Source: Blasia pusilla | Lineage: Eukaryota | NCBI GenBank assembly: GCA_050084515.1 | Contig: CM114271.1 | Coordinates: 15,872,001-15,936,000, forward strand | DNA: 64,000 nucleotides | Direction of reading: 5' to 3' | In this document: in pieces, positions 1 to 64,000 of the stretch | Layout: each line of letters opens with the position of its first letter | Position numbering within the stretch: the first letter of the stretch is position 1 | Translations under genes and position numbers: made by a program | The notes under the pieces: generated by a model | Databases searched by the model: none | What the model saw: the letters and a program-made list of their open reading frames with translations, nothing else | Told to the model about the DNA's origin: nothing

Positions 1-187
1 TACCAACCAGGGGAACGACATCGCAAGCTCACTACAGTTCCAACTACAAAGAATGGGCAACTCGACAGAGAGTATTGCTATATTGCTTGCACGCGGTTCA
101 CTCATTATAAGCTACCCAGAGCGGTGCTTTAGAACATGTCGTCCCAACATACCAGGCTGTCGGGACTTGTAGTTTTGGGGTTTAAAC

Positions 188-340
<153 letters not shown>

Positions 341-1899
341 GATTAGTTTTCTTCTTGTTTAGTGCATTGTTTCTTCTAACATAGCTCTTTGATGTTTAAT
401 TTGTGGGCATGTAGCTTTAAAGAACTCTCATCAGCAAGCTGTGCACAATTATCTATTTCAATTTTGTTAGGAAAGGCTAAGAAATAGCCTCTGATTATGG
501 AGGGAAACTTACCTTCCCAAAGACTCTATGATTCAGAATATTTTTTGTTGAGGCTGCGTGGTCTTTTGGTGGATTTGAAGAACAAGATATTGCACAAGAG
601 TAGGCCTTTAGGGATATTTGATCAGATCTTGGCTCTGCCAATCCTTGTACGGGTAAGGATTTTACAGTTGATTGATGATTCCAGAGAAAATGACCATGCC
701 AATGGTTATAGAGTTGGGAAGAGAACATTATTTGACTAGACATCGTCATTTCTATATTAGGTTCGTTGATGTTATTCTCCTCCATGATGATAGATACTCT
801 TTACTTGCCTGGATAATGGTCGGGGTGGTTGGTAAGGTCACTGTTCGTATATGCCACGATAAGCAAGGAATGGCTATTGGGACAGATACTGATGTAAATG
901 TTACAAAATGGGTGCGTTTGTTAGAGTATGCAATTGAGGTCGGTGGGAAAAGTGTCCAAGTACGTTTAGAGTACAGTAATTTTTGGGAAGGGAAAAGTCC
1001 AGGAGAGCAAGTTTGCACTCGCTCAAGGAACCAAACAATTTCTGGAAGGACATGTATTTGTTGTTTCAAAATATGTTGTGCTGCTACATGGTAGGGAATT
1101 CCAGCACCTGATAGGTATTGGTAGTTTGATTAAGCTTGTTAAAGGCCATAAAGTAGGATTTTGATTAATGTAACAACTTTTCATTAAAGAGATCATGTGA
1201 AATGATCGTGGGTTTTTTGCATATTTGACTTCGGATATGATTTGTTAAGCAGCAAGTTTCTTTAGGAGTGTTTGAATGTGACTCTCAAGAAAGTAACTCA
1301 GATGATAGCTTTTTTCTGAACAAGTTCATACTCTTCTTTCCTCGAGAGTTTCCAAGAAAGCTTGGGGACTATCATGGATTGTTTTAGATAAAAGTATAGT
1401 AATGGCTCACTTTTTTCCGTACGTGTAAGTGATCTGTCATTTTCATAGGCACTCGTTTATAGTGGGATATTGCAATGGTGTTGAGATCATCTGGATCTAA
1501 TATGTCATGAATGTGATGAAATGGCTTGCAGCGTTACACACACCATTTGAATCGGTCTGAGTTTTCAAGGAGTGCAGAAAAATAGACCATCCAAGAAAGG
1601 TATTTATCAATTCCCTTGCAAGAATTCTTTAGTGGATAGTAGATAAAGCAAGTGTGGGTAAATATAGGATTCAAGGGATTTTTTTCATATATCAGTAGGT
1701 GAGATATACTACATATATCAAACCATTGAGGTCCATCTTGGAAATCTTTGTTTTTTTATTCCCCTTGGTATGGTGTGGTGTGTCGGATGGTTTAGGCTTA
1801 ATTACTCAATATTGTGGCTATGGAAACCACCTCCCTTGGACATAGGAAATCTTTACGTCATCCTAATAGAGTGGCTGCGCATGACTTGAATTATCGCGT

Positions 1900-4800
1900 A
1901 GAGAGCTTGCTAGGGCTCACGCAGATGGCAAGAGACGTATAAAATGCCCTTGCAATGAGTGCAAGGGGCATAAAACTATAAAATTACATACGGTAGATGT
2001 TCACCTACGAAGGAATGGTAGATTTTATTTGTGCCGGTTGTGGAAAGGGATAGAAGAAAGGGACTCCTGTGATGAGGAGTGGCTTGCTGAAGACCAAATG
2101 GATAGTAGACTTCATCATAAGTACATTATGGAGTCAGCTGTTAGAAGAAAAGATGACCGTACTGAAGATAGGGATGCAACATATTATCGACAAGCAGCCC
2201 CTCATATAGACATGGATGTGGATGTTAACCAGATGTTGAATGAGGTGTTTGCCCAATATGACCAACTATATGAGGGTAATGTTGGTCATGGAGGAGGGGA
2301 AGTAGGGGAAGATCCGCGTGAGACGACCAGTGACATCCCAACTGTAGAACCTGATATGCTAAACGAAGCATGCAAGCCATTGTTTCCTGATGCCAAAGTA
2401 TCTACGCTTGCTTTTATCATGCATATTTTCAATATTTCTGGGGCACACGGTGTACCCAATATAGTTGTTGATGAACTATTCAAGCTGCTTGGAAAACATG
2501 TAGTGTCAAAAGGTAATCGAGTTCCGAAAAGTCATTATGCACCAAAGAAGCTAGTGGGAAAGTTGGGATTGGGATACAATACCATTCATGCTTGTCCTCA
2601 AGGATGTGTATTGTATCGTGGGGACCTACATGGAGCTGAAGTGTGTCCAAAATATGGAGAAAGCATATTCAAGAAAGTTGGGAAAAGTATGGTTCCATCC
2701 AAGGTCTTGAGGCATTGTCCTATAATCCCAAGACTACAATGTATGTTTAGGTCCAATGCACTTTCAGAATTGATGTGTTGGGCACCTGATAATATGAGTA
2801 GGGATGGTATTGTTAGGTATACTGGAGATTCTAAAGCATGGAAACACGTGGATGAATTGTATCCAGATTTCCAACTTGAAAAGAGGAATTGTAGGTTTTG
2901 TTTGTCTTTAGATGGTGTAAACCCCTTTTCAAACAAGGCTAGCTCATGGAGTACTTGGCCCGTTTTACTAGTGAATTATAACTTGCCACCTCGGATACAA
3001 ACCAATAAATTTTTCATTCAATTGGTTTTGATCATGCTTGGCAAGGAGAGTGTTAATGCGAGGAACATTGACACTTTTCTTGCTCCAATTGTGGAGGAGT
3101 TCATAGAACTATGGCAAGGTGTAGACTTTTATGATGTCAAAAATTTGAATGGGGAGTGGAAGTTTACATTTAGAGCCCTTAGCCTTTGGACCATCAATGA
3201 TTATCCAGCATATAGACTAGTTTTTGGGCAAAGTCATGGTGGAAAACTTCCCTGCACTGTTTGTGGACCTAGAGTGGACTCAGACTTCTCCAAGGAGTGT
3301 GGAAAGCCTATATTTGGGGGCATCCGTCGATATCTGCATCCTAGCCATGAATGGAGACAAAGAAAGTATGATATCCACTTCAATGGTGCAAGTGAATCTA
3401 GAGAATCTCCCAAACCTATCTAAACATATGACATTCTACAATGGGTAGAGGATAAGCTGATCTACGACAAAATTGGTGGCCGGGAAGATCATCCAAAAGA
3501 CCCTTACAAGAAGACACGTGTGAAAAGGAGGACAAAATTGTTTGACCTACCTTATTGGAGAGTATCCAACAAAAATCATTAGTGTTTTGAATGTAAAAGC
3601 TTTTATTTCTATGATTGAAGAATCCTTATGATGCTTCTAGTGAGTTTTTCTTAATTAGTATTTCTTTGTTATTTCCTAGCACCCCCTTATCAGACATACA
3701 ATCGATGTCATGCATGTGGAGAAGAATATAGCTGAAAAATTTGTGAAAACAATTATGGGGATGAAGGATACAGTGAAAGTTAGACGAGACATGGAAAAAC
3801 GCGGAATCAGACCTCACTTATGGCTACGACCCCACCCTACAAAGAGCACGGGTCTTGTTAAACCTATGGCTAAGTATGTCCTATCTCCCTTGGAGTTGAC
3901 AAAATTTCTTGGAAGGGTTGAGGCATTGAAAGTGCCTTTTAGCTACTACGGTAAGTTGAAGAAACATGTTGTTAGGAAACAATTGGGCAACATGAAGTCT
4001 CATGATTACCATGTCTTCATTCATTAGATTTTGCTTTATTGAGTTAGATATTTGTGGCCCAATAGCATGTCGATGGATGTATCCTTTTGAGAGGTACATG
4101 GGAGTGATGAAAAATTATGTGAGGTCAAAGGCACGCCCTGAAGGATGTATGGCCAAGGGATATGTCCTCGACGAAGCATTGGGTTTTGTCATGGAATATA
4201 TGAGGAGGTTTGAACATGTCCAAAATCGAGTATGGGATGGTGGAGAGGAAGTAGGGGTGGCTGGAGAGGAACTAGAAGGTGCAGCACCAACCATCACACT
4301 TTCGCGAGACCTTTTAGTTTTGGCGCACAACTATATACTACGCAACACTCAATGCATGGAGAAGTGGTATAGGTAGGGTATCTGTATCTTATCTCTATCC
4401 TTGTGTTTGTTTGTTGATTGGAGTATGAGATATGGCATATCTTGAAGGTTCAATTGTTGATGTTGGTAGTTTCTTACTCTAAACTAATATTCATTGTCCA
4501 TTGAATTTTACAGGATTTATGAAAAGAGTGAAATTAACAATATATCCTTCCAAGGTTGGGTTAGTCCAGCCATTTTGGAAGCCCCATAAGGGAACCTTGA
4601 GAAGCTTGATGAAGAGGCATTTGCTCTCTCCATACCTCCTACTTCTAAAGTGCTCTCCTACAAGAGTATGAAAGCTTATGATAATCATTATAGGATGGAA
4701 GGGAGTGGAGGAGCCATGTTTTTGGATGACGAGGGGGAAGATCCAACTCGCATAGTGCTTATTCATATGTGGGTGTTTTAGTTGATATCTTAGCCTTTGA

Positions 4801-5287
4801 CTACCAGATTATAGGGCAACCTCTCATTCTAATGAGAGGTAGATGGGTTAGAGCAGAGTGGGACTCTAGGCGCCCATCCATGAAACGAGACGGGAAGGGT
4901 TTTCTCCTTGCTAACCTAAATGATAATGAGCCACTTCACCACCAGCCTTTTGTGTTTCCTTCACAAGTAGAGCAGGTTTTCTATGGAGATCCGTGTGACG
5001 GAGGTGCGTGGAGAGTAGTACTTAGGAAAGAAGCAAGGTCTCGCCGTAGCTTTGCATATTTGACAGATGTGAATTGGGATAAGGAGGAGAGTGATGAATA
5101 CCATGGCTTGGAGGTGACTCCTTTTTTGGAAAGACATTTGCCCCATATCAATACTCTCGATGCCATTGAACTAAATGATGCTGAAGTTGCCATAGCTAAG
5201 TCAGATTTTAGCCAAGTACATGCAGTGGAAGTTTTGCAGAGCATGGACAAGGATGTGGATGAATCAGATCAGGATCTTAGCGATTAG
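1900..5287 (+). pseudogene. CACTA TnpD/Tnp2-family transposase pseudogene
   Basis: N-terminal CPCNEC; IHACPQGCVLY; LSLDGVNPF...STWPV; WTINDYPAY; DVMHVEKN; KSHDYH; CGPIACRWMYPFERYM; QPFVFPSQVEQVFY. Premature stop at 3421-3423 and an apparent internal deletion near 4020 between KSHDYH and CGP. Confidence 0.93.
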
Positions 5288-5425
5288 ATTAGGATCTCAT
5301 CGATTAGATAAACTAGAAGTCCATAGTTGTGCGTGTTGTATGTATGTGTTTTTTAGTTCTTGTCGAGTTGAACCATTTGATAAACATTTTTTTCCTTCAC
5401 ATAACTTGAGAGCTATATTTGTGTA

Positions 5426-8400
5426 GGGATATGGAGCCAACTATTGCAAAGAGTGATTATTCCAATAGACAAGATGAAGTAGGAGTCCAATGTGAGAAGA
5501 ACCAGAAATATAGCGTGCATAGTCATGAGATGACAAAGGGAGTTGAGACCTCAAGAGACTCCAACCATGAGGTCCATGATGTAGATGCTCCCATTGATAA
5601 TGGGGTGGAGGATACTAGCACAGCCTACGAGAAGAATCGTGAATGTAACATTCAGAGAAGGAAAGAGATGGAGAGAGTTCTTTTTCAGAACTGCCAATTG
5701 ACGTATGTTTTCTTGGCCTAGTGTATATGGTTGGGGGATCCTTCAGTGGATTTAAGTTAGTGCAAGTAAATTTCATAATGATTGCTAGTGAAATGAGGAG
5801 TACACATGATTACTCATGGCGTGGAATGAATCATTTCATGTTTATTGAACTAATTGTGAAACATGGATAGTAACGGAGCAATTCAAAAAAAGAGGCAACT
5901 AGCAACAAAGATTCATATTGCTCCAAATGTGGTAAGCCTTCACCGACAAAGTGCATGCCTCAAGAAGACCCTAAATATTCCAGATTTCTCAGATAGGAAA
6001 TCTGAGAAGGAACCAATGGGATATATATCAGATGAAGACAATGTGGCCGGTTCAGATTCACTTGATCGTGTAAGTACCGGATTATGGGATTATCCATATT
6101 ATTCAATTGATTGACGTTGATTTGTAGTAGAAGATACTTGATATGAGTATTATTTCTATGATCCTACCTTGTTGGCTGATTAAATTGAGCTCTTTATTGT
6201 GTATAGGGATCAGAATGTATGAAAGGAGTCCATATTGATTGTGTAGAGAGACAAAGATCCCAAGGCCAACAAGATGTTGTTAAAGACAGGATGCATGTAC
6301 ACCCCCCTCGACGCTTAGACAGGGACAATATGTCCCATGAACCTCCATGGGAGACTCGGAGTTGGAGAGGAGGCCACTTGTGGAGTGGTCCTCCTTGGGG
6401 TGGATGGTACAACCAACCCCCTCCCAATGTGTATGGAAGATCTTGGAAGCAGGACTCTCAACCCATGGATGAGAGAGGTCTATATGGAAGAGATGCAGAG
6501 AGGTACGTTGGGGGCATGTCTAGAGATAGATTTATGTGGGACCATTCATCCCCCTGGGGTGAATCACAGAGACTAGGTTCCTACAACCATGTACCACGTG
6601 TTGAAGTAGAAGATTGGAGGCATGGAGAGCACGTATATCCCTTTGAGAGTCACCCTCAATGGCATTTAGTGAGTACTTAATTCGATTCATTTTTTGACAT
6701 TTCACATGACTTTACTATGTCTTAATGTATTTGTGATTTATTCTCCTCTAATATTCCTCTGCATGAACAGGTTCCTCCTCCATGAGAATTGGAAGGGCCC
6801 TCGGTAAGGTGTTGAATTAAGTATCTTTGCCATAACCTATAATTGGTTATGATTTCAGATATCTTCCATTCAATTGTAGATTTAAGATATATCCAATGGC
6901 TTCTTCTTGTGTAGATGTTTAGGGGTCCACCGAGTAGAAGTCAATCATGTATGACTCCCACTGCATTAGAAAACACTCCATCTACAGGTGGCGGGATTTA
7001 CACTTTTGGAGGTGGGGATTTAGATATCTTATTCTACATTTCTGAATTTTCTTGAAGATGTCAAGTGGATGTTGGTTCCCATCTCCCCTTAAACCTCTCC
7101 TTCCCACAGTGAATTTTTATAAATGAACTTCTCCTAAGTATTTAGTAGCATAGAGTCCTAACACCTTTCTAATTATATGATGAGTGTTCTGATGTGAAAG
7201 AAGAGAAGCAAGATCTGGCCATCGCCGTACAAAGCGTGACCTTTGGAACAAAGAGACCTCAGAATGGAACAAGGCCCATCTTTGATCCAGATGTGAGTTA
7301 TTGGAGACTGGATGGGCCGATAATGTGATCCTCGTTATGAGGCATGGTTGAGTGATGTAAAGGTATGGACGATGCGTTACTTAGATATCTCATGTGTGGA
7401 CATAGATAAACAAGATAGTATTTGCATGGCTACCATCCGCAATCATATGGACATGCCTTGGGAGTATGTTGGTGCATCCAAGTTAAACCCGGATTTCTTA
7501 AGGAAGAAAATGTCTTCTTTACTAAAGACTGAGAGATACATTCTAAAGACTTACTTCAAGAGCAAGGGGGGGGCATCGTGCGGTGAAATGTCACCCCAAT
7601 CATAAGCCTGTAGAATGGGAACGCCTCATAGACTACTGGTTGTTCGACGCAGCCAAGATGAAAGCTAAAGTAATGAAATCGGCAAGGGGCAAGGTGGAGA
7701 ATCCGAATCCCATTGGACGGTCAGATGTTCATGGTGTAAGGATTGGGGTTGTAAGTGTTCTTTGCAACTCCTTATTTGAGATGATGTTCCTTACTTCCAC
7801 TATAACCTTATTGTTAATCTACTTCAATACACAACTATGGGTCCATTCATTCCAACCAAATGGAGTAAAGAAAGATTAAACATGTACTTTTTTTTTTACA
7901 TTAGGTACATTTCTTAGATTCTTAAAATATTGAGTTGGCTTGTAGGAGGGGGGAACAATAGAAACTCAGAATGAGAGGGAGTTGCAAAGTACTACACGTT
8001 TCAGTTGGTCCATCCTTGAGTGGTATAGCATGGAATATGAACCATTCATGTTACTTGGAAGTATTTCTTTAAACCTGCTTGTACATTGATAGGCTAAATC
8101 ATTATACCCTCTTCACTATGTCTTTGTGTTTTGCAGAATGCCGTGGACTCACAAGTTACCAATCAACTAGAGGTGCAAAGCAACGATGGGTAGAGGATGT
8201 AAAGCTTTTAAGGTATGAGTTAAGTTCCACCACAGCAGAATTAAGTGGACAGATTGCAAATGTGGTCCAAATAGTTGCAGATCTTGCACGGAGGACAGTA
8301 GGGGCAGAGGCTTCCAATGCCCACTCAACACCGCGCATGACGAAGTCTAAAGTGCAAGAAGGTATGTCCATTTGTAAGAAATCATTGTATGCTTGGGAAA

Positions 8401-10280
8401 ATCCTCATTTGAGTATTTGTTATTGTCTTATGTACTTCAATACACAACTATATGGGCAATCTTCCAACCGGAAGGTAATTTCTTAGTGTTATTTCCATGC
8501 TCTTGTGCTTGCCTTGAATTCAACAATGTGCTTGATTTATAAATCGTCTATGAAGATGTGGGTGTGGGTATAACAAGAATGAGATAAGTGTCGTTACAAA
8601 ATGTAGATCCCCTAAGTGGCGGCTCAAGTGATGGAGAAGCCACACATAAGGGCCCAGGTACAATATAGTTAGGAAATTCAAGTAATCAGATATCTCCAAT
8701 TCTTAGATTTCAAGTTAGTTATTGAGATTTCAGATTACTTAATTAGGTTAGTTACTTAAGATGGACTTCACATATTGTTACAAGGAATCAAAAGATATTT
8801 GCTCCCTCCATCAAGTTAGGTGGAGAGGCAAGCTCAATCCGCCAATGTATTTCCTAAACTTTCCTAGTCACACGGCTTTTGAAGTGTAGCTCAAAATTAA
8901 TGGCACCTACATATTTACAACAAGAATGTGCTCTAGTTCATTAAGAGAAACTAATGAATCTGGATTCATACTTGTGTAGGAGTGTGCATGGTAACAACTC
9001 CTTTGATTCATATGTCTCCGAAAGGTATGCAATGTGGATATTGGTGCTCGAATTTGTTTTCTACCTTTCCTTTATTCAGGTATGATACCAAATAATGGTT
9101 ACGATGCTTCATCTTATGTGACTTCATATTCAATCGATTGGACATGCAGGAAAGATAGACACTATGCCTACATTCAAAGATCCTTTGAGTGGTTGCTCAA
9201 GTGATGGAGAGGCCACATTGGGTCGGAAAGGTATCCTAAACTCTTACCTTAGTCCATGTTTTTTTACAGTATCTTTAAAGCCAAAGTGGGAGTGGAAAGC
9301 TTACTCATAAATGAGAATATTGATTTTGCTGCAATTTGAAGTTGTCCATGGACTTTTTTTTCACTTTCTTCTAATGCTCTTCAATGTTTTCCAGTAGGAA
9401 ATGAGAAGATTATGAGCCCCCCGATGAAGCCGGGTGGAGAGGTGAACTCCAACCGTAAGGGTAAGTTTTCTTCTACATGCTCTCTTACAAAAATTGGTAA
9501 GAGTTTAAGGTTCTCCTTAATGGATGATTTTTTAAGGTTTTAGCAATCTGATCTTTTTAGTGTGGAAAATAGCACGTATTCAAATCTTGAGGCATTTTCT
9601 GATTGATGTAAAAACATTTCAGATCTTGATCGCTATAAAAAGAGTTCAAATCTTTCAAATATGATCATTGTCTTCTATGATTAAATCTGGAAAAAGAATT
9701 ATGTATGTAGGGGCACAAAAGAAGAGGAGGACTCAAGAGATTATGCTAGAAAAGAATCTTGAAGATGGTTTGCTAGTGAAACCATCTCCAATGAAGAAGA
9801 ATTCTACATCCAAGGTGCACAGCGAGCCTAAGTCGAGCGGGGGGAGGCAAAAAAAAAGGTAATTGCCAATGCTCATGTCATTTTCAAGTATTAGTGTTTT
9901 TTGTAAGCTTGCTGCTTGTTTTTTATATGACATCTGAAGACATGTGTGATATTCCCCATTCAAGTTAGAATCTGATTGGGAACCATTTAATCATACTTTG
10001 ATCATGCACTTGTAGATAGGCGATGATGTCTCCTTCATAGAATACAGAAATCCTCGCCATATACTTGCTCATGATAACTTGGATGTCCGGTCGCGATAAG
10101 TGTCATGGAAAAGACATTCCAAACGGGGTTATGCAGGTCACAATCCAAAGTGTTTTGGATCCGGAGTATGCGTTATGGCAAACTAATGAGGGGGACGATC
10201 CCTCTCAACGAGTATTAGGGGATGCAATAGGAACAAATGTACTCAGGCCTGAATTGAACTTGAAGAAACGGGTAGATTAA
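5426..10280 (+). pseudogene. CACTA ORF2 (TnpA-like), multi-exon, degenerate
   Basis: Many short AG..GT-bounded exons. WERLIDYW...KMKAKVMKSAR (7583-7750) resembles the plant En/Spm Transposase_24-type region. The last exon KCHGKDIPNGVMQVTI...VLGDAIGTNVLRP resembles the C-terminal domain seen in CACTA ORF2 proteins. Confidence 0.65.
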
Positions 10281-10759
10281 AGTTTTTCGTTGCTTCCTTC
10301 ATGTTTTTGGAAATAGTCGTAGCAAAGGAGATTTTTTGATCCATGAAGCATTTTAAATATCACCTATTCTGCCAAAAATGAGATCAACTCATATGCTTTG
10401 TGGTCAGATTTTGTGATCAGATATAATATGGTCAGATTTTGTGATCAGGTGTTAGTAAAATGTGGTTCGTTGAAATTTGATTCCAAGTTTTATGGGTGTC
10501 AATAGTATTGCTTCTTTTATACTTTGGACTTCAAGATGAAAAGTAGTATATACAGATACTTAAAGAGTTCAGATATGAGTCTACATATCATAAAACTCTA
10601 CCTATAAACTTATGGATACTACATTCATTTGTTCCCATATCAGAAAATTGAGTCTTAAAACTTCACATATTAGAGAACTTCAAATATAAGTGCATTTTGT
10701 GCACTTACATATCTGAACTCTTTTAGTTTTACAGATCTTAATTCTTTTGGTAAGACCCA

Positions 10760-11951
10760 TTGTATGACTTCTAAGCATAGGACAAAAGGACATGCAATCA
10801 TTGAGCAGAAATGACTCATATTATATGATTCTCATAGTCATTTGATTTAATAATAGGCACTCCATTTAGAGTAAAATGACTCAACTAAATGACTCCATTT
10901 TGCAAACCATGATTTGGAATGACTAGTCATGACTTATCATGACTCACTTCTATATCTTGGCTATCATGGACTACATATAATGTGATGACTCCATTGTTCA
11001 AATAATGACTTGGCATGATTAGTAATGACTTGCGAACACTGACCATGACTCATCTTTAATGACTTGCCATGTAAAAATATAGATTATTCCATGACTCATG
11101 AACTACCACTTATGACTCCATCATGACTACAACACAATAAATTATTACTCGTGCTATGACTACACTCATGACTCAAGCAAGTCGTTCTTTATGTATTAAA
11201 TATGACTACATTATTCAATTAGTGACTTGGATTGACTAGTCATGATCTATGATGACTGATGATGACTTAACTTTAATGACTAGCCATCTAGAAATATTGA
11301 TTAATTTTTGACTCATGAACTACCACTTACGACTCCAACATGACTATAAAACAAAAACCAATGACTCAAGCTAGTCGTTCTTTATGTATCAAATATGACC
11401 TCATTATTCAAATAACGACTTGGCATGACTAGTCGTGATCTTTGATGATTGATCATGACTCATCGTGGACTATGAATTATGACTCCACCATAACTACAAA
11501 ACAAAACATAATGACTCATGCTATGACTAGGATCATGACTCAAGCTAGTCGTTCTTTACGTATAAAATATGACTTCATTATTCACATAACCACTTGGCAT
11601 GACTCGTCATGACATATGATCACTGACCTTGATTCATTAGGACTATCAATTATGACTCCACCATGACTACAAAACAAAATAAATGACTCATGCTATAATT
11701 AGGGGAATGACTCATCCAAGTCATTCTTTATGTATCAAATATTACTCACACTAAGTAAAACGTGTATCATCCACGTCACTGAAATTAATGAAGTCATGTA
11801 CACAATGACTCAAGTGGTGCGTAGTCATGAGACAAAAATGAGTTGTCTTTTATGATTGATGCAATCATCAGTCACCGTGAGTGATGTCATGTATAATATG
11901 ACTCTTGTCAATCATATGATGTAGTCATAAAAATACCTTTTCCTTCTAGTT
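10760..11951. repeat. CACTA 3' subterminal repeat array (ATGACT/AGTCAT motifs) and degenerate TIR
   Basis: Dozens of (C)ATGACT motifs in direct orientation, with inverted AGTCAT increasingly frequent in the last ~200 bp; ~175-190 bp higher-order units between ~11000 and 11750. Confidence 0.85.
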
Positions 11952-12258
11952 ATGCTTAAAAATTGACGAGCATATTCACGGCAAGAGGATGTCCCTAGAT
12001 ATCAAGAACTTTGGAAAATCTCAAACTTTAGGGGTAAAAGAAAGACCCAGAATTCTAGCTTAGGGATAAGCAAATTTAATCCCAAATTAAAAAAGATTGC
12101 AATAACAATGGAATACTTAATACCCAAACACTCAATAGGTCCTCATGTCAAATCTTCCTCCTCCGTAAATGGGCTTCTTATTCTCCAATTTCAAGAACTT
12201 CCACTTCTTGATTTTCACCAATCATGATAAGTAAGAACTACCTTTGATTTCACCACCA

Positions 12259-13262
12259 TGTCGTGCGCCTACTCTCCTCAAACGTCAATCTCAGTATTGC
12301 GGAAGCGTACATTCAGTAGGACACCCTCTCATCGCCAACTTGCACCCAAACGCACTAACATTAGTTTGGCTTTGGGTCAAGCGGTCTTCCAACCCACCGA
12401 GTCCTCAACTTGGCACCTCATCAAGCCCAACCTTCCCTCTTTCCTAGGTTCCCAACACGGGCAAGTCTTCCGAGACTTGGGACAGACTTTCTGGTTAGTC
12501 TAGGCACCTAAAACGGCGTTTGCGTGCCTAGCGGTCCCAAGTGTCCAGCAGACATTGCATGAGTCCCCAACCAAGACTCAACAATATGAGTTGTGAGTTG
12601 GAATCCAATAGGGACCTCCAAAATCCACTCTATTGGACTTAGTTCGGGTTTTGAATCCCAACGCCAAACTCTCTATCTGTTCTGTGCCCTTGAGTCACCC
12701 CGTGGTGCTCAAAAGTGGAGTTCGAGTCCCAAGCACCCTTGGAGACCTTCTCCCTTACTAGTAGTCTTGGAGATCTGTGGGGTCCCCCCACCTTTTGGAA
12801 GGAACTCTGGACCTTTCCTTTTGGCCCTCAACTCGACTCCCTTTATAGTCATTTTGGCCCATATCTCGGCTTTTGCTTAAGCTTTTTCCAAGATCTTTGG
12901 TGCGTTGGAATCGACTCTGCATAAGCTTTCCAATGCTATCTATTTGTCTTGAATGCATCTTAGAACTAAAAGTTATGGGCAGAAGTATAGTCGGAAACTC
13001 CAAACGCTAGCTACGTCCCAAGTCCGGTTCTCACCCCTTGGCCACGTTTCCTTCCGAGACTCGACTTTGCTTAAGTACATGTTTTTTGTTTGGTTTCGGT
13101 TTCCTAGTCGCAACCATAAATGCATGAAACACTTGAAATTCTCACCGCGTTTGTGTCTCGTACTTTTGTTTCTCTAACTCCAAAGCGCAAACCATCCTAG
13201 CGTGAGCTCGCTAGAGTTTGGATGTTCCGCTTGCCACTCGTTTGGTTATGAGGGTCGCGAAA
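12259..13262 (-). mobile_element. Isolated ~1-kb LTR (same family as 59153-60150)
   Basis: Collinear end-to-end similarity with 59153-60150 (TGTCGTGCGC(C/T)TACTCTCC ... TTGGTTATGAGGGTCGCGA). No matching TSD found. Confidence 0.85.
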
Positions 13263-16200
13263 AATTGTTGGCGATAGACCTAAAATCAAAAATCTATACT
13301 ACTATGGGAGAGTGCCCTCTCTGATTTCCAAAACCTCTAATGCTGACACTTGGCACTTTTAGCCACTAGGGACCTGCCATGTGTCCTTGCATGTGTCAAG
13401 TGTGCATGTATGGAGTTTTTTTTCCTTTGTGGTCTAGATTTTCTTGTCCTTAGTTGCTCATCTCCGCAACGGTTTTCCAACACGCCTCTCCTCCCCTACT
13501 ACAATCCATTCGACCTTGAGACGCACTGCATTATAATGGTTATATTTTCTAATTTCAGATTGTGGTGACAATTATGATCTTTTGAATGTGGTCTGTCAAT
13601 GAAGAGGTCCTTTTGCTTCTCAAAGAGTTGTGAGAAGATGGGGTTCCCTTTAGGGTTTAGAGTTCTTCAAAATTTCAAGGGTTGCATTATTTATAGCATT
13701 TATTGGATGCACTACATTGCACAAGATGATATAGTGCGAGATGTGATCATTTCAGGTAGTAGCTTTAACTACACAAGCCATTCAGGCATAATTTTCTATC
13801 TTTATTTAGCTTTGCATTACACGTACACCCATTGTTTGCTCTTTGCAATCGTATGTTTCGTCAAAGCTAGCGAGGCTATGCTATCGAGAACTATAAGATG
13901 CATCCTATAATTGTAGAGCATATATATGCCAATAGAGTGCCGTCTTGATTCTAACAACTGATCTACACTTTGCATCTCAGCGTTAATAAGGCATTCATTA
14001 ACTAGGGGTCTTGATTTGCTCTTAGTTTTGAGCTCCAACAACAAGTCTAAACTCCCAAGTCAACTTTTGGGTCCGCTCGCTCCCTACATCTCTAAAACTC
14101 CATTAATCAACTCTTGGTGTGGCTCCCTCCCAGCATCTCCGCAACTCCGTTTAGCAGCTCCCGGTAGGGCTCCTTCCCAACATCTTTGCATTCACTTCGG
14201 TTCGGCTCCCATCATCTCATTTCTACAAACATCTTTGCAAAGAAAGTGTAGAGCAAATAGAGGGATCGATACCTTTAACCACAACATGGAAACTATGACA
14301 ACAACAAGGAAGTCAACCCAAGGAAAGGGGAAGAGTATTTCCATATTTGTTTCATCACAAAAATAGTACGGTGCTAAGCTAGCCAATCTCAAGCTCTTTG
14401 ATATATCCGATTTGTCCCCAATATCTTAGGAAGATTGCGTCTTCTTGATTGATTGGTAGAAGGCACATAAGGACAATTTCCCTCCTTGGGGGAAAAGATA
14501 CAACCCCTTGGAAGCTCGAGACTTCGAGGCCACACGTAGGGATTTTCTTCACATTGAAAGAGAGAGTCCAAGATTAGACATAGATTTTTCTCCAAGGCAT
14601 GTTGAGAAATTGGAAAATTTCAAAGATTTCATTATGGAAGTCCAAGGTTCCCCATAGTATCAATCGTGGAGGCCCACCAATGAGAAATAAAACCAGGTAA
14701 AAGTTGCATTTGAAAAGAAACATATGAAGACACTTGTTACATGCATTCCAATTCAAAGTAGACCATCAAAACTTAGATCCCCAATATCCCTTGGAGTGCC
14801 CACCAAGTATATCCCATAGGCAATTGAGGTGACTTAAAAAGGGCATAGGCATTGAGCTGTGGTAGTCAATGTCCAAATTATATTTTGATCTCATCCTCTT
14901 ACCTAGGACTCTTAGCAAGAAAAGCACATAGAGGAGCCAGGTCTTCAACATGTAAGATAGACCTGAAAAATGGGAGCTCATTACGGTCAATTTTTCTATG
15001 AGCAATGAAAGGATCCATTTGAATATGTCTAAATAGTGGACTTCAACTTTTAGTTGATGCACTATACCCTCCCGTCCTGTAAGTACTTAGCTAGAGTATT
15101 GTAGCTCTGTTTAGCCTCCTGAGTACAGCCCCACCCTCTTTGATCTACTTTATTAAAAAAAATTTGTGTGTGGTAGATACTCTGATCAAACTTTGATATG
15201 CACAAGGACCGAAGAAGAGCACAACCTCAACAATGGTAAAGTGTGAAGCAATGAAGATAGTAACTAGGTGTGGCAGGAACAAGTGAGGGGGAAAAACCCA
15301 TATCTAGGTTTAGAGTTCATAGAAAGAGGGAAGACCAACGAGAATTCTAAGTTCAAAGATCGGATAGGACCCATGTAATCAAACTTTGAATTAGTGTTTG
15401 TGGAGGGAAGGAGTGGAGAAAAGAACCCGTGATCAACCCAAGTGCACAAAGGCGTTAGAAATCTGCAAGTAAAATATCCCTCAACCCCCAAAATTTCCCA
15501 TCCCTACATAGCTACCTAACATGTGCAGAGAGAAGCAAGAGACAACAAGAAAGCCCGCTGAGGACTTGCGAATGCATGAAAGGGAACCTCAAACTTGTAG
15601 AAAAATGAGAGAGACCTCGGGGAGGAGAGGGCATACTCACGACCAGCCGATTAGTGTGTGGCCCTCTTGAACTGCTGCAAAGAAGAGTACCGGGTGATTT
15701 CACTTGAGAGGAGGAAGGAAGTTGGAGTCATGAGCGCGTGCGTCTGTTGCACAACTCAAGAGCTCCTTCACTGCAAAGGAGCATGAAGATGAATCGGAGA
15801 GGAAGGAGAGCAAAGAGGCATCATAGAGGGAGGGGAGCGGGAAGAATGTGAGGAGTAAGGTGAAGGACATAAGGGAGGCAAGCACGAAGTAGGGAGGGTG
15901 GCGTGGGCGCGCAGGGGCGCTAAGGTGCATGTCTACCATCAGATCTACTTTAGGAAAATCAAACAATGTAGTCTTAACGCCGCCAAGCATTAGGTATGCC
16001 AAGCACTACCCATTCATGAGAAGGGGTAGGGTTGGGGCCGCCTAGTTAGGTTAAGGTTGGGGTCCAAAGTGAAATTTGAAAAATCTAAAAATTTAAAAGG
16101 AAAGTAGAAAATTTTCCAATTTTGTAAATTTACAAATTTACAAGAGCTTTTTCAAAATTTCAAATGAAGAGATAAGATTATTGCATATTTTTATTACTTT

Positions 16201-17299
16201 TGCATATTTTTATTCCTTTTTCCTATATTTAGGTTGCTTTATTTTACATATATTTTATCCTTTTTTACTATGTTTTACTACTTTTTTTCTACTTTCCTTT
16301 CAAAGTCTCAAAATAGCTTTTGACCTCCTATTCTTCTCATACTTTACTATCTACCTATTTTTGTACAAATAATCTTTTATGTTCTAAATTATCAACTTTG
16401 TGGTGTGTTAGGTAGATGTCGAGTGATGGTTGCATATTCTATGGACATGGAGAGATGGCCAATTGTTGTTATCACAAATATACCAGTTCTAATACAGAGT
16501 TAAAAAAGAAAAATGAGAGTATTGAAGCGTACCTTGCCAATGCAAGCCCAATTTGTTTCTGCCATACATTTCAAATTTGGATTTATTTAATGAGAAAGTA
16601 GTGTTCAAGTATATGACTACTAAACATTTTCTTCCTCCACAATTCATGCGTAGACTTCTGTTTCCATCAAATCCCGTGGATTTACGTAACTTTCAAAATT
16701 CATCCGTGCAAAAGCACGACAAAAAAGTTACGCCCATAATAAGGGAATTTAAATTTAGTGCAACAAAAAAACATAGAAAATGAACTCATCAACGATAATC
16801 TCCAACATAAGTTCACTCTTTTCATCATCATTCAACATGATGAATTCTCCACACTTCATACTACCGCACCCTAATCTAATTTCTCTGTTTCAAAAATTTC
16901 CATGTTCAAGACTTCCAATTCCATTGAATCATGTCAATATACATAATATTCAAAAGGTTCTACATGATGAAGCCCAAAAATGCAAATGAGCCATTTGCGT
17001 TGATAGAACGGAAGCTCTCAAAGAAAAAGGAAGAAGAAGAAGAAAAGGTGGGGGAGCGGGGGGGGCAAGGTTGCACGCTCACAAAGTCTGTGTCCGCGGA
17101 CATATGTCCGTCCTAAGAACGGACATGTCCGTGTCGGCCTGGATGCGGACTCCATGACCCCGTGTTGCCTGTGGCCCGCACTCGAGCCCGCGCACACCGG
17201 GCAATCCGCCCTTTCTCGGCTAATGTGCATCACACCTGGCACTTGTTTTTTGGTAAGACCCGTGTATAGCCCGCATGCGGGCTTGCGGGCTCGCGAGCT

Positions 17300-18000
17300 T
17301 ACCACAGTCAACCGCGGTCGATCATTGTGCGTCACTACCTATGATCGACGGCTCGAATCCAATATAGAATCCACCAACAAATCGGAGGGGCGCTCCACTC
17401 TCGCATAAGCCCTCCGCAACACCTCATGTGGTACCAAGTTGGTCCACCAAAGACGCGGGCGGTGTACTCTAGAACCTACACTCGTCGCATCTAACAACAC
17501 TGCCGAGCCGATCCATGCGCGCACCTCTTGTGCACTCATCACCATGCGGGACCTCAAATCGCCCAAAATTGGCACATCTCCAAAATGTATGCTAGAGAAC
17601 AAGAATGATGCTCTTATAAATGTCACAAGATCCGCATCATCTCCCAAAATAACCTGGACCAAGTGTCAGCTAACTCGCTACCTCGTCCAACACTCGATTG
17701 GCCCTGACACGGCCAACCAGAAATGACCAAATCTATGGTCCCTACCCGCTCCAAGTTGTGCGCCCCCAACAATGAAATGTCCCTTGGTAGGGAACTCTCG
17801 TAACCCTGAATGGCGGACGCACACAACAAGTCGGGAAAACGGAGGCGTAACAGTGCCACATGGTGAAGTGAAGTGCACCTTGCAACATCATTAATCTCCA
17901 CACATATGTACTAGTGCACGCACACTCCACCGTGAAAAACAACAGCTAACCCAGTGCTGATCCCTCCAAAGAGATCCAACAGCCAAATACCCTCCTCTAG
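17300..18000 (-). pseudogene. C5 cytosine DNA methyltransferase domain (DNMT3-like), motifs I-VIII, retroelement-encoded
   Basis: Manual translation: LLDLFGGISTG (I), VEIND (II), RDI (III), IDLVISGWPCQGQSSVG (IV, catalytic PC within GWPCQ at 17704-17718), YILE[frameshift]VP (VI, presumed ENV), HRPRLWWTNL (VIII). Interrupted by TAG/TGA stops. Confidence 0.9.
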
Positions 18001-21000
18001 GATGCATCACACAATCAGGGTGGTGTCCAAAAGGATCATAGCAACACTCTTGCCTACTTGGGGTTCCTCTGACCTATCACACTCTAGTGCAAACGTCTCG
18101 CTCCACGCGGTATGCACATGCTCAATGGCTAACTGTCGAAGCTCTTTAGTCGAGCCCCAAGGCGACACCTCTCCTCCACAGACTAATGCGGATATCATGA
18201 CGCTCCTCTTCATAGAGGTGTCAAGAACCGGACATATCCCTCAATCAAATCACTAGACCAAGTGATGGCAGTGCTAAATTTTGCTAAGGTCTCCATCTCT
18301 CCTTGCCGACGCTCGATCACTGCACCTGTGAATCGAACGGGTAAATAGCTAAGGCGCCCATCACCTAACTGCCATCCTGGTCTGTAGGACCCTGACTCCT
18401 CCCAATAATCGAGGGAAAACCCCATCGGGAATAACATTGCTCCACCAACCAAGACGTCGTAGGACTCTGCATCAATCACTATCGCATTGGCTCACACCAC
18501 GGACTCATATGTAGGGTGTCCCGGGAGAATCCTCACCACAACCTCATATTGGATGATATACTGTGTGGTACTCGCTCCACCCAAGGATGTCTATATCTCG
18601 AATGGACAACGCTCCACATCGGCTCTCGTCAAGCCCAATCCTCTCGAATGACACTTTCCCCAACATCAGGGGTTGCGCTCTTGAATCCAACAAGACGCGC
18701 TGCGGACTAAAAGATCTACCTCATGGACTCATCAAGTGAGAGACCTCTCCTCGGTTATCCAGCACAACAACACCAAGAGAAGCCATGGCACGCTCTTTCA
18801 TGGGTCTAGCGGGCATCTCCGCCATCCTAGCAGCCGCAGCCTGCCATGAATCTGACGTGAACGGTCATAGCATCACCTCCTCTGCAATCACCTCTGAACG
18901 TAATGAAGGAACTCCAACTCCACGCTCAAATAGCGTAGCGGCCAACCAAAAAACCTCGGCGGATGTACCTCCCAATGTCATAACATGGGCAACAGAAAAT
19001 AATGGAGCGTGGTATACAACGGTGGCCCCCCCCCAACAATGTGCTCGACACATGCCCCTCGTGAGCATTAACAATAAGAGTCGTTGCACTCGCTTCTCCC
19101 ATCGCCCTCAATGCCTACACACCAACTCTTTAGGAACTGTGATCAGGACCCATTGATGGGGTCATCATCGCCTCAATCAACGTGAAATACTTAGGAAGCC
19201 TTCTCTATTTCCTAGCTTGCCCTCACTGTGGATCCAACTCTACGACTGCTCCACGCATCACAACTGTGGCGGCCTCCATCTGAGCAACCCCGCACATCCA
19301 ACCAGGATCCTCCGTATCTCTGGCTGCTCCATATGATGTCGATGCCAAGGATCCGGCATCAGATAACCTCAATGCCATAGCGGCAATCTGATCCTGTAGC
19401 GGCTGTACCTGAGCAGCCATCCCAGCCTCACGTCTAGCATCTCCCTCAACGCGTCTAGGTGGTGGGACTCTACCTCCTCCACGGGCTGCTCCACCACCCT
19501 GTCGGGCAACTCCAACTCCTTGTCCCCCAATAGGACCACCAAGTGCACGATCTCTAGGCCCACCTCGACCGGCTACTCGCTCTAGTGCCCTCTCTAGCCC
19601 TCGATCCGGACGTAACTAAGGGTGTAAACTGAAACACCTGGCGCGTGTGCGACCATACCTCTGACAATAGTCACACTGATAACCTCCTGGTGTAGCACCA
19701 TCTCCTCCTCCATGCTGAGGCACACGTCGATGACCTTCACGAGTGCAATCACGCTGATGATGGGCTCCACCACATGACCAACAAGTAATTGTAGGTGGCT
19801 ACTACTGAGTTGTATATGAAGGCGCAGGTCTCTATGGCACGGCCTCTCGGTATCCTCCCTGAGCTCGTGGTGCCACATTCAACCTATCTTGGAGTCCACG
19901 TTGCTGCACTGGTGGTGTAGACAATCTTGACTACTCTCGCCCAGAACCCATGGTGGCTACGCTCTCCTCCGCCATGTTGCGCTCAATGTTCTCGGCTGTC
20001 CTAAAAACATATCTGAATGTAGGGGAGGTGTTCATAAGAAGCACTCCCTCCTGCACCCGTGTCCGCAAGGTCTAGTCCAATATCACGTACCATGACTGGA
20101 TAGCCAGAGCCTCTATCACCCCTTGAGTGATGTTGATCAACCGGCGCAAGCGAGTGTAAGCCTCACGCAAACTCTCACTCGGGCGCCTCTGGAAGTCGCA
20201 ACTTCTCTATCCGTAACCCCGTGGTAGCTTGCCCTCAACTCAGCAAAGAACTCAACCACGGGGTTAAACCCGGGACAAACCCGACTAGACGGTGCAACAG
20301 CTCCAGTGCGAGAGACCCCACCTAAAATATCACTAGTGGAAGAGGAAGTAGCCTCTCGTGACTCCTCCTCCTCATCTGGGAACGCCTCTGTCCATGACAC
20401 ATAATGTGGGTCGTAGTAGAGTCGTCATGCCTCAATCTCCAGGGCATATCTTTGGGAGAACTCATGGTAATCGTCCATGGGCGCCCCCTCTAAATGTTGG
20501 AACATACCGTTCCATGCTGTAAACAAGTTGAACTCTCTAGAGTTCCTAGCCCGATGTGAGTCACACTAGGTCCTAAACTCTGCAATGAAGTCGTGTAGCT
20601 CTATTGTGCCTACATCACCCAAACACCACGAAACCCAATATCCCAAATAACTTCCCAATATCTGGAAATCCCTGACATGTAGAGGGTAAGAGACCAGAAT
20701 GGATAACCTCACAATAATATCGATGACGCTCCTTGGCAACTACAAATCTTGACTCCAATTTGGTCGTGAAGATAACTCCTCCAATTAGCAAGTCGTACTC
20801 CTCTTGTACTGGCGCTGCTCAAACCTCCTCGATGTGCGGTGCAGGTTGAGTGGTCCACTGCGGCACTTACGCCATGGAATGGCTACAAATGACATGGCAG
20901 TCGAGAATGGGGTGCAGCACTCGGCAGCATATCCTCCTCAATCAACAATTCACACGCTCTGCACCTTAATGAAGGAGCGGCTCCGCGATCGAGACGGTGC

Positions 21001-21184
21001 GATGCGACCACAAGCGGCACCGTGTAGCAATCATCGGCATGTTGCAGCTACAGGCATCACGGCATGGTACTCGATCATCGTCAAGCCGCTACCAATCACA
21101 ACATAGCAACAAGAAATGAAAACTCAAACACGATAACCGAGGTCACCTGCCATCACTGGTTGATGACGAAACTGCGATGACGGT
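17300..21184 (-). mobile_element. DNMT-Gypsy retroelement copy 1, body (upstream ORF, gag, protease, DNMT); 3'-truncated
   Basis: Collinear with 30440-34440: gag SWTEAFPDEEEESREA..., CCHC knuckle, protease region, DNMT motifs; ends abruptly in hAT subterminal sequence at ~17300. Confidence 0.9.
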
Positions 21185-22818
21185 AAGGTGAAGGATAAGG
21201 TGGATGGCATATTGGAAAATTTGCGTTTGGGGGCCACGATCATAACGGATTCTTGGGCCAATGTGAGGAACGAGTCTTTAGTGAACATAATGGTCTCCTT
21301 TCCACAAGGTGAGGTCATGATTGAGTCGCTAGACACCAAAGGAAAATCCTAAACGGTGGAATGGTTGGCAAGTCACATAGAGAGGACTATCATGTGCATT
21401 GGTCCACAGAATGTGTTGCAAATTGTGACAGACAATGCTAGCAATGAGCGAGCAGCAAGGAAACTTATCGAAGAAAAGTTCCCTCATATTCTTTGGGGTG
21501 GATGTGTATCATATTCTCTTGATCTAGTCTGCGAAGAGTGAGATAAATGGCCTTGGGTGGACATGATTTTTGCACAAGCTCGTGAGATGGTAGTATTTGT
21601 GAAGACTAGAACTTAGGTGATGGCAAAATCCATGGAAACCAATCCAATGAAGAGACGATTTTTGCTTCTTGTAAATACACGCTTTGCCACAAATTTTATC
21701 ATGTTGGGATACGTCTTAGAATTGAGGGAGGCATTCCACATCATGGTTGCCACCAATGCTTTTAGGGAGTATTTCAATGGCAGGGATGCGAAGCAAAGGG
21801 AGAAGGCACAAGAGATTGAGACTACTATGGCCAATCACGATTTTTGGATGGAGGTGAGGAGTTGTTTGTTGCGGCTCAACCAACTATTATTCTGTTGAGA
21901 GAGTGTGATGGTCATAAAGCAACGGGGTGTATTTATTGCCTTATTTTTTAGATAATGGAAGAGACTCTTTCTTTTCCTGTAACTCCATGGCCCGATGTGG
22001 ATGGAAGGCATTGCGATTATTTTTTCATAATATCTAGAGCTATAGAGATGGTCGATGTTATTTCTACGCGGTGGGCACTTATCCACAAGAAGTTACATGC
22101 AATAGGCTACATTCTTGCCCCTTACAATCTTCTTAATAATGTTTAAGACGTCATTTCAAATGCTGAGTGCATGAGAGATTTCAAACAATAACTGAAAATT
22201 TTTGCAACGGGGGTACATGGCCTCAATGTCACCGAGGCTAATTCTTATGTGGCCACTTGCTTGCGAGAGTTGGGCAACATTGTGAACCATCAAGAAATAT
22301 TTGTGGATAAATTTGGTAAGGAAGGTGTTGATTCACTTGGCCCCTCTGATTGATGGAGCATACACGATCAAGGTGCACCAATATTGCGATTTGTGGCTAA
22401 GACCATATTAGCATAAGTGGTTTTATCTTTTTCAGCGGAGAGAAATTGGAGTAGTTATGGTTTCATCCACAACAAGCACAAGAATAAATTGACCAATGAG
22501 CGTGCCAGGGATTTAGTTTACATCTACAAAAACTCAAGGTTTGGAGACAAGGGTGTTTCTCGGAAATCAAGACAAGCGCTCTTGTACGAGAAATACTTTT
22601 TAGACAGGGATGGACAAGAACAAGCTAGAAGGGTAGTAGAAGATGGTAGCGAATCTAGCCTGCATGCAAGAAACCATTATGGTAATCATGAAGATAACCT
22701 TGACTTGCAAGAAGAGGACCTAGAGGAGGTGGATGTGATATGTGGAATTCATGGCATCGAAGGCAGAGAGGATACTCATATCGGCAACACTGAAAATTTT
22801 GATTCCGAGGGGCTTTGA
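21185..22818 (+). pseudogene. hAT transposase, catalytic and dimerisation region (inverted relative to its N-terminus)
   Basis: GATIITDSWAN, NVLQIVTDNASN, WGGCVSYSLDL, TRFATNF, LHAIGYILAP, SAERNWSSYGFIHNKHKNKL...DLVYIY; several stops and frameshifts. Confidence 0.9.
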
Positions 22819-23409
22819 AGAGATGAAGATGATCTTCAAATAGAACATTGGATTCGAGAGCACGAGGAAGAGCAACAACCAAGGACTTCAAGCTAAGCTA
22901 ATCTGCCCAAAACTTCTCCTAACATAACCTACAACCCTCATATTGTTGCACTAGTAGGAGTTGAGAATTATTCCATCGAGTCTAGTGAACCTATGCGGGA
23001 TACTCCTCCACAATCTTTGAGCGTTGAAAATGGTGGACTTAGTTGATGAGCCAATGATAATGATGTTGTCATACCTATGGTTCCAAACTCTCAACCCATC
23101 AATCATGGCATGGATAGTTCATACATTTCCTCCGATGATGAATCAACTGCAATAGGAACTGGTCGCCGATCCACCCGACTTCGAACTATTGAGCCGCCAA
23201 ATTACCGCTTATATTTTAATCCACCGGATCCAACTAGAGACCTAGACTAGAAGAGTAATTATTAAATTAAGTGAGATGGATTAATAGATAGTAGTAGCAA
23301 ACTTGTTTTGTGTTGACTATTCTAAGAATGTCATTTTATGACATTCCTTTTTATAACCTTCTCGCTAATAAGACAATTATTTTTACATTGAAGGTAAAAT
23401 TCGTAAGTG

Positions 23410-24972
23410 TGATTTTATAGCTCGTGATCACAACTCCATTTTGCTAAAAACTTTGCAAAAGTGCTGCAAACGCAACTTGGGAAAGTTGGACATGATGAAA
23501 AATGAAAAAACCTTCTTTTCATTGAAGGTTTAGTGGTTCGGGGCCAAAACGTACTTACATATTTTTGAGGTTTTGTTCACAACTCAATTTTTGTTGAAAC
23601 TTGGCAAGAGTGGAATATGCACCTTGGAAACCATGTAGAAAAACTTTCAGCTCAAGATGGGAAAAAAGTTAGACAAGGTGAAAAATCAAAAGACTTTTTC
23701 ATTCAAGGTTTAATGGTTCGGGTCCGAAAAGGACTTAGTAATTTTTGAGCTTTTTCTCACAACTCTAATTTTCCTGAAACTTGGCAAGAGTGTAACATGC
23801 ACCTTGGAGACGATGTTGGCCAAATTTCAGCTCAAAATATGAAATTTGGTGAAGATGAAAATTGACAAAAACCTTATTTTGATAGAAGGTTTGATGGTTT
23901 GGGTCCAAAATGGACTTGCCAATCTTTTAGCTTGTGGTCCCAACTGCATTTTACTGGAAACTTGCCTAAAATGCTAGATGCATCTTGGAGACCATGTGGT
24001 CCAAATTTCAGCTCAAGATGGGAAATATGGACAAGGTGAAAAATCATAAGAACTTCTTTTCATTCCAGGTTTAATGCTTCGAGTCCAAAAAGGAGTTAGT
24101 AATTTTTGAGCTTTTGCTCACACTCCATTTTGACTGAAACTTGGCAAGAGTGGAACATGCATCTAGGAGACCATATGGGCCAAATTTCAAGTCAAGATGA
24201 GAAATTTGGACAAGAAGAAAAATGAAACAACCTTATTTTGATAGAAGGCATGATGGTTCAAGTCCAAAAGAACTTGCCAATTTTTGAGCTTTTTGTCCCG
24301 ACTCCATTTTGATTCAAACTTTGCAAGATTCCTAGATGAACTTTGGAGACCATATTTGTCCAAATTTCAGCTCATGAATGGAAAGTTGGACAATATGAAA
24401 ATCATAAGATCTTCATTTCATTAAAGGTTTAATGGTTCGCGTCCAAAAAGGGGTAAGTAATTTTTGAGCTTTGCTCATAACTCCATTTTGATTGAAACTT
24501 GGCAAAAGTGTAACATGCACCTTGGGCACTAGGTGGGCCAAATTTTAGCTTAATATGAGAAATCTGAACTACATGAAAAATGAAAAAACCTTATTTTGAT
24601 AAAAGGTCTAATGGTTCAGGTCCAAAAAGGAATTAGTAATTTTTGAGCTTTTGCTCACAACTCCATTTTGATTGAAACTTGGATAAAGTGTAACATGCAT
24701 CTTGGGCACTAGGTGGGCCAAATTTCAGCTTAACATGAGAAATCTGAACAACATGAAAAATGAAAAAACCTTATTTTGATAGAAGGTCTGATGGTTCGGG
24801 TCCAAAAAGGAGTTAGTAGTTTTTGAGCTTTTGCTCACAACTCCATTTTCTTGAAACTTTCCAAGAGTGGAACACAAACCTTGGGGACCATGTTGGCCAA
24901 ATTTCAGCTTAAGATACGAAAGTTGGTCAAGATGAAAATTGAAAAAACCTTATTCTGATAGAAGGTCTGATG
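23410..24972. repeat. ~180-bp tandem repeat array, ~8.5 copies, inside the hAT
   Basis: Anchor AAGGT(T/C)T(A/G)ATGGTTCGGGTCCAAAA recurs at ~23526, 23705, 23886, 24067, 24245, 24424, 24603, 24783, 24962; cut off by the retroelement starting at 24973. Confidence 0.95.
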
Positions 24973-26131
24973 TGTCACGACTTTTAGGATAGATCGGTGA
25001 GATCTAGTAGAGCGCCTTCATGAGTAGTGGAGGACAGGCTTAGTAGGTTGAGGATGATGTGTTGAGACCCCATAAAACCTGAGAGAGCAGGTTTCCCCTT
25101 CGTTTCGGCTCATTTGGAGCTATATTGAGGAACTTACTATTTAAGGTAAGAACCATTTTGAGTATATGACCAACTTTCTATTTTTGGTAAGATGCCTTTG
25201 ACCTTCTACATCAGGTCAAGAGCCAAGGAGGTGACTTGGGAGCATAGGTTACCAGGGAGAGAGCTTGGGAGAGGGGAGGGGTATACCTCATGGAGAGAGA
25301 GCTTGAGAGGTTATTCTCTCTTTGTTGAACCTCTTGGCATGAGATGGAGGAGCTTTGGTCTTGCTTGCCTTGTGTGTGTAACCCAAGTCTCTCATTAGGA
25401 GAGTGGGTTTGGTTTGACATTGAGAGAGACATGTGAGAGTGCACACATGTGAGAACTATGGTGTTGTGAGAGAGATTGGATCTTATTTTACAAAGAGAGA
25501 ATGAGTAAGTGAGAGAGCTTCATGGGGAAGCTCGCTGGTTGCTCGATGTTTGGTGCAGGTTGGGAGACCGTGTTGCCTGCTTCATGGCTCATGGGAGTGC
25601 TCACCAGAGCAAGATCCGTGCGAGTTTGCAGTTTTGCTTTGCTGAGTTTTTGTACGGGAGAGTGGCACGCGGAAGCGCTGCCAAATTTTCGATATAATTG
25701 AGTATGGGGGCGGGTTGCTCCATGCTGGTGCTCTCGAGAGCACCATGTAGCTTGCTGATTTTTGTTCTCATAGGTTTTACATTTTCGTTGGTAGAAATCA
25801 GCGCGGAAGCGCTGCCAAATTTTGTGTAGGAGAAAGAGACATTGGGCTTTATGACAGTCCCCGCCAATTTTTACTGGAATGTTCAATTCCAAATATTTTT
25901 TATCATTATTGTAGATTGTGAAGCTATGCACACTGTGCAACAAACGGTGCACAACTTGGAGTTGCAAGAAAAAAGTTATGGTTAATCTTGCAAAAATGCC
26001 ATTGCTAGGCGATTTTTAGGGTTAAATTATTCAAACCCTAAACCAGCCGGCGGCGAACGTCGCCTTTGATGGTCAACCCTCATCATCATGGTCAACCATC
26101 ATCGTCAATGGTCCGCCATCACCATCAACTG
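24973..26131 (+). mobile_element. DNMT-Gypsy copy 1, 5' terminal repeat A and leader (continues at 35772-35964)
   Basis: Begins TGTCACGAC; collinear with 61481-62650 and with the reverse complement of 34650-35771; interrupted by copy 2. Confidence 0.88.
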
Positions 26132-29100
26132 TGTCGTGCGCATACACATTGCTACACAACATACATGGCTATCACTGAAGAGGCGCATAAACACGCACGA
26201 TCCTATGCTAACTCATGGCATCCAAACAACGAGACAAGAACTACCAAAATATCTCTAATAAAACAAGATCCAATCTCTCTCACAACACCATAGTTCTCAC
26301 ATGTGTGCACTCTCACATGCCTCTCTCAATGTCAAACCAAACCCTATCTCCTAATGAGAGGCTTGGGTTACACACTAGAGGCAAGTAAGACCATAGCTCC
26401 GCTGCCTCATGCCAAGAAGTTCAACAAAGAGAGAATGAGCTCTCAAGCTCTCTCTGTCCTCCACTACTCACAAAGGCGCTCTACTAGATCTCACCGATCT
26501 ATCATAAAAGATGTGACAGTTTTTGTGCGCATACACATCGCTACACAACATACATCGCTTGTTACCAAACACACACACAAACACACACGATCCCATGCTT
26601 ACTCATGGCATCCAAACAACGAGACAAGAAGTACCAAAATATTTCCAATGGCCCCCCTAGCTAGTGGTTAGGTCCCTCTAACTCTAGATAGCCATCTATC
26701 CCTACCTATCATGACATACATCTCTCGGACGCTAAGAGCAAGAAGGCCGGGTGCTTATGTGGCCCCATCGTTAGTCGCATTCTTATCATCCATGTCATAG
26801 ACACAAGTCGGAATCTAGAACTACCTACTCTATGTACATCTGGGGCACATCCACCGTCCTTCAAGAATTATAGTGAGAGGTGGCGTCAAACATGCCATAT
26901 GCCATCCTCTCGAACACCCATCACAGATTAGCATAGTGGTTGCACAACGGGCCGAACCACACAACATACACCGCAAGCCTGCAGGAACTTTTGCTAAGCT
27001 TTGTTCAATTGTATCGTCAATGTTCGAAAGATGACATGGCGCACAGTTACGCATGTGGTCCTTCCAAACCATACCATCGCGTCCCTCCAATAAGAGAACT
27101 CCAGATGGCAAAACCTCACGCACTCTGAAGATGGTGCGCCCTACTGTCACATCCAACATCGTGGGTGCCGTCTGCTGCAAGTAGACATAGTCTCCTTGAT
27201 GAAAACTCCCGATAGTATGTCGATAATCACCTCCCCAAATAGTCGCATACCTCAACGTATCCTCATGTTGCGCAATCGCCAAATTCTCAAACGCCATGGG
27301 CATCACTCTCGGAAATAACTCAGCCCTCTTAGAACATGCTTGCATCCATACATAAGGGTCATCAAGGTTCAACACCTCACCAGTATCTTGACGAATGGCC
27401 GTTGGTAAATCAAGTTCTCGGCCATAAAGCAACAAGTACGGTGAGAAAGACGCTAAGGATGGTTGCCTGCTGAATCAGTATCCCATCGCCAACCATGGCA
27501 ACTGAAGGTCCCAATCTCCTAGGTGACCTCTCTGCAAGCCATACTTGCGTAGTCCTCTCTTCATCGTCCGTACAACCCCCCCGCTAGTCCATCCACCTCA
27601 GGATGATCTCGCGAAGTAGTGCGGTGGTTGATCAGTGCCTGATCACACAAGGCCTAAAACTCCCCGCGAAACTCTATACCCTGGTTTGTCAACATCTTAG
27701 CTGTTGCATTGTAATGACTCAACACTCGATCTAGGAAGGCATACGCAACTCCCTCACTCGCTTTGTCAAGCAATGCAACCAACTCTATCCACTTCGAGAA
27801 GTGCTTGAACATCACCAACACATAACGACTATGGCGCTCCGTCAAAGGCAAAGGTCCTGCAAAATCCAAACTCCATCTATAACCTAAACCCATGATCGGA
27901 AGTGGATGCAAGTGTGGAGTTGGAGCATTGAATGATGCTCGAACTTGATCACATACCATGCATCTGGTAAGAAACTGCTGAACGTGAGTCTGCATGCCTC
28001 GCCACCAATACTGAATTTGGAGCAAGCTGTACGTCCGCTTCACTCCAAAATGATCCAACTCCTCAAGGGCATGACGCACCAAACATGCTCTCTACGAAGG
28101 ATGAGGCACTACATGCACTCTACCATCCTCCCACACTCGCAACATATGTGTGCCCTCCCATAGAAACCGTGTGGCTCGTTGTAGGATCCAATCCCGCTCT
28201 CTAGAACCCACTGTGCTCGTGACGCTGCCAATACGCAGGTACTCCATGACCACTCCATCGTTGTGAATGTCTTGGCCACCTATCGTCTCCTCACTCGCCT
28301 TTGGATCTAAGAACTCCATCACACCTCGCCATCGAAGTCTCAAGAATCTGGCTCTCTAGCCAACAAGCCCAAATAGGCTGACGCATGCCATCCTGGAACC
28401 AACTCCTCATCACTCTCACCATGCCAATGAACTTAAGTTGCATCTCGGTGACTCGGGCATGGGTTATAGCTCAAACCATATGTATCTTGGTTTAGCGTCC
28501 CAGGTCTATGCACCATCTGGAAGTCATACTCCTGCAACAAAAGAGCCCACCTCGCAAGCTTCCCTCTAAGCTTGTCGGACTCCATCAACCACTTAAGTGG
28601 CTGATGATCAGTAATGATGGTAAAGGGATTGTCGAATAGATAACATCTGAAATATACGACAGCCCATATTGCAACCAAGCACTCACCCTGATACGAGCTA
28701 TACTTTTCCTCTGCAGCGTTGTTCAAGCGACTAGCATAAGCCACCACGAACTCTCTACCAACATGCTCCAATCGGTATGCAACTCAAAAGGATGACCCCT
28801 GATCGGTCTCCTCAATATGGGCGCAGACATCAATCTGTCCTTGAGCATCTGAAATGCTCTCTCTTGCTCATCCCCCCAGTGCCACTCCTGATCTACCTTG
28901 GTCATCAAGGTTAGCGGCTTCGCAATCCAATTGAAACCCTTGACGTACCGTCGATAGACGTTCGCCAATCCCATGAATGCACGAACTCGACTCACATCTG
29001 TAGGGCGTGGAATGCATGAAATAACCTCTACCTTTGTCTGTTGCACACCAAGGTGTATCGTATGATCGAAGTACTCAATCTGGTCATAGAAGAACTTGCA

Positions 29101-32100
29101 CTTGTTTGGATGTAGCTTCAGCCCATGTAACTACAATAGTCGAAACACCTCCTCTAGATGTCGCTCATGCTCCTCAACCGTGGCGCTAAATACTACGATG
29201 TCATCAATATAACACCTGGCAAAATCTAGACCTATCAAGATCCTATCCATGACCCTCTGAAACTCATCCGGGGCGTTCTTTAACCTGAATGGTAAGAACC
29301 GCCACTGGTACAAACAATCCTTCACGTGAGGATCAATGCCCAAAAATGTTGTCTTCTGCTTGTCCTCCTATCTAATAGGCAGCTGATGGTATTTGGCTTG
29401 CAAATCCAATGAACTGAAGACCTTTGCATGCCCAATCGCATCAAAGATCTCCTCAAGGGTGGGCATGGCATACCTTTTTGGCCTTTGTCTGCCGATTGAT
29501 CGGTTGGTATTCTCCACACATTTGCCTATCCGTCTAGTTGCCATCCACATCCTTCTTGGCGGGAATGATAGTGGCAGATGCATACTCTCCATGCAACATC
29601 TCCACTGGCTTGCTCCAACCAAGTTATGGCTCCTACTCTGAATCAGAGCCCTCTCCATGTCGCAGTATATGTAGGGTCGTCTGAAGATTGGCGTGTCACT
29701 CGACAACTCAATGCGGATCGCTTGACCCTTCATTGTACCCAAATCATGCATACTAAATGCAAAACAACTCCTATAACACCCAAGGAAATGGTGTATCCGA
29801 CGTCGCTCTCCTCCTGTCAACTTAGGGCCCATATCTGGCTCCCAAGTCTCCATCGTGACTATGATAGGACTCACCATAGCAACCGCAGACATTCGCGTCT
29901 GTGGTTGCTATGGTGCAATCCCGTCTCGGAAAATAGAACTCCCATCTCCACCTGTAGTACTCGGAACCATGCTCAATGTTGTGGCTATCAACTCTTGGCA
30001 TACCTGAAAAACATCCCAAGAAGTCCAAGGGTGTCACTCCCGATCATCCCTGGTGTGTCGATCTCCTCGGGTCTCGCCCCCAGCCATTTCCTCAACCGTC
30101 TTGGTAGGCATGGGGCTCACCAACGCAACAACTATGATCTGTCATCCTCAAACAACGCTGCTCAGCTAATCCTAAGCTGAAAATCCATGTCAAGTAGTTC
30201 AAGTCCATTGCCTGACCCAAGACATGGCATCATGATGCATCCGATAGTGACAGTACTGCCGTCACTCCTGTGGAGAATCCCATTTCTCGCTCTCGCTCAT
30301 CGACGTTGGGCTCTATCAACCGTTGTAGCTGGTCATCCTAAACCAATCCAGGTCTCGCCTCCTTGAATGCATGGGAAGCGGGAAAACTCACCAATGTGGG
30401 AAAGGCGGCTCGTGGCATGCCAATCCTGTTGACAATAGTCAACGGCGGTCGATCATCGTGCCTCACTGCCTAAGATCCACAGCCCGAATCCAATATAGAA
30501 TCCACCAACAAATCAGAGGGACGCTCCACTCTCGCATAAGCCCTTTGCAATACCTTATGTGGTACCAAGTTGGTCACCAAAGATACGGGCGATGTGGTCG
30601 TGAACCCACACTCGCTGCATCTAACAACATTGTCGTGCCGATCCATGCCTGCACCTGATGTGCACTTGTCACCACGAGGGACCTTGAATAGCCCAAAATT
30701 ACTGCTGCACGCGCACTCTAGCGTGCAAAACAACAGCTAACCAGTGTTGATCTCTCCAAAGAGATCTAACACCCGAATACCCTTCTCTGGGATGCACCAC
30801 ACAATCAGGGTGGTGTCTAAAGGGATCATAGCAGCACTCTTGCCTACTTGGGGTTCTTCTGACCCGTCACACTCTAGTGCAAATGTCTCACTCCACGTGG
30901 TCTGCACATGCTCAGTGGCTAAGCGTCGAAGCTCCTCAGACCATCCCCAAAGCGGCACCTCTCCTCCACGAACTGATGCGGCTACCATGACACTCCTCTC
31001 CATAGAAATGTCAAGAACAAGAGGATCCTCTCCATGGATATGTCCCTCAATCAAATCACTAGGCCAAGTGATGGCACTCCTAAATGTTGCTAAGGTCGCC
31101 ATCTCTTCTTGCTGTCGCTCGATCACTGCACCTGTGAATCGCTAAGGCGTCCATCACGTGACTGCCATCCTGGTCTGTAGGACGCTGACTCCTCCCAGTA
31201 ATCGAAGGAAAACCCCATCGGGTATAATAGTGCTCCACCAACCAAGACGTCGTAGGACTCTACATCAGTCATTATCGCCTTGGCTCACACCACGGACTCA
31301 TCTATGGGATGTCTCGAGCGAATCCTCACCACGACCTCCTGTTGGGTGATATATTGTGTGGTACTTGCTCCACCCAAGGATGTCTACATCCGGAATGGAC
31401 AACGCTCCAAATCAGCTCTTGTCAAGCCCAATCCTCTAAATGACGCTTTCCCCAACATCAAGGGTTGCGCTCTTGAATCCAACAAGACGCGCTGCGGACT
31501 AAAAGCTCTACCTCTAGGACTCACCAATTGGAAGACCTCTTCCTGGTTATCCACCAACACAATACTAGGAGAAACCATAGCACGCTCTATCGCGGGTCTA
31601 GCGGGCATCTCCGCTTTCCTAGCAGCCGCAGCCTACCGTGAATCTGACATGGACGGCCCGAGCATCCGCTCCAAGGGCAGGTCCGTCACCTCTGAACGTG
31701 ATGCAGGAACTCCAACTCCACGTCACATAGTGTAGCGGCTTGCCGAAAAACCTGGGCGGGCGTACCTCTCAACTTCATAACATCAGAAGCAGAAAATAAA
31801 GCAGCGCGGTACACAACGGTGGCCGCCCCCAACAACATGCTCAACACATGCCCCTCGTGAGCATCAGCAATAGGATTCGTTGCACTCGCTTCTCCCATCA
31901 CCTTCCATGCTTGCACACCAACAACATCACCAACTCTCTAGGAACTTTGATCAGGACCCATCGATGGGGTCCTCATCGCCTCAGACAACATGAAAGAGTG
32001 AGGAAGCCTAATCTGTTTCCTAGCTTGCCCTCGCTATGGATCCCACTCTACGGCTGCTCCACGCGTCACAACTACGGCGGCCTCCATTTGGGCAATCCCG

Positions 32101-35100
32101 CACATCCAACCGGGATCCTCCATGTCTCTGGCTGCTCCATATGATGTCAATGCCACACATCCGGCATCGAATAACCTCAATGCCATAGCGGCAATATGCT
32201 CCTGTAGATGATGTATGTGAGCAACCATCCCAGCCTCATGCCTGGGGTCTCCCTCGACGCGTCTAAGTGGTGGGACTCTACCTCCTCCACGGGTAGCTCC
32301 ATCACCCTGTCGGACAACTCCAGCTCCTCGTCCCCCAACGTGACCACTTGGTGCACGACCTCTAGCCCCACCCGGACCGGCTACTCGCTTTGGTGCCCTC
32401 TCTGGCCCTCGGTCCAGACGTAACTCAAGATGTAAACTGAAACACCTAGCGCGTGTATGACAATACCTCTGACAATAGTCACATTGATAACCTCTTGGTG
32501 CAGCACCATCTCCTCCTCCATGCTGAGGCATACGTCCATGACCCTGACGAGTGCAATTGTGTTGATGATGGGCTCCACCACATGACCAACAAGTAATAGA
32601 AGGCGGATTCTGCTGAGCCGCATATGAAGGCGCACGTCTCTATGGCACGGCCTCCCGGTATCCTCCCTGAGCTCGTGGTGCCACAGTCAACCTATCTCAG
32701 AGTCCATGTTGCTGCACAGGTGATGCAGAAAATCGTGACTGCTCTTGCCCAAAACCCATGGTGGCTACGCTCTCCTCCGCCATGTTGTGCTCAATATTCT
32801 TGGCAGTCCTAAAAACATCTCTCAAAGTAGGGGAGGTGTTCATAAGAAGCACTCCCTCCCGCACCCGTGTCTGCAGGGTCCGGTCCAACATTGCGTACCA
32901 TGACTGGATAGCCTAAGCCTCCGTCACCCCCTGAGTGACGTTGATCAACCGGTGTGAGCAAGTGTAAGCCTCACACAAACTCTCATCCGGGTGCCTCTGG
33001 AATTTGTGGATGCTCCGTAACTTCTCCGTCCGTACCCCTTGGTAGCTCGCCCTCAACTCAGCAAAGAACTCAACCACGGGGTTGAACTTGGGACAAACCC
33101 GACTAGATGGTGCAACTGCTCTAGTGCGAGTGACTCCTTCTAAAACATCACTAGTGCAAGAGGAAGTAGCCTCTCTTGACTCCTCCTCCTCATCTGGGAA
33201 CGGCTCTGTCCATGACACACAGTGTGGGTCATAGTAGAGTCGCCATGCCTCAATCTCCTGGGCATATATGTGGGAGAACTCATGTTAATCGTCCATGGGC
33301 GTCCCCTCTAAATGCTGGAACATACCGTTCCATGTTGTAAACGGGTTGAACTCTCTAGAGTTCCTAGCCCGCTGTGAGTCACACCAACTCCTAAACTCCG
33401 CAATAAAGTCGTGTAGCTCTACGCGGTCCTCTATCCCGGTCGTCCATCTCGTATGCCCAACTGGTAGGACCACTCAATATGTACGGTAGATCACTAACAC
33501 ACTCCTCTACACACTCACTCTCGTCTGAAGAGGACACAGAAGAAGATCGTGGTGGTCTCTCACATGGACACCCTCGAAACCTCGCACCACTCCGGGTAAA
33601 CCCTCCAGATCTACTCTCACGTCCATTACCTCGCCTCTCAAAATCGAGAAAGGACGCCGTGATGGCCCTGGTGCCCCTCTCACACAATCACTCTCTATCT
33701 AGTGAGTAATCCCTCAATTGCTCAAACTAAATATGCGACACTCAATCTACACTCTCTCATTGAGACGTGTGTTGTGCGGCAACAAGCAGCGTGGTACGGC
33801 ATATCAACCGATCTATGGTCTCAATGACAAACCATCCTCAACCCTGGACATCCCACACAGGTCTATGTCCCCTAAACCCATACATCATCGATAATACTAG
33901 CATCAGCACGAAACCCAATATCCCAAATAACTTCCCAATATGTGGAAATCCCTCACACGTGCAGGATAAGAGACCAGAATGGATAACCTGACAATAATGT
34001 CGATATCGCTCCTTGGCAACTGCAAATCTCGACCCCAACTTGGTTGTGAAGACAACTCCTCCAATCAGCAAGTCGTACTCCTCTTCTACTGACGCGGCTC
34101 AAACCTCCTCGATATGCGGTGCAGGTCCAACGGTCCGGTGCGGCACGGAACGGCTACAAACGGCACGGCACTCAGCGGCATACCCGCCTCAATCAGCAAT
34201 TCACATGCTCTGCACCTTAGTGAAGGAGCGGCTCTGCAATTGAGATGGTGCGGTGCGGCCATATGCGGCACGGCGCGGCAATCAGAGGTGCGCTGCAGTT
34301 ACGGGCATCACGGCACGGTACTTGATCATCGTCGAGCGGCTACCAATCCCAACATAGCAACATGAAATGAAAACTCAAACACCATAACCCAAGGTCACCT
34401 TCCATCACAGGTAGATGACAAAACTACGATGACGGTGGCGGCCAAACTAAAGTACATGGTGGTAGCCCAAGTCAGAAAATCAACGGTGGTCGTGGAAGAC
34501 CCTCCACTCCGTAATGGCTGCAATAGCAACCAAAGGGTGGACAACGGCCGAATGCGACTCTGAGCAGCACCAGACGATGGCAACGGCCGACAGTGGACCG
34601 GTGATGGTCACAATTGATCGTTGATGGTGTCGACGAACCGTTGATGGTGACGGTTCACCATTGACGGTGACGATTGACCGTTGACCGTTGATGGCGCGGC
34701 GGATGGTTTAGGGTTTGAACAAGTTAACCCTAAAAATTGCCTATGAATGAAAATTTTGCAAGATTCACCATAATTTTTTTCCCAACTCCAAATTGCGCAC
34801 CGTTTGTTGCACAATCTGCAGAGCTTCTCGATCTACGAGAGTGTCAAAAAATATTTGGAATCGGACATTCTTGTAAGACTTGAATGGGATTATCGTAAAG
34901 CCAAATGTCTCTTTCTCCTACACATAATTCGGTAGCGCTTCCGCCCTGATTTCTCCCAACAAAAATGTAAAACATATAAGAACACAAATCAGCAGCTACA
35001 TAGTGCTCCTGAGAGCACCGGCATGGGGCAACCTGCCCCCATACTCAATCCCTATCAGAAATTGGGCAACGCTTCCGCACGCCACTCTTCCACACGAAAA

Positions 35101-35771
35101 ATCGGCAAAGGAAACATCACAAGTAAGCGGCTCTTGCTCCGGTGAGCACTCCCATGAACCGCTGAAGGGGGAATACGATCCCCAACCTGCAAAACTAGCA
35201 ACTGACGAGCGAGCTTCCTCATGAAGCTGTCCCACTCAATCATTCTCTCTTTGTAAAATAAGATCCAATCTCTCTCACAACACCATAGTTCTCACATGAG
35301 TGCACTCTCACATGTCTCTCTCAATTTCAAACCAATCCCACTCTCCTAATGAGAGGCTTGGGTTACACACACAAGGCAAGCAAGACCATAGCTCCGCCCC
35401 CTTATGCCAAGAGGTTCAACAAAGAGAGAATGAGCTCTCAAGCTCTCTCTCCTTGAGGTATACCCCTTCCCTCTGCCAAGTTCTCTCCATGGTAACCTAT
35501 GCTTCCAAGTCACCTCCTTGGCTCTTGACCTGATGTAGGAGGTCAAGGGCCACTTACCAAAAATAGAAAGGTGATCATTGACTTAAAATGGTACTTACTT
35601 AAAATAGCAAGTTCCTCAATATGGCTCCAAATGAGCCGAAACGAAGGGGAAACGTGCTCTCTCAGGTTTCCCAGGGCCTCAGCACGTCATCCTCAAACTA
35701 TTGAGCCTGTCTTCCACTACTCACGAACGCACTCTACTAGATCTTACCAATCTACTCTAAAAGACATGACA
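26132..35771 (-). mobile_element. DNMT-Gypsy retroelement copy 2, near full length (~9.6 kb)
   Basis: Minus-strand ends TGTCATG ... GCGCACGACA; possible 4-bp TSD ACTG/ATTG (one mismatch); complete gag-pol domain series inside. Confidence 0.9.
26830..33700 (-). pseudogene. gag-pol pseudogene: gag-CCHC, aspartic protease, DNMT, RT, RNase H, integrase, PHD finger
   Basis: CDYCQRYCHTRARC knuckle (~32440-32490); VLLDSRAQP protease (~31480); VLDLFGEINTG and DNMT motifs IX-X (30180-30780); RT FSSLDLQAKYHQ and YIDDIVVF; RNase H FELHTD...VVAYASR...ITDHQPL; integrase HFG...CMVC, SLDFAGPLP; C4HC3 PHD. RT-RH-INT order is Ty3/Gypsy. Confidence 0.93.
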
Positions 35772-35964
35772 ATTGTCACTATCAACGGTCAACTATCATC
35801 GTGAACGGTCCACCGTCCACCATGGGCCGCTTTCGTCGCCTAGCGTTGGTCAGAGCCGCGTTCGGCCGTTGTCCACCCTTTGGTTGCCATTGACGCCATT
35901 ACGGAGTGGAGGTTCTTCCACGACCACTGTTGATTCTCTGACTTCCGCCACCACGTACTTTGGT
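35772..35964 (+). mobile_element. DNMT-Gypsy copy 1, remainder of 5' leader
   Basis: Matches 62655-62790; resumes the sequence interrupted at 26131. Confidence 0.85.
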
Positions 35965-36635
35965 CTCAATTAGGGTAATGCACAACGATTGTAACTAGGA
36001 CTTGAGTAACCCTTCACCTTTGTTGTTTCCAACACTGCTTGTTTGAAAGCATCTTGTTGTACTATGTTGAATGGTATTCCACATTGGTAGAAACACTTTG
36101 CCCATATGTCACTCGTAACTTCTATTCCTTGGATGTTGAAAGAATCTCTCAGATTGGCTTGCTTCTTCCCATAACTACTACTCCCTCGAAGGGGCCCAAC
36201 AACTCCTCTCCATTCCTCAAGACTGTCACTCGATGGTATGTCTGCAACCCCATCAACATTTTGTACAACATAAACACTATTTCATATTTTTTGCGAACCT
36301 ATTTGTAATGGAGTCGTCTCTTCCACTTCACTCGAAGGTCTCGCTTGCCTTCTTTGTCCATTTCCCACTAATACCCTCTTCCAAAGATCCCGTTGCACAT
36401 TGGGAGGGACCTTCACACATAATTTGGCATGATGGATATCTTGATTCCCATCCTTTGTCTTTCGTCTCTCTCGTGTAAAATGCTCCACCATCCGCGTGCT
36501 ATGATAGGTTTTCATAGAATTAGAACAATACTTGCACTGCCATCTGCTTAATTTTCCACCTTCCATCATTGCTTCTTCCCAATGTTCCTTCACGACTTGT
36601 TGGAGTTCTTTGGCTTTGGTCATGACTACAGGCAC
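35965..36635 (-). pseudogene. hAT transposase N-terminus with BED zinc finger
   Basis: EHWE...RWQCKYC...HSTRMVEHF...HAKLC, then ...KGYSSPSYNR.(L)CITLIE at the breakpoint. Confidence 0.85.
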
Positions 36636-37384
36636 TCACTAACCCCACCCAACAATATATGGATAATTCGCAATAATTTACTATCTCAATATTAGTATAT
36701 ATCGATCAGTAAAATATATGCAAATTACACCAAATATTTTCCGTGAATGCTCCAAAAACAACACTTGGAACACTCACTATGAACAAGAAAAATCAATACG
36801 CTAACCTAGATAACCGAGATACCTTAACTCATCAGGGTTATCTAGTGGCAAAACATATTCTCACTTATCAAGTTCAACTATCTATGGAGAAAAAAAATCT
36901 TCAGAGAGAGAGAGACAGAGAGATATATATATATATATATATATATGAAGGGAGGAATTAGATTGTGAGGGTATACAAAAAATGAGCAAGTTTATATAGG
37001 AGAGGATGGAAGAAAGAGAATGAACCCATCTAACTCCCCAAATCATCTACCCCCATTTATAATTGAGTACTAAACGATCTCCATTAATTTTCATTAAAAA
37101 AAAACTTACTTTTATTCTCCTATTAGATTCCTTCATGACCTATCCTAATTTCTTGACCAAGTCTAAATTTCTAACAGACCTATTTTGCAATACAACCACC
37201 CTATTCAAATCTATTTTAATATTTTCATTCCTTTTTCCACCATTAGGATCACAAATTCTTCAATTACTCTCATTTCTAACTAACCTATCTTCTTCTACAA
37301 CAACCCTATTCCAACCTCTCAAACCGTCAATCACCCAAACCATAATACTGACAGAATTTATTTAATATCCCCCTAAAATCACAG

Positions 37385-38543
37385 GGCCCACCCATAACCC
37401 CTGGCACGCACGGCCCGCAACAAGCCCGTGCGGAAGCTTGACGGCCCGCATGCAAGCCCACGCCCTAGCCCGCATAGCGGCTCCTAGGCCCCCAAATAGC
37501 CTGCACTATGGGCCATATGTGGGCTTTGGGCCCCGCACCCTATATATGCGGGCTTCAGGCTCCAAGGCTTGCGCAGAGCCTGCACTACAGGCCTTGGATC
37601 CCGAGCGCAGGCTCTACGCAGGTTGTGAGCCCGCGGTGCGGGCCATGCATGGGCTCCACCGCCAGTGCCCTAGCCCGTAACTAGCCCGCACGCGGGCTCA
37701 AAGACCCTAAACCCTGCCCGCACCCTAGCCCGCGGCAAAGCCCATAGGATGGCTCCAAATCCGGCATAGCCCATAGGCTGGCTCCAAAGCCAGCATGCGA
37801 GCCCGCGTCGTAGCTTGCATGAGGGCTCCTAGTCCCGCAACCTAGCCCGCAATGAGCCCGCAACTAGCCCGCATGTGGGATCCCAGGCACGCAAGTGGCC
37901 CACAATCAGCCTGGACGCGAGCTTCAGGGCCCGCACCCTAGCCCGCATACCGGCTCCTAGGCCAGTTTAACGCGTGCCTAGCCCCATATCGGCTCCAGGC
38001 CATAAGCGACCCGACGCTTGGTGGCGGGCCATCCGCGGGCTCCAAGGCCCGCGTAGAGCCCGCACTACGTGCCTTAGAGCCCGCAGTACGGGCCATGCGC
38101 AGGCTCCACGGTCCGTGCCCTAGCCCGCATGCGAGCCCGCACCGTAGCCCAGGGAGCCCACGACATGGCCCATAGGTGAGCTCCAAAGCCCACAAGAAGC
38201 CTGCGCGCGGGCTTGGCGGCCCATGGCATAGCCCGCAGGCGGTCTCTAAGGCCCGCAACAAGCCCGCGCGCAGGCTTAAAGGCCCGCATGCAAGCCCGCG
38301 TGTGGGCTCCTAGGCCCGCAAGCAGTCGGCACGTCGTGCCTGCTTGCTACTTGCGTTGCAACTGAAGCCTGCACCTTGGCCCGCACCTTTCATCAGAGCT
38401 CGCACCGATGGCGCGCAAGTGGAGCCCGTGCGGTCGATCTGGGCGCCTGAAAAACCCATGCACACGCCCGATGTTCCATGACCATGGTCATGTCCGGACA
38501 TGTCCGTCCCATGGACGGACACGTCCGTTTCCATGCAACCTTG
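37385..38543. repeat. GC-rich hAT subterminal repeats
   Basis: Numerous AGCCCGC/GCGGGC motifs; GGACATGTCC palindromes just inside both TIRs (~17121, ~38496). Confidence 0.8.
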
Positions 38544-39329
38544 GGGGGGGGAGGGGGCTGCCGTAAAAAATACAACAAAAGAAGGAAAGTGCTACAATTT
38601 CAAGTTGAGTCTACGGTGGTAGTTGATACTATTCCAACTATTCCAAATATTGAGAGTTTGACTATTGGAAGTCCATTCATAAGGTCATATTCACACTGCC
38701 ATTTTGATGGTTGTTTTCTGTATATCTTCAATCATAACCCTTCAACATTCATGTTTCTGTTGTATCCATTCCTTACTCTATTATTTATGTGGGCTTATTA
38801 GAGTTACTCTCATTTCTCATACCTTCCAATGAGGATGGAGTTATGGTAGAAGCAAATCATGAAGACCTTCAGACAAAGAAGAGGAATTTAGTCTGAATAA
38901 AGATACACTTAATATGGTACAAGTTGCCACTTATCTATCACCAAGAGTTGAGCTACCCGAAAATGCACTTCATGAAGTTATTTAGAACTCAACCAACTAC
39001 TTATGTAGCACCAAGAGTTGAGCTACCTACAACTTTCTCTATTTTGGATGAGCTATTCTTGCCTTTACGCACTCCCCAATGTTAAGGATGGTATAACCTC
39101 AAGGGTAGATCGTGTGTCTTCTTCAATTAATGGAGTTTTCTTACCAGCACAAAGTGCCACTATACCAAATGCTTCTAAAATCCGTCCTTTCCCTATTGTT
39201 GATAAGATTATTAGAATAAAGACATTACTTAATGTTTCAAGGAGACCGAACTTCAAAGAAAGTGATATTAGAAAGTTCCAATTAGAAAAGAGTTTAAATC
39301 GTACCACACGTTGTCATACAATGGGTTGT

Positions 39330-41760
39330 ATGATGGAAACATGCCCCTCATATCGTGCTTTGCAATGGAAATGTGAAATCATAAGAGATAATGAGTTTTG
39401 TGACTCACCATTTAGTATGTGTTGTCATAATGGGAGAATAAATTTTCCGCTCTTGAAATCATTGAATTCATGAGTGCCCCTACAAGTCTTCATTTTCTAA
39501 CTTATCCTTAAGCTTACAAATCTATACTTCAACTAGCATAGTCTATACTTCAACTAGCGACTATGACTTGTTGTCATATAAATGCGCAAGCCGGTGGCAT
39601 TGGTCACTTCATGGTCTAATGTGGGATATATCACTCTATTGGATCCTTAAATCAGGTTATAGGGGGTCATCCCCAATTTGCTAAACTCTACGTTCATGAT
39701 ATTACAAATGAATCATAAAATTATGAAAGAGTGATGTATAGATCTTCTCATCTTAATATAAGCATCTTGAAAGGGCTACAAGATATGTTACACAAATCCA
39801 ACTTGGATGTGAACATTTGTTTTCATGTGGCATATGAAGCAAGTGACCTTAATATGTGTATCATCCTTAAGGAAAGTAAGAGAGGTCTTGGTGTAAAACT
39901 TTACAACTGACCAGTTGCTTCTAAAATTACTTCTCTTTTACTACATAATGGAAGTGAGCACGTTGATCATCATGATACAATACTAGGACTGCATGGAGAA
40001 AGAGTGTGGCGTATAGCCAACCTCAATGAAGCATACATTCTATTACACTTTTTTTTTTTTGTCTATGGGAAAGTGGGTTGGCATCTCGAAATACCTATCG
40101 GGAGAATCCAAGGTCATACAATATCACAATATCCAAGAAATTTTAATCATGGGGAGGAGGGAGATATTGAACCTTTGGATGATATTGCATGCATTAGGAT
40201 AGAGTTTATGGTGATGTTATTGAGGAGAGGAGGACAAATAGTGTTTTAGTCTCGCAAATTGCGTGTTTTTTATCATTACTTCAAACACATATTGGGGGAA
40301 AAGATAATCATTTATTACTTTGATTTGGTCGACTTTCTCAAGAATATATGGTTGACTTCTATGCTATTGTAGAGATACAAAAATTATCATGTTGTTAAGG
40401 GAAGAATTATACAAGATATAAGGAATATTATATATGTATTGACATGATAAGGATGGATGGAGATTTGTGAGATGTATTGTATGACCTTCTTCTTTTATTG
40501 GAGGCTCACATCATATGCATCAGCTGTATGGGGATGGAATGGCAATTATGAGATATTGGGAGAAGTTTGATCAATTTTTCACCATAATGAGCAATCCTAA
40601 GTTGGAGGAGATTACATCAGCCCTCTTTCCCGTCAATCAGGCGCAGACCACCCAAATTTGGTTGTAAGGGTTTCTTAGAAGAAAAAAAGGAGTCGTTCAA
40701 ACTTCTCATCAACAAGTATTTATGGGATCCAATTTCAGGATGCATTCATTTAGTGGAATTCCAAAAGAGGGGTCTTTTCTATGTGTACGTAATTATTTCA
40801 TCTGTTGAACAAGGTTGCACGGAAATGGACAAGTTTGTCCCTAGGACATGCCTCCCAATTACCTGCATCTGAGCCCACCCCTCAGCCCTCCAAGCATGTA
40901 GCATAGACCCGGATTGGCCAAGCCTGCATTGGTTTTGTGGCCCGCACAGCTCACGGTAGGCCCGCAACCATACCTGGCCCACAGGGCGGGCTGGCTCAAG
41001 TCCCGCATGGCGGGCCCAAGACTTGCTTAGGACCATGATCCTGCAATGTGTTGGCCGTGAGTGACCCTAAGCCCGCCCAATGGGTGCCCAATCTATCTTG
41101 CGGACCAAAAAATCAGTGCGGGCTCGGGTAGCCTAAATCTACGCTATGCACTCAAGGGCGGGCCGCAAGTACTCGGACCCGCACAAACAGGTCCGTCTTG
41201 AGGAAAAACATAAGTCTGTAGACATGGAATTTTCTCGTGTGGAACCGTGCTTATGAGGATAAACCATCTATCACTTTTGATTACGATCAAATTATTTCAA
41301 TAGAAATCCATAATCAGTCTACCCATCATGGCAAGGCTTTACTCTACTATTGCTAACAACATGTTTCATGGGCTATGTAAACCATTAAATCCATATGTTC
41401 CATGTATAGATAAGGAAACAAAAAAATGTACAAAAGGCTATCTAAATTTTTTTGTAACCAACACTATAGAGATGGAAGATGATTACCCAATCTATCATAT
41501 ATAAGAATCTTTCTATCTTGGAAAATCTTTACTTATTCCATGACGTATGAGATGATGTATTCATGAATTCTTATTTTATGTTTTTAGATTGGAAAATGGG
41601 AGAGCAATAAGGAAGCGCAAAAATTCATTAGATAATCATTGTGTAGTGCCATGTAATCCTATGTTGCACACTCTCTTGATTGTCATGTTAATTTTGAGAT
41701 CATAAGTTGTGTTTCTACAATCAAGTACTTGTATAAATATGTATATAAGGGATCTGATGC
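39330..41760 (+). pseudogene. Helitron Rep domain remnant
   Basis: MCCHNGRI; NPK.EEI; EFQKRGL-FYVY (degenerate HUH, ~40757-40790); VVPCNP; KYLYKYVYKG (~41724-41752). Confidence 0.8.
40810..41249. mobile_element. Non-autonomous hAT derivative (MITE-like, ~440 bp)
   Basis: Starts CAAGGTTGCACGGAAA (same TIR as 17066/38543), ends ...GGAACCGTG; GCCCGC-rich interior; flanks CTGTTGAA/CTTATGAG match only 5/8. Confidence 0.7.
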
Positions 41761-41774
41761 ATTATCATTTAAGA

Positions 41775-44230
41775 TGTCAAAAGATATGGGTACATCAAAC
41801 CTATATCCACAAACATGCTACATGTGCAAGGAGCCTACACTCGTCACTATCGCTACACCCATCTAGCCTAAGCTCTACCCCATACCCAACACCCTCAATG
41901 ACACGAGACAAGTGCAGGAAAAGCGACTCAAATGGATAGCATGAACATACCCGCCCTCAATCTACTCCACGGTCAACATTGACTCTCTCCTTAAACAACA
42001 TGTTGACCCTCACGTCAATGGATGCGGATTGCTCATCGGCATCGGTACGTGAGTATCCACCTCTAGCATTATGTCAAAAACTCTTGATGTAGATCACCCA
42101 TCTCACCCCAATGGGCACGAGGCTAGTGAGTCACCCTTCATCAATGACTCCCACCACACAAAAATCCTGTCGTAAATTGCAATGCTCGTTGTGAAACACC
42201 AAGTCGTGAAAATATCTCCTACTAACCACGTTGGCTTCCAAACCACATACAACTTGACTATGTAGATGCCTTACCACATCGATCGCTAGCCACGTCCAAT
42301 GCCCAAGACCACGTAGGCACTCACCTAACCATGGCGTTGCTCAACTATGTAGTTATCACGGCTACTATGTTCCTCCACAATGGCACTGCTCCCCATGCAA
42401 GCGCCCCCCTATACTTGTTTGCCTTAAGCTTACACAACCTCCTTATGACCTCCGTGGCTTGGCTCCCTATGGAACCGTGAACCCCCTCCCTACCTAACTT
42501 GACGCGCATTGCACTCAAAACTCCTGGTTTCTCTCCAAGTCACTTTGTCCTCCGAGCTTAGCCTCTACAGCTTCACTACCTCTAACCACCCTTTTTACTC
42601 CTCTCGCACTTGCTCCTGAGTGTGCCTGCCTTTCTCGCACCTTCTTGGGCATGGTTCTCTATGGAGACCCGTAGCCCCCAACTTCCTCTCTTGCCACTCT
42701 ATATCTTGGCGCTTCACCCTCCTCCAAGGAGCAATATGTCTCCCTATGAAGGGCCCCTCCCTACCTTATGCGCCCGTTACCTCCACCCCATAGCTACTTT
42801 GTGCCTTCAAGCTCTCCAAGCTCCCATCTGTGCATCTAACTCCCAAACTTCTCAACTAGTGCCTCACTATCGTCCATTTGACCTTAGGGCTTGCCGCCCT
42901 ATGCGACTGGCCCTTGCTGTCCAAACCACCTTCTCGCTCCATTGTGAGGCCTTCCATGTGCTAAACTCCCTAGCACGCGGCCCTATGGAGGGCTCTCCCT
43001 CCCTCTCTCAGAGCCATAATGGCTCGCTTCTCCATCTACTTGCTCCCAACTCCCAAACCTCCTACCGTCCCTAACCCCGACTCCTTTCCCTTACCTTCAT
43101 TAACTCTCCAACCTCCGTTCGTGGCACACCCTATGCGGCCATGGCCACACTTGCCCCCTGCCATGTCTCCTTCCTCTATTAACGCTCTTCCCCTTCCTTC
43201 TTTCCTCACGCCCATGGCTCCCTATGGAGCCCCCACCTTGGCCGTGCTCCAACCTCCCACCACGATTGCACTCCTTCTAGCAGCTTCCATGTTGTCCTCG
43301 TGAGTGCAGCCCTCTACACACACACACACACACACGCGCGTAAAAGAGGTGCTTTTAAGGCCCAACCTGAGAAAGATGGCTTGGGAAAGTCATTTTTCTC
43401 CCTTATGTTGGGAAGAGTCTTCTGGCTCTTCCCCTAAAAATAGCCATCCCCCTAGTAACCTACGTGCATAGGATACCAAGGAACCCTTAAACCTTATCAA
43501 AAAGTCACGTGGCTATCAAAGACTAAAATAGGAAAATATTCAAAAATTACATTCCCGACACAACGGACCTATCCTCAACCTCATCTGACACCTTAGGAAG
43601 AAGTTAAACCACGGAACACTCCGGCCACTAACTCTCTCTATTGTCGACTCGGTAGAACTTTACCTGTCAAAAAACTAAGATGTGACTCACCCCAAAGTGT
43701 GGTTTAGATCCCAATCATTCATGAGACCCTCCCCTTACTAGTTTTTCTCGGGTTCTCCACCCTCCCCCTATCTTTGAGAAATGAATCTAGATCTCGAACC
43801 GCTCCTTTTGGCCTCTAACCCAACTCTTTGTAGAGTCTTTAGTAGATAGTTTCTCAACCTCTGTTTGTTTGTTTGCTAAGATCTTTCGTGCGTTGGGACC
43901 AACTTTGCATAAGATTTGTAACGCCACCTTATTTATCCCAATTTCATCTGAGGTCTGAAAGTTATGGTCCAAAATATGTTAAAATCCCAAACATTAGTCT
44001 CCTTCCAAGTCCGATTCTCACCTAGACTCGAATCCTCTCAAGTCTCGGTTTATGTTTGGTTTAGGTTTCTATAGTCGTAAACATTAACACTTGAAACACT
44101 CAACCTTGTTTGCGTCTCATCTCTTGTATCACCTTCAAGAGACCTCTTCGATGCGCAACCATCCTAGTGTGAGCCCACTAGAGTTCTGATGTTCCTCCTT
44201 CGTGCATGTTTGGTGATGAGGGTTATGACA
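41775..44230 (-). mobile_element. LTR-related insertion within the Helitron
   Basis: TGTCA...TGACA ends; 43800-44230 is similar to the right end of the 1-kb LTRs at 12259 and 59153; pyrimidine-rich interior; no TSD match. Confidence 0.55.
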
Positions 44231-44279
44231 GGAATAAGAGCTATTATATAATACGGAGGAATTGTATGAATAAGTATAA

Positions 44280-45930
44280 TTGGGAGAAGCGAGTTTTAAT
44301 GAAGGACAACGTGTTATTTGAGATGTTTTACATGATAAGCGTGATCAAATATGCTTGAATGCTCCACCATCTTCAAAAATATTTTTCATTGATGGTCTTG
44401 GTGGCATAGGAAAGACATTCTTACAATTCTCTCCTTGCAAGTGTAAAGACTCCAAGAGGTATAGCTTTGGCTGTAGCATCATTTGGAATAGCTACTCTAT
44501 TGTTAGATGGAGAACATACCACATATTCATTCTTCAAGATCCCCATCAACCTCCATGAGAGTTCTACTTGCAAGTAATTATCTTCTATACTTAATGTCCA
44601 ATTTTAATCATACATAAATATTAATATCTCTAAGTATTGCAACTTTTAATTTATTTGTATTTGTTGTTTGTAGTTTATTGATCAATTGTGATGAGCGCGC
44701 TTAATCTGAATTGTGATGCTCATTATATGGGATGAAGCACCTATGGCTCATCATCATGGATTTGAGGCAAGAATTGCACTTTACAATGAATTACGATAGT
44801 GGTTTCTAATGAACTATGGAAAATACCATTTGGTGGAAAACTCATGGTATTTGGTGATAACTTTCATCAAGTCTTGTCTATTTTTGGTTATGGGGACCGT
44901 CAAAAAATCATCCTAGTCACTATAAGAAGGTCATTTCTATGGTCTTATGTAAAGATGATGAAGTTGATGACAAACATGCGAGTCTTCAAAGGTTGGAAGG
45001 TCATTTGTGTGCCAAACAAGAAGCTTTTGCTTACTTGTCATTGGAGGTGGGAAAGTGTTGTATACCTTTGCATCCTTATTTTGGAGAAGATTTTATACGA
45101 TTACCATTGAAATGGTTAGTAAGAATAATAAAATATTTGATCTTTTTTATATTATCTATGAAAATTCTTCCAATCAATTCCATAAGATTGACTTCTTGAG
45201 AGACACAACTATTTTGTCACCGTGAAATTAAGATATTAATGACATAAATGCAAACATATGTCATGAATTCCTACACGTGTAATACTTATTTTGTAGATTT
45301 CTTAAGAAACTACTTTTTTGAGATTTAGATATCAATAATTTCATTGCATTAATTCACGATATATTGGGTATATGAACACATATACCTTAGTGTCGACTAT
45401 ATTCCAAATAAGGGGATTAGCCATATATATCCGACGAAATTTCTGAACACATGATTGCCTTTTAGGCTACCTCCATATTATTTTTGTTTGAAGATTGATC
45501 CACCAATCATGCTCTTATGAAAAATGAATGGGTAATAGGGACAAGCAAACAAGACTAGAATGGTAATTTGTGGATTTATATGCAACACTACATAGATGTT
45601 GAAATTATTATGGAAAAGAATATTGGAGAGCAAGTTTCTATTCCACACATTTCATTGATTTCATGTGACTCCGGTTAGCCATTTGAGCTACATACGTTTC
45701 AATTTCCTATTCGTCTAGCTTTTGCAATTACCATTAATAAGTCTCAAGGTCAAGCTTGCAAAAAATAGGAATTTACTTGCCTTCTCTTGTATTCTCTCAT
45801 GGCCAAATGTATGTAGCATTATCTAGAGTAGGAAATAGGAGTTCCATCCACACTACAATTGGAAGTAATGAGCACTCAAATGAGGAAGATGACTACATGC
45901 AAAATGCAATATATAAAGAAATACTTTATC
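44280..45930 (+). pseudogene. Helitron PIF1-like helicase remnant
   Basis: FFIDGLGGIGKTF (Walker A), IWDEAPM, FGGKLMVFGDNFHQVL, QFPIRLAFAITINKSQGQ, GIYLPSLVFSHGQMYVALSRV. Confidence 0.9.
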
Positions 45931-46079
45931 TTCTTTGTAATTTTATCGGTGCATCTCAAGGGTACCTTACTAGTCTTTATTGCTTGCTCGCAATAAAGGT
46001 TCTATATACTTGAAGCATAGAGCCTTTATCTAAAAAGGGGAGCTAGGAGAGGAGAATAGTTAAGAAATTCATTCAGAAT

Positions 46080-46500
46080 TAAGTCTTAGACTTGGTGGAC
46101 GCTTTGGGTTTGCCCTTCCCCTCACGTGTCTTGCTCGCCAAATTTTCCTACATCCACTCTTCGTACAATTGGATTCACATCAAAACCATTTTTGTTGTTT
46201 ATTCTCTCTTGTAGGCTAAGCGTCTCCATAGCTTTGTAGTGTGCTCAAGCTAATGGGCTTTTGCGGCATGCTCAAGCTCTGGGAGACGTTGGCACTAAAG
46301 GCCTATGTAGTGATAGTCATGCCTCTCTAGATTTATGGTTTAGAATTTTTCTCTGCTATTGGTAAGTTCAGCCGGTTGGACGTACATATGCCCCCTTTTT
46401 TGCTAGTTGTGACCTTCATGTTCTTGACTCTTTTGATTCCCTTTTTTTGTGAGTTGCCCTTTTTCTACTCTTTTAGTCCCTTTTTTCTAATTCCCAATAA
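46080..46500 (+). mobile_element. Short 3' fragment of a CRE-like non-LTR element
   Basis: RLSVSIAL*CAQANGLLRHAQALG (~46213-46283) parallels RKCISVALQRAQALALIHG at the end of the 50.9-54.3 kb element; T-rich tail follows. Confidence 0.55.
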
Positions 46501-49500
46501 GTTCCTCTATCACCCTTTTTAGGACCCGGTCTCATGCGGCCGTGGTTGCCTAGCCCCAACCCCATGGTTCCGGATCACCAAGATCTAACGCATGGAATGC
46601 ACGTACACTAATGGAACCCTGAATCGGAGTCGTGTTGCTAGAAAGCACAGCGTAAGCCTTTGCAACTTTGCCACCGCCCATTTTCAATTATCAAGATAGA
46701 ACAACTACAAAATTCTTCCGGTTGTTGTTCGACAGGACCAACGACCCTACGGTAGTGAGTGGGCAAGGAGGGAGTCCATAGGACAATGGGATTGGATGCC
46801 CTTCTCTTTATTCTGCCTTGATTTCAACCGCATCTACAACGTACCGCGATATTTTGGGTTTGGATCAAGACCAGAATCACCATCCCTCACAATGTCTTGA
46901 CATGGTGACCCACCACGTTGACTACATTGTTGAGGTCATATTTTGGATCGATGCTTTGAAGTACCATTACAACCTTTATTGTTTGTGGTTTGTTTCCATT
47001 CATTGATGGATGGTAGATGGATGGTAGTTTGGAGTATGAGCTCACGTCAATGGCAATGATTGTTGTTCATTTTAGGGTTAGTTTTATTTCCATTCAATTT
47101 CATAGTGTATGTGCGCAAGTGGATGAACATTACTTTAAGAAGTTGTAGAGGTTCGGCCTTGCTACTACCTTTCTTGGATCCATAGTTGTATACTTCAATC
47201 TTTATATGCCCACAAGTAGAACGATCCTACTTTGTACAACATGATCTTCATAATCCGATACGCAATATCTTACTTCCTCATAATCTATGCCTATCCCTAC
47301 CATTTATTCCTTTCATAAGCCTACCATGTGGAATATAAGACTTACACCTTCTTCTTCTTCTTCTTCTTCTTCTTCCTAAAAATTCCTTTTCCGCATTTAT
47401 TCATGTTGTTCTCTTTCTCTAAATATTATTCTAATTTCCTTCTTGAAAAATTTACATTGTCCACCATTATCGCTCACAAGAGCAATATTATTATTATATG
47501 CTTATCCAGTCTTTGTATAATGCACATCATCTCATCTATTGTTACTTTTAATTTGACCCATCTTTATCATCACATTCTATTTGTATGTTGGTAACCACTT
47601 CATATTTTCCTAATTGTAAGCACTCAGGCGGGATTCATTTATTAAGTTAGTAATGTTATGACCGTTTTGGAATGGTATTTTTATTGCATTAATCTCTCCT
47701 TGTATTACTTGTATTAATGACCAACCACTTGGACGTAATGCACCAAAGCATATCTCTCACCTAAACCGCTTCGTAAAATGAACTTAGTATGCTTCCCAAA
47801 AACACATTCTCATTTAGGCTTCCGCATATCAAAAGCAATTGTTTTCTTTTCCTCACTCTTAGTGGTGAGTGTCTTCTGTGTTCATATTGTCAGTAGTTGT
47901 TGCTACGTACGAACTGCGCTGATTAAGGGTAAGAGCATGGCCAACTTTGAGTATTGTATTGTTTCTATGGTCTGTAAGCAGCGCACTATACATTAACTCC
48001 ACCAATAGGACTTTGCCTTTTGCCCCCACTGGTATTGTAGACCACCCTAGTGTCATGATCCATCCAATCTTTCCAATCTGTATTGATTGTTTTCATTACC
48101 AACGTTCTTAAACCTGCAACCATACCATATCTTTTGTATTGAGAGAGAGCATGCTTTTATATCATGTGTACATGGGGCTTATGTTGCAATATTGTGTGTT
48201 CCCAATTATATTATGCTCAACCTTCAATTTGGTACTTCATTGTGTTCATTATCAAAACGGTTGCTTCTAATTTTACATGCTATGTCATGAGTTTTTCTTT
48301 CCACTTCTCCAACCACTTTTCTTTCACCAACAAAAAGATAGAGAGACTTCTAATCTATGAGACATAGGTCTATACACATTTACCCTTTACCATCCTTGCC
48401 CTCCAATCACACATATACTTTAGTCAGTACCGTTAGGCTGAGTTATAAGCATACTTACCTTCATGTGTCATGTTCTCCATTATCATGGTCTTCTTGCCAT
48501 TGTCCATTGTCTCCATTCCCCTCATTATCTCCGTTCCTCCATCCACATAATAAACATATTTTCTAATTTTTCCCGTCTAACTTGTTGAAGTGTATGCACT
48601 TGATTGTTGTAGTAGTGAGGTTGTTATCATTTTATTGTAATAATCTTGAATGCTGCATAATTTCTGCATTCAACCAATAAATTTATCACTAATTAAATGT
48701 TTAACTTGGCACAAGTAATTCTAGGTTCATGTATAAATTCCAATATGATGCTGAAGTTTTACTTTCTGTAATCCACATTTGACACTTTCAGATCAAGGTT
48801 TCTTTTATGATGAATGTATATTTTGTGTCAGATTACAAAGGAAAATTTCTTAAACCATTTATTTCCATCAACATTTGAGCCATGTCTTCTACTAATGAGG
48901 TGTGGTAAGCAAAATTCATTTTATAGATATTTGTTTTTATTTCTTCCATTCACTAATTTGTAATGTCTCAACCTAAGATTTGTTCTATGTTGTAAGTATA
49001 TAAATATTGAGTGAAGGATTTTATACTATATTCATTACATGAACTCATTGACAATTTTGCAGGAACATAGAATGCACATACCACGTTTGGGTCGTGCAAG
49101 AGTCATGAGACCATTCACACCATCATAGGCTGGAAGATCCAACATGCCTCATTCCACTGCGCGTTTTCCTGACCAGAGCTCATCTACATGAAACGATAGT
49201 GACCTACAAAAAGCAATTGCTGCAAGTGTTGACAGTCTTCATGTTGACAACCACAACCTCCACAGACAGCTTATGCTACTTCAAGAGAAAGATGAGATTT
49301 ACAACTCAAGCCAACTTGAGAAGGAACGTGAAAATCACCGCAATCAAGTGGATCAACATGAGGCTTTTATACACCATCATCAAGGATTCCTCCTAGGTGC
49401 TATGTTCTTCACGTTGCGTGTAGAACAATTATGCAGTGCTAGCTTTAATAACTACCTTCAAGTCCTGGTTTGACCACTAATACTTAAATGATAGAACACA

Positions 49501-50899
49501 AAAATATTCGCTAGCTCCATTTTATTGAAACATTGAGCATGTTTTTTTATCTTCATCTCTTTGCCAATCAGAATTTCTACCAATGTTCCCATGCAACATG
49601 TGCATTAACTCTATTGCATTCTGCTAGTGTTTTATGCTCATTTAATGGTGAAAAATAAATAATATTTATTACTTATGAAGTTCCAAAATGTCATCCTCAC
49701 ATTTCATACGCCATTCCCTATGCCTGACAAACTTAACATATATTTCAAAAATTCATCACGTATTTCACAAACATTTTCATTCTCTTTGTCTTCAATGCAT
49801 TAAAAACAAATTAATCCTGCAAAAGGCCTACTTAATCTTGGTTTATGACACTTGGGGCAACCAATAACCTTCTATTCTCCCGAACTGATATATACACAAA
49901 TTTTAAAGTACACCTAACATTAACACATAAAAAGCCATGTTAGTTATGAAACTATTGCCAACCTAATTTTGAATGATCAATTCAAATGGGCGGAGGACTA
50001 TGGAGGAGGACTTTGGCGGAGGAGATGGACAGACGTCAAGAATTTTGCTTGTAACTATTTCTATGGTGATCCAATTTTTTCAATCTAAGGCCCAACGTGT
50101 TCATCTTCTCAAGCTTGAACTTTGGGGGATTTTTTTTTTACTTAAGATTTAGTTTTTTCAAAGTTTTTGGGATCTTTGGACCTCCTTCTCTCCTAAATGT
50201 GCTCATAGATTCCTAAACGCAATTTCACACATATCACTCTCCTTATAGAGTGACATTGGCTTACCATTATTTTAAAGGATTCCTCTTGCTTTTCTCGCTC
50301 TTTTGATACGGGTTGGGCCCAACATTACAAAATCATTCCCTCATAGCAGTCATTGGTGGATGGCTCACTTTCTCCTCACATCCTCTTTTTTTGGCGTTTC
50401 CAATTTCTTTCATAATTTTCTCTTGGAGTCTCGATTTTGGACGTGTTTGGTCTTGTTTCGATCGTCTTGACAAGCTCGTTCTTTTCATACCAAGTAGGTT
50501 TTCTAGTCTTTCTTCTTTCTCCGTAGGTGCCTATTTTTGTGTACGGATTTGTTTTAGGATAATTCCTCCCAAACGTCTCCCTTGCTCTTTCAACTCTTTA
50601 CCTTATTATTTCTCCCCCACATACATTTGCTATCTCCTTAAGGACATTAGAAATTCGTATTCTTGAGCCACTTCTTCTCATACCATATAGATCACTTTTC
50701 CTTTTTAATTGCTTTTTATATTTTTCTTATAGTAATTTTCAATCATAAATTATGTATTGCCTAATCTTATTCTCTCGATCTAAATTTCTTTTCGACACAT
50801 TCCACTACTTTTGTTTTGCTCGTTACTCTCATGTTGTCTCCAAACCACGTTTCATATGTCTTCCCTTGTCTTTGATGACTTTTCTACTTTTGCTTCTAT

Positions 50900-53800
50900 G
50901 TGATGAGAGATGGAGTTGGATTCTCCATCTACTCGCTTCTCTGGTTTTACACGCCCTCCTACAACCGTAACTGCTCCCCCTGGTTCACCTCCTCATCATA
51001 GATCTCGCTATTTTCCTCCAAATACTAATACACCCATTACACTCGCTACATTTCTTCCAGATTCTCCTCTTCTCCCCTCTTTGTCTTCTCCTATTGAGCC
51101 TAATCTTGATCCATTATTACAGAATCCTACTACTTTGCCATCCCCACATATCTCATCTGTGCCCTTGCTTCCAACTCTCATCTATTCTATCCTTATCTCC
51201 CCTATTCCTCCTCCTCCTTCCCCAACCTACTTACCCCCTCATCGTCGTCCATCACCACCTCTTGCATCCACCTCCTCTCCTTGTAACCCTCCTACTTCTG
51301 CATATGTACCAAAGATTCCTTGCATACCTTGTGGTAAGGATTTTGCTTCTAATGGGATCAAAAGACATTAGTGGTACTGTCGATCCATGCATGGGCCTTC
51401 AATCCCTAACCCGATACCACTTCCTACTGCACTTCCCACAACAACTCCTTGGACCTGGTCAAGCCAAATTGATCTCCTTCGCTCTTTCCATCCAGGTCTT
51501 CCTCGTCCTAGACTCTACACTCGCATTCCTATTGCTCTTCACCCCATCACCCAACAAGCTTTGCTTTTCTAATAAGAAAGGTCAGCGCGTAATCCCATAG
51601 ATATCAATGCTTGGTATCTCCTATTACTCTTCCCACAATGGGTTTTAGTCCTCCCTCCAAGGGGTGGTGCGACGGGTCATCGTGAAACCTCCACACGTAT
51701 TCAACGCTTTATGTCTAGGGATTAGAAGAATCTTCAGGATGAGCATGTACTCCCACTCAACATGCCAATCATGGGAGGCCTTCAATACAACAACGTCTTC
51801 AACAAAATCTACTTTTGGGGCAGGTTGGTGAGTTTTCACGTTTAGCTCGAGCATTGATTTCTCTCTCTCCGATCAGACGGTTCCAAGTGCGGAAACAATG
51901 GCTCTCTTAGAAGCTCTTCACCCTCCTTCAAGTGGCGATGCTCCACCTTTTATGGAAGACTATACAACGGACCTTAACTTGGAGGTTTTCACAAGGGCTT
52001 TTCTTCATACTCCTCCCTTATAAGCAAGCGGGCTATCAAGGATAGTTTTTGAACATCTCCATGATTGCCTTATCCCGGCAGATTCAGCAAGTGGCTTTGT
52101 CTCTCTATATAAGGTTTGTGCACATATTGCGGCAGGTTGTCTGCCATTCTCTATCTTAGGCTCTTAGGGGCTTGTCGTTTGTTAGCTATGGATAAGCCTC
52201 CTTCACATGTCCTCCCTTTGGCTATTGGAGAGGTTTTATACCGCTTGGTTAGTCGATCCCTATGCTTGCAATTTCGTCCTCACTTTAGTGCCCACTTATT
52301 TCCTCATCAATTTGGAGTGGCAACTCCTGTAGTTGTGAGATTGTGGTGCATGGGATTCGCTACACTCTTGATATTCATCCAGAATGGGTAGCAATTCAAG
52401 TAGATGTGGCTAGCACATTCAATTCAGTTTCTCATGCGGACATCTTTGAAGAATTATGTTGTGCAGGAGGACGACTTGCGAGTCTCATTCCATTTGTTTG
52501 CTCCTTCTATGCCTACGATACGCCCATTATCTATTCTCATCATGCTACTTCCGGGGAATATAGTATTCTACAAATGGCTTGTGGCACACCTCAAGGTGAT
52601 CCCATGGGTGGCTCATTGTTTGCCATTGTCCATTTTCGTGCCCTTTGAGCATCAGGGCAAGCATTTCCATCTTGTCGTTTGCCTTCTATTGCGGATAACA
52701 CTCACATTATAGATCCTACTTCTGAAGTGGTTCCTGCTTATACCCATTTCGTGGAGCCACTCTCTTTCTTAAACCTTAAAGTCCAACCTAGTAAATGTGG
52801 AGTATGGTCTCCTTCATGCCTTCCCTCAACATTCATCCCACCTATTCCTGATTTTCCCATCTACATTGAAGGGGTTAGGGTTCTTGGGGTCCCAATTGGC
52901 TTCATCGACTATGTCTCAAAGTTCTTGGATGAGGCCCAAGTGCAAGACATGGAATGGCTTCATGGGTTATCTCATCTAGGGGATCCCCAAGTGGCTTATG
53001 GGATTCTCTCCCAATGTTTTCTACGACGTCCTTCCTACCTTCTTCGCACTTGTCCTCCCACTTCAAGGTTCTTTAATCGGTTGGCCTCTTTTGACGCTTC
53101 TATCTTGGCAACTTTTGGTCAACTTCTTGGCCCGAATACATTTGAGGGAGAGTATGGTGTCTTGGCTTCTCGACAAGCTATCTTGCCTATTTCTTTTGGA
53201 GGGGTGGGACTTTCCTCCACTGTCACCTTTGCTCCCGCAATCTTTTTGGGGAGTTGGGCGTTGGTAGCATCAATTATGGCTTCAAGGTTTCTCCAAGGAG
53301 ATACACCTATTTTGATGGATCATGTCGTTCATGTAGAGGAGGGAGACTTGCTATTTCAACAACAACTAAGATCTGCACAAGCTCTTCTTCCTCTTGCTAC
53401 ACAAGAAATTCTACCCCTTTCCATCAATTCATTACGGAAGTGCTTGATCGACTTTAAGAGCATATCTCCGAGAATTTGCATCAAATCAGCTTTTCCAGCA
53501 TTCTCTATGAGGAATCCTCTACCGCTCATCGACCTCGTCTACGTTCATGTGCGGGTATCGGAGCGGGGGCGTGGCTTACTGTAAATCCTCTTATTCTTCC
53601 ATTTCGTCTTCCTCGAAATATATTCTCGACAGCTTTGCGGTTACGCCTTGGACTTCCCCATCCTTTTCTGTTAGGTGTGCCGAATTGTGTATCCAAGGAT
53701 CCCATTGATGTCATGGATATCCATATTCTCCGTTATCCACATGGTGGAGAACTAACGGCCACACATGATGTCAATAGAGAGGCGGTAGCATCGATGGCTC

Positions 53801-54380
53801 GTACTACGTGATACACCGTTGGGCAAGAGCAACTCCATGTCCTACCTTCAACCACACAAGCAACCTCTCGTCGGAGAGTGGATTTTATTATGTCTCGAGG
53901 TGGATTCCGGACACTAGGTGATGTGGTGGTTGCTGATCCAACACGTTCTGACTTGGTGTGTCAAGCCGCACATATCAAAGGTTCGGCGGCCGAAGCCGCA
54001 GCAAGAACCAAGGAGTTAAGTCATGCTATGAGACATGCGAATGATGGATTTATTCCTTTTGTAGTGGAAGTATTCGGTCATTTACATGTGTCTTTTGTTA
54101 CTAATTATTTTCGGAAATGCATCTCAGTGGCCTTACAACGTGCACAAGCCTTGGCATTGATACATGGTGCGGAGGTGGTGGAGGGTCGCTCGCCGCGTCA
54201 TCCATTCACGTCTGACCAACCACTCGTGTTCTTGTCGAATTTGTATCAGGCTATCAATTGTATAGCTCGTTGAGTTGGTGTTTGCGTTGGCTTGTTGCTA
54301 TTTTCTTTTTGCATTTTTTTACTCCTCTTTTGAGATGTTATTACCTTTCTTTGTCCTCTTTTGAAGTTTATTTTATAATA
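50900..54380 (+). mobile_element. CRE-clade-like non-LTR retrotransposon (zinc finger-RT-restriction-like endonuclease), pseudogenised
   Basis: CIPCGKDFASNGIKRH; PLAIGEVLYRL, HQFGV, DVASTFNSV, GTPQGDPMG, IADNT (degenerate YADD); AGAWL...LRLRLG; ATHD; RVDFIM...DVVVADP...K...FIPFVVEVFG. No AP endonuclease seen. Confidence 0.85.
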
Positions 54381-55503
54381 AAGTGGATATACCCTACTTG
54401 GGGGTTTCTTTAAGAAGACCTTCTTCGTTCGCAAATACCTTTATGTTTGACAGGTACCAATTGGAAAAAAGTTTGATCCCTCCCAATACACCAACAAAAA
54501 AATTTCAAACATTTTTTTTTTCCACAACTCTAACAAAAACTCTTCAAACACTTTCTTTTTTCTTTTTAGTGCATTGCATAAATGCACTAAAAAGAAAGTT
54601 AACTTAAAAAAACCATGATCCCCACCACACTAGTTCCTATTCTCCTAGTTCCTCTCGGGTCCATGTCTTACTTGGCGTCTAGCGGAGCGTATGTGGTCGG
54701 TAGCCGGCACAAGAAAGAGCCGAATCTTGACTGATATGTCAGTCTCGCAACATGTTGGACGCTCTGACCAACGATGCTACCTGCGATGGAATTTGGCACC
54801 GACCACGCTACCTGTGACCTTCGGCGGGTCTGAATGGACTGGTGATGGGGAGCAGGCAGAGCTGTGGGACGAGGAAATGTGAACATGCAAACGACCTCGT
54901 TGTGTGCGGCATCAGGTAAGATGAATGTGACTTGACGGTCTCGTCGGCTTTGGGACTTGCTGTGGGAGCCTCATGCGCTCAGGTTACCTTACGGTTCTAT
55001 GTAGTCAGAAGAAATCTGCCATGGAGTAAGCTTTAAAACACCCTGTTTGCGGTAGGAAGAGGGTAGAGTGAAAACATCTCGCAAAGCACTTTACTCGCAA
55101 GTCGTGCGCATCTTTCCGACAGGCACAAAACCGGCAAGGACTCGATAGCTTATGAACGGAGCATCTATACGAAACGAGGAACAGATAGGCTGGAGGCGCA
55201 GTGCAACATTTGCTGAAATATTATTATACATGGCTCTTTCTCCTATTTGGAACTTAGGTCCGCCATATTACGGGTCGTCGACCTAAGCAATCTAGAACTG
55301 GCGCTACTCTGTCATCAGAGATAATAATTCTGATACGGGACAAGACAAATCATCAATCGTGAGTTGACAGTACATCTGTCATCAAAATCTGCCGTTCTAC
55401 AATTATGTTCCAACGAATCATACAGCTTGCGGCAGTCGTATGTTGTAAATGAACTTGTATAGTGAACTCCTACGGTTCCAGAGCTACCCTTGTACAATGT
55501 AAG

Positions 55504-58258
55504 CTACTTTTCCAAGTGGATGCTGGAATACTCCATTTTTGACAACTTGCTCTTCCGGACTTCATTCCAGGAACTCACAGCCTTCTCAAGACCTTCCGTC
55601 GTGATTAGTCTAACTGCTTGGAGTCCTCGGGTTAAGGCGAAATCCAGCTGCAAAGTTGACGTGGGTCGGTGCAAACCACCATTTCAGTGTCCACTGGAAG
55701 AGTTCAAATCATCTAAACATGAAATCTGAAAGAAAATCCACAAGGGTAGGAACTCGAAACAGCAAAAGAGATACCTCCTGCCTCTCACTGGAACTGAACT
55801 TCTGAAGCACGAAGGCCTGAGGGTCCATCGAACCGGGAGGCCTCCCTATACCTGAACACCAAAAAGAAAGCAACTTAAAACTAGCATGGTCTTCCTTCCC
55901 AATGATACACAAGAATTCCACCGTTACCAAGTCAGGTTTCCCTCAGTGCAATTTCAATACACTGCAGCGAAAGGTTTACTCAGCCATCCACGTTCAAGGA
56001 CAATCGATTGCCCTACGGGTTCTTTCCAAACTAAACATTTCGCAGTGGATATCTTTGACATCGTGCGGTTGCTGGATGATGGCACTGACCAATGCGGAGA
56101 CGGGCAATGTTGCGTGAATTAAACTGTTGAAGTATATTCCTCATTCTGACATCATCACAAAAACAAAAGGGCATCAGACTAACAAGCTTCTTGCCACAAG
56201 CATCTCCTGTCAATCAACAAGGATACTCATCGGAGCCTACAAATCTTGCCGAGAAGAGCAACTAATGAAAGATGGAAAACTGAGAGTAGGCCAACAAACC
56301 CATTATGCCCTCCATGCCCTCCTTTGGGCAACAACTTCATAACGGCAAACTCCAAATCAAGATCATCAAAAATCTGCAGCAGGATCTAAAGCTGTTAATG
56401 GCCTCTTCTTCAGACTTGACAATGAATACTTGGAACTTGATGTAAAGACAGAGTAATGAATTTTTTCCGGGAGCAATGGGTGCTATTTCCTTATTAATGC
56501 ACGAGATGAGCAAGAAAAACTTCGAATGGACGCTCACTGGGATAAGGAAACATTACTGTAAGGACTCGTTCCGCTGGTATTTTATAATAGGAAGCCAGAG
56601 GCTTTACCTGCAACGCCAATTGCAAGCCAACAGAACATGAATTCCTTTCTATGCATACATAAGTGTCCAAATGGACGTGTATTTTACTAAATGTCCCGAC
56701 CATTGCCTGGTGGCAAACACTAGTTTCTTACGACCTTCGAAACCTAGACATCGCCTTGTATGGAACATGTTATCCACTACAAACCAATAAAAGCAGAACC
56801 AGAACTCACCGATTCACCACTCAAATTCATATACGTTTGTGGTTTTGCAAGTAGGACTGGTGTGCCTCCAATCTGCCCTGCACACAAGGGCTTGCAAGAA
56901 TTCACGAAAGTAGACAACCGTTGGTGAACATTGCACGCTGGCTGACAAACCAATCATTTCCAATGATCTTCGCGGAAAAGTGTAGCTAACAGCCAAAAGG
57001 ACCACCCAGATTCGTAATTAGGGGGCACAACCTTACCGTTTCTCCATCACAATCCACTATTCAACCAGGTGACACCTTTCTTGTTCTTAACTTCAACAGC
57101 CATGGAAATGGAGGTCTTTTGCCGGTTGGATGGATGCATATGCATTATCAGATGTTATGAACGATGAAGACAGCATCTGGTTTGAAGTCTACCTTTTCCC
57201 AATAACGCCTTGAACTGAATCGTAGACAGAGAAATCCCTTCTGCTTGGGCAATTGCGTCAATCATTTCAAAGCCCACCTGTCTACCCACAAAAACCCGTG
57301 AGTCAGTAACTATCCCAGAATCCATGACCCAATCCAAGAACAGAGTCAGCATCTTGTAGACCCCAGAAATTAATTTATCAATTGATTGAACATGGGAAGA
57401 GCTTGGCCTGCCCTGCAAATCCCACAGCCTTGTTTTGTTTCACTGTGTTCCACATCGTGTTCACCATGGACCACGGGGACAAATGGTATTCCAGAATCTC
57501 ACCCGCAGGCATGTGTTTGCATCGTAAGGCCTCACGGGGATCTTAAAACAGTAAACTCGAGATGATGCACGAAGAGAGGGATTGCCTGCCCTCTCTTCAA
57601 ACTCGTAAACATTCTTCACAGTTAGTGAAAGGAGAAACGAACGGAGCTTAGTGCTGAACTGAGTGTAGTTTCTACCCGACAACATGGGAGACAATACGCT
57701 CTGTGTGGGTTCATGTCCAGGGTTACTTCCTAACAAAATAGTGACGTTTAGAGATGTCACTCAACTAGCTCACGATGCAGTGGACCATAGTGACAGGGAT
57801 TCGCCGAGTGGGCATAAAAGAAGGGAAAATTCACTCTATGAGAGACTGGCGTACACGCATATATTCTAGAATGCACTAGGGGAATTTTGCAAATCAACTG
57901 ATAGCAGGAAATGTCCCCCCCCGCAACAGAAAGATCAGCAGAAACTTCTCAAAACCAGCGAAATTGGTTCCGAATTGATCAGTACATTGTGCCGAGTCCC
58001 TTGAAACTTGCTCCCGGGGTTTCCGAGGCCCACGAAAAGCCAGGGAGACGGACGCGATGGAGGACCGGGGGCAGCATCTACCGCAGAATCATTGGACGTC
58101 GAGACACACCGAGGCGACGACATTAAAGGAGCAGGAGGGGACACACGCAGCGGAGACTTTGGCACTCGCAAGAACCCGCACGGTCGCCGCACCATCGCTG
58201 CAGCTTGCTGGTGCGGAAATTGTGCACAAATTGCCAGCATTTGCATCTGCGCCCACAT
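55504..58258 (-). CDS. PTH: Peptidyl-tRNA hydrolase, organelle-targeted (Pth/CRS2 family), 8 exons, 275 aa
   Basis: Exons 58258-57986, 57277-57193, 56877-56810, 56607-56557, 56373-56300, 56145-56090, 55851-55775, 55647-55504. All introns GT-AG; total 828 nt in frame. Motifs LFVGLGNPG, TRHNVGF, LAKPQTYMNLSGES, IFDDLDL, GGHGGHNG, RLRIGIGRPP; N-terminal transit-peptide-like extension. Confidence 0.95.
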
Positions 58259-58859
58259 GCCTTTCTTCTTCTCTCCGCTCCCTTCCACACCTTTTGAGGT
58301 TCAACTTCCTTTACTCTTTCTTCTGATGCTCTTCTCTCTCTCCGCCTCTCCGTCCCTCTCTCCTTCCTTCCGGTTCTCATCTCATTTTTCGCTGGATTCC
58401 CCGGCACCCATCCATGCTCTCCTCTCCCTCCGTCCCTCCCGTTCTCATCTCATATCTTCTAGAATCCATCTGCTCACCCCACAATGTCGTTACGTCGTCC
58501 GTTTCACTCACATGCGGTCTACTCGGGCTTCTTCTAAAAAAAACTCGAACTTCATCTCAAAAGCATACTTTAAAGACATTCGAGCTTATTTTCAAAATTA
58601 TATTACTACGGGAGTGCTTTTTTTATTTGCTAACACCTACCTATGTTAGGCACGTGGTAATTTGGAGAAAAAAATTAATTCACATCATTAACCTCTTCCC
58701 TTTATGGGCTATGCACTAGTTGTCCAAATCCTTTTTTTTTCCTTACTAGTAAAATAAAATTAAAAATACTTTATGAGGTCTTACAATTGGTTCCATAGAT
58801 ATGGTATGACTTCTTAGTAGAAGTTATAAGAGCATGTCTTATTTAAGCATCATATTAAA

Positions 58860-60150
58860 AGAAAAGAGGAAAGGGTTATATCTTGTTTGTCTAACCCCAA
58901 ATAGGGAATTTCAAGAAGGATCCATTATTATTACATTCTTTGCCATGGGTTTTGGACTTGCATAAAACTTCCTTGCATAGTTGTCATGGGTATATTTGTC
59001 AATACATACATATTTGCCACCATCTAAACCGTTGTTTCTTGCATCCCTCCTCGAGCGTCTAGGCCTCATCGGTACCTTGGGTTTTCCCCAAGCATCTGGT
59101 TGCTCCCACAACCCCAAGTTCTTGGTCACCAAGGATTGGCTCTGATACCACATGTCGTGCGCTTACTCTCCTCGAACGTCAATCTCAATGTTGCCGAAGT
59201 GTACGTTCAGTAGGACACACTCTCATCGCCAAATTGCATCCAGAGGCTTTCACGTTAGTCCGGCTTTGGGTCAAGCGGCTTTCCAACCAGCCGAGTTCTC
59301 AACTCGGCATCTCATCAAGCTCAACCCTCCCTCTTTCTTAGGTTCCCAATACGGGCAAGTCTTCCGAGACTTGAGACAAACTTTCTGGTTAGTCCAAGCA
59401 CCTAAAACGACGTTTGTGCGCCTAGGAGTCCCAATTGTCCAACGAACCTCGCATGAGTTCCCAACCGAGACTCAAAAATATGAGTCGAGAATTGGAATCC
59501 AATAAGGACCTCCAAAATCCACTCTATTGGACTTGGCTCGGGTCTCAAATCCTAACACCAAACTCCCGATCCGTTCCATGCCATTGAGTCGCCCCAAAGT
59601 GGGGTTTGAGCCCCAAGCACTCTTGGAGACCTTCTCTCTTACTAGTACTTATGAGGATCTCCGGGGTCCCCCTAACTTTGGGAAAGAGCACCCGGGCCCC
59701 TCTTTTTGGCCCTCAATCCGACTCCTCTTACAATCGGTTTTTGGCCTATATCTCGGCTTCTAGGCAAGAGTTTGCCAAGATATTTAGTGCATTAGAACCA
59801 ACTTAGCATAAGCTTCCCAACGCTACTTTAGTTGTTCCAAACGCATCTTGGGACTAAAATTTATGGTCAAAAGAACAGTTGGAAAATCCCAAACGCTGCC
59901 CGCATCTCAAGTGCGGTTCTCACCCCTTGGCCGCGTCTTGCCCAAGACTTTACTCCTCTCAAGTCTGAGTTCGGAATTTGGTTCCAGTTTCTTGGTCGTG
60001 ACCATAAACGCATGAAACACTCAAAATGCTCGCCTTGCTCGCATCTCGCCCTTGTGTTTCTATAACTCCAAAGCACAAACCATGCTAGCGTGACCCCACT
60101 AGAGTTCGGATGTTCTACTTGGCGCTCGATTGGTTATGAGGGTCGCGACA
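58860..60150 (-). mobile_element. 5' LTR (59153-60150), tRNA-Met PBS (59136-59150) and short truncated internal region
   Basis: Minus strand TGTCGCGA...GCGCACGACA, 2-nt spacer, then TGGTATCAGAGCCAA, the classical iMet PBS. Confidence 0.9.
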
Positions 60151-61310
60151 CAATGCCTGAAACCCCCCAAAAAACTATGTACCCTGGTCTGTCAACACCT
60201 TAGCTAGTGCACCGTAATGACTCAACATTCGATCTAGGAAGGCATACGCTATTCCCTCACTCGCTTTGTCAGGAAATGCAACCAATTCTATCCACTTCGA
60301 GAAGTGCTCAACCATCACCAACATATAATGACTATGGCACTCCGTCAAAGGTAAAGGTCCCGCAAAATCCAAACTCCATCTATAACCTAAATCCATGATC
60401 GAAAGTGGATACAACTTTGGAGTCAAAGCATTGAATGATGGCCGGACCCGATCACAAACCATGCACTCGGCAACAAACTGATGAACGTCGGTCTGCATGC
60501 CTTACCACCAATACTATATCTGGAGCAAGATATACATCCCCTTCACTCCAAAATGACCGAACTCCTCATGGGCATGATGCACCAAACGCGCTCTTTGTGA
60601 AGGATGAGGCATTACACGTACTCTACCATCCTTCCAAACTCGCAATACATGTGTTCCGTCTCATTGGAACCGTCTGGCTCATTGTAGGATCCCATCCTGC
60701 TCTCTAGCACTCATTGTGCTTGCGACCCTGCCAGTACGTAGGTACTCCAACACTATCCCATCGTCAAGAATATCTCGGCCACCCGTTGTCTCCTTACTGA
60801 CCTCTAGATCTAAGGACTCTCCATCAGACTTCGCCATCGAGGTCTCAACAATCTGGCTCTCCATAGTCAACAAGCCCAAATAGGCTGACGTGTGCCATCT
60901 TGACACCAACTCCTCATCATTCTCACCATGCCAACAAGCTCCACTCGCATCTCGATGACTCGAGCATGGATTATGGCTCAAACCATGGTGCATCCTGGTT
61001 GAACGTCCCAGTTCTATGCACCACCTGGAAGTCATACTCCTGCAACAAAAGAGCCGACCTCGCAAGCTTTCCTATAAGCTTGTCGGACTCCATCAACCAC
61101 TTAAGTGGCTGATGATCATTAATGATGGTAAAGGGGTTACCGAATAGATAACACCTAAAATATGTGACAGCCCATACCACAGCCAAGCACTCACCCTCAT
61201 ACGAGCTATACTTTGCCTCTATAGCGTTGTTCGTGTGACTAGCGTAAGCCACCATGAACTCTCTACCATCATCGTCATGCTGGGTGAGCACAACTCCAAG
61301 CCACAACATG
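60151..61310 (-). pseudogene. RNase H-integrase fragment of the DNMT-Gypsy family
   Basis: Highly similar translation to 27654-28771 (VAYAS..., DHQPLKWLMESDKL, YRWSLDFAGPLPLTE). Confidence 0.9.
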
Positions 61311-61480
61311 CTCCAATCAATATGCCAAATTCAATCATGGAAATCGGGCACACATACAACCATATCCAACAAGTCTCCAATAACTCACATCACAAAGTTC
61401 TCGCCTATGTTAAACCAAACTCATTCTAGTTATGAGAGATGTATTGTTACTAACAAGGCAAGCGACATCATAGTTCCACG

Positions 61481-64000
61481 TGTCAAGACTGTGAGGATAG
61501 ATCTGTGGGATCTAGCATAGCGTCTGCATGGGTAGTGGAGAACAGGCCCAGGAGGTCGAGAATGACTTGTTGAGGCCCCAAGAAACCTGAGAGAGCATGT
61601 TTCCCCTTCGTTTCGGTTCATTTGGAGCCATATAGAGAAATTTACTATTTTTGGTATGTTTGCATGTTGGGGATGGTTGACTTTCTACTTTGGGAAGTGG
61701 CCCTCGACCCGCTATAGCAGGTCAAGAGCCAAGGAGGTGATCTGTGAGCATAGGTTACCGATGAGAGGGATTGGGAGAGGGAAAGGGGTATACCTCCAAG
61801 AGAGAGCTTGAGAGCTCACTCTCTTTGTTGAACCTCTTGGCATAAGGCCGCGGAGCTATGGTCATTAGTAACCCAAGCCTCTCATTAGGAGAGTGGGTTT
61901 GGTTTGACATGAGAGAGAGTGCACACCTTTGAGAGCTATGGTGTGAGATGGTGTAGAGAGAGATTGAATCTTACTTTACAAAGAGAGAATGAGAGAATGA
62001 GAGAGTGAGAGAGCTTCATGGAGGAGCTCGATGGTCACTCGTTGCTTTTGCAGGTTGGAGACCGTGTTCCCCATTCAGAGGCTCATGGGAGTGCTCACCG
62101 GAGCAAGGGCTGCTTTGATTGTTCTTTGCATTTGCCGATTTTTTGTGTGGAAGAGTGGCGCACGGAAGCGCTGCCCAATTTTTGATAGGGATTGATTATG
62201 GGGACGGATTGCCCCATGCCGGCACTCTCGGGAGCACCATGTAGCCTACTGATTTGTATTTTTATAAGTTTTGCATTTTTTTTGGGAGAAATCAGTGCGG
62301 AAGCGATGCCGACTTTTGTGTAGGAGAAAGAGACATTGGGCTTTATGACAGTCCCCGTCAACATTTACTGGAATGTCCAATTCTAAATATTTTTTGACGT
62401 TGTCATACATCGTAAAGTTGTGCACGTTGTGCAATAAACACTGCGCAATTTGAAGTTGCGAGAGAATGGTTATGGTCAATCTTGCAAAAATTCCATTGCT
62501 AGGCGATTTTTAGGGTTAAATTGTTCAAACCCTAAACCAGCCACCAAGCCGGCGGCGGCCATCGCCGTCATAGTCACCATCAACGGTCCGCCGTCGAGAG
62601 TCAACCATCACCATCAACGGTCAACCGTAATCGTAACCGGTCGGCCGTCACCATCAACGGTCAATCATCACCGTCAACGGTCCACCGTCCGTTGTCCACC
62701 CTTTGGTTCCCATTGTCGCCATTACGGAGTGGAGGGTCTTCCACAATATTTGTTGATTCTCTGAATTACGTCACCACCACATACTTTTTTTTGGCCGCCA
62801 CCATCATAAAAGTTTCGTCATCAACCAATGATAGCAGATGACCTTTAGTTATGGTGTTTGAGTTTTGATTTCATGCTGTTATGTTGTGATTGGTAGCCGC
62901 TCGACGACGATCGAGTACCGTGCCGTGACGCCAGTAGCCGCAACGCGCCGTGACGCCCGTAGCCGCAACGCGCCGCCGATTGTTGCGACGTGCCGCTTGT
63001 GGCCGCACTGCACCGTCTCGATCGCAAAACCGCTCCTTCACTAAGGAGAAAAGCGTGTGAATTGTTGATTGAGGAGGGTATGCTGCCGAGTGCTGCACCC
63101 CATTCCCGAGTGTCCTGCTCTTTGTAACCGTTCCATGCCGTCAGTGCCGCACCAGACCGCTCAACTTGCACCGCACATCGAGGAGGTTTAGCACCGTCAG
63201 TACGAGAGGAGTACGAATTACTGATTGGAGGAGTTGTCTTCACGACCGAGTTCGGGTCGAGATTTGCAGTTGATGAGGAGCGACATCGATATGTGTTCAG
63301 GTTACCCATTCTGGTCCTTTATCCTGCACGTATGAGGGATTCTCATATTTGGGTAGTTTATTTGGGGATATTGGGTTGTAGGGATGCTAAGAGCATCATT
63401 CATGTATGTCGTTTAGGGGACATAGACCTGTGTGGGATGTCCGGAGTTGAGGGTAGGTTATCGATGAGATGACAGCCAAGTCGATTTTCCCCACCACGCC
63501 GCGTGTTGCCGCATGTTATACGTCTCGGGGAGGGAGAGTGTAGATCGAGTGTCGCATGTTTGGGATGAGTGATTGAGGGATTACTCGCGAGGTTGAGAGT
63601 GATCAGGTGAGAGGGGCACGAGGATCATCACGGCGTCCGTTCGGGACTTTGAGAGGCGAGGTGGTGAACCCGAGAGTAACTCTAGAGGTTTTACGCGGAG
63701 TGGTGCGAGGTTCCGGGGGTCTCCACATGAGGGACCACCTCGACCTCCTTCTGTGTCATCATCAGACAAGGGGGAGGGTGTAGAGGAGTTTGTGATCACA
63801 TCGCCACACATTGTGAGTGGTCCTACCAGTTGGGCGTACGAGATGGACGACCGGGGTAGAAGACCGTGTAGGTTTTCAGGTGCAGTAGGCACGATTGAGT
63901 TGCTCGATTTCATAGCAGAGTTTAAGAGTTGGTGTGACTCCCAGCGGGCTAGGAACTCTAGAGAGTTCAACCCGTTTACAGCATGGAACGGTATGTTCCA
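61481..64000 (+). mobile_element. DNMT-Gypsy family copy: 5' repeat A, leader and start of gag; runs off the window
   Basis: Begins TGTCAAGAC; collinear with the reverse complement of 33310-35771. The DNMT domain itself lies outside the window. Confidence 0.88.

Follow-up and report, generated by a model that had tools for sequence, protein, structure and literature searches.

Retrotransposons that carry a C5 cytosine methyltransferase of their own have been described from the dinoflagellate Symbiodinium and from the streptophyte Klebsormidium, as an earlier note on the present DNA had correctly pointed out (de Mendoza 2018, PMC5890265). According to the main text of that paper, the Symbiodinium carriers are a tyrosine-recombinase element (SymbioDIRS-Dnmt3) and a LINE (SymbioLINE-Dnmt), in both of which the methyltransferase is under purifying selection; the DIRS-borne enzyme, a DNMT3-like one, methylates CG in yeast, and methylation of the cDNA was proposed. 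The closest described system is KnitGypsy-Dnmt3, reported there among streptophytes only from Klebsormidium nitens, which combines Gypsy-type domains, an intron-less, non-rearranged Dnmt3-like domain within the polyprotein, repeats that are 'the same as that of a DIRS retrotransposon' and purifying selection. Its domain produced no methylation in yeast, a result called inconclusive by the authors in the same text. Why a retrotransposon should carry an enzyme used by hosts for transposon silencing has been an open question since 2018, the known carriers being difficult experimental organisms and the yeast assay of the Gypsy-borne enzyme having given no result.

The window analysed here, that is, the whole stretch of 64,000 nucleotides from Blasia pusilla (GCA_050084515.1 CM114271.1:15872001-15936000), contains decayed copies of a bryophyte-type Ty3/gypsy-type retrotransposon family encoding both a DNA methyltransferase (DNMT) and a PHD finger. 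Compared with KnitGypsy-Dnmt3 through its published description, the family matches the Gypsy-DNMT3 kind known from Klebsormidium: it shares the features listed above, with a non-rearranged DNMT3-like domain inside a Gypsy-type polyprotein, as well as a streptophyte host. It differs in its bryophyte-type land-plant host and its high copy number, and three of its features are unmentioned in the main text of PMC5890265, namely the integrase PHD finger, a stop after the DNMT and a 4-bp duplication with TG..CA ends. With the Symbiodinium elements as described it has in common a retrotransposon-borne C5 methyltransferase under purifying selection, but it possesses a DDE integrase and is neither a DIRS element nor a LINE.

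The occurrence of the same kind of element in land plants, including Marchantia polymorpha, makes the purpose of the element DNMT testable. M. polymorpha is a genetic model in the laboratory, and the family offers several experimental handles: a conserved stop that would set the DNMT:RT (reverse transcriptase) ratio, the integrase PHD finger, defined ends and natural open reading frames which need no reconstruction. Moreover, some bryophyte gene models annotated as 'DNA methyltransferase' or 'PHD-type' are transposon genes, which calls for caution in annotation.

Organisation of the copies in the window

The domain map of the window was drawn by tblastn against Marchantia and Calypogeia proteins. 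Copy 2 (26132-35771, minus strand) is a full-length but decayed element, delimited by this map and by its termini, with the order gag, protease, C5 cytosine methyltransferase, RT, RNase H, integrase and PHD finger. The gag remnant, with CCHC-like knuckles, lies on the minus strand, like all the features of this copy, at 31722-33440 (matching residues 15-563 of protein P0002); Pfam gave no gag match in the copy 2 pieces, and zf-CCHC is present in the relatives P0019 and P0179. It is followed by an aspartic protease remnant (31138-31608), recognised by tblastn, by translation and by invariant D-G-A columns in the alignment of relatives, whose active site reads DSR as against DSG in intact relatives, and by a linker (31102-30740). 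The DNMT remnant spans 30146-30790 (tblastn match 30699-30146; motif map and translation). RT and RNase H occupy 28403-29907, as placed by tblastn to P0006 (RT 29844-28759, RNase H 28759-28403) and by Pfam (RT_RNaseH, E 1.3e-24, and RT_RNaseH_2). The zinc-binding domain of the integrase follows at 27654-28091, together with the first part of the DDE core (Integrase_H2C2, E 4.3e-12), the rve match (E 1.4e-4, 22.5 bits) falling under its cut-off of 32.6. Five of the nine copy 2 pieces scanned, including the DNMT remnant, had no Pfam match.

The order protease, RT, RNase H and integrase (DDE with H2C2), seen by Pfam in the window and in the intact relative L026 and by tblastn, is that of Ty3/gypsy elements and agrees with the earlier note, which had also placed the DNMT between protease and RT. 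In the window pieces and L026, Pfam detected Integrase_H2C2 and rve but did not detect a tyrosine recombinase; the family is not of the DIRS order, whose elements have such a recombinase in place of a DDE integrase.

Several further copies are present. Copy 1 (17261-21184, minus strand) is the 5' part of an element, with gag at 19145-20619, protease at 18231-19026 and DNMT at 17261-18198 by tblastn; it is 85% identical to copy 2 in DNA and is truncated after motif VIII. Copy 3 (61470-64000, plus strand) comprises a 5' region and the start of gag (63864-63998 by tblastn), matches 35782-33316 at 76.7% and runs off the window. An RNase H-integrase fragment of another copy lies at 60148-61324 on the minus strand (85% match to 27645-28764; 71% by tblastn to P0006). 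Copy 4 (24973-26129, plus strand) is the 5' region of an older copy, recognised by an inverted 84% match to 34620-35771 and by its junction sequences, and continues at 35777-35964, which matches 34629-34446. As had been stated from the first, every copy in the window is dead: there are stops and frame shifts, truncations and, in one case, an internal deletion.

The sequences flanking copy 2 (24973-26129 and 35777-35964) run on without interruption in other copies, which places copy 2 within an older copy of the same family. DIRS-like inverted terminal repeats, for which the 1.15-kb inverted match between 24973-26129 and 34620-35771 might be taken, were rejected, the flanks being one split older copy. 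Nested same-family insertions within 64 kb are consistent with targeting of repeat-rich chromatin, but selection against genic insertions would also leave them behind.

Coding plan and in-frame stop

In intact relatives the first frame encodes Gag (CCHC), the aspartic protease, a linker of about 170 residues and the DNMT3-like C5 methyltransferase, while RT, RNase H, integrase (H2C2 and DDE) and the C-terminal PHD finger follow a single in-frame stop. When L026 is read through its TAG, Pfam finds protease, DNA_methylase (E 5.4e-13), RVT_1, RNase H, Integrase_H2C2, rve and PHD, in that order. In copy 2 the corresponding TAG, between the gag-protease-DNMT and RT-RNase H-integrase-PHD frames, is located at 29908-29910 (minus strand; context TAG CAA CCA). 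The earlier note had suggested testing for one continuous frame from gag to PHD: the domain order has held, whereas the DNMT is the last domain of the gag-protease frame and not part of the RT-integrase frame, a point new with respect to the first reading.

Of the 28 places showing the RT N-terminal motif, 26 (25 metagenome loci and the window) contain a single in-frame stop with QP(M/Q) after it, TAG in 18 cases and TAA in 8. The in-frame contexts in L026 and L037 are TAG CAG TTA and TAG CAA TCA. Readthrough contexts are known to follow the rule CAR-YYA, and the conserved stop together with its context suggests that it is read through. Against readthrough there are the eight TAA stops and the context of moss-type copies, CAA CCC, which departs from this rule.

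The methyltransferase domain

Both the Pfam match and the motifs identify the domain. A piece of copy 1 (17500-18099) matches DNA_methylase (PF00145) with E 3e-7 and 30.6 bits (cut-off 22), the other three copy 1 pieces having no match in the same scan. Translation and motif mapping recover the motifs listed earlier for each copy: copy 1 retains I, IV (PCQ), VIII and, interrupted by a frame shift at about 17577, VI, and copy 2 has motif I followed by VIII, IX and X, with stops and a frame break near 30575. Copy 2 is devoid of about 338 bp (about 127 residues, motif II to VI), the equivalent of 17571-17908 in copy 1.

The resemblance to DNMT3 which had been read from the motifs is borne out, closeness being judged among solved structures. 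The relative P0005 matches DNMT3A/B/C at E 8e-11 to 1.2e-7, DRM at 4e-7 and the bacterial M.HaeIII at 4e-4, with DNMT1 absent from its matches; a profile of ten proteins matches 29 DNMT3 sequences at E 1e-16 to 7e-15, the next best being DRM at 3.6e-7, and DNMT2 is matched by the element DNMT only at E 9e-3. In the AlphaFold model the block-mean pLDDT of the DNMT part is mostly 70-90, with dips to 45-69, and the best 50 Foldseek matches of the predicted fold are all DNMT3A/B/C (target TM about 0.8 for catalytic-domain chains). By sequence profile and predicted fold, the domain is therefore classed as DNMT3-like and non-rearranged. The animal DNMT3A/3B/3C catalytic domains, its best matches in sequence and fold, have the same unpermuted order of motifs I-X, but identity is 21-24% in the listed fold matches and the element DNMT sits in a retroelement polyprotein. 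PWWP and ADD, the N-terminal domains of DNMT3, were not found by Pfam in P0001, P0002, P0005, P0179 or L026, and no host DNMT3, DRM, CMT or MET1 sequence is among the 150 listed matches of the sensitive protein search.

In the ten proteins, which are 30-63% identical to the first sequence, PCQ, ENV, HRxRxxWTNL, ERERAMGF and LGxAxD are invariant; motifs I, IV, VI, VIII, IX and X follow one another in the usual order, and the catalytic PC and ENV are present. Between L026 and L037, dN/dS is 0.11 for the DNMT, 0.20 for protease and linker and 0.056 for ORF2. The DNMT is thus under purifying selection, as judged from this ratio and from the invariant catalytic motifs. The window and L001 diverge at non-synonymous sites by 0.24-0.33 in the DNMT and 0.31 in RT, dN/dS being uncomputable in three of four segments because synonymous sites are saturated. 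The value between copies 1 and 2 (0.52, 47 codons only) mostly reflects decay after insertion.

Element ends

Copy 2 ends at 26132 and 35771 in TG..CA and is flanked by a 4-bp duplication, CAAT/CAGT in the sense of the element, with one transition mismatch; the flanks are CATA/CATA in L020 and AAGG/AAGG in L012, so that TG..CA ends are accompanied by target duplication. The ends are split direct repeats and not plain LTRs, another point new with respect to the first reading, with the layout A1 ... B1-A2-B2 in the window copy, L012 and L020. On the minus strand, the 5' repeat A1 (35254-35771) contains a 256-bp stretch absent from A2, and the 3' repeat block (26132-26649) is made up of B1 (26525-26649), A2 (26259-26521) and B2 (26132-26259). 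A1 and A2 are 92% identical over 35254-35450 and 26259-26455, and match again at 82% over 35707-35774 and 26454-26521; B1 and B2 are 85.6% identical. Only A is present at both ends in these three copies, none of which has two identical LTRs in direct orientation. The DIRS-like repeats of the Gypsy-DNMT3 kind were thus found in three of the eight elements examined, the other five (L026, L037, L030, L036 and L004) being without terminal repeats within the contig stretches examined.

Directly 5' of B1 lies a polypurine-tract-like, purine-rich block ending in a G run (26650-26689, minus strand), which is nearly identical in the window, L012 and L020 despite an overall DNA identity of about 69%; no tRNA-type primer site adjoining A1 was evident by eye. 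According to PMC4157794, PAT-like and Ngaro elements likewise have the A1-B1-A2-B2 layout with internal repeats downstream of the coding region, but they employ a tyrosine recombinase, in contrast to the DDE integrase, TG..CA ends and 4-bp target duplications found here. The explanation favoured below does not account for the way in which an integrase-bearing element rebuilds split direct repeats, which counts against it.

The PHD finger

That the integrase ends in a PHD finger, as first proposed, has been confirmed by Pfam (E 6.2e-10, 39.4 bits, cut-off 24). An open frame of 214 codons (26830-27474, minus strand) encodes the C-terminal region of the integrase and the finger (about 26836-26970), and then stops; this region is 71-75% identical to Marchantia and Calypogeia proteins. 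The nearest solved PHD fingers are CHD4 PHD2, KDM5 PHD1, PHF21A, AIRE and UHRF1, all of which read the unmodified H3 tail, and by analogy with these relatives the same histone specificity may be expected here. A histone reader on the integrase C-terminus, presumably directing integration, is also described for chromoviruses (Gao et al. 2008, as cited in PMC6673714); their reader is a chromodomain, whereas here it is a PHD finger, and no Chromo domain was found by Pfam in the nine window pieces or L026.

Relatives and origin of the family

Occurrence in land plants has been established, relatives with conserved catalytic motifs being named from Marchantia, Calypogeia and Sphagnum. Marchantia and Calypogeia proteins carry the DNMT at the same place, and so do moss-type loci, in which its sequence closely resembles that of a cluster containing Sphagnum proteins. 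In Marchantia polymorpha there are full-length gag-protease-DNMT gene models, and family members already stand in public protein databases as 'hypothetical proteins'. Cluster look-ups for 30 proteins gave the names Marchantia, Calypogeia, Sphagnum and Scenedesmus; one further record bears the label of a cyanobacterial bin. In the literature searched, which does not extend to subscription journals, such elements were found described neither from bryophytes nor from other land plants; a term search there yielded only PMC5890265 and one 2026 preprint.

Furthermore, some green-algal and other elements, such as the 'pol' of Scenedesmus sp. PABB004 (P0052), combine writer and reader in one element with the order RT, RNase H, DNMT, integrase and PHD; no published description of them was found in the literature searched. 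Their DNMT is homologous to that of the present family (35-43% identity over the whole domain) and their integrase-PHD region is 39-44% identical to it, but the DNMT lies between RNase H and integrase instead of between protease and RT. The integrase-PHD tree has these elements as its outgroup and does not place the window element nearer to either Marchantia or Calypogeia.

The bryophyte family could have captured a DNMT3-like gene independently, its likeness to KnitGypsy-Dnmt3 being due to convergence. Repeated independent captures are documented in de Mendoza 2018 (PMC5890265), whose main text does not mention a PHD finger, and word-indexed protein searches returned no protein named as Klebsormidium. 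Nevertheless, we regard this origin as unlikely: on the published description, the two have three unusual traits in common, in that the pol is of Gypsy type, the polyprotein contains a non-rearranged DNMT3-like domain and the repeats are DIRS-like, and the sensitive protein search gave 281 clusters of DNMT relatives at E < 1e-30, with retroelement domains in 10 of the 12 relatives scanned with Pfam. Such hundreds of close, transposon-borne relatives point to an old and widespread lineage.

Proposed mode of action

As a whole, the explanation which we favour, and hold to be somewhat more probable than not, adds to the anatomy above a Gag-side DNMT that methylates the element's own cDNA and an integration tethered by the PHD finger. 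Translation would mostly end after the DNMT, an occasional readthrough of the stop adding RT, RNase H, integrase and PHD finger. Because translation would usually stop there, Gag-protease-DNMT would be the abundant product, and the DNMT, being made with Gag, would therefore be present where cDNA is synthesised. There it may methylate the new DNA of the element before or at integration. The PHD finger would in turn tether integration to chromatin whose H3 tails are unmodified, in other words to silent chromatin, so new copies would land in repeat-rich silent DNA already resembling DNA methylated by the host. We know of no Gypsy-borne DNMT with demonstrated activity.

A wider joint reading is offered tentatively, and appears rather doubtful in its entirety. 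It would make the family part of an old green-lineage clade of Gypsy-type DNMT3 elements, spanning chlorophytes to mosses and liverworts, the capture not being private to Klebsormidium, and with writer and reader in two orders (protease-DNMT-stop-RT and RNase H-DNMT-integrase). The leaky stop would make the writer as abundant as the capsid protein, with new cDNA born methylated, and in these elements with a DDE integrase and split direct repeats the internal B|A boundary (CA|TG) would be a stored copy of the joined ends. If true, such storage would constitute a replication scheme undescribed for integrase-bearing elements.

Copy number, transcription and decay

The family is present in the source organism in high copy number and is transcribed there. 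Bins of the DNMT unique to copy 1 have a depth of 1028-1419 in the genomic run X14, the least covered bin having about 16, so that read depth over the DNMT is 65-89 times that of the latter; the depth of the DNMT part matches that of gag. Together with its constant position in relatives, this indicates that the DNMT is a stable component of the family. The majority of reads lack at least three of the five in-frame stops of the copy 1 DNMT. Three RNA runs of the source species cover the whole element, with a strand bias that flips with element orientation (e.g. 148-216 versus 9-12 over 26505-27171); the RNA reads are mostly less than 90% like the window copies (5652 of 7703 in run X17). This evidence for expression comes from raw-read mapping alone, the sequencing-run index listing no RNA run for the element.

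Mutations have accumulated in the window copies, which are old, and C-to-T type changes are in strong excess: in X14 there are 812 places where, by transition, the window has A/T and the reads G/C, and 134 of the opposite kind, an excess of about 6:1. This decay fits heavy methylation of integrated copies, as would be expected if the DNMT acted after integration or in trans, on its own promoter repeat or on neighbouring host DNA, limiting its own expression, lowering the harm to the host and letting the family persist; such an option is listed in the Discussion of de Mendoza 2018 (PMC5890265). However, host pathways methylate all plant transposons, which means that C-to-T decay is not specific to this family, and the family is still transcribed; moreover, the Gag-side placement of the DNMT is more in keeping with a role in the particle than with a trans role in the nucleus. 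Action of this kind is accordingly considered quite unlikely.

It is very unlikely that the domain does not methylate DNA at all and acts on RNA, or as a DNA- or nucleosome-binding module, an idea to which the failure of KnitGypsy-Dnmt3 to methylate DNA in yeast, as given in PMC5890265, lends some weight. Among the ten proteins no catalytic or cofactor motif varies, the PCQ cysteine and ENV included, the dN/dS of the DNMT is low, and its closest relatives in sequence and fold are DNMT3-type DNA enzymes, DNMT2 being a remote match. Finally, a host DNMT fragment or assembly chimera brought by chance into two Gypsy copies, which the missing Pfam match of the copy 2 remnant might suggest, is already refuted by the read depth and by the same position and frame of the DNMT in two window copies, in Marchantia and Calypogeia proteins and in the Sphagnum-containing cluster, 313 of the 600 metagenome stretches tested also encoding a relative.

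The depth over the DNMT part missing from copy 2 amounts to 40-70% of the summed depth of the shared parts (about 2040-2480), which suggests that some family copies may lack this part or be too diverged to map. Among 21 visible transitions, a small sample, the contexts of decay were CG in eight, CHG in six and CHH in seven.

Structure of the element copies

The stretch 26132-35771 was found, by six-frame translation and by a tblastn map against liverwort proteins, to be a single Gypsy element on the minus strand (copy 2). On this strand the tblastn map places gag (33440-31722), protease (31608-31138), a linker (31102-30740), a remnant of a C5 methyltransferase (30699-30146, with motif I at ~30741-30790), reverse transcriptase (RT, 29844-28759) and RNase H (28759-28403), while an open frame of 214 codons (27474-26830, minus strand) lies downstream of the integrase and carries a PHD finger at its end. 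A truncated copy 1 (17261-21184), with 85% DNA identity to copy 2, still keeps the methyltransferase (DNMT) portion that is deleted from copy 2 (338 bp). Additional family pieces lie at 60148-61324 and 61470-64000, and an older family copy (24973-26129 and 35777-35964) is the insertion site of copy 2. Every family copy in the window is dead, as the earlier note had stated.

That note had described a Gypsy family carrying its own DNMT3-like cytosine methyltransferase inside pol, together with a PHD finger; the finding is real and this first reading was right. All the listed methyltransferase motifs were found, namely I, IV (with its PCQ), VI (split by a frame shift) and VIII in copy 1, and I, VIII, IX and X in copy 2. 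The Pfam DNA_methylase domain was recognised in the copy 1 piece 17500-18099 (E 3e-7 and 30.6 bits, the cut-off being 22) but not in the remnant of copy 2, which is one of the five of nine copy 2 pieces with no Pfam match. The terminal PHD finger of the integrase was confirmed by Pfam (E 6.2e-10), which also identified Integrase_H2C2 (4.3e-12) and RT_RNaseH (1.3e-24) in copy 2, the rve match (22.5 bits) being under its cut-off.

The protease active site reads DSR in both window copies (31500-31560 and 18620-18690) versus DSG in intact relatives, which could be a common change of the subfamily or parallel decay.

Type and constraint of the methyltransferase

The likeness to DNMT3 has been established by sequence, profile and fold searches against solved structures, with DNMT3A/B/C on top in all of them. 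When the Calypogeia protein P0005 was compared with all solved structures, DNMT3A/B/C came first (E 8e-11 to 1.2e-7), followed by plant DRM (4e-7 to 2e-4), the bacterial M.HaeIII and M.HhaI (4e-4 to 7e-3) and DNMT2 (9e-3); DNMT1 was not among the matches of P0005 in solved structures. The gap was wider with a profile of ten family proteins, which matched DNMT3 at 1e-16 to 7e-15, the next best match being 3.6e-7. Moreover, an AlphaFold model made from 13 sequences gives the DNMT part block-mean pLDDT values of mostly 70-90, with dips to 45-69, and the 50 best Foldseek matches of this part among PDB entries are without exception catalytic domains of DNMT3A/B/C, with 21-24% identity and a target TM-score of ~0.8 for catalytic-domain chains. 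The motif order is unpermuted, which differs from DRM, and neither a PWWP nor an ADD domain was found in the family proteins examined.

The catalytic residues PCQ and ENV, as well as HRxRxxWTNL, ERERAMGF and LGxAxD, show no variation among ten family proteins that are 30-63% identical to the first sequence. The proposed dN/dS check could be made between two metagenome loci, L026 and L037, giving 0.11 for the DNMT, 0.20 for protease plus linker, 0.41 for the tail of ORF1 (the gag-protease-DNMT frame) and 0.056 for ORF2 (the RT-RNase H-integrase-PHD frame), with synonymous sites near saturation (dS ~1.2-1.4 in the three larger regions). Between the window copies and locus L001, synonymous sites are saturated; the non-synonymous differences in this comparison are 0.24-0.33 for the DNMT, equal to those of RT (0.31).

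The nearest solved relatives of the PHD finger are CHD4 PHD2 (1.8e-13), KDM5 PHD1, PHF12, DPF2/3, KAT6A, PHF21A, ATXR5, AIRE and UHRF1, most of which recognise the unmodified tail of H3. In retrotransposons generally, PHD fingers are known (PMC6673714).

Coding plan and in-frame stop

Relatives were found in 313 of 600 matched stretches of JGI metagenome contigs, and 80 loci were kept. Locus L026 is an intact element, with a frame of 1369 codons (Gag, protease, DNMT), a TAG, and then 1047 codons in the same frame encoding RT, RNase H, integrase and PHD; L037 is built likewise. The check proposed in the earlier note, for one continuous frame from gag to PHD, finds the same frame throughout L026, interrupted by the TAG between DNMT and RT. 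The N-terminal motif of RT occurs at 28 places in the 80 loci and copy 2, and at 26 of them one in-frame stop is present, with QP(M/Q) after it (TAG in 18, TAA in 8), with DNMT motif X still upstream in the same frame at 8 of these 26. The stop context is TAG CAA CCA in copy 2 (29910-29908), TAG CAG TTA in L026 and TAG CAA TCA in L037. Several plant viruses reportedly have UAG followed by CAR-YYA as their leaky-stop context (ascribed to Skuzeski et al. in 1991); CAA CCC, found in the moss-type loci, departs from it. The position and context of the stop suggest that the DNMT would be the C-terminal domain of an abundant Gag-side product, and that RT-integrase-PHD would be made by readthrough.

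Element ends

Copy 2 is without plain long terminal repeats. In element sense it consists of A1 (35771-35254), the interior, B1 (26649-26525), A2 (26521-26259) and B2 (26259-26132), all on the minus strand, with identities of 92% between A1 and A2 and 85.6% between B1 and B2. The moss-type loci L020 and L012 show the same layout (A ~340 bp, B ~115 bp), so that it was present in three of the eight elements examined; terminal repeats were absent from L030, L036, L004, L026 and L037 within the contig DNA examined. All three elements start with TG and finish with CA, and they are flanked by 4-bp target duplications (CATA/CATA in L020, AAGG/AAGG in L012, CAAT/CAGT in the window). Furthermore, a purine-rich block with a terminal G run, near-identical in the three despite an overall DNA identity of ~69%, lies directly 5' of B1 and not 5' of A2. 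By eye, no tRNA-like primer site was evident after A1 in L012, L020 or the window (26132-26689).

The split direct repeat A1-B1-A2-B2 is also the pattern of PAT and Ngaro elements (PMC4157794), and it agrees with a figure legend in which the Klebsormidium element is given a DIRS repeat structure with Gypsy domains (Fig. 4c, PMC5890265). The layout can be described as a repeat unit B+A with the integrated form shifted by one B. The boundary between B and A reads CA|TG, as the junction of both element ends would.

Abundance, transcription and decay in the source organism

In the run index, DNA runs of a single organism share 22-26% of the window's words. One genomic run (X14) and three RNA runs with the same species label were mapped on 16500-36499 at 80% likeness. 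Genomic depth, with both directions summed, was ~2640-3260 over RT-integrase, ~1310-1590 over gag of copy 2 and 1028-1419 in the DNMT bins held by copy 1 only, against ~16 in the least covered bin; the DNMT segment therefore belongs regularly to a family that is repeated at least ~65- to 200-fold. Relative to the summed depth of the parts common to both copies, the copy 1-only DNMT stands at 40-70%, and some family copies may therefore be without the DNMT part or too diverged to map.

The three RNA runs span the whole element, with depths of 97-216 in ORF2, 13-47 in ORF1 and 22-34 in the DNMT bins of copy 1. Their strand bias reverses with element orientation and, if the library follows the usual convention, corresponds to the sense strand. 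Reads with less than 90% likeness to the window copies are in the majority (147125 of the 200219 genomic reads; 5652 of 7703 in RNA run X17), so the transcripts derive from other copies.

At 812 of the 1442 places where at least half of the genomic reads differ, the window has A/T and the reads G/C by transition, with the reverse at 134. Such strong C-to-T type decay of these copies is the signature that methylated cytosine leaves. The context of 21 transitions among the places listed is CG in 8, CHG in 6 and CHH in 7. At least three of the five in-frame stops of the copy 1 DNMT lie at such transition places, among the 40 of 2061 listed, and both DNMT frame breaks show a one-base length difference in over half of the reads; these defects are therefore private to the window copies.

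Relatives and previous knowledge

With the copy 1 piece as query, nine of 670 candidate proteins passed, all nine with PF00145: Marchantia polymorpha supplies five of them and Calypogeia fissa two, and the other two are unnamed. Proteins from two Sphagnum species are also present in one unnamed cluster. The integrase-PHD frame of the window shares 71-75% identity with proteins of Marchantia and Calypogeia and falls with them inside a supported clade (96/92), the inner order of which is unresolved. A HMMER search with P0005 against 1.84 billion representatives gave 4631 matches at E <=1e-3, 281 of them at E <=1e-30.

Pfam annotation of twelve relatives revealed two architectures. In the first, the DNMT lies between protease and RT (P0019, P0257), also as separate ORF1 (e.g. 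P0179) and ORF2 proteins (e.g. P0251, P0253). In the second, it lies between RNase H and integrase, with the PHD after the integrase; this order was given by Pfam itself for P0046, P0190 and P0052 (a 'pol' of Scenedesmus sp.), while P0064 and P0121 have no DNMT by Pfam and its position was taken from HMMER matches. In P0010 and P0031 the DNMT was the sole Pfam domain found.

The window family belongs to a previously described kind. In de Mendoza et al. 2018, KnitGypsy-Dnmt3 is reported from Klebsormidium only, and its DNMT gave no methylation in yeast, a result the authors call inconclusive (PMC5890265); later papers repeat 'streptophytes (Gypsy-DNMT3)' with land plants not named. No description of the family in bryophytes was found in the open-access literature covered. 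What is gained is the extension of this kind to land plants, including a genetic model, a PHD reader alongside the DNMT in one element, a conserved stop directly after the DNMT, split repeats together with a DDE integrase, and a family that is abundant and transcribed in its source organism.

Additional observations

A tandem array at 23506-24977 (units of 179-181 bp, at least 8 copies, 61-93% alike) stops exactly at the start of the older family copy (24973); it may represent a satellite or belong to the insertion site. Other long open frames of the window (1885-3423, 22417-22818 and 52649-54273 on the plus strand; 36282-36635 on the minus strand) look like transposon genes. By eye we take them to be a DNA-transposase-like frame of 512 codons, pieces resembling hAT and BED-finger sequences, and one further element; no host gene was recognised by eye across the 64 kb.

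Among the relatives, the elements of the RNase H-DNMT-integrase-PHD order have a long conserved tail (C-terminal 250-300 residues) following the PHD, as in P0190, P0192, P0064, P0196 and P0205. A motif like a SAM-binding site was seen by eye in this tail, which may form a second module of methyltransferase type, comparable to the adenine methyltransferases in retrotransposons described in a 2026 preprint. Further, one 90%-identity cluster (P0243) unites integrase-PHD proteins from Marchantia polymorpha and from Calypogeia fissa, and the DNMT domains of the two species are 77% identical. For liverworts so distant this is a high value, and either strong constraint or horizontal transfer could account for it. 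The Marchantia gene models P0244 and P0247 fuse element pieces (integrase-PHD and DNMT fragments), and others are labelled 'PHD-type domain-containing protein' or 'DNA (cytosine-5...'; these models are transposon genes counted as host genes. Finally, P0327, a family protein of 1043 residues (RT-RNase H-integrase-PHD) that clusters with P0252, carries the label of an uncultured cyanobacterial bin and is most likely from a eukaryotic retrotransposon contig in the wrong bin.

Follow-up and report, generated by a model that had tools for sequence, protein, structure and literature searches.

Split terminal repeats in a bryophyte Ty3/Gypsy lineage with a DDE integrase suggest a head-to-tail junction intermediate

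Split direct repeats are regarded as a hallmark of retroelements that use a tyrosine recombinase, and the regeneration of split-repeat termini is still a paper model. The window analysed here, a stretch of 64,000 nucleotides from the liverwort Blasia pusilla, contains a minus-strand element (26132-35771) with the layout A1 - leader and open reading frames - B1 - AC - A2 - B2 and a DDE integrase. An earlier note on this DNA had described these A...B-A-B ends, with coordinates that proved correct to the base. The locus raises the question of whether such ends are an accident of one copy or the design of a lineage, and how an element with a DDE integrase could replicate them.

Repeat comparison places the 5' copy of repeat A (A1) at 35255-35771 on the minus strand, where it starts with TGTCATG and forms the left integration end. 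Near the other end, a conserved polypurine-tract block identified by motif comparison with relatives (GGACCTAACCACTAGCTAGGGGGG plus 2 nt, CC; 26650-26675, minus strand) is followed on the same strand by the internal copy of repeat B (B1, 26521-26649), which begins 2 nt beyond the tract's G6 run and ends with GCGCACAAAA. A 2-nt spacer, AC (26519-26520), joins B1 to the 3' copy of repeat A (A2, 26260-26518), which starts with TGTCAC and carries an internal deletion of the 256 nt that equal 35451-35706. The terminal copy of repeat B (B2, 26132-26259) ends with GCGCACGACA and forms the right integration end. B1 and B2 are 85.6% identical over 125 nt (E about 4e-32), A2 matches A1 at 92% over 197 nt and 83% over 65 nt, and repeat B has just two occurrences in the 64 kb (blastn, word size 7). 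Integrated copies start with TGTCA.. (A) and end with ..GACA (B), and B1 and A2 abut via the spacer to give ..GACA-NN-TGTC.., with the spacer at the centre of a near-palindrome (..ACA NN TGT..). The element is flanked by an imperfect 4-bp target duplication, with CAAT read from the sequence at its 5' end (35772-35775) and CAGT at its 3' end (26128-26131, minus strand), alike at 3 of the 4 bases.

The element is nested in the leader of a plus-strand copy, whose 5' end (A plus leader, 24973-26127) is interrupted at about 26129-26131, at the edge of B2, and whose leader resumes directly after 35771 (35776-35954). The family's third 5' end (61481-64000, plus strand) runs off the window. At all three window 5' ends (35771 on the minus strand, 24973 and 61481 on the plus strand) A runs into a common leader without B. 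The idea that B is a diverged homologue of the leader start was rejected, since six of six comparisons of B with the leader's first 200 nt gave no significant similarity (z <= 1.0).

Domain searches of the minus strand found an RT-associated RNase H in two broken frames (28433-29130) and an integrase H2C2 zinc finger with the start of the DDE core, rve (27654-28091). The integrase C-terminal region, with a PHD finger, lies in a 214-aa open frame (26833-27474, minus strand; Pfam PHD, E=6e-10) that is 75% identical to Marchantia PHD-type proteins; rve and PHD are combined in many relatives, and the C-terminal domain of the integrase is a PHD finger, not a chromodomain. The Pol order RT - RNase H - DDE integrase (H2C2 and rve) was seen in the window frames, in locus L064 and in the intact relative P0142, and the relatives give the full order as gag-protease-Dnmt3-like-RT-RNase H-integrase-PHD. 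The Dnmt3-like C5 methyltransferase was recognized by a PF00145 match in the window frame 17626-17910 (E=2.6e-7) and by a match of an L064 frame to DNMT3A chains (E=4e-8). Relatives combine PF00145 with RT, RNase H and integrase; the element at 26132-35771 itself lacks part of the Dnmt3-like region.

The earlier note had likened the ends to those of PAT, TOC1 and Ngaro, and as far as layout goes the likeness stands: in the available part of PMC4157794, A1-B1-A2-B2 defines PAT, Toc and Ngaro, and in PAT/Toc/Ngaro/VIPER elements (A1 - internal - B1-A2-B2) the internal B1A2 mirrors the junction of joined ends. Those elements use a tyrosine recombinase, as that source presents them, whereas the bryophyte lineage has a DDE integrase, 4-bp duplications, and a polypurine tract and a self-primer-type primer binding site (PBS) at the repeat borders. 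Searches for a tyrosine recombinase in the window frames, in L064 and in the intact relatives P0142 and P0146 found none. To our knowledge, tyrosine-recombinase retroelements make no target-site duplications. With an H2C2 and rve integrase present and 4-bp duplications flanking the copies, an element of DIRS/PAT type that moves by tyrosine recombinase via a closed circle, its DDE integrase being incidental, is highly improbable.

Relatives of the window copy came from bryophyte-derived metagenome contigs encoding related integrase-PHD proteins, and 80 related loci were compared. The A...B-A-B layout was found at about 12 distinct insertion sites in these contigs, besides the window, and in at least three families: that of the window, the main moss-like contig family and the L020 family. 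Perfect 4-bp duplications flanked 7 of the 9 distinct contig insertions examined. Repeat B was absent from every 5' end examined (12 distinct contig 5' flanks and the 3 window ends); conventional identical LTRs with PBS and polypurine tract in other copies, named in advance as the outcome that would reduce the window's 3' end to a rearrangement, were not found. Plus-strand frames of at least 500 aa were likewise missing from all 80 loci, so that all copies seen are decayed. Viral contigs scanned with the integrase-PHD protein and with a B motif gave no match, and neither did a metagenome scan with an exact 24-nt B motif.

These observations bear directly on the explanation of the window copy as a one-off rearrangement, in which an otherwise conventional Gypsy family happens to show two tandem, differently deleted 3' LTRs here and 5' LTRs that have lost B. 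A single 3' end is visible in the window, and the 256-nt deletion in A2 means that this copy has been rearranged to some degree. However, other genomes show the layout at about 12 independent sites, it occurs in three families, B stands at no 5' end, and a conserved polypurine tract, with no LTR head, precedes B1. The sequence TGTCATGATAGG at 26716, whose likeness to the head of A had suggested tandem LTRs arising by recombination, belongs instead to a 3' untranslated block that ends in the polypurine tract (26675-26652) and is common to distant relatives. We give the one-off explanation almost no weight; the A...B-A-B ends are confirmed as the standard end structure in a lineage of bryophyte retrotransposons.

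Other forms of the copies were also observed. The A...B form (about 25-28 contig sites) is commoner than A...B-A-B (about 12), and therefore A...B need not be just a derivative and could arise as a product in its own right. In three DNA runs of the window's organism, contigs join the end of A straight to the start of B, and in the same organism's DNA runs read depth is many times greater over A and over B than over the leader. Two loci, L056 and L070, share 8 kb of flank at 95-99% identity and carry elements 91% identical, one with B-A-B and the other with B only; the difference may reflect B1 x B2 recombination, or else assembly collapse or conversion, and we base no conclusion on this pair.

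The borders of the repeats coincide with replication signals. The polypurine-tract motif (allowing up to 3 mismatches) is present in the window and in 65 of the 80 loci compared, and in every case it lies immediately 5' of B1. Because B1 starts 2 nt after this tract (..CTAGGGGGG), B corresponds to the start of U3, and because A1 ends where a self-pairing PBS begins, the end of A corresponds to the end of U5. At the A2|B2 border the U5 end (..GTTTT) is fused directly to the U3 start (ATTAGAGAT..), and in three families, all of which follow this junction rule, B2 is identical to B1 except that it lacks the 2 nt next to the G run. The border also varies among insertions, with a 17-nt filler at one site and 1-nt variants at others, and Logan contigs add further variants. 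The 2-nt spacer between B1 and A2 is conserved in relatives as AC, GC, AT, GT or TC, and conservation between families is strong over the final ~45 nt of B. The usual arrangement, a polypurine tract 5' of the 3' repeat and a PBS 3' of the 5' repeat, holds if the repeat is taken as B-NN-A, but not if it is taken as A-B.

The PBS itself does not resemble a tRNA site. In agreement with the earlier note, no TGG-type PBS follows A in the window. ARAGORN found no tRNA genes in the window, and a tRNA-iMet PBS was rejected for this family since the sole exact window match (59139-59150, minus strand) lies within a different LTR element. The LTR of that element starts with TGTCGCG and ends with GCACGACA; standing beside a conventional PBS, it marks the split-repeat termini as ordinary integrase ends in this genome. 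A candidate PBS in a conserved leader block near 35156 (TGGGAGTGCTCACC) was discarded by eye, its complement misfitting a tRNA 3' end. Directly 3' of A1, on the minus strand, lies instead a self-primer-type PBS (ACAAAGAGAGAATGA, 35240-35254) that is a perfect 15-nt complement to 35433-35419, a site where complement search and folding predict the transcript to begin (R start, TCATTCTCTCTTTGT; 35419-35433, minus strand). A putative TATA-like motif (35459-35462, minus strand) precedes this predicted start by 29 nt, and TATAAA occurs at the equivalent relative position in L010 and L012.

The same arrangement is seen in relatives, where a PBS of 13-17 nt starting exactly at the end of A1 pairs with a site in A about 175-180 nt upstream. 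The predicted R start is ~180 nt from the end of A in the window and 170-176 nt in most copies of the moss-like family. Exact complements of 9-17 nt were found in 12 of 16 5' ends, and in 10 of these it starts within 1 nt of the end of A and lies 156-180 nt upstream. The remaining four have no exact complement of at least 7 nt at the expected place, and we read them as decayed copies. None of 2000 shuffles reached the observed complement length in any of four tests, the 15-nt window complement (35254-35240 with 35433-35419) included. In both minimum-free-energy and centroid folds of both families (window and moss-like) the 5' 15-17 nt are paired with the PBS, and the sequences of the two families differ with the pairing kept, which is covariation. 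An RNA run of reads gave sense-strand coverage along the element, with no pile-up of read starts at 35433 and no starts or ends mapped in the repeats. A PBS of this kind fits a Tf1-like self-priming signature better than a tRNA PBS, and lends sequence-level support to the tRNA-independent route that the earlier note had thought possible.

Self-priming LTR retrotransposons of the Tf1/sushi type are treated by Neumann et al. 2019 (PMC6317226). In Tf1-type elements the PBS lies directly after U5 and can pair with the start of the RNA made from the element itself, with no tRNA PBS present, much as is predicted for the bryophyte lineage. They differ from it in having two conventional LTRs, by the outer ends of which they integrate, and a chromodomain in place of the PHD finger. 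With Ty3/Gypsy elements in general the lineage shares the Pol order, the short target duplication and the TG..CA termini, but not the two identical terminal LTRs, since its 5' end is A only and its 3' end B-NN-A-B. Taken together with the replication scheme proposed below, we consider it likely that this part of the window represents the 3' end of an old and decayed element from a bryophyte Ty3/Gypsy lineage.

How, then, could such copies arise? The anatomy of the copies makes it probable that in this lineage, with its DDE integrase, the repeat defined by reverse transcription is not the unit that is integrated, and that a head-to-tail junction serves as the intermediate. The RNA would run from within A1 to within A2, and reverse transcription would yield a linear DNA that carries B-NN-A as its repeat at each end. 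The two outer ends would then be joined head to tail, whether in a circle with two repeats or through end joining during integration; a cut by the DDE integrase at one internal ..CA/NN/TG.. junction would free the two ends that it inserts. The product would be A - internal - B-NN-A|B, in which the copies are rotated relative to the reverse-transcribed repeat, and later recombination between B1 and B2 or A1 and A2 would leave copies of the form A...B as well as solo A|B units. A head-to-tail intermediate is suggested because the integration ends lie inside the repeat B-NN-A and because A2|B2 is a precise fusion of the U5 end to the U3 start; a circle-type intermediate is what we infer from this anatomy. 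A symmetric cut of such a circle predicts a mirror form, A|B-NN-A...B, yet this form was seen at none of the 3 window 5' ends and none of the 12 distinct contig 5' flanks, although short-read assemblies would probably collapse it.

The missing mirror form is explained by another scheme, end regeneration in the style of PAT and DIRS. Here A|B would be the true LTR-like unit, the transcript would run from within A1 to within B2, and reverse transcription would produce the linear A...B-NN-A-B, with the internal B1-NN-A2 as template for both trimmed ends and DDE insertion of natural ends without a circle. The TGTCA.../...GACA ends with their 4-bp duplications do resemble a normal LTR pair, and the ~45-nt conserved end of B exceeds what an integrase site alone needs. 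On the other hand, this scheme gives no role to a polypurine tract exactly at the start of B1 or a self-primer PBS exactly at the end of A1, and offers no evident primer site after B; the A2|B2 junction, moreover, varies between insertions like an end-joining product (17-nt filler, 1-nt variants). We therefore regard end regeneration as unlikely and keep the head-to-tail junction as the preferred scheme.

Precedents exist for cutting such a junction. In circle junctions of the IS3/IS911 type, abutted inverted ends are cut by a DDE enzyme. Foamy virus and HIV-1 integrases cleave palindromic 2-LTR junctions, according to the available parts of PMC1180852 and PMC1905944. These junctions and that of the bryophyte lineage are alike in having inverted ends a few bases apart, a site at which cleavage by a DDE enzyme can release the two reactive ends; in contrast, the retroviral cleavage is a side reaction on a dead-end product, while the bryophyte junction is inherited in every copy and its cleavage would be obligatory. 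A bolder form of the head-to-tail scheme, for which we would not claim even chances, is that the integrase ignores the ends of the reverse-transcribed DNA and uses a junction built into the repeat, with the head-to-tail step obligatory. The lineage might then be a eukaryotic retroelement counterpart of IS-circle transposition, and a living intermediate on the way from LTR elements to the split repeats of DIRS, PAT and Ngaro.

The closest known element, likened by description and not by sequence, is KnitGypsy-Dnmt3 of Klebsormidium nitens, whose polyprotein is of Gypsy type and includes, within Pol, a cytosine methyltransferase resembling Dnmt3 (de Mendoza et al. 2018, PMC5890265). In the available text of that paper a DIRS-like repeat structure is mentioned in the legend of Fig. 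4c, without a mechanism, so that the two share a Dnmt3-like domain in Pol and DIRS-like repeats. The same text presents the charophyte element as an acquisition in that lineage, holds no analysis of PBS, polypurine tract, target duplication or B|A junction, and nowhere uses the term "PHD", whereas the bryophyte lineage has a PHD finger. Within the literature as available to us, this legend was the one item found on a split-repeat layout that bears on bryophyte Gypsy elements (PMC5890265). The name K. nitens was absent among the 27 matches of the search that gave Dnmt3-bearing relatives and among the integrase-PHD protein matches.

In this lineage with a DDE integrase each repeat border is tied to a known replication signal, namely the polypurine tract, the self-primer PBS, the integrase ends and the target duplication, and the question of how split termini are regenerated thereby becomes testable. 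Because standard LTR finders search for a pair of equal terminal repeats with a tRNA PBS, they will mis-annotate this abundant bryophyte family. The PHD finger joins the C-terminal targeting domains of integrases, and the Gypsy-Dnmt3 type, known from one charophyte, appears to occur in liverworts and mosses as well.

The element on the minus strand of the window (9.6 kb, 26132-35771, delimited by self-comparison and a repeat search) opens with repeat A (A1, 35771-35255), continues through a leader and broken gag-pol frames with RNase H, integrase (H2C2 and rve) and PHD domains, and ends with a first copy of repeat B (B1, 26649-26521), the spacer AC, a second A lacking 256 nt (A2, 26518-26260) and a second B (B2, 26259-26132). 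When we re-read each border in the window sequence, these A...B-A-B ends were found as the earlier note had placed and described them. B1 and B2 are 85.6% identical across 125 nt, and repeat B has no further occurrence in the 64-kb window. At all three 5' ends of the family in the window, A leads into a common leader and B is missing, as had been claimed. Comparison of B with the leader led us to reject B as a diverged leader start.

The second of these 5' ends belongs to another copy of the family, on the plus strand (24973 to ~26129, resuming right after 35771), and the minus-strand element sits within its leader; the third starts at 61481. The family leader carries a pair of telomere-like sequences in inverted orientation (TTTAGGGTT ... 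AACCCTAAA) and, after this pair, tandem ~20-nt units (CACCATCAACGGT-like; 34597-34760, 26005-26128 and 62600-62689); the nested insertion lies in this array of ~20-nt units. The plus-strand copy is itself inserted exactly at the border of a 180-bp satellite (23481-24972, 8.3 units, ~77% matches). Elsewhere the window holds a plus-strand CACTA-type transposase (Transposase_21 and DUF4218, 1885-4373), a plus-strand Helitron piece represented by a PIF1 helicase fragment (44790-45107) and an (AG)73 microsatellite (191-337). The window DNA is of a plant, liverwort-like kind: the integrase-PHD frame (26833-27474) has 75% identity to Marchantia proteins, and Calypogeia and Sphagnum are also named as sources among the 120 matches listed.

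Contigs from three DNA runs (X1, X2 and X3), all from the organism to which the window belongs, were compared with the element. The end of A (35254/5) was fused directly to the start of B (26643-26649) in several contigs of X1, two of X2 and one of X3, and the mean depth in X1 was ~110,000-290,000 for the A and B bins versus 3,700-11,000 for the leader bins. In that genome, judged by the direct joins and this depth, A|B fusions are very common units. A profile search of metagenome contigs with the integrase-PHD region gave 80 loci (58-73% protein identity), and self-comparison and motif maps revealed the layout A1 ... B1-NN-A2-B2, with NN a 2-nt spacer, in these related contigs as well. The layout is complete in L012/L064, L031, L034 and L062, and many more loci show the 3' end alone. 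With sites recovered from different samples counted once (several loci), the flanks distinguish ~12 insertion sites, including those of a second family (L020), so that the split-direct-repeat layout is recurrent and not a one-off.

Two other forms occur in the contigs: A...B at ~25-28 sites, and a tandem ...B-NN-A-leader form at two (L002 1140-1640; L025 3218-3720, the same site as L027), in which the leader of another unit comes after the polypurine tract (PPT) and B-NN-A, one B-NN-A repeat being common to two elements. Inter-repeat recombination can produce either of them from the full form, and A/B repeats may have collapsed in short-read assembly. L056 (7578-8263) and L070 (11605-11838) share 3' flanking sequence (8 kb, 95-99% identity). 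B-NN-A-B stands in one of these two contigs and a lone B in the other; identity between the element bodies is just 91%.

The borders of the repeats fall on replication signals. A 24-nt block, GGACCTAACCAC[CT]AGCTAGGGGGG, immediately precedes B1 in the window (26675-26652) and at 65 of the 80 loci. In three families, the sequence of B2 is that of B1 without the two bases after the G run. From this PPT placement and the offset between the two starts, B begins where plus-strand synthesis should begin. A1 terminates in ..TTTT(C), and the next bases (ACAAAGAGAGAATGA in the window, ACTCAAAGAAC.. in the moss-like family, the main group of related loci) are the exact complement of a site within A. The distance from this site to the A end is 178-180 nt in the first two window copies and, for most copies of the moss-like family, 169-176 nt. 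Exact complements of 9-17 nt were present in 12 of 16 5' ends, 156-180 nt upstream in 10, and in each of four shuffle tests none of 2000 shuffles reached the observed length. The pairing is kept in both families although their sequences differ. A TATA-like motif stands ~30 nt upstream of the complementary site, and in RNA folded from that site the first 15-17 nt pair with the primer binding site (PBS) in the MFE and the centroid structure alike. Judged from sequence and folding, the bases after A1 are a putative Tf1-type self-priming signature with a predicted RNA start. The Tf1 primer structure is multi-stem. In the moss-like family the PBS-complementary word (TTCTTTGAGT) recurs ~85 nt before the A end (L034 1934-1943 and equivalents); by analogy, this second copy may be a further pairing partner. 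The tRNA-independent route raised as a possibility in the earlier note gains support from this self-primer-type PBS complementary to A's own sequence, and Tf1-type self-priming has been predicted for some plant lineages (PMC6317226).

Integrated copies start with TGTCA.. and end with ..GACA. The 4-bp target duplications are perfect in seven of nine distinct insertions; of the other two, L005 matches at 3 of 4 bases and L062 is damaged at the 5' end. CAAT/CAGT flanks the window copy. A conventional element in the window (59139-60150, minus strand, and 12252-13260) has an exact tRNA-iMet PBS (TGGTATCAGAGC) and a ~1-kb LTR that starts with TGTCGCG and ends with GCACGACA, resembling the A start and the B end, both of which are thus ordinary integrase ends. 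This conventional element interrupts another split-repeat family copy, within its integrase, at 60148. The spacer between B1 and A2 (AC, GC, AT, GT or TC) creates a near-palindrome, ..ACA NN TGT... At the A2|B2 border the end of U5 is fused to the beginning of U3. The fusion is exact at most sites; one has a 17-nt filler and others carry 1-nt variants, and host-genome contigs add more small variants.

If reverse transcription follows its usual rules, the repeat would be B-NN-A, spanning PPT to PBS, with B-NN and the first part of A as U3 and the last ~180 nt of A as R-U5, and the expected cDNA would be [B-NN-A]-internal-[B-NN-A]. The integrated A-internal-B-NN-A|B would then result if the outer ends of this cDNA were linked (A|B) and its left repeat were opened at the internal junction. 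From this we infer a head-to-tail junction, produced either through circle formation or when ends are joined during integration. Integrase would cut such a junction at ..CA/NN/TG..; cleavage of palindromic 2-LTR junctions by retroviral integrases offers a precedent (PMC1180852, PMC1905944). The mirror form expected from a symmetric circle cut was found at none of the three window 5' ends and none of 12 distinct contig 5' flanks. Either the model is incomplete or cleavage favours the left junction, possibly because the left repeat would be double-stranded first. In the main rival, which follows a proposal for PAT-type elements, both ends are rebuilt during reverse transcription itself, with the internal B1-NN-A2 as template. 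This rival would account for the asymmetry but offers no explanation for where the PPT and PBS lie, and we regard it as unlikely. All copies, in the window and at related loci, are decayed. The original observation is confirmed and the interpretation given in the earlier note is supported; the head-to-tail junction is our preferred reading.

The earlier note likened the element to PAT, TOC1 and Ngaro. The likeness holds for the split-direct-repeat layout, which is the same in PAT, Toc and Ngaro as described in PMC4157794. Unlike these elements, the window's family has target duplications and is without a tyrosine recombinase, none being found in the window frames, in L064 or in two relatives' polyproteins (P0142 and P0146). 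The relatives' polyprotein order is gag-protease-Dnmt3-like-RT-RNase H-integrase-PHD. A Dnmt3-like (C5 cytosine methyltransferase) fragment of another copy is present on the minus strand at 17626-17910 (PF00145, E=2.6e-7), L064 matches DNMT3A chains at 5882-7285 (E=4e-8), and the element itself lacks ~340 nt of this region at ~30700. Many annotated Marchantia proteins combine PF00145 with RT/RNase H. In one relative the methyltransferase domain precedes RT; in another, more distant, it separates RNase H from integrase (P0146 versus P0142), so it has moved within Pol. The family's domain combination matches that of KnitGypsy-Dnmt3 from Klebsormidium, whose figure legend describes DIRS-like repeats with Gypsy-like domains (PMC5890265); the text section and legend on this element give no mechanism for the repeats. 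A literature search for the split-repeat layout in bryophyte elements gave nothing beyond that legend. We class the element as a bryophyte variant of a type that has hardly been described, and the border-by-border dissection of its split repeats, which appears to be new, makes split-repeat replication testable.

Follow-up and report, generated by a model that had tools for sequence, protein, structure and literature searches.

A PHD finger as the integrase C-terminus of a green-lineage Gypsy family and its possible role as a histone H3 tether

A decayed Ty3/gypsy-like retrotransposon of Blasia pusilla ends its integrase in a genuine, complete PHD finger, and this integrase-PHD fusion is a trait of a large green-lineage family. 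The element lies in the window, the 64,000-nucleotide stretch of contig CM114271.1 (GCA_050084515.1, positions 15,872,001 to 15,936,000) that we analyzed. We lean, at a probability of about 0.55, toward a role for the PHD in working copies as a cage-less histone H3 tether that would bias insertion away from active promoters.

The PHD finger and its reading frame

The domain closes a minus-strand ORF of 214 codons (26830..27474), whose translation ends C-M-L-C ... I-C-D-G-C-S-R-G-W-H-M-A-C ... W-M-C-P-R-C-T-stop.

26836..26970, minus strand: PHD finger, C4HC3, 45 residues, C-terminal integrase module (PF00628, pattern scan, shuffles, AF2, fold)
26830..26832, minus strand: TAG stop, one Thr codon past the last zinc-binding Cys (ORF translation)

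The first Cys codon occupies 26970-26968 and the final one 26838-26836. Because these codons and the stop map there with Thr counted, the interval 26833-26970 given by the first-pass annotation was correct, final Thr codon included. The zinc ligands are spaced C-x2-C-x11-C-x2-C-x4-H-x2-C-x14-C-x2-C, as in a cross-brace finger. Residues 169-213 of the ORF matched Pfam PF00628 (PHD) with an E of 6.2e-10 and 39.4 bits against a cutoff of 24, covering the 47-position profile from end to end. A six-frame regex scan and tblastn found exactly one C4HC3 pattern in the whole window, and AF2 modeled the domain confidently (pLDDT 88-95). Gly stands two residues before the zinc-binding His, at the cage position, and Trp immediately before it.

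The PHD-bearing ORF aligns with the integrase tails of full-length relatives, which places the PHD in frame with the integrase. In both the AF2 model and that of a relative, it directly follows the integrase beta-barrel module. The earlier proposal of a complete PHD in the integrase-tail frame, at the site where chromoviruses carry a chromodomain, was thus borne out on both counts.

The host element and its copies

The PHD finger belongs to an LTR retrotransposon spanning about 26259-35774 on the minus strand, in the order gag, protease, DNMT3-like methylase, reverse transcriptase (RT), RNase H, integrase, and PHD. In this list and below, L003 is an intact relative.

34620..35774, minus strand: 5' LTR, beginning TGTCA in element sense (self-comparison, end alignment)
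32418..33092, minus strand: gag-like region with 3 stops (tblastn to L003 ORF1, 24% identity, E 1e-9)
31147..31611, minus strand: aspartic protease region with 2 stops (tblastn to L003 ORF2 residues 25-181, which gave weak Asp_protease matches)
30134..30699, minus strand: DNMT3-like cytosine methyltransferase, C-terminal half, the N-terminal half being deleted (tblastn to P0165 and L003 ORF2 residues 435-621)
28759..29859, minus strand: reverse transcriptase with 2 in-frame stops (tblastn to the RT of P0157, P0165, and L003 ORF3)
28358..28783, minus strand: RNase H (PF17917, E 1.3e-24)
27582..28292, minus strand: zinc-binding domain and catalytic core of the integrase, which lie in a different frame and contain 2 stops (PF17921, rve, tblastn)
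26971..27576, minus strand: integrase C-terminal region, long helix and small beta-barrel (aligned to relatives' integrase tails; stop 27475-27477 in frame)
26259..26521, minus strand: 3' LTR remnant of 263 nt, about 310 nt past the PHD stop, in direct orientation relative to the 5' LTR

The order RT, RNase H, integrase within pol is that of Ty3/gypsy, and L003 shows it within a single ORF. The nearest named proteins came from the liverworts Marchantia and Calypogeia. Upstream of the PHD-bearing ORF, the ORF at 27654-28091 matched Integrase_H2C2 (PF17921) with an E of 4.3e-12 and rve with an E of 1.4e-4 (22.5 bits, under the Pfam cutoff of 32.6). AF2 placed strands at residues 96-146 of the integrase-tail ORF, and in a structural search with a relative's model the integrase barrel resembled Tudor/KOW/SH3-like barrels (Z 6-8).

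The window copy is old and dead and has no function itself. Alignment to an intact relative splits its RT-RNase H-integrase-PHD part into 4 pieces, which lie in frames 0/1/2/0 and contain 6 in-frame stops. Its PHD has an extra Cys and has Leu in place of a Pro conserved in the family.

Further copies and fragments of the element surround it.

24972..26129, plus strand: full-length LTR copy, inverted, adjoining the 3' LTR remnant (84% identity to 34620-35771)
17210..21184, minus strand: second copy, truncated, with gag, protease, and the N-terminal half of the DNMT (85% DNA identity to 30437-34436)
60148..61324, minus strand: third fragment, limited to RNase H and the integrase core, cut before the PHD (85% identity to 27645-28764, Pfam)
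61470..64000, plus strand: fourth copy, oppositely oriented, with LTR and gag, continuing past the window end (77% identity to 33316-35782, inverted)

The second copy is without integrase or PHD; its methylase fragment spans 17210-17994, of which 17626-17910 matched PF00145 (E 2.6e-7). The 3' LTR remnant, internally deleted, retains the first 68 nt and a stretch of 197 nt that is 92% identical to the 5' LTR. The inverted LTR beside it suggests a nested or rearranged copy. A DIRS-like architecture with inverted repeats was considered and set aside once this direct remnant was found; judged from sequence, a nested LTR accounts for the rearranged ends in the window better than a DIRS layout does. 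Among 15 related loci examined, direct repeats flank the PHD in two (L061 and L012, starting about 350 nt after the PHD) and the other 13 yielded no flanking repeat, most of the loci being uninformative.

The first-pass annotation took the presence of copies inside other transposable elements (TEs) as consistent with targeting. This is accurate as a description, but it does not distinguish targeting from the survival of insertions in TE-rich DNA, and the TE-rich surroundings of one window say nothing on target choice.

Family distribution and selection

A phmmer search of the 214-residue tail against 1.84 billion representative sequences returned 4546 matches at E<=1e-3, and 214 clusters remained under the stricter limit of E<=1e-30. 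Among the matches listed, 145 of 150 extend to query residue 210 or beyond and thus through the PHD. PF00628 was carried by 120/120 and 118/120 of the matches listed in two sets of homologues, and in all 22 full-length relatives scanned the PHD follows rve. Members occur in liverworts and in many chlorophyte algae, Chlamydomonas included; in the close clade, the PHD ends 1-13 residues from the stop. The C4HC3 pattern is kept in 251 of 273 relatives. Within the family alignment, the Cys/His ligands are invariant and D, G, L, P-P, P-x-G, and W are nearly so. Non-conservation in other copies had been named as grounds for refutation; the PHD is conserved in those copies and in the wider family, so that objection fails.

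Intact copies keep the PHD under purifying selection, with dN/dS near 0.1 (dN 0.019 and dS 0.153 for L002 vs L003; 0.020 and 0.151 for L003 vs L004). Among 21 locus pairs, dN was below dS in all 19 having any synonymous change, these pairs being non-independent and only 45 codons long. Three RNA runs under the same species label gave 128-193 reads, with 3-6 at the level of at least 99% identity; most derived from related copies.

Predicted recognition of the H3 tail

Both sequence and fold searches place the PHD closest, among solved structures, to proteins that read the unmodified H3 tail. CHD4 PHD2 was the best PDB sequence match (1.7e-13), followed by PHD1 of Lid/KDM5B/KDM5A (about 1e-12) and, further among the top matches, by PHF12, DPF2/3, KAT6A, BHC80 (4.8e-11), ATXR5, BAZ2A/B, UHRF1, and AIRE. 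Foldseek aligned the model to DPF2, ATXR5-H3, BAZ2A/B, UHRF1, and BHC80 at an rmsd of 0.5-1.4 Å over 45-49 residues, and its matches include BAZ2A "unmodified H3K4" and UHRF1 "unmodified H3" structures.

The aromatic cage of methyl-lysine readers is absent. Its diagnostic column, which we take to be the one two residues before the His, holds Gly in the window, in 11/11 close relatives, and in 159/172 others. The missing cage Trp, replaced by Gly, had been noted for the window alone and extends to 170 of 183 family members. Conserved aromatic residues of the PHD are limited to two Trp, a core one preceding the His and another preceding the seventh ligand. Published descriptions give Trp at the cage position of BPTF, ING2, and TAF3, and Ala317 in AIRE.

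Other contacts described for H3 readers can be traced in the family. The Asp of C-D-x-C, reported to pair with H3 R2 in AIRE (D312) and KDM5B (D328), is present in the window, in 10/11 close relatives, and in 159/172 others. The backbone of a P-x-G loop reportedly anchors the H3 N-terminus (A1) in AIRE (P331-G333). Its Pro occurs in 11/11 close and 171/172 other relatives, so the family has this feature and the decayed window copy, which reads Leu-Glu-Gly, does not.

Selectivity for unmethylated K4 is a separate matter. In AIRE (D297) and KDM5B (D308), an acidic residue before the first Cys is described as salt-bridging unmethylated K4, whereas the window has A-G-L-R before that Cys. Asp or Glu lies within 5 residues before the first Cys in 1 of 7 close-clade members vs 156 of 222 in the wider family. 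Gly occupies position -3 in 7/7 close-clade members, and their first loop contains 0-1 acidic residues vs mostly 2-4 elsewhere. Because the K4-contacting acid is absent there, K4me0 selectivity is least secure in the window's own clade, which may read R2 and A1 without K4 selectivity or may read something else. The suggested kinship with H3K4me0 readers therefore held for the missing cage and the nearest solved relatives, but not for the K4-contacting acid or the Pro of the P-x-G loop.

The missing K4-contacting acid of the close clade, together with a first loop of basic or small residues, also fits a reading in which this PHD-type cross-brace finger binds a target other than H3: LTR-end DNA, a host tether protein, or a nuclear import or intasome partner. 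Sequence-specific DNA binding has been described for a PHD-like transposase finger (PMC5861402), and the UHRF1 PHD also binds non-histone peptides, its PAF15 and Stella complexes being among the fold matches. We nevertheless regard a non-H3 target as unlikely, given that the residues which grip H3 are conserved (the C-D-x-C Asp with its preceding hydrophobic strand, the P-x-G loop, and the late Trp) and that the close solved relatives are all histone-tail readers. A model for DNA recognition of this kind is the C-terminal cysteine-rich domain of piggyBac transposase, which binds the end DNA of its own element.

Relation to the element's methylase

The element encodes a DNMT3-like methylase. 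ORF2 of L003 matched PF00145 (E 5.4e-12), with DNMT3A/3B/3C as its best PDB matches (about 2e-7) and no ADD or PWWP domain found in it. As the first-pass annotation stated, the DNMT3 ADD domain reads H3K4me0, which is in print (PMC5575660). Its further idea that the PHD may steer methylation is without support: 14 of the 22 relatives scanned keep the PHD and have no methylase domain.

In one alternative reading, the PHD serves the methylase in place of an ADD, so that chromatin or the element itself would be methylated where H3K4 is unmethylated. The DNMT3-like domain of L003 ORF2 and its fragments in the window fit such an arrangement, as do the missing ADD and PWWP matches, the known ligand of the ADD, and the location of both domains in one gag-pol reading unit, with one in-frame stop between them in L003. 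The distribution of the domains makes it improbable, however. While all 22 scanned relatives have the PHD, only 8 have any PF00145 match, 5 of them above the cutoff, and most of the further matches listed have PF00628 without PF00145. The polyprotein also has the PHD at one end and the methylase at the other, and the protease is expected to cut between them; the methylase, moreover, changes position by clade (either ahead of RT or between RNase H and integrase) whereas the PHD stays on the integrase tail. Any link between the two domains is speculative.

Proposed role and significance

Many PHD fingers read H3K4me3, and promoters are preferred by some retroelements, so the domain could in principle send insertions to active promoters. 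The absence of the aromatic cage, with Gly in its place, makes this very doubtful, as does the absence of BPTF, ING, and TAF3, all K4me3 readers, from the best 60 PDB sequence matches. The idea that the PHD arose as a chance pattern, or was taken up from a host exon by the window copy only, has nothing in its favor beyond the degeneracy of that copy and is refuted by the shuffles (no stop-free C4HC3 pattern in 200 block-wise mononucleotide shuffles) and by the hundreds of database clusters that share the fusion.

Chromatin tethering of the integrase is the reading that we prefer. In working copies, the PHD would bind the free, unmodified N-terminus of H3, contacting A1 and R2 and, for the majority of the family, unmethylated K4 as well. 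The integrase-cDNA complex would thereby be held on nucleosomes lacking H3K4me3, and insertion would be biased away from active promoters. That the PHD steers integration is plausible by analogy, chromodomains at the same integrase site being described as directing integration (Gao et al. 2008). Among 86 new insertions reported for Gypsy-7a_cRei, a PHD-bearing element of Chlamydomonas, only 10 were in coding sequence, and intergenic insertions were 2.6 times more frequent than expected; its authors allow that selection instead of targeting could produce this bias (PMC9940879). Our literature search found no published retrotransposon PHD that binds unmethylated H3K4.

A broader scenario, which we hold at long odds, is that one Gypsy lineage running from algae to liverworts swapped its chromodomain for a PHD, gained a DNMT3, and now finds H3K4-unmethylated chromatin, integrates there, and methylates itself. 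The reader cassette of such a lineage would be the cage-less PHD, to which algal members would add a second, Tudor-like barrel, and the DNMT3-like methylase would have been gained repeatedly. If true, this would be a transposon-borne version of the ADD-DNMT3 logic, used for hiding in silent chromatin.

The first-pass interpretation survives as to the PHD, its site, its conservation, and its cage-less class; it is weakened as to K4me0 selectivity in this clade and unsupported as to the steering of methylation. Earlier publications already describe both Gypsy-DNMT3 elements and algal Gypsy elements with PHD fingers. If the tether reading is true, the family would matter mainly as a testable example in which target sites are chosen by a non-chromodomain histone reader. 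Good chromatin maps exist for the host group, and new insertions, dated and numbering in the dozens, are available from an active algal relative. This large family also contains natural variants that have or lack the K4-contacting acid, the second barrel, and the methylase, and these provide ready comparisons. For annotation, the liverwort "PHD-type domain" hypothetical proteins in gene sets are explained as integrase tails.

Comparison with known systems

A close parallel is the integrase chromodomain of chromoviruses such as MAGGY and Tf1. It is likewise a small histone-tail reader at the C-terminus of a Ty3/gypsy integrase, after the beta-barrel, and the expected role in both cases is to tether integration to a chromatin state. 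The two differ in fold and ligand: chromoviruses use a chromo barrel for H3K9me, whereas the PHD is a zinc-binding fold with the unmodified H3 N-terminus as its expected ligand. Pfam gave no Chromo match at E<=0.01 in the window element, which has the PHD in its place. The Chlamyvir clade was considered as a PHD carrier and rejected, as two published descriptions of it give chromodomains and zero mentions of PHD.

Among algal elements, Gypsy-7a_cRei is likewise a green-lineage Gypsy with a PHD in its gag-pol and is a candidate member of the same family; a role for its PHD in avoiding harmful insertions has already been proposed (PMC9940879). The Chlamydomonas protein CHLRE_09g398141v5 has the order RT-RNase H-integrase-PHD and is 53% identical to the algal family member P0048 over integrase and PHD. 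REM1 (Perez-Alegre 2005) is reportedly another PHD-bearing Gypsy element of Chlamydomonas. Chlorophyte members have about 600 inserted residues ahead of the integrase and continue for about 100-500 residues past the PHD, including a confidently folded barrel, whereas liverwort-clade proteins end with the PHD. Pfam left this post-PHD region blank save for a sub-threshold Tudor match (E 0.032), and a wide structural search returned Spindlin-4 alone, an ambiguous match (Z 6.7, rmsd 5.1 Å). Foldseek matches were dominated by the PHD.

KnitGypsy-Dnmt3 of Klebsormidium nitens, compared here by its description, likewise joins a Gypsy pol to a DNMT3-like methylase in a streptophyte (PMC5890265). The window fragments and L003 ORF2 share with Gypsy-DNMT3 elements a DNMT3-like C5 methyltransferase inside the gag-pol. 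Those elements were reported with DIRS-like repeats, whereas the repeats in the window and at two related loci look like ordinary LTRs. In the accessible portions of de Mendoza et al. 2018 (PMC5890265), PHD has zero occurrences in the main text, and "PHD", "PF00628", and "Gypsy" are absent from the text supplement.

With the host readers KDM5A/B PHD1, CHD4 PHD2, BHC80, AIRE PHD1, UHRF1, ATXR5, and BAZ2A/B, the family has in common the C-D-x-C Asp, L-x-P-P-L, P-x-G-x-W-x-C-P-x-C, and a non-aromatic cage residue. Unlike AIRE and KDM5B, the window's clade is without the acid that binds K4me0, and those proteins are host chromatin proteins rather than parts of a transposon. The ADD of DNMT3A/DNMT3L, as described, couples the reading of H3K4me0 to a DNMT3 catalytic domain. 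It is a composite of GATA-like and PHD-like parts beside that domain, whereas the element has a simple PHD about 1000 residues away, on the integrase.

Integrase tail of the window copy

A 214-codon open frame on the minus strand (window 26830-27474) ends in a complete C4HC3 pattern with the spacing C-x2-C-x11-C-x2-C-x4-H-x2-C-x14-C-x2-C, followed by one Thr and a TAG stop. The coordinates and residues quoted for a PHD finger in the first-pass annotation were thus right. Pfam identified the finger as PF00628 (E 6.2e-10; 39.4 bits, cut-off 24), with the entire profile covered. No other C4HC3 pattern occurs in any of the six frames across the 64-kb window. Stop-free C4HC3 patterns appeared in 0/200 block-wise shuffles, effectively excluding a chance pattern.

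The open frame immediately upstream encodes the integrase zinc-binding domain and catalytic core (Pfam), and the entire 214-residue tail aligned with integrase C-termini of full-length relatives. The PHD frame is the continuation of the integrase. Modelled with AF2 (mean pLDDT 83.7; PHD 88-95), the tail folds into a long helix followed by a small beta-barrel, with the PHD last. Directly past the integrase barrel, the finger occupies the place where chromoviruses carry a chromodomain, as had been proposed. Remaining parts of the element were placed by mapping an intact related metagenome locus, L003, onto the window.

Parts of the window copy (coding parts from L003 mapping) and related pieces
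34620-35774, 5' LTR
33092-32418, minus, gag-like region
31611-31147, minus, protease
30699-30134, minus, cytosine methyltransferase, C-terminal half
29859-28759, minus, RT
28783-28358, minus, RNase H
28292-27582, minus, integrase
27576-26836, minus, integrase tail and PHD
26944-26946 and 26863-26865, codons of the two odd PHD residues
26259-26521, 3' LTR remnant, 263 nt, ~310 nt past the PHD stop, sharing 92% identity with the 5' LTR across 197 nt
17210-21184, 60148-61324 and 61470-64000, three further family fragments

L003 comprises three reading units: a gag-like ORF1, ORF2 with protease and PF00145 methylase (E 5.4e-12; 2477-4663), and ORF3 with RT-RNase H-IN-PHD (1047 residues; 4664-7807). 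ORF1 overlaps ORF2 in a different frame. ORF2 and ORF3 share a frame and are separated by a single stop codon (4661-4663), as is likewise the case in read-through gag-pol systems. The best solved-structure matches of the methylase were the catalytic domains of DNMT3A, 3B, and 3C (E ~2e-7). Its position was compared among the related database proteins P0021, P0043, P0048, P0055, P0145, P0165, and P0101 and the window fragments. The DNMT3-like domain precedes RT in the window's clade (30134-30699, 17210-17994), L003, P0165, and P0101; many algal-type members have it between RNase H and integrase. The domain was therefore either shifted within pol or acquired twice.

Decay, surroundings and expression

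The window copy is dead. What corresponds to ORF3 is broken into four pieces (frames 0/1/2/0) and interrupted by six in-frame stops; the methylase has lost its N-terminal half. Two oddities mark its PHD, Leu replacing the Pro of P-x-G and Cys at loop position 9, each one C-to-T step from the clade-usual residue (CCT to CTT for Pro, CGT to TGT for Arg). These changes fit decay of a methylated dead copy. Many decayed metagenome copies (L006, L007, L010, L012, L017-L019, L060-L062, and others) have stops within the PHD where codons for Gln, Arg, and Trp would stand; together with the C-to-T changes, this is the pattern expected from deamination of methylated cytosines.

The window holds four pieces of the family, some nested or abutting; no PHD was found in the three other fragments. 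The element ends appear rearranged or nested. A full, inverted LTR copy adjoins the 3' LTR remnant (24972-26649 region), and a 124-nt piece is duplicated on either side of that remnant (26136-26259, 26525-26649). Inside the 5' LTR border, 185 nt (34446-34629) recur inverted just outside (35777-35964).

The window is TE-dense, with a tnp2/CACTA-type transposase with DUF4218 (1885-4373, +), a PIF1-like helicase fragment, possibly from a Helitron (44790-45107, +), and a further reverse-transcriptase fragment (52289-52645, +). Directly adjoining the inverted LTR copy is a tandem satellite (23474-24972), in which about eight units of 179-180 bp are 62-93% alike. A 1-kb repeat occurs twice (12252-13260 and 59147-60148; 80% identity), and its second copy truncates the third fragment of the retrotransposon precisely at the integrase. 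As a description, the earlier remark that copies sit inside other TEs agrees with these surroundings; in one such window, targeting and survival in gene-poor DNA look the same.

Each of three RNA runs with the same species label yielded 128-193 reads at ≥95% identity, of which only 3-6 reached ≥99%, so related copies are transcribed at a low level. Most first mates mapped to the + strand; with the usual stranded protocols, this indicates sense transcripts of the element. The PHD bin was covered to a depth of 0.4-1.1, and the reads say little about the window copy itself.

Conservation of the integrase PHD

In a phmmer search of 1.84 billion representatives, the integrase tail matched 4546 proteins at E≤1e-3, of which 823 passed 1e-10 and 214 passed 1e-30. 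Alignments extended to at least residue 210, and therefore included the PHD, in 145 of the 150 matches listed. PF00628 followed the integrase core in all 22 long relatives scanned and was present in 120/120 and 118/120 rows among the matches listed in two homologue listings. The closest named proteins, from Marchantia polymorpha (75% identity) and Calypogeia fissa, are labelled 'hypothetical' or 'PHD-type domain'. These matches place the host among or near the liverworts. Named algal members come from Haematococcus, Tetrabaena, Volvox, Pleodorina, Chromochloris, and Chlamydomonas reinhardtii, the last with the order RT, RNase H, a ~600-residue gap, integrase, PHD (2032-2076), and 280 further residues.

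The integrase PHD is a family trait, kept in other copies: 251 of 273 stored relatives retain C4HC3, 183 with the window's exact spacing. In a 36-sequence alignment the zinc ligands were invariant, and D, G, L, P-P, P-x-G, and W were each kept in at least 90%. The PHD is under purifying selection. Intact bryophyte-type loci gave dN/dS of 0.019/0.153 and 0.020/0.151, and dN was below dS in 19/19 informative locus pairs, which are non-independent and span a PHD of only 45 codons.

In many algal (chlorophyte-type) members 100-500 residues follow the PHD, a region absent from the liverwort clade. For this region (residues 181-255 of P0098, a related database protein, and relatives) the AF2 model gave a helix and five-strand barrel (pLDDT 90-97). 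Pfam showed nothing there beyond a sub-threshold Tudor hint; the sole structural match was Spindlin-4 (Z 6.7, rmsd 5.1 Å); the barrel may be a second reader domain.

Class of the PHD and its predicted grip on H3

By sequence, the best solved matches were CHD4 PHD2, Lid/KDM5B/KDM5A PHD1, PHF12, DPF2/3, KAT6A, BHC80, ATXR5, BAZ2A/B, UHRF1, and AIRE. Single-domain fold matches (rmsd 0.5-1.4 Å) included complexes titled with unmodified H3K4 or unmodified H3: BAZ2A 4q6f, UHRF1 3zvy, ATXR5 5vab, and BHC80 2puy. Tudor-PHD cassettes ranked top, at high rmsd, because the integrase barrel and PHD mimic them.

The AIRE and KDM5B papers describe an aromatic cage in K4me3 readers (BPTF W32, ING2 W238, TAF3 W891), in place of which AIRE has D297 and A317. 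The same papers assign the K4me0 contact to AIRE D297 and KDM5B D308, the R2 contact to AIRE D312 and KDM5B D328, and the hold on the peptide N-terminus to the P331-G333 backbone. The Gly noticed earlier at the cage position recurs in 170 of 183 family members; the R2-contacting Asp is kept in 169 and the P-x-G Pro in 182. This combination predicts a cage-less grip on the H3 N-terminus. The K4-contacting acid departs from this conservation: a D or E lies within five residues before the first Cys in 156/222 of the wider family (Asp at -3 in 102) and in only 1/7 of the close liverwort clade, where Gly occupies -3 in 7/7.

Proposed role and comparison with known systems

The chromodomain place, purifying selection, and a free-H3-tail-binding class together suggest that the PHD acts as a chromatin tether, which would bias integration toward nucleosomes lacking H3K4me3. 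We consider this the best reading, at a probability of roughly 0.55; within it, the chance that the liverwort clade has true K4me0 selectivity is no better than even. A non-histone ligand, either LTR-end DNA, for which the piggyBac cysteine-rich domain offers a parallel, or a host tether, is unlikely overall and deserves most thought for the liverwort clade, poor in acidic residues. The PHD might instead serve the element's own methylase, in the manner of the ADD domain of DNMT3; this is a weak candidate, as the finger occurs without a methylase match in 14/22 scanned relatives and stays on the integrase while the methylase shifts within pol between clades. A K4me3 reader is effectively excluded by the Gly at the cage column and by the lack of any BPTF, ING, or TAF3 finger among the 60 best solved sequence matches.

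Literature searches found no description of the terminal integrase PHD of liverwort or Gypsy-DNMT3 elements, no cage-less class assignment for it, and no account of K4-acid loss in the liverwort clade; figure 4c and the PDF supplements of de Mendoza 2018, the REM1 paper, and Craig's thesis may bear on these points. Already in print are Gypsy-DNMT3 in streptophytes (de Mendoza 2018), retrotransposon PHD fingers, among them those of Chlamydomonas Gypsy elements (PMC9940879), and, in a preprint, PHD/Chromo-TE fusions across eukaryotes. A protein atlas cluster combining integrase zinc-binding domain, PHD, and integrase core, commonest in Mollusca (score 0.78), hints at integrase-PHD fusions in animals too. 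We treat it as a lead, in line with cnidarian PHD-retrotransposon fusions mentioned in the preprint.

The tethering reading has precedent in chromodomains, which direct integration from the same place on the integrase (Gao et al. 2008). In further support, the PHD-bearing Gypsy-7a_cRei produced 86 insertions in the laboratory; 10 fell in coding sequence, and intergenic sites were hit 2.6 times more often than expected, a bias for which its authors allow either targeting or selection as the cause (PMC9940879).
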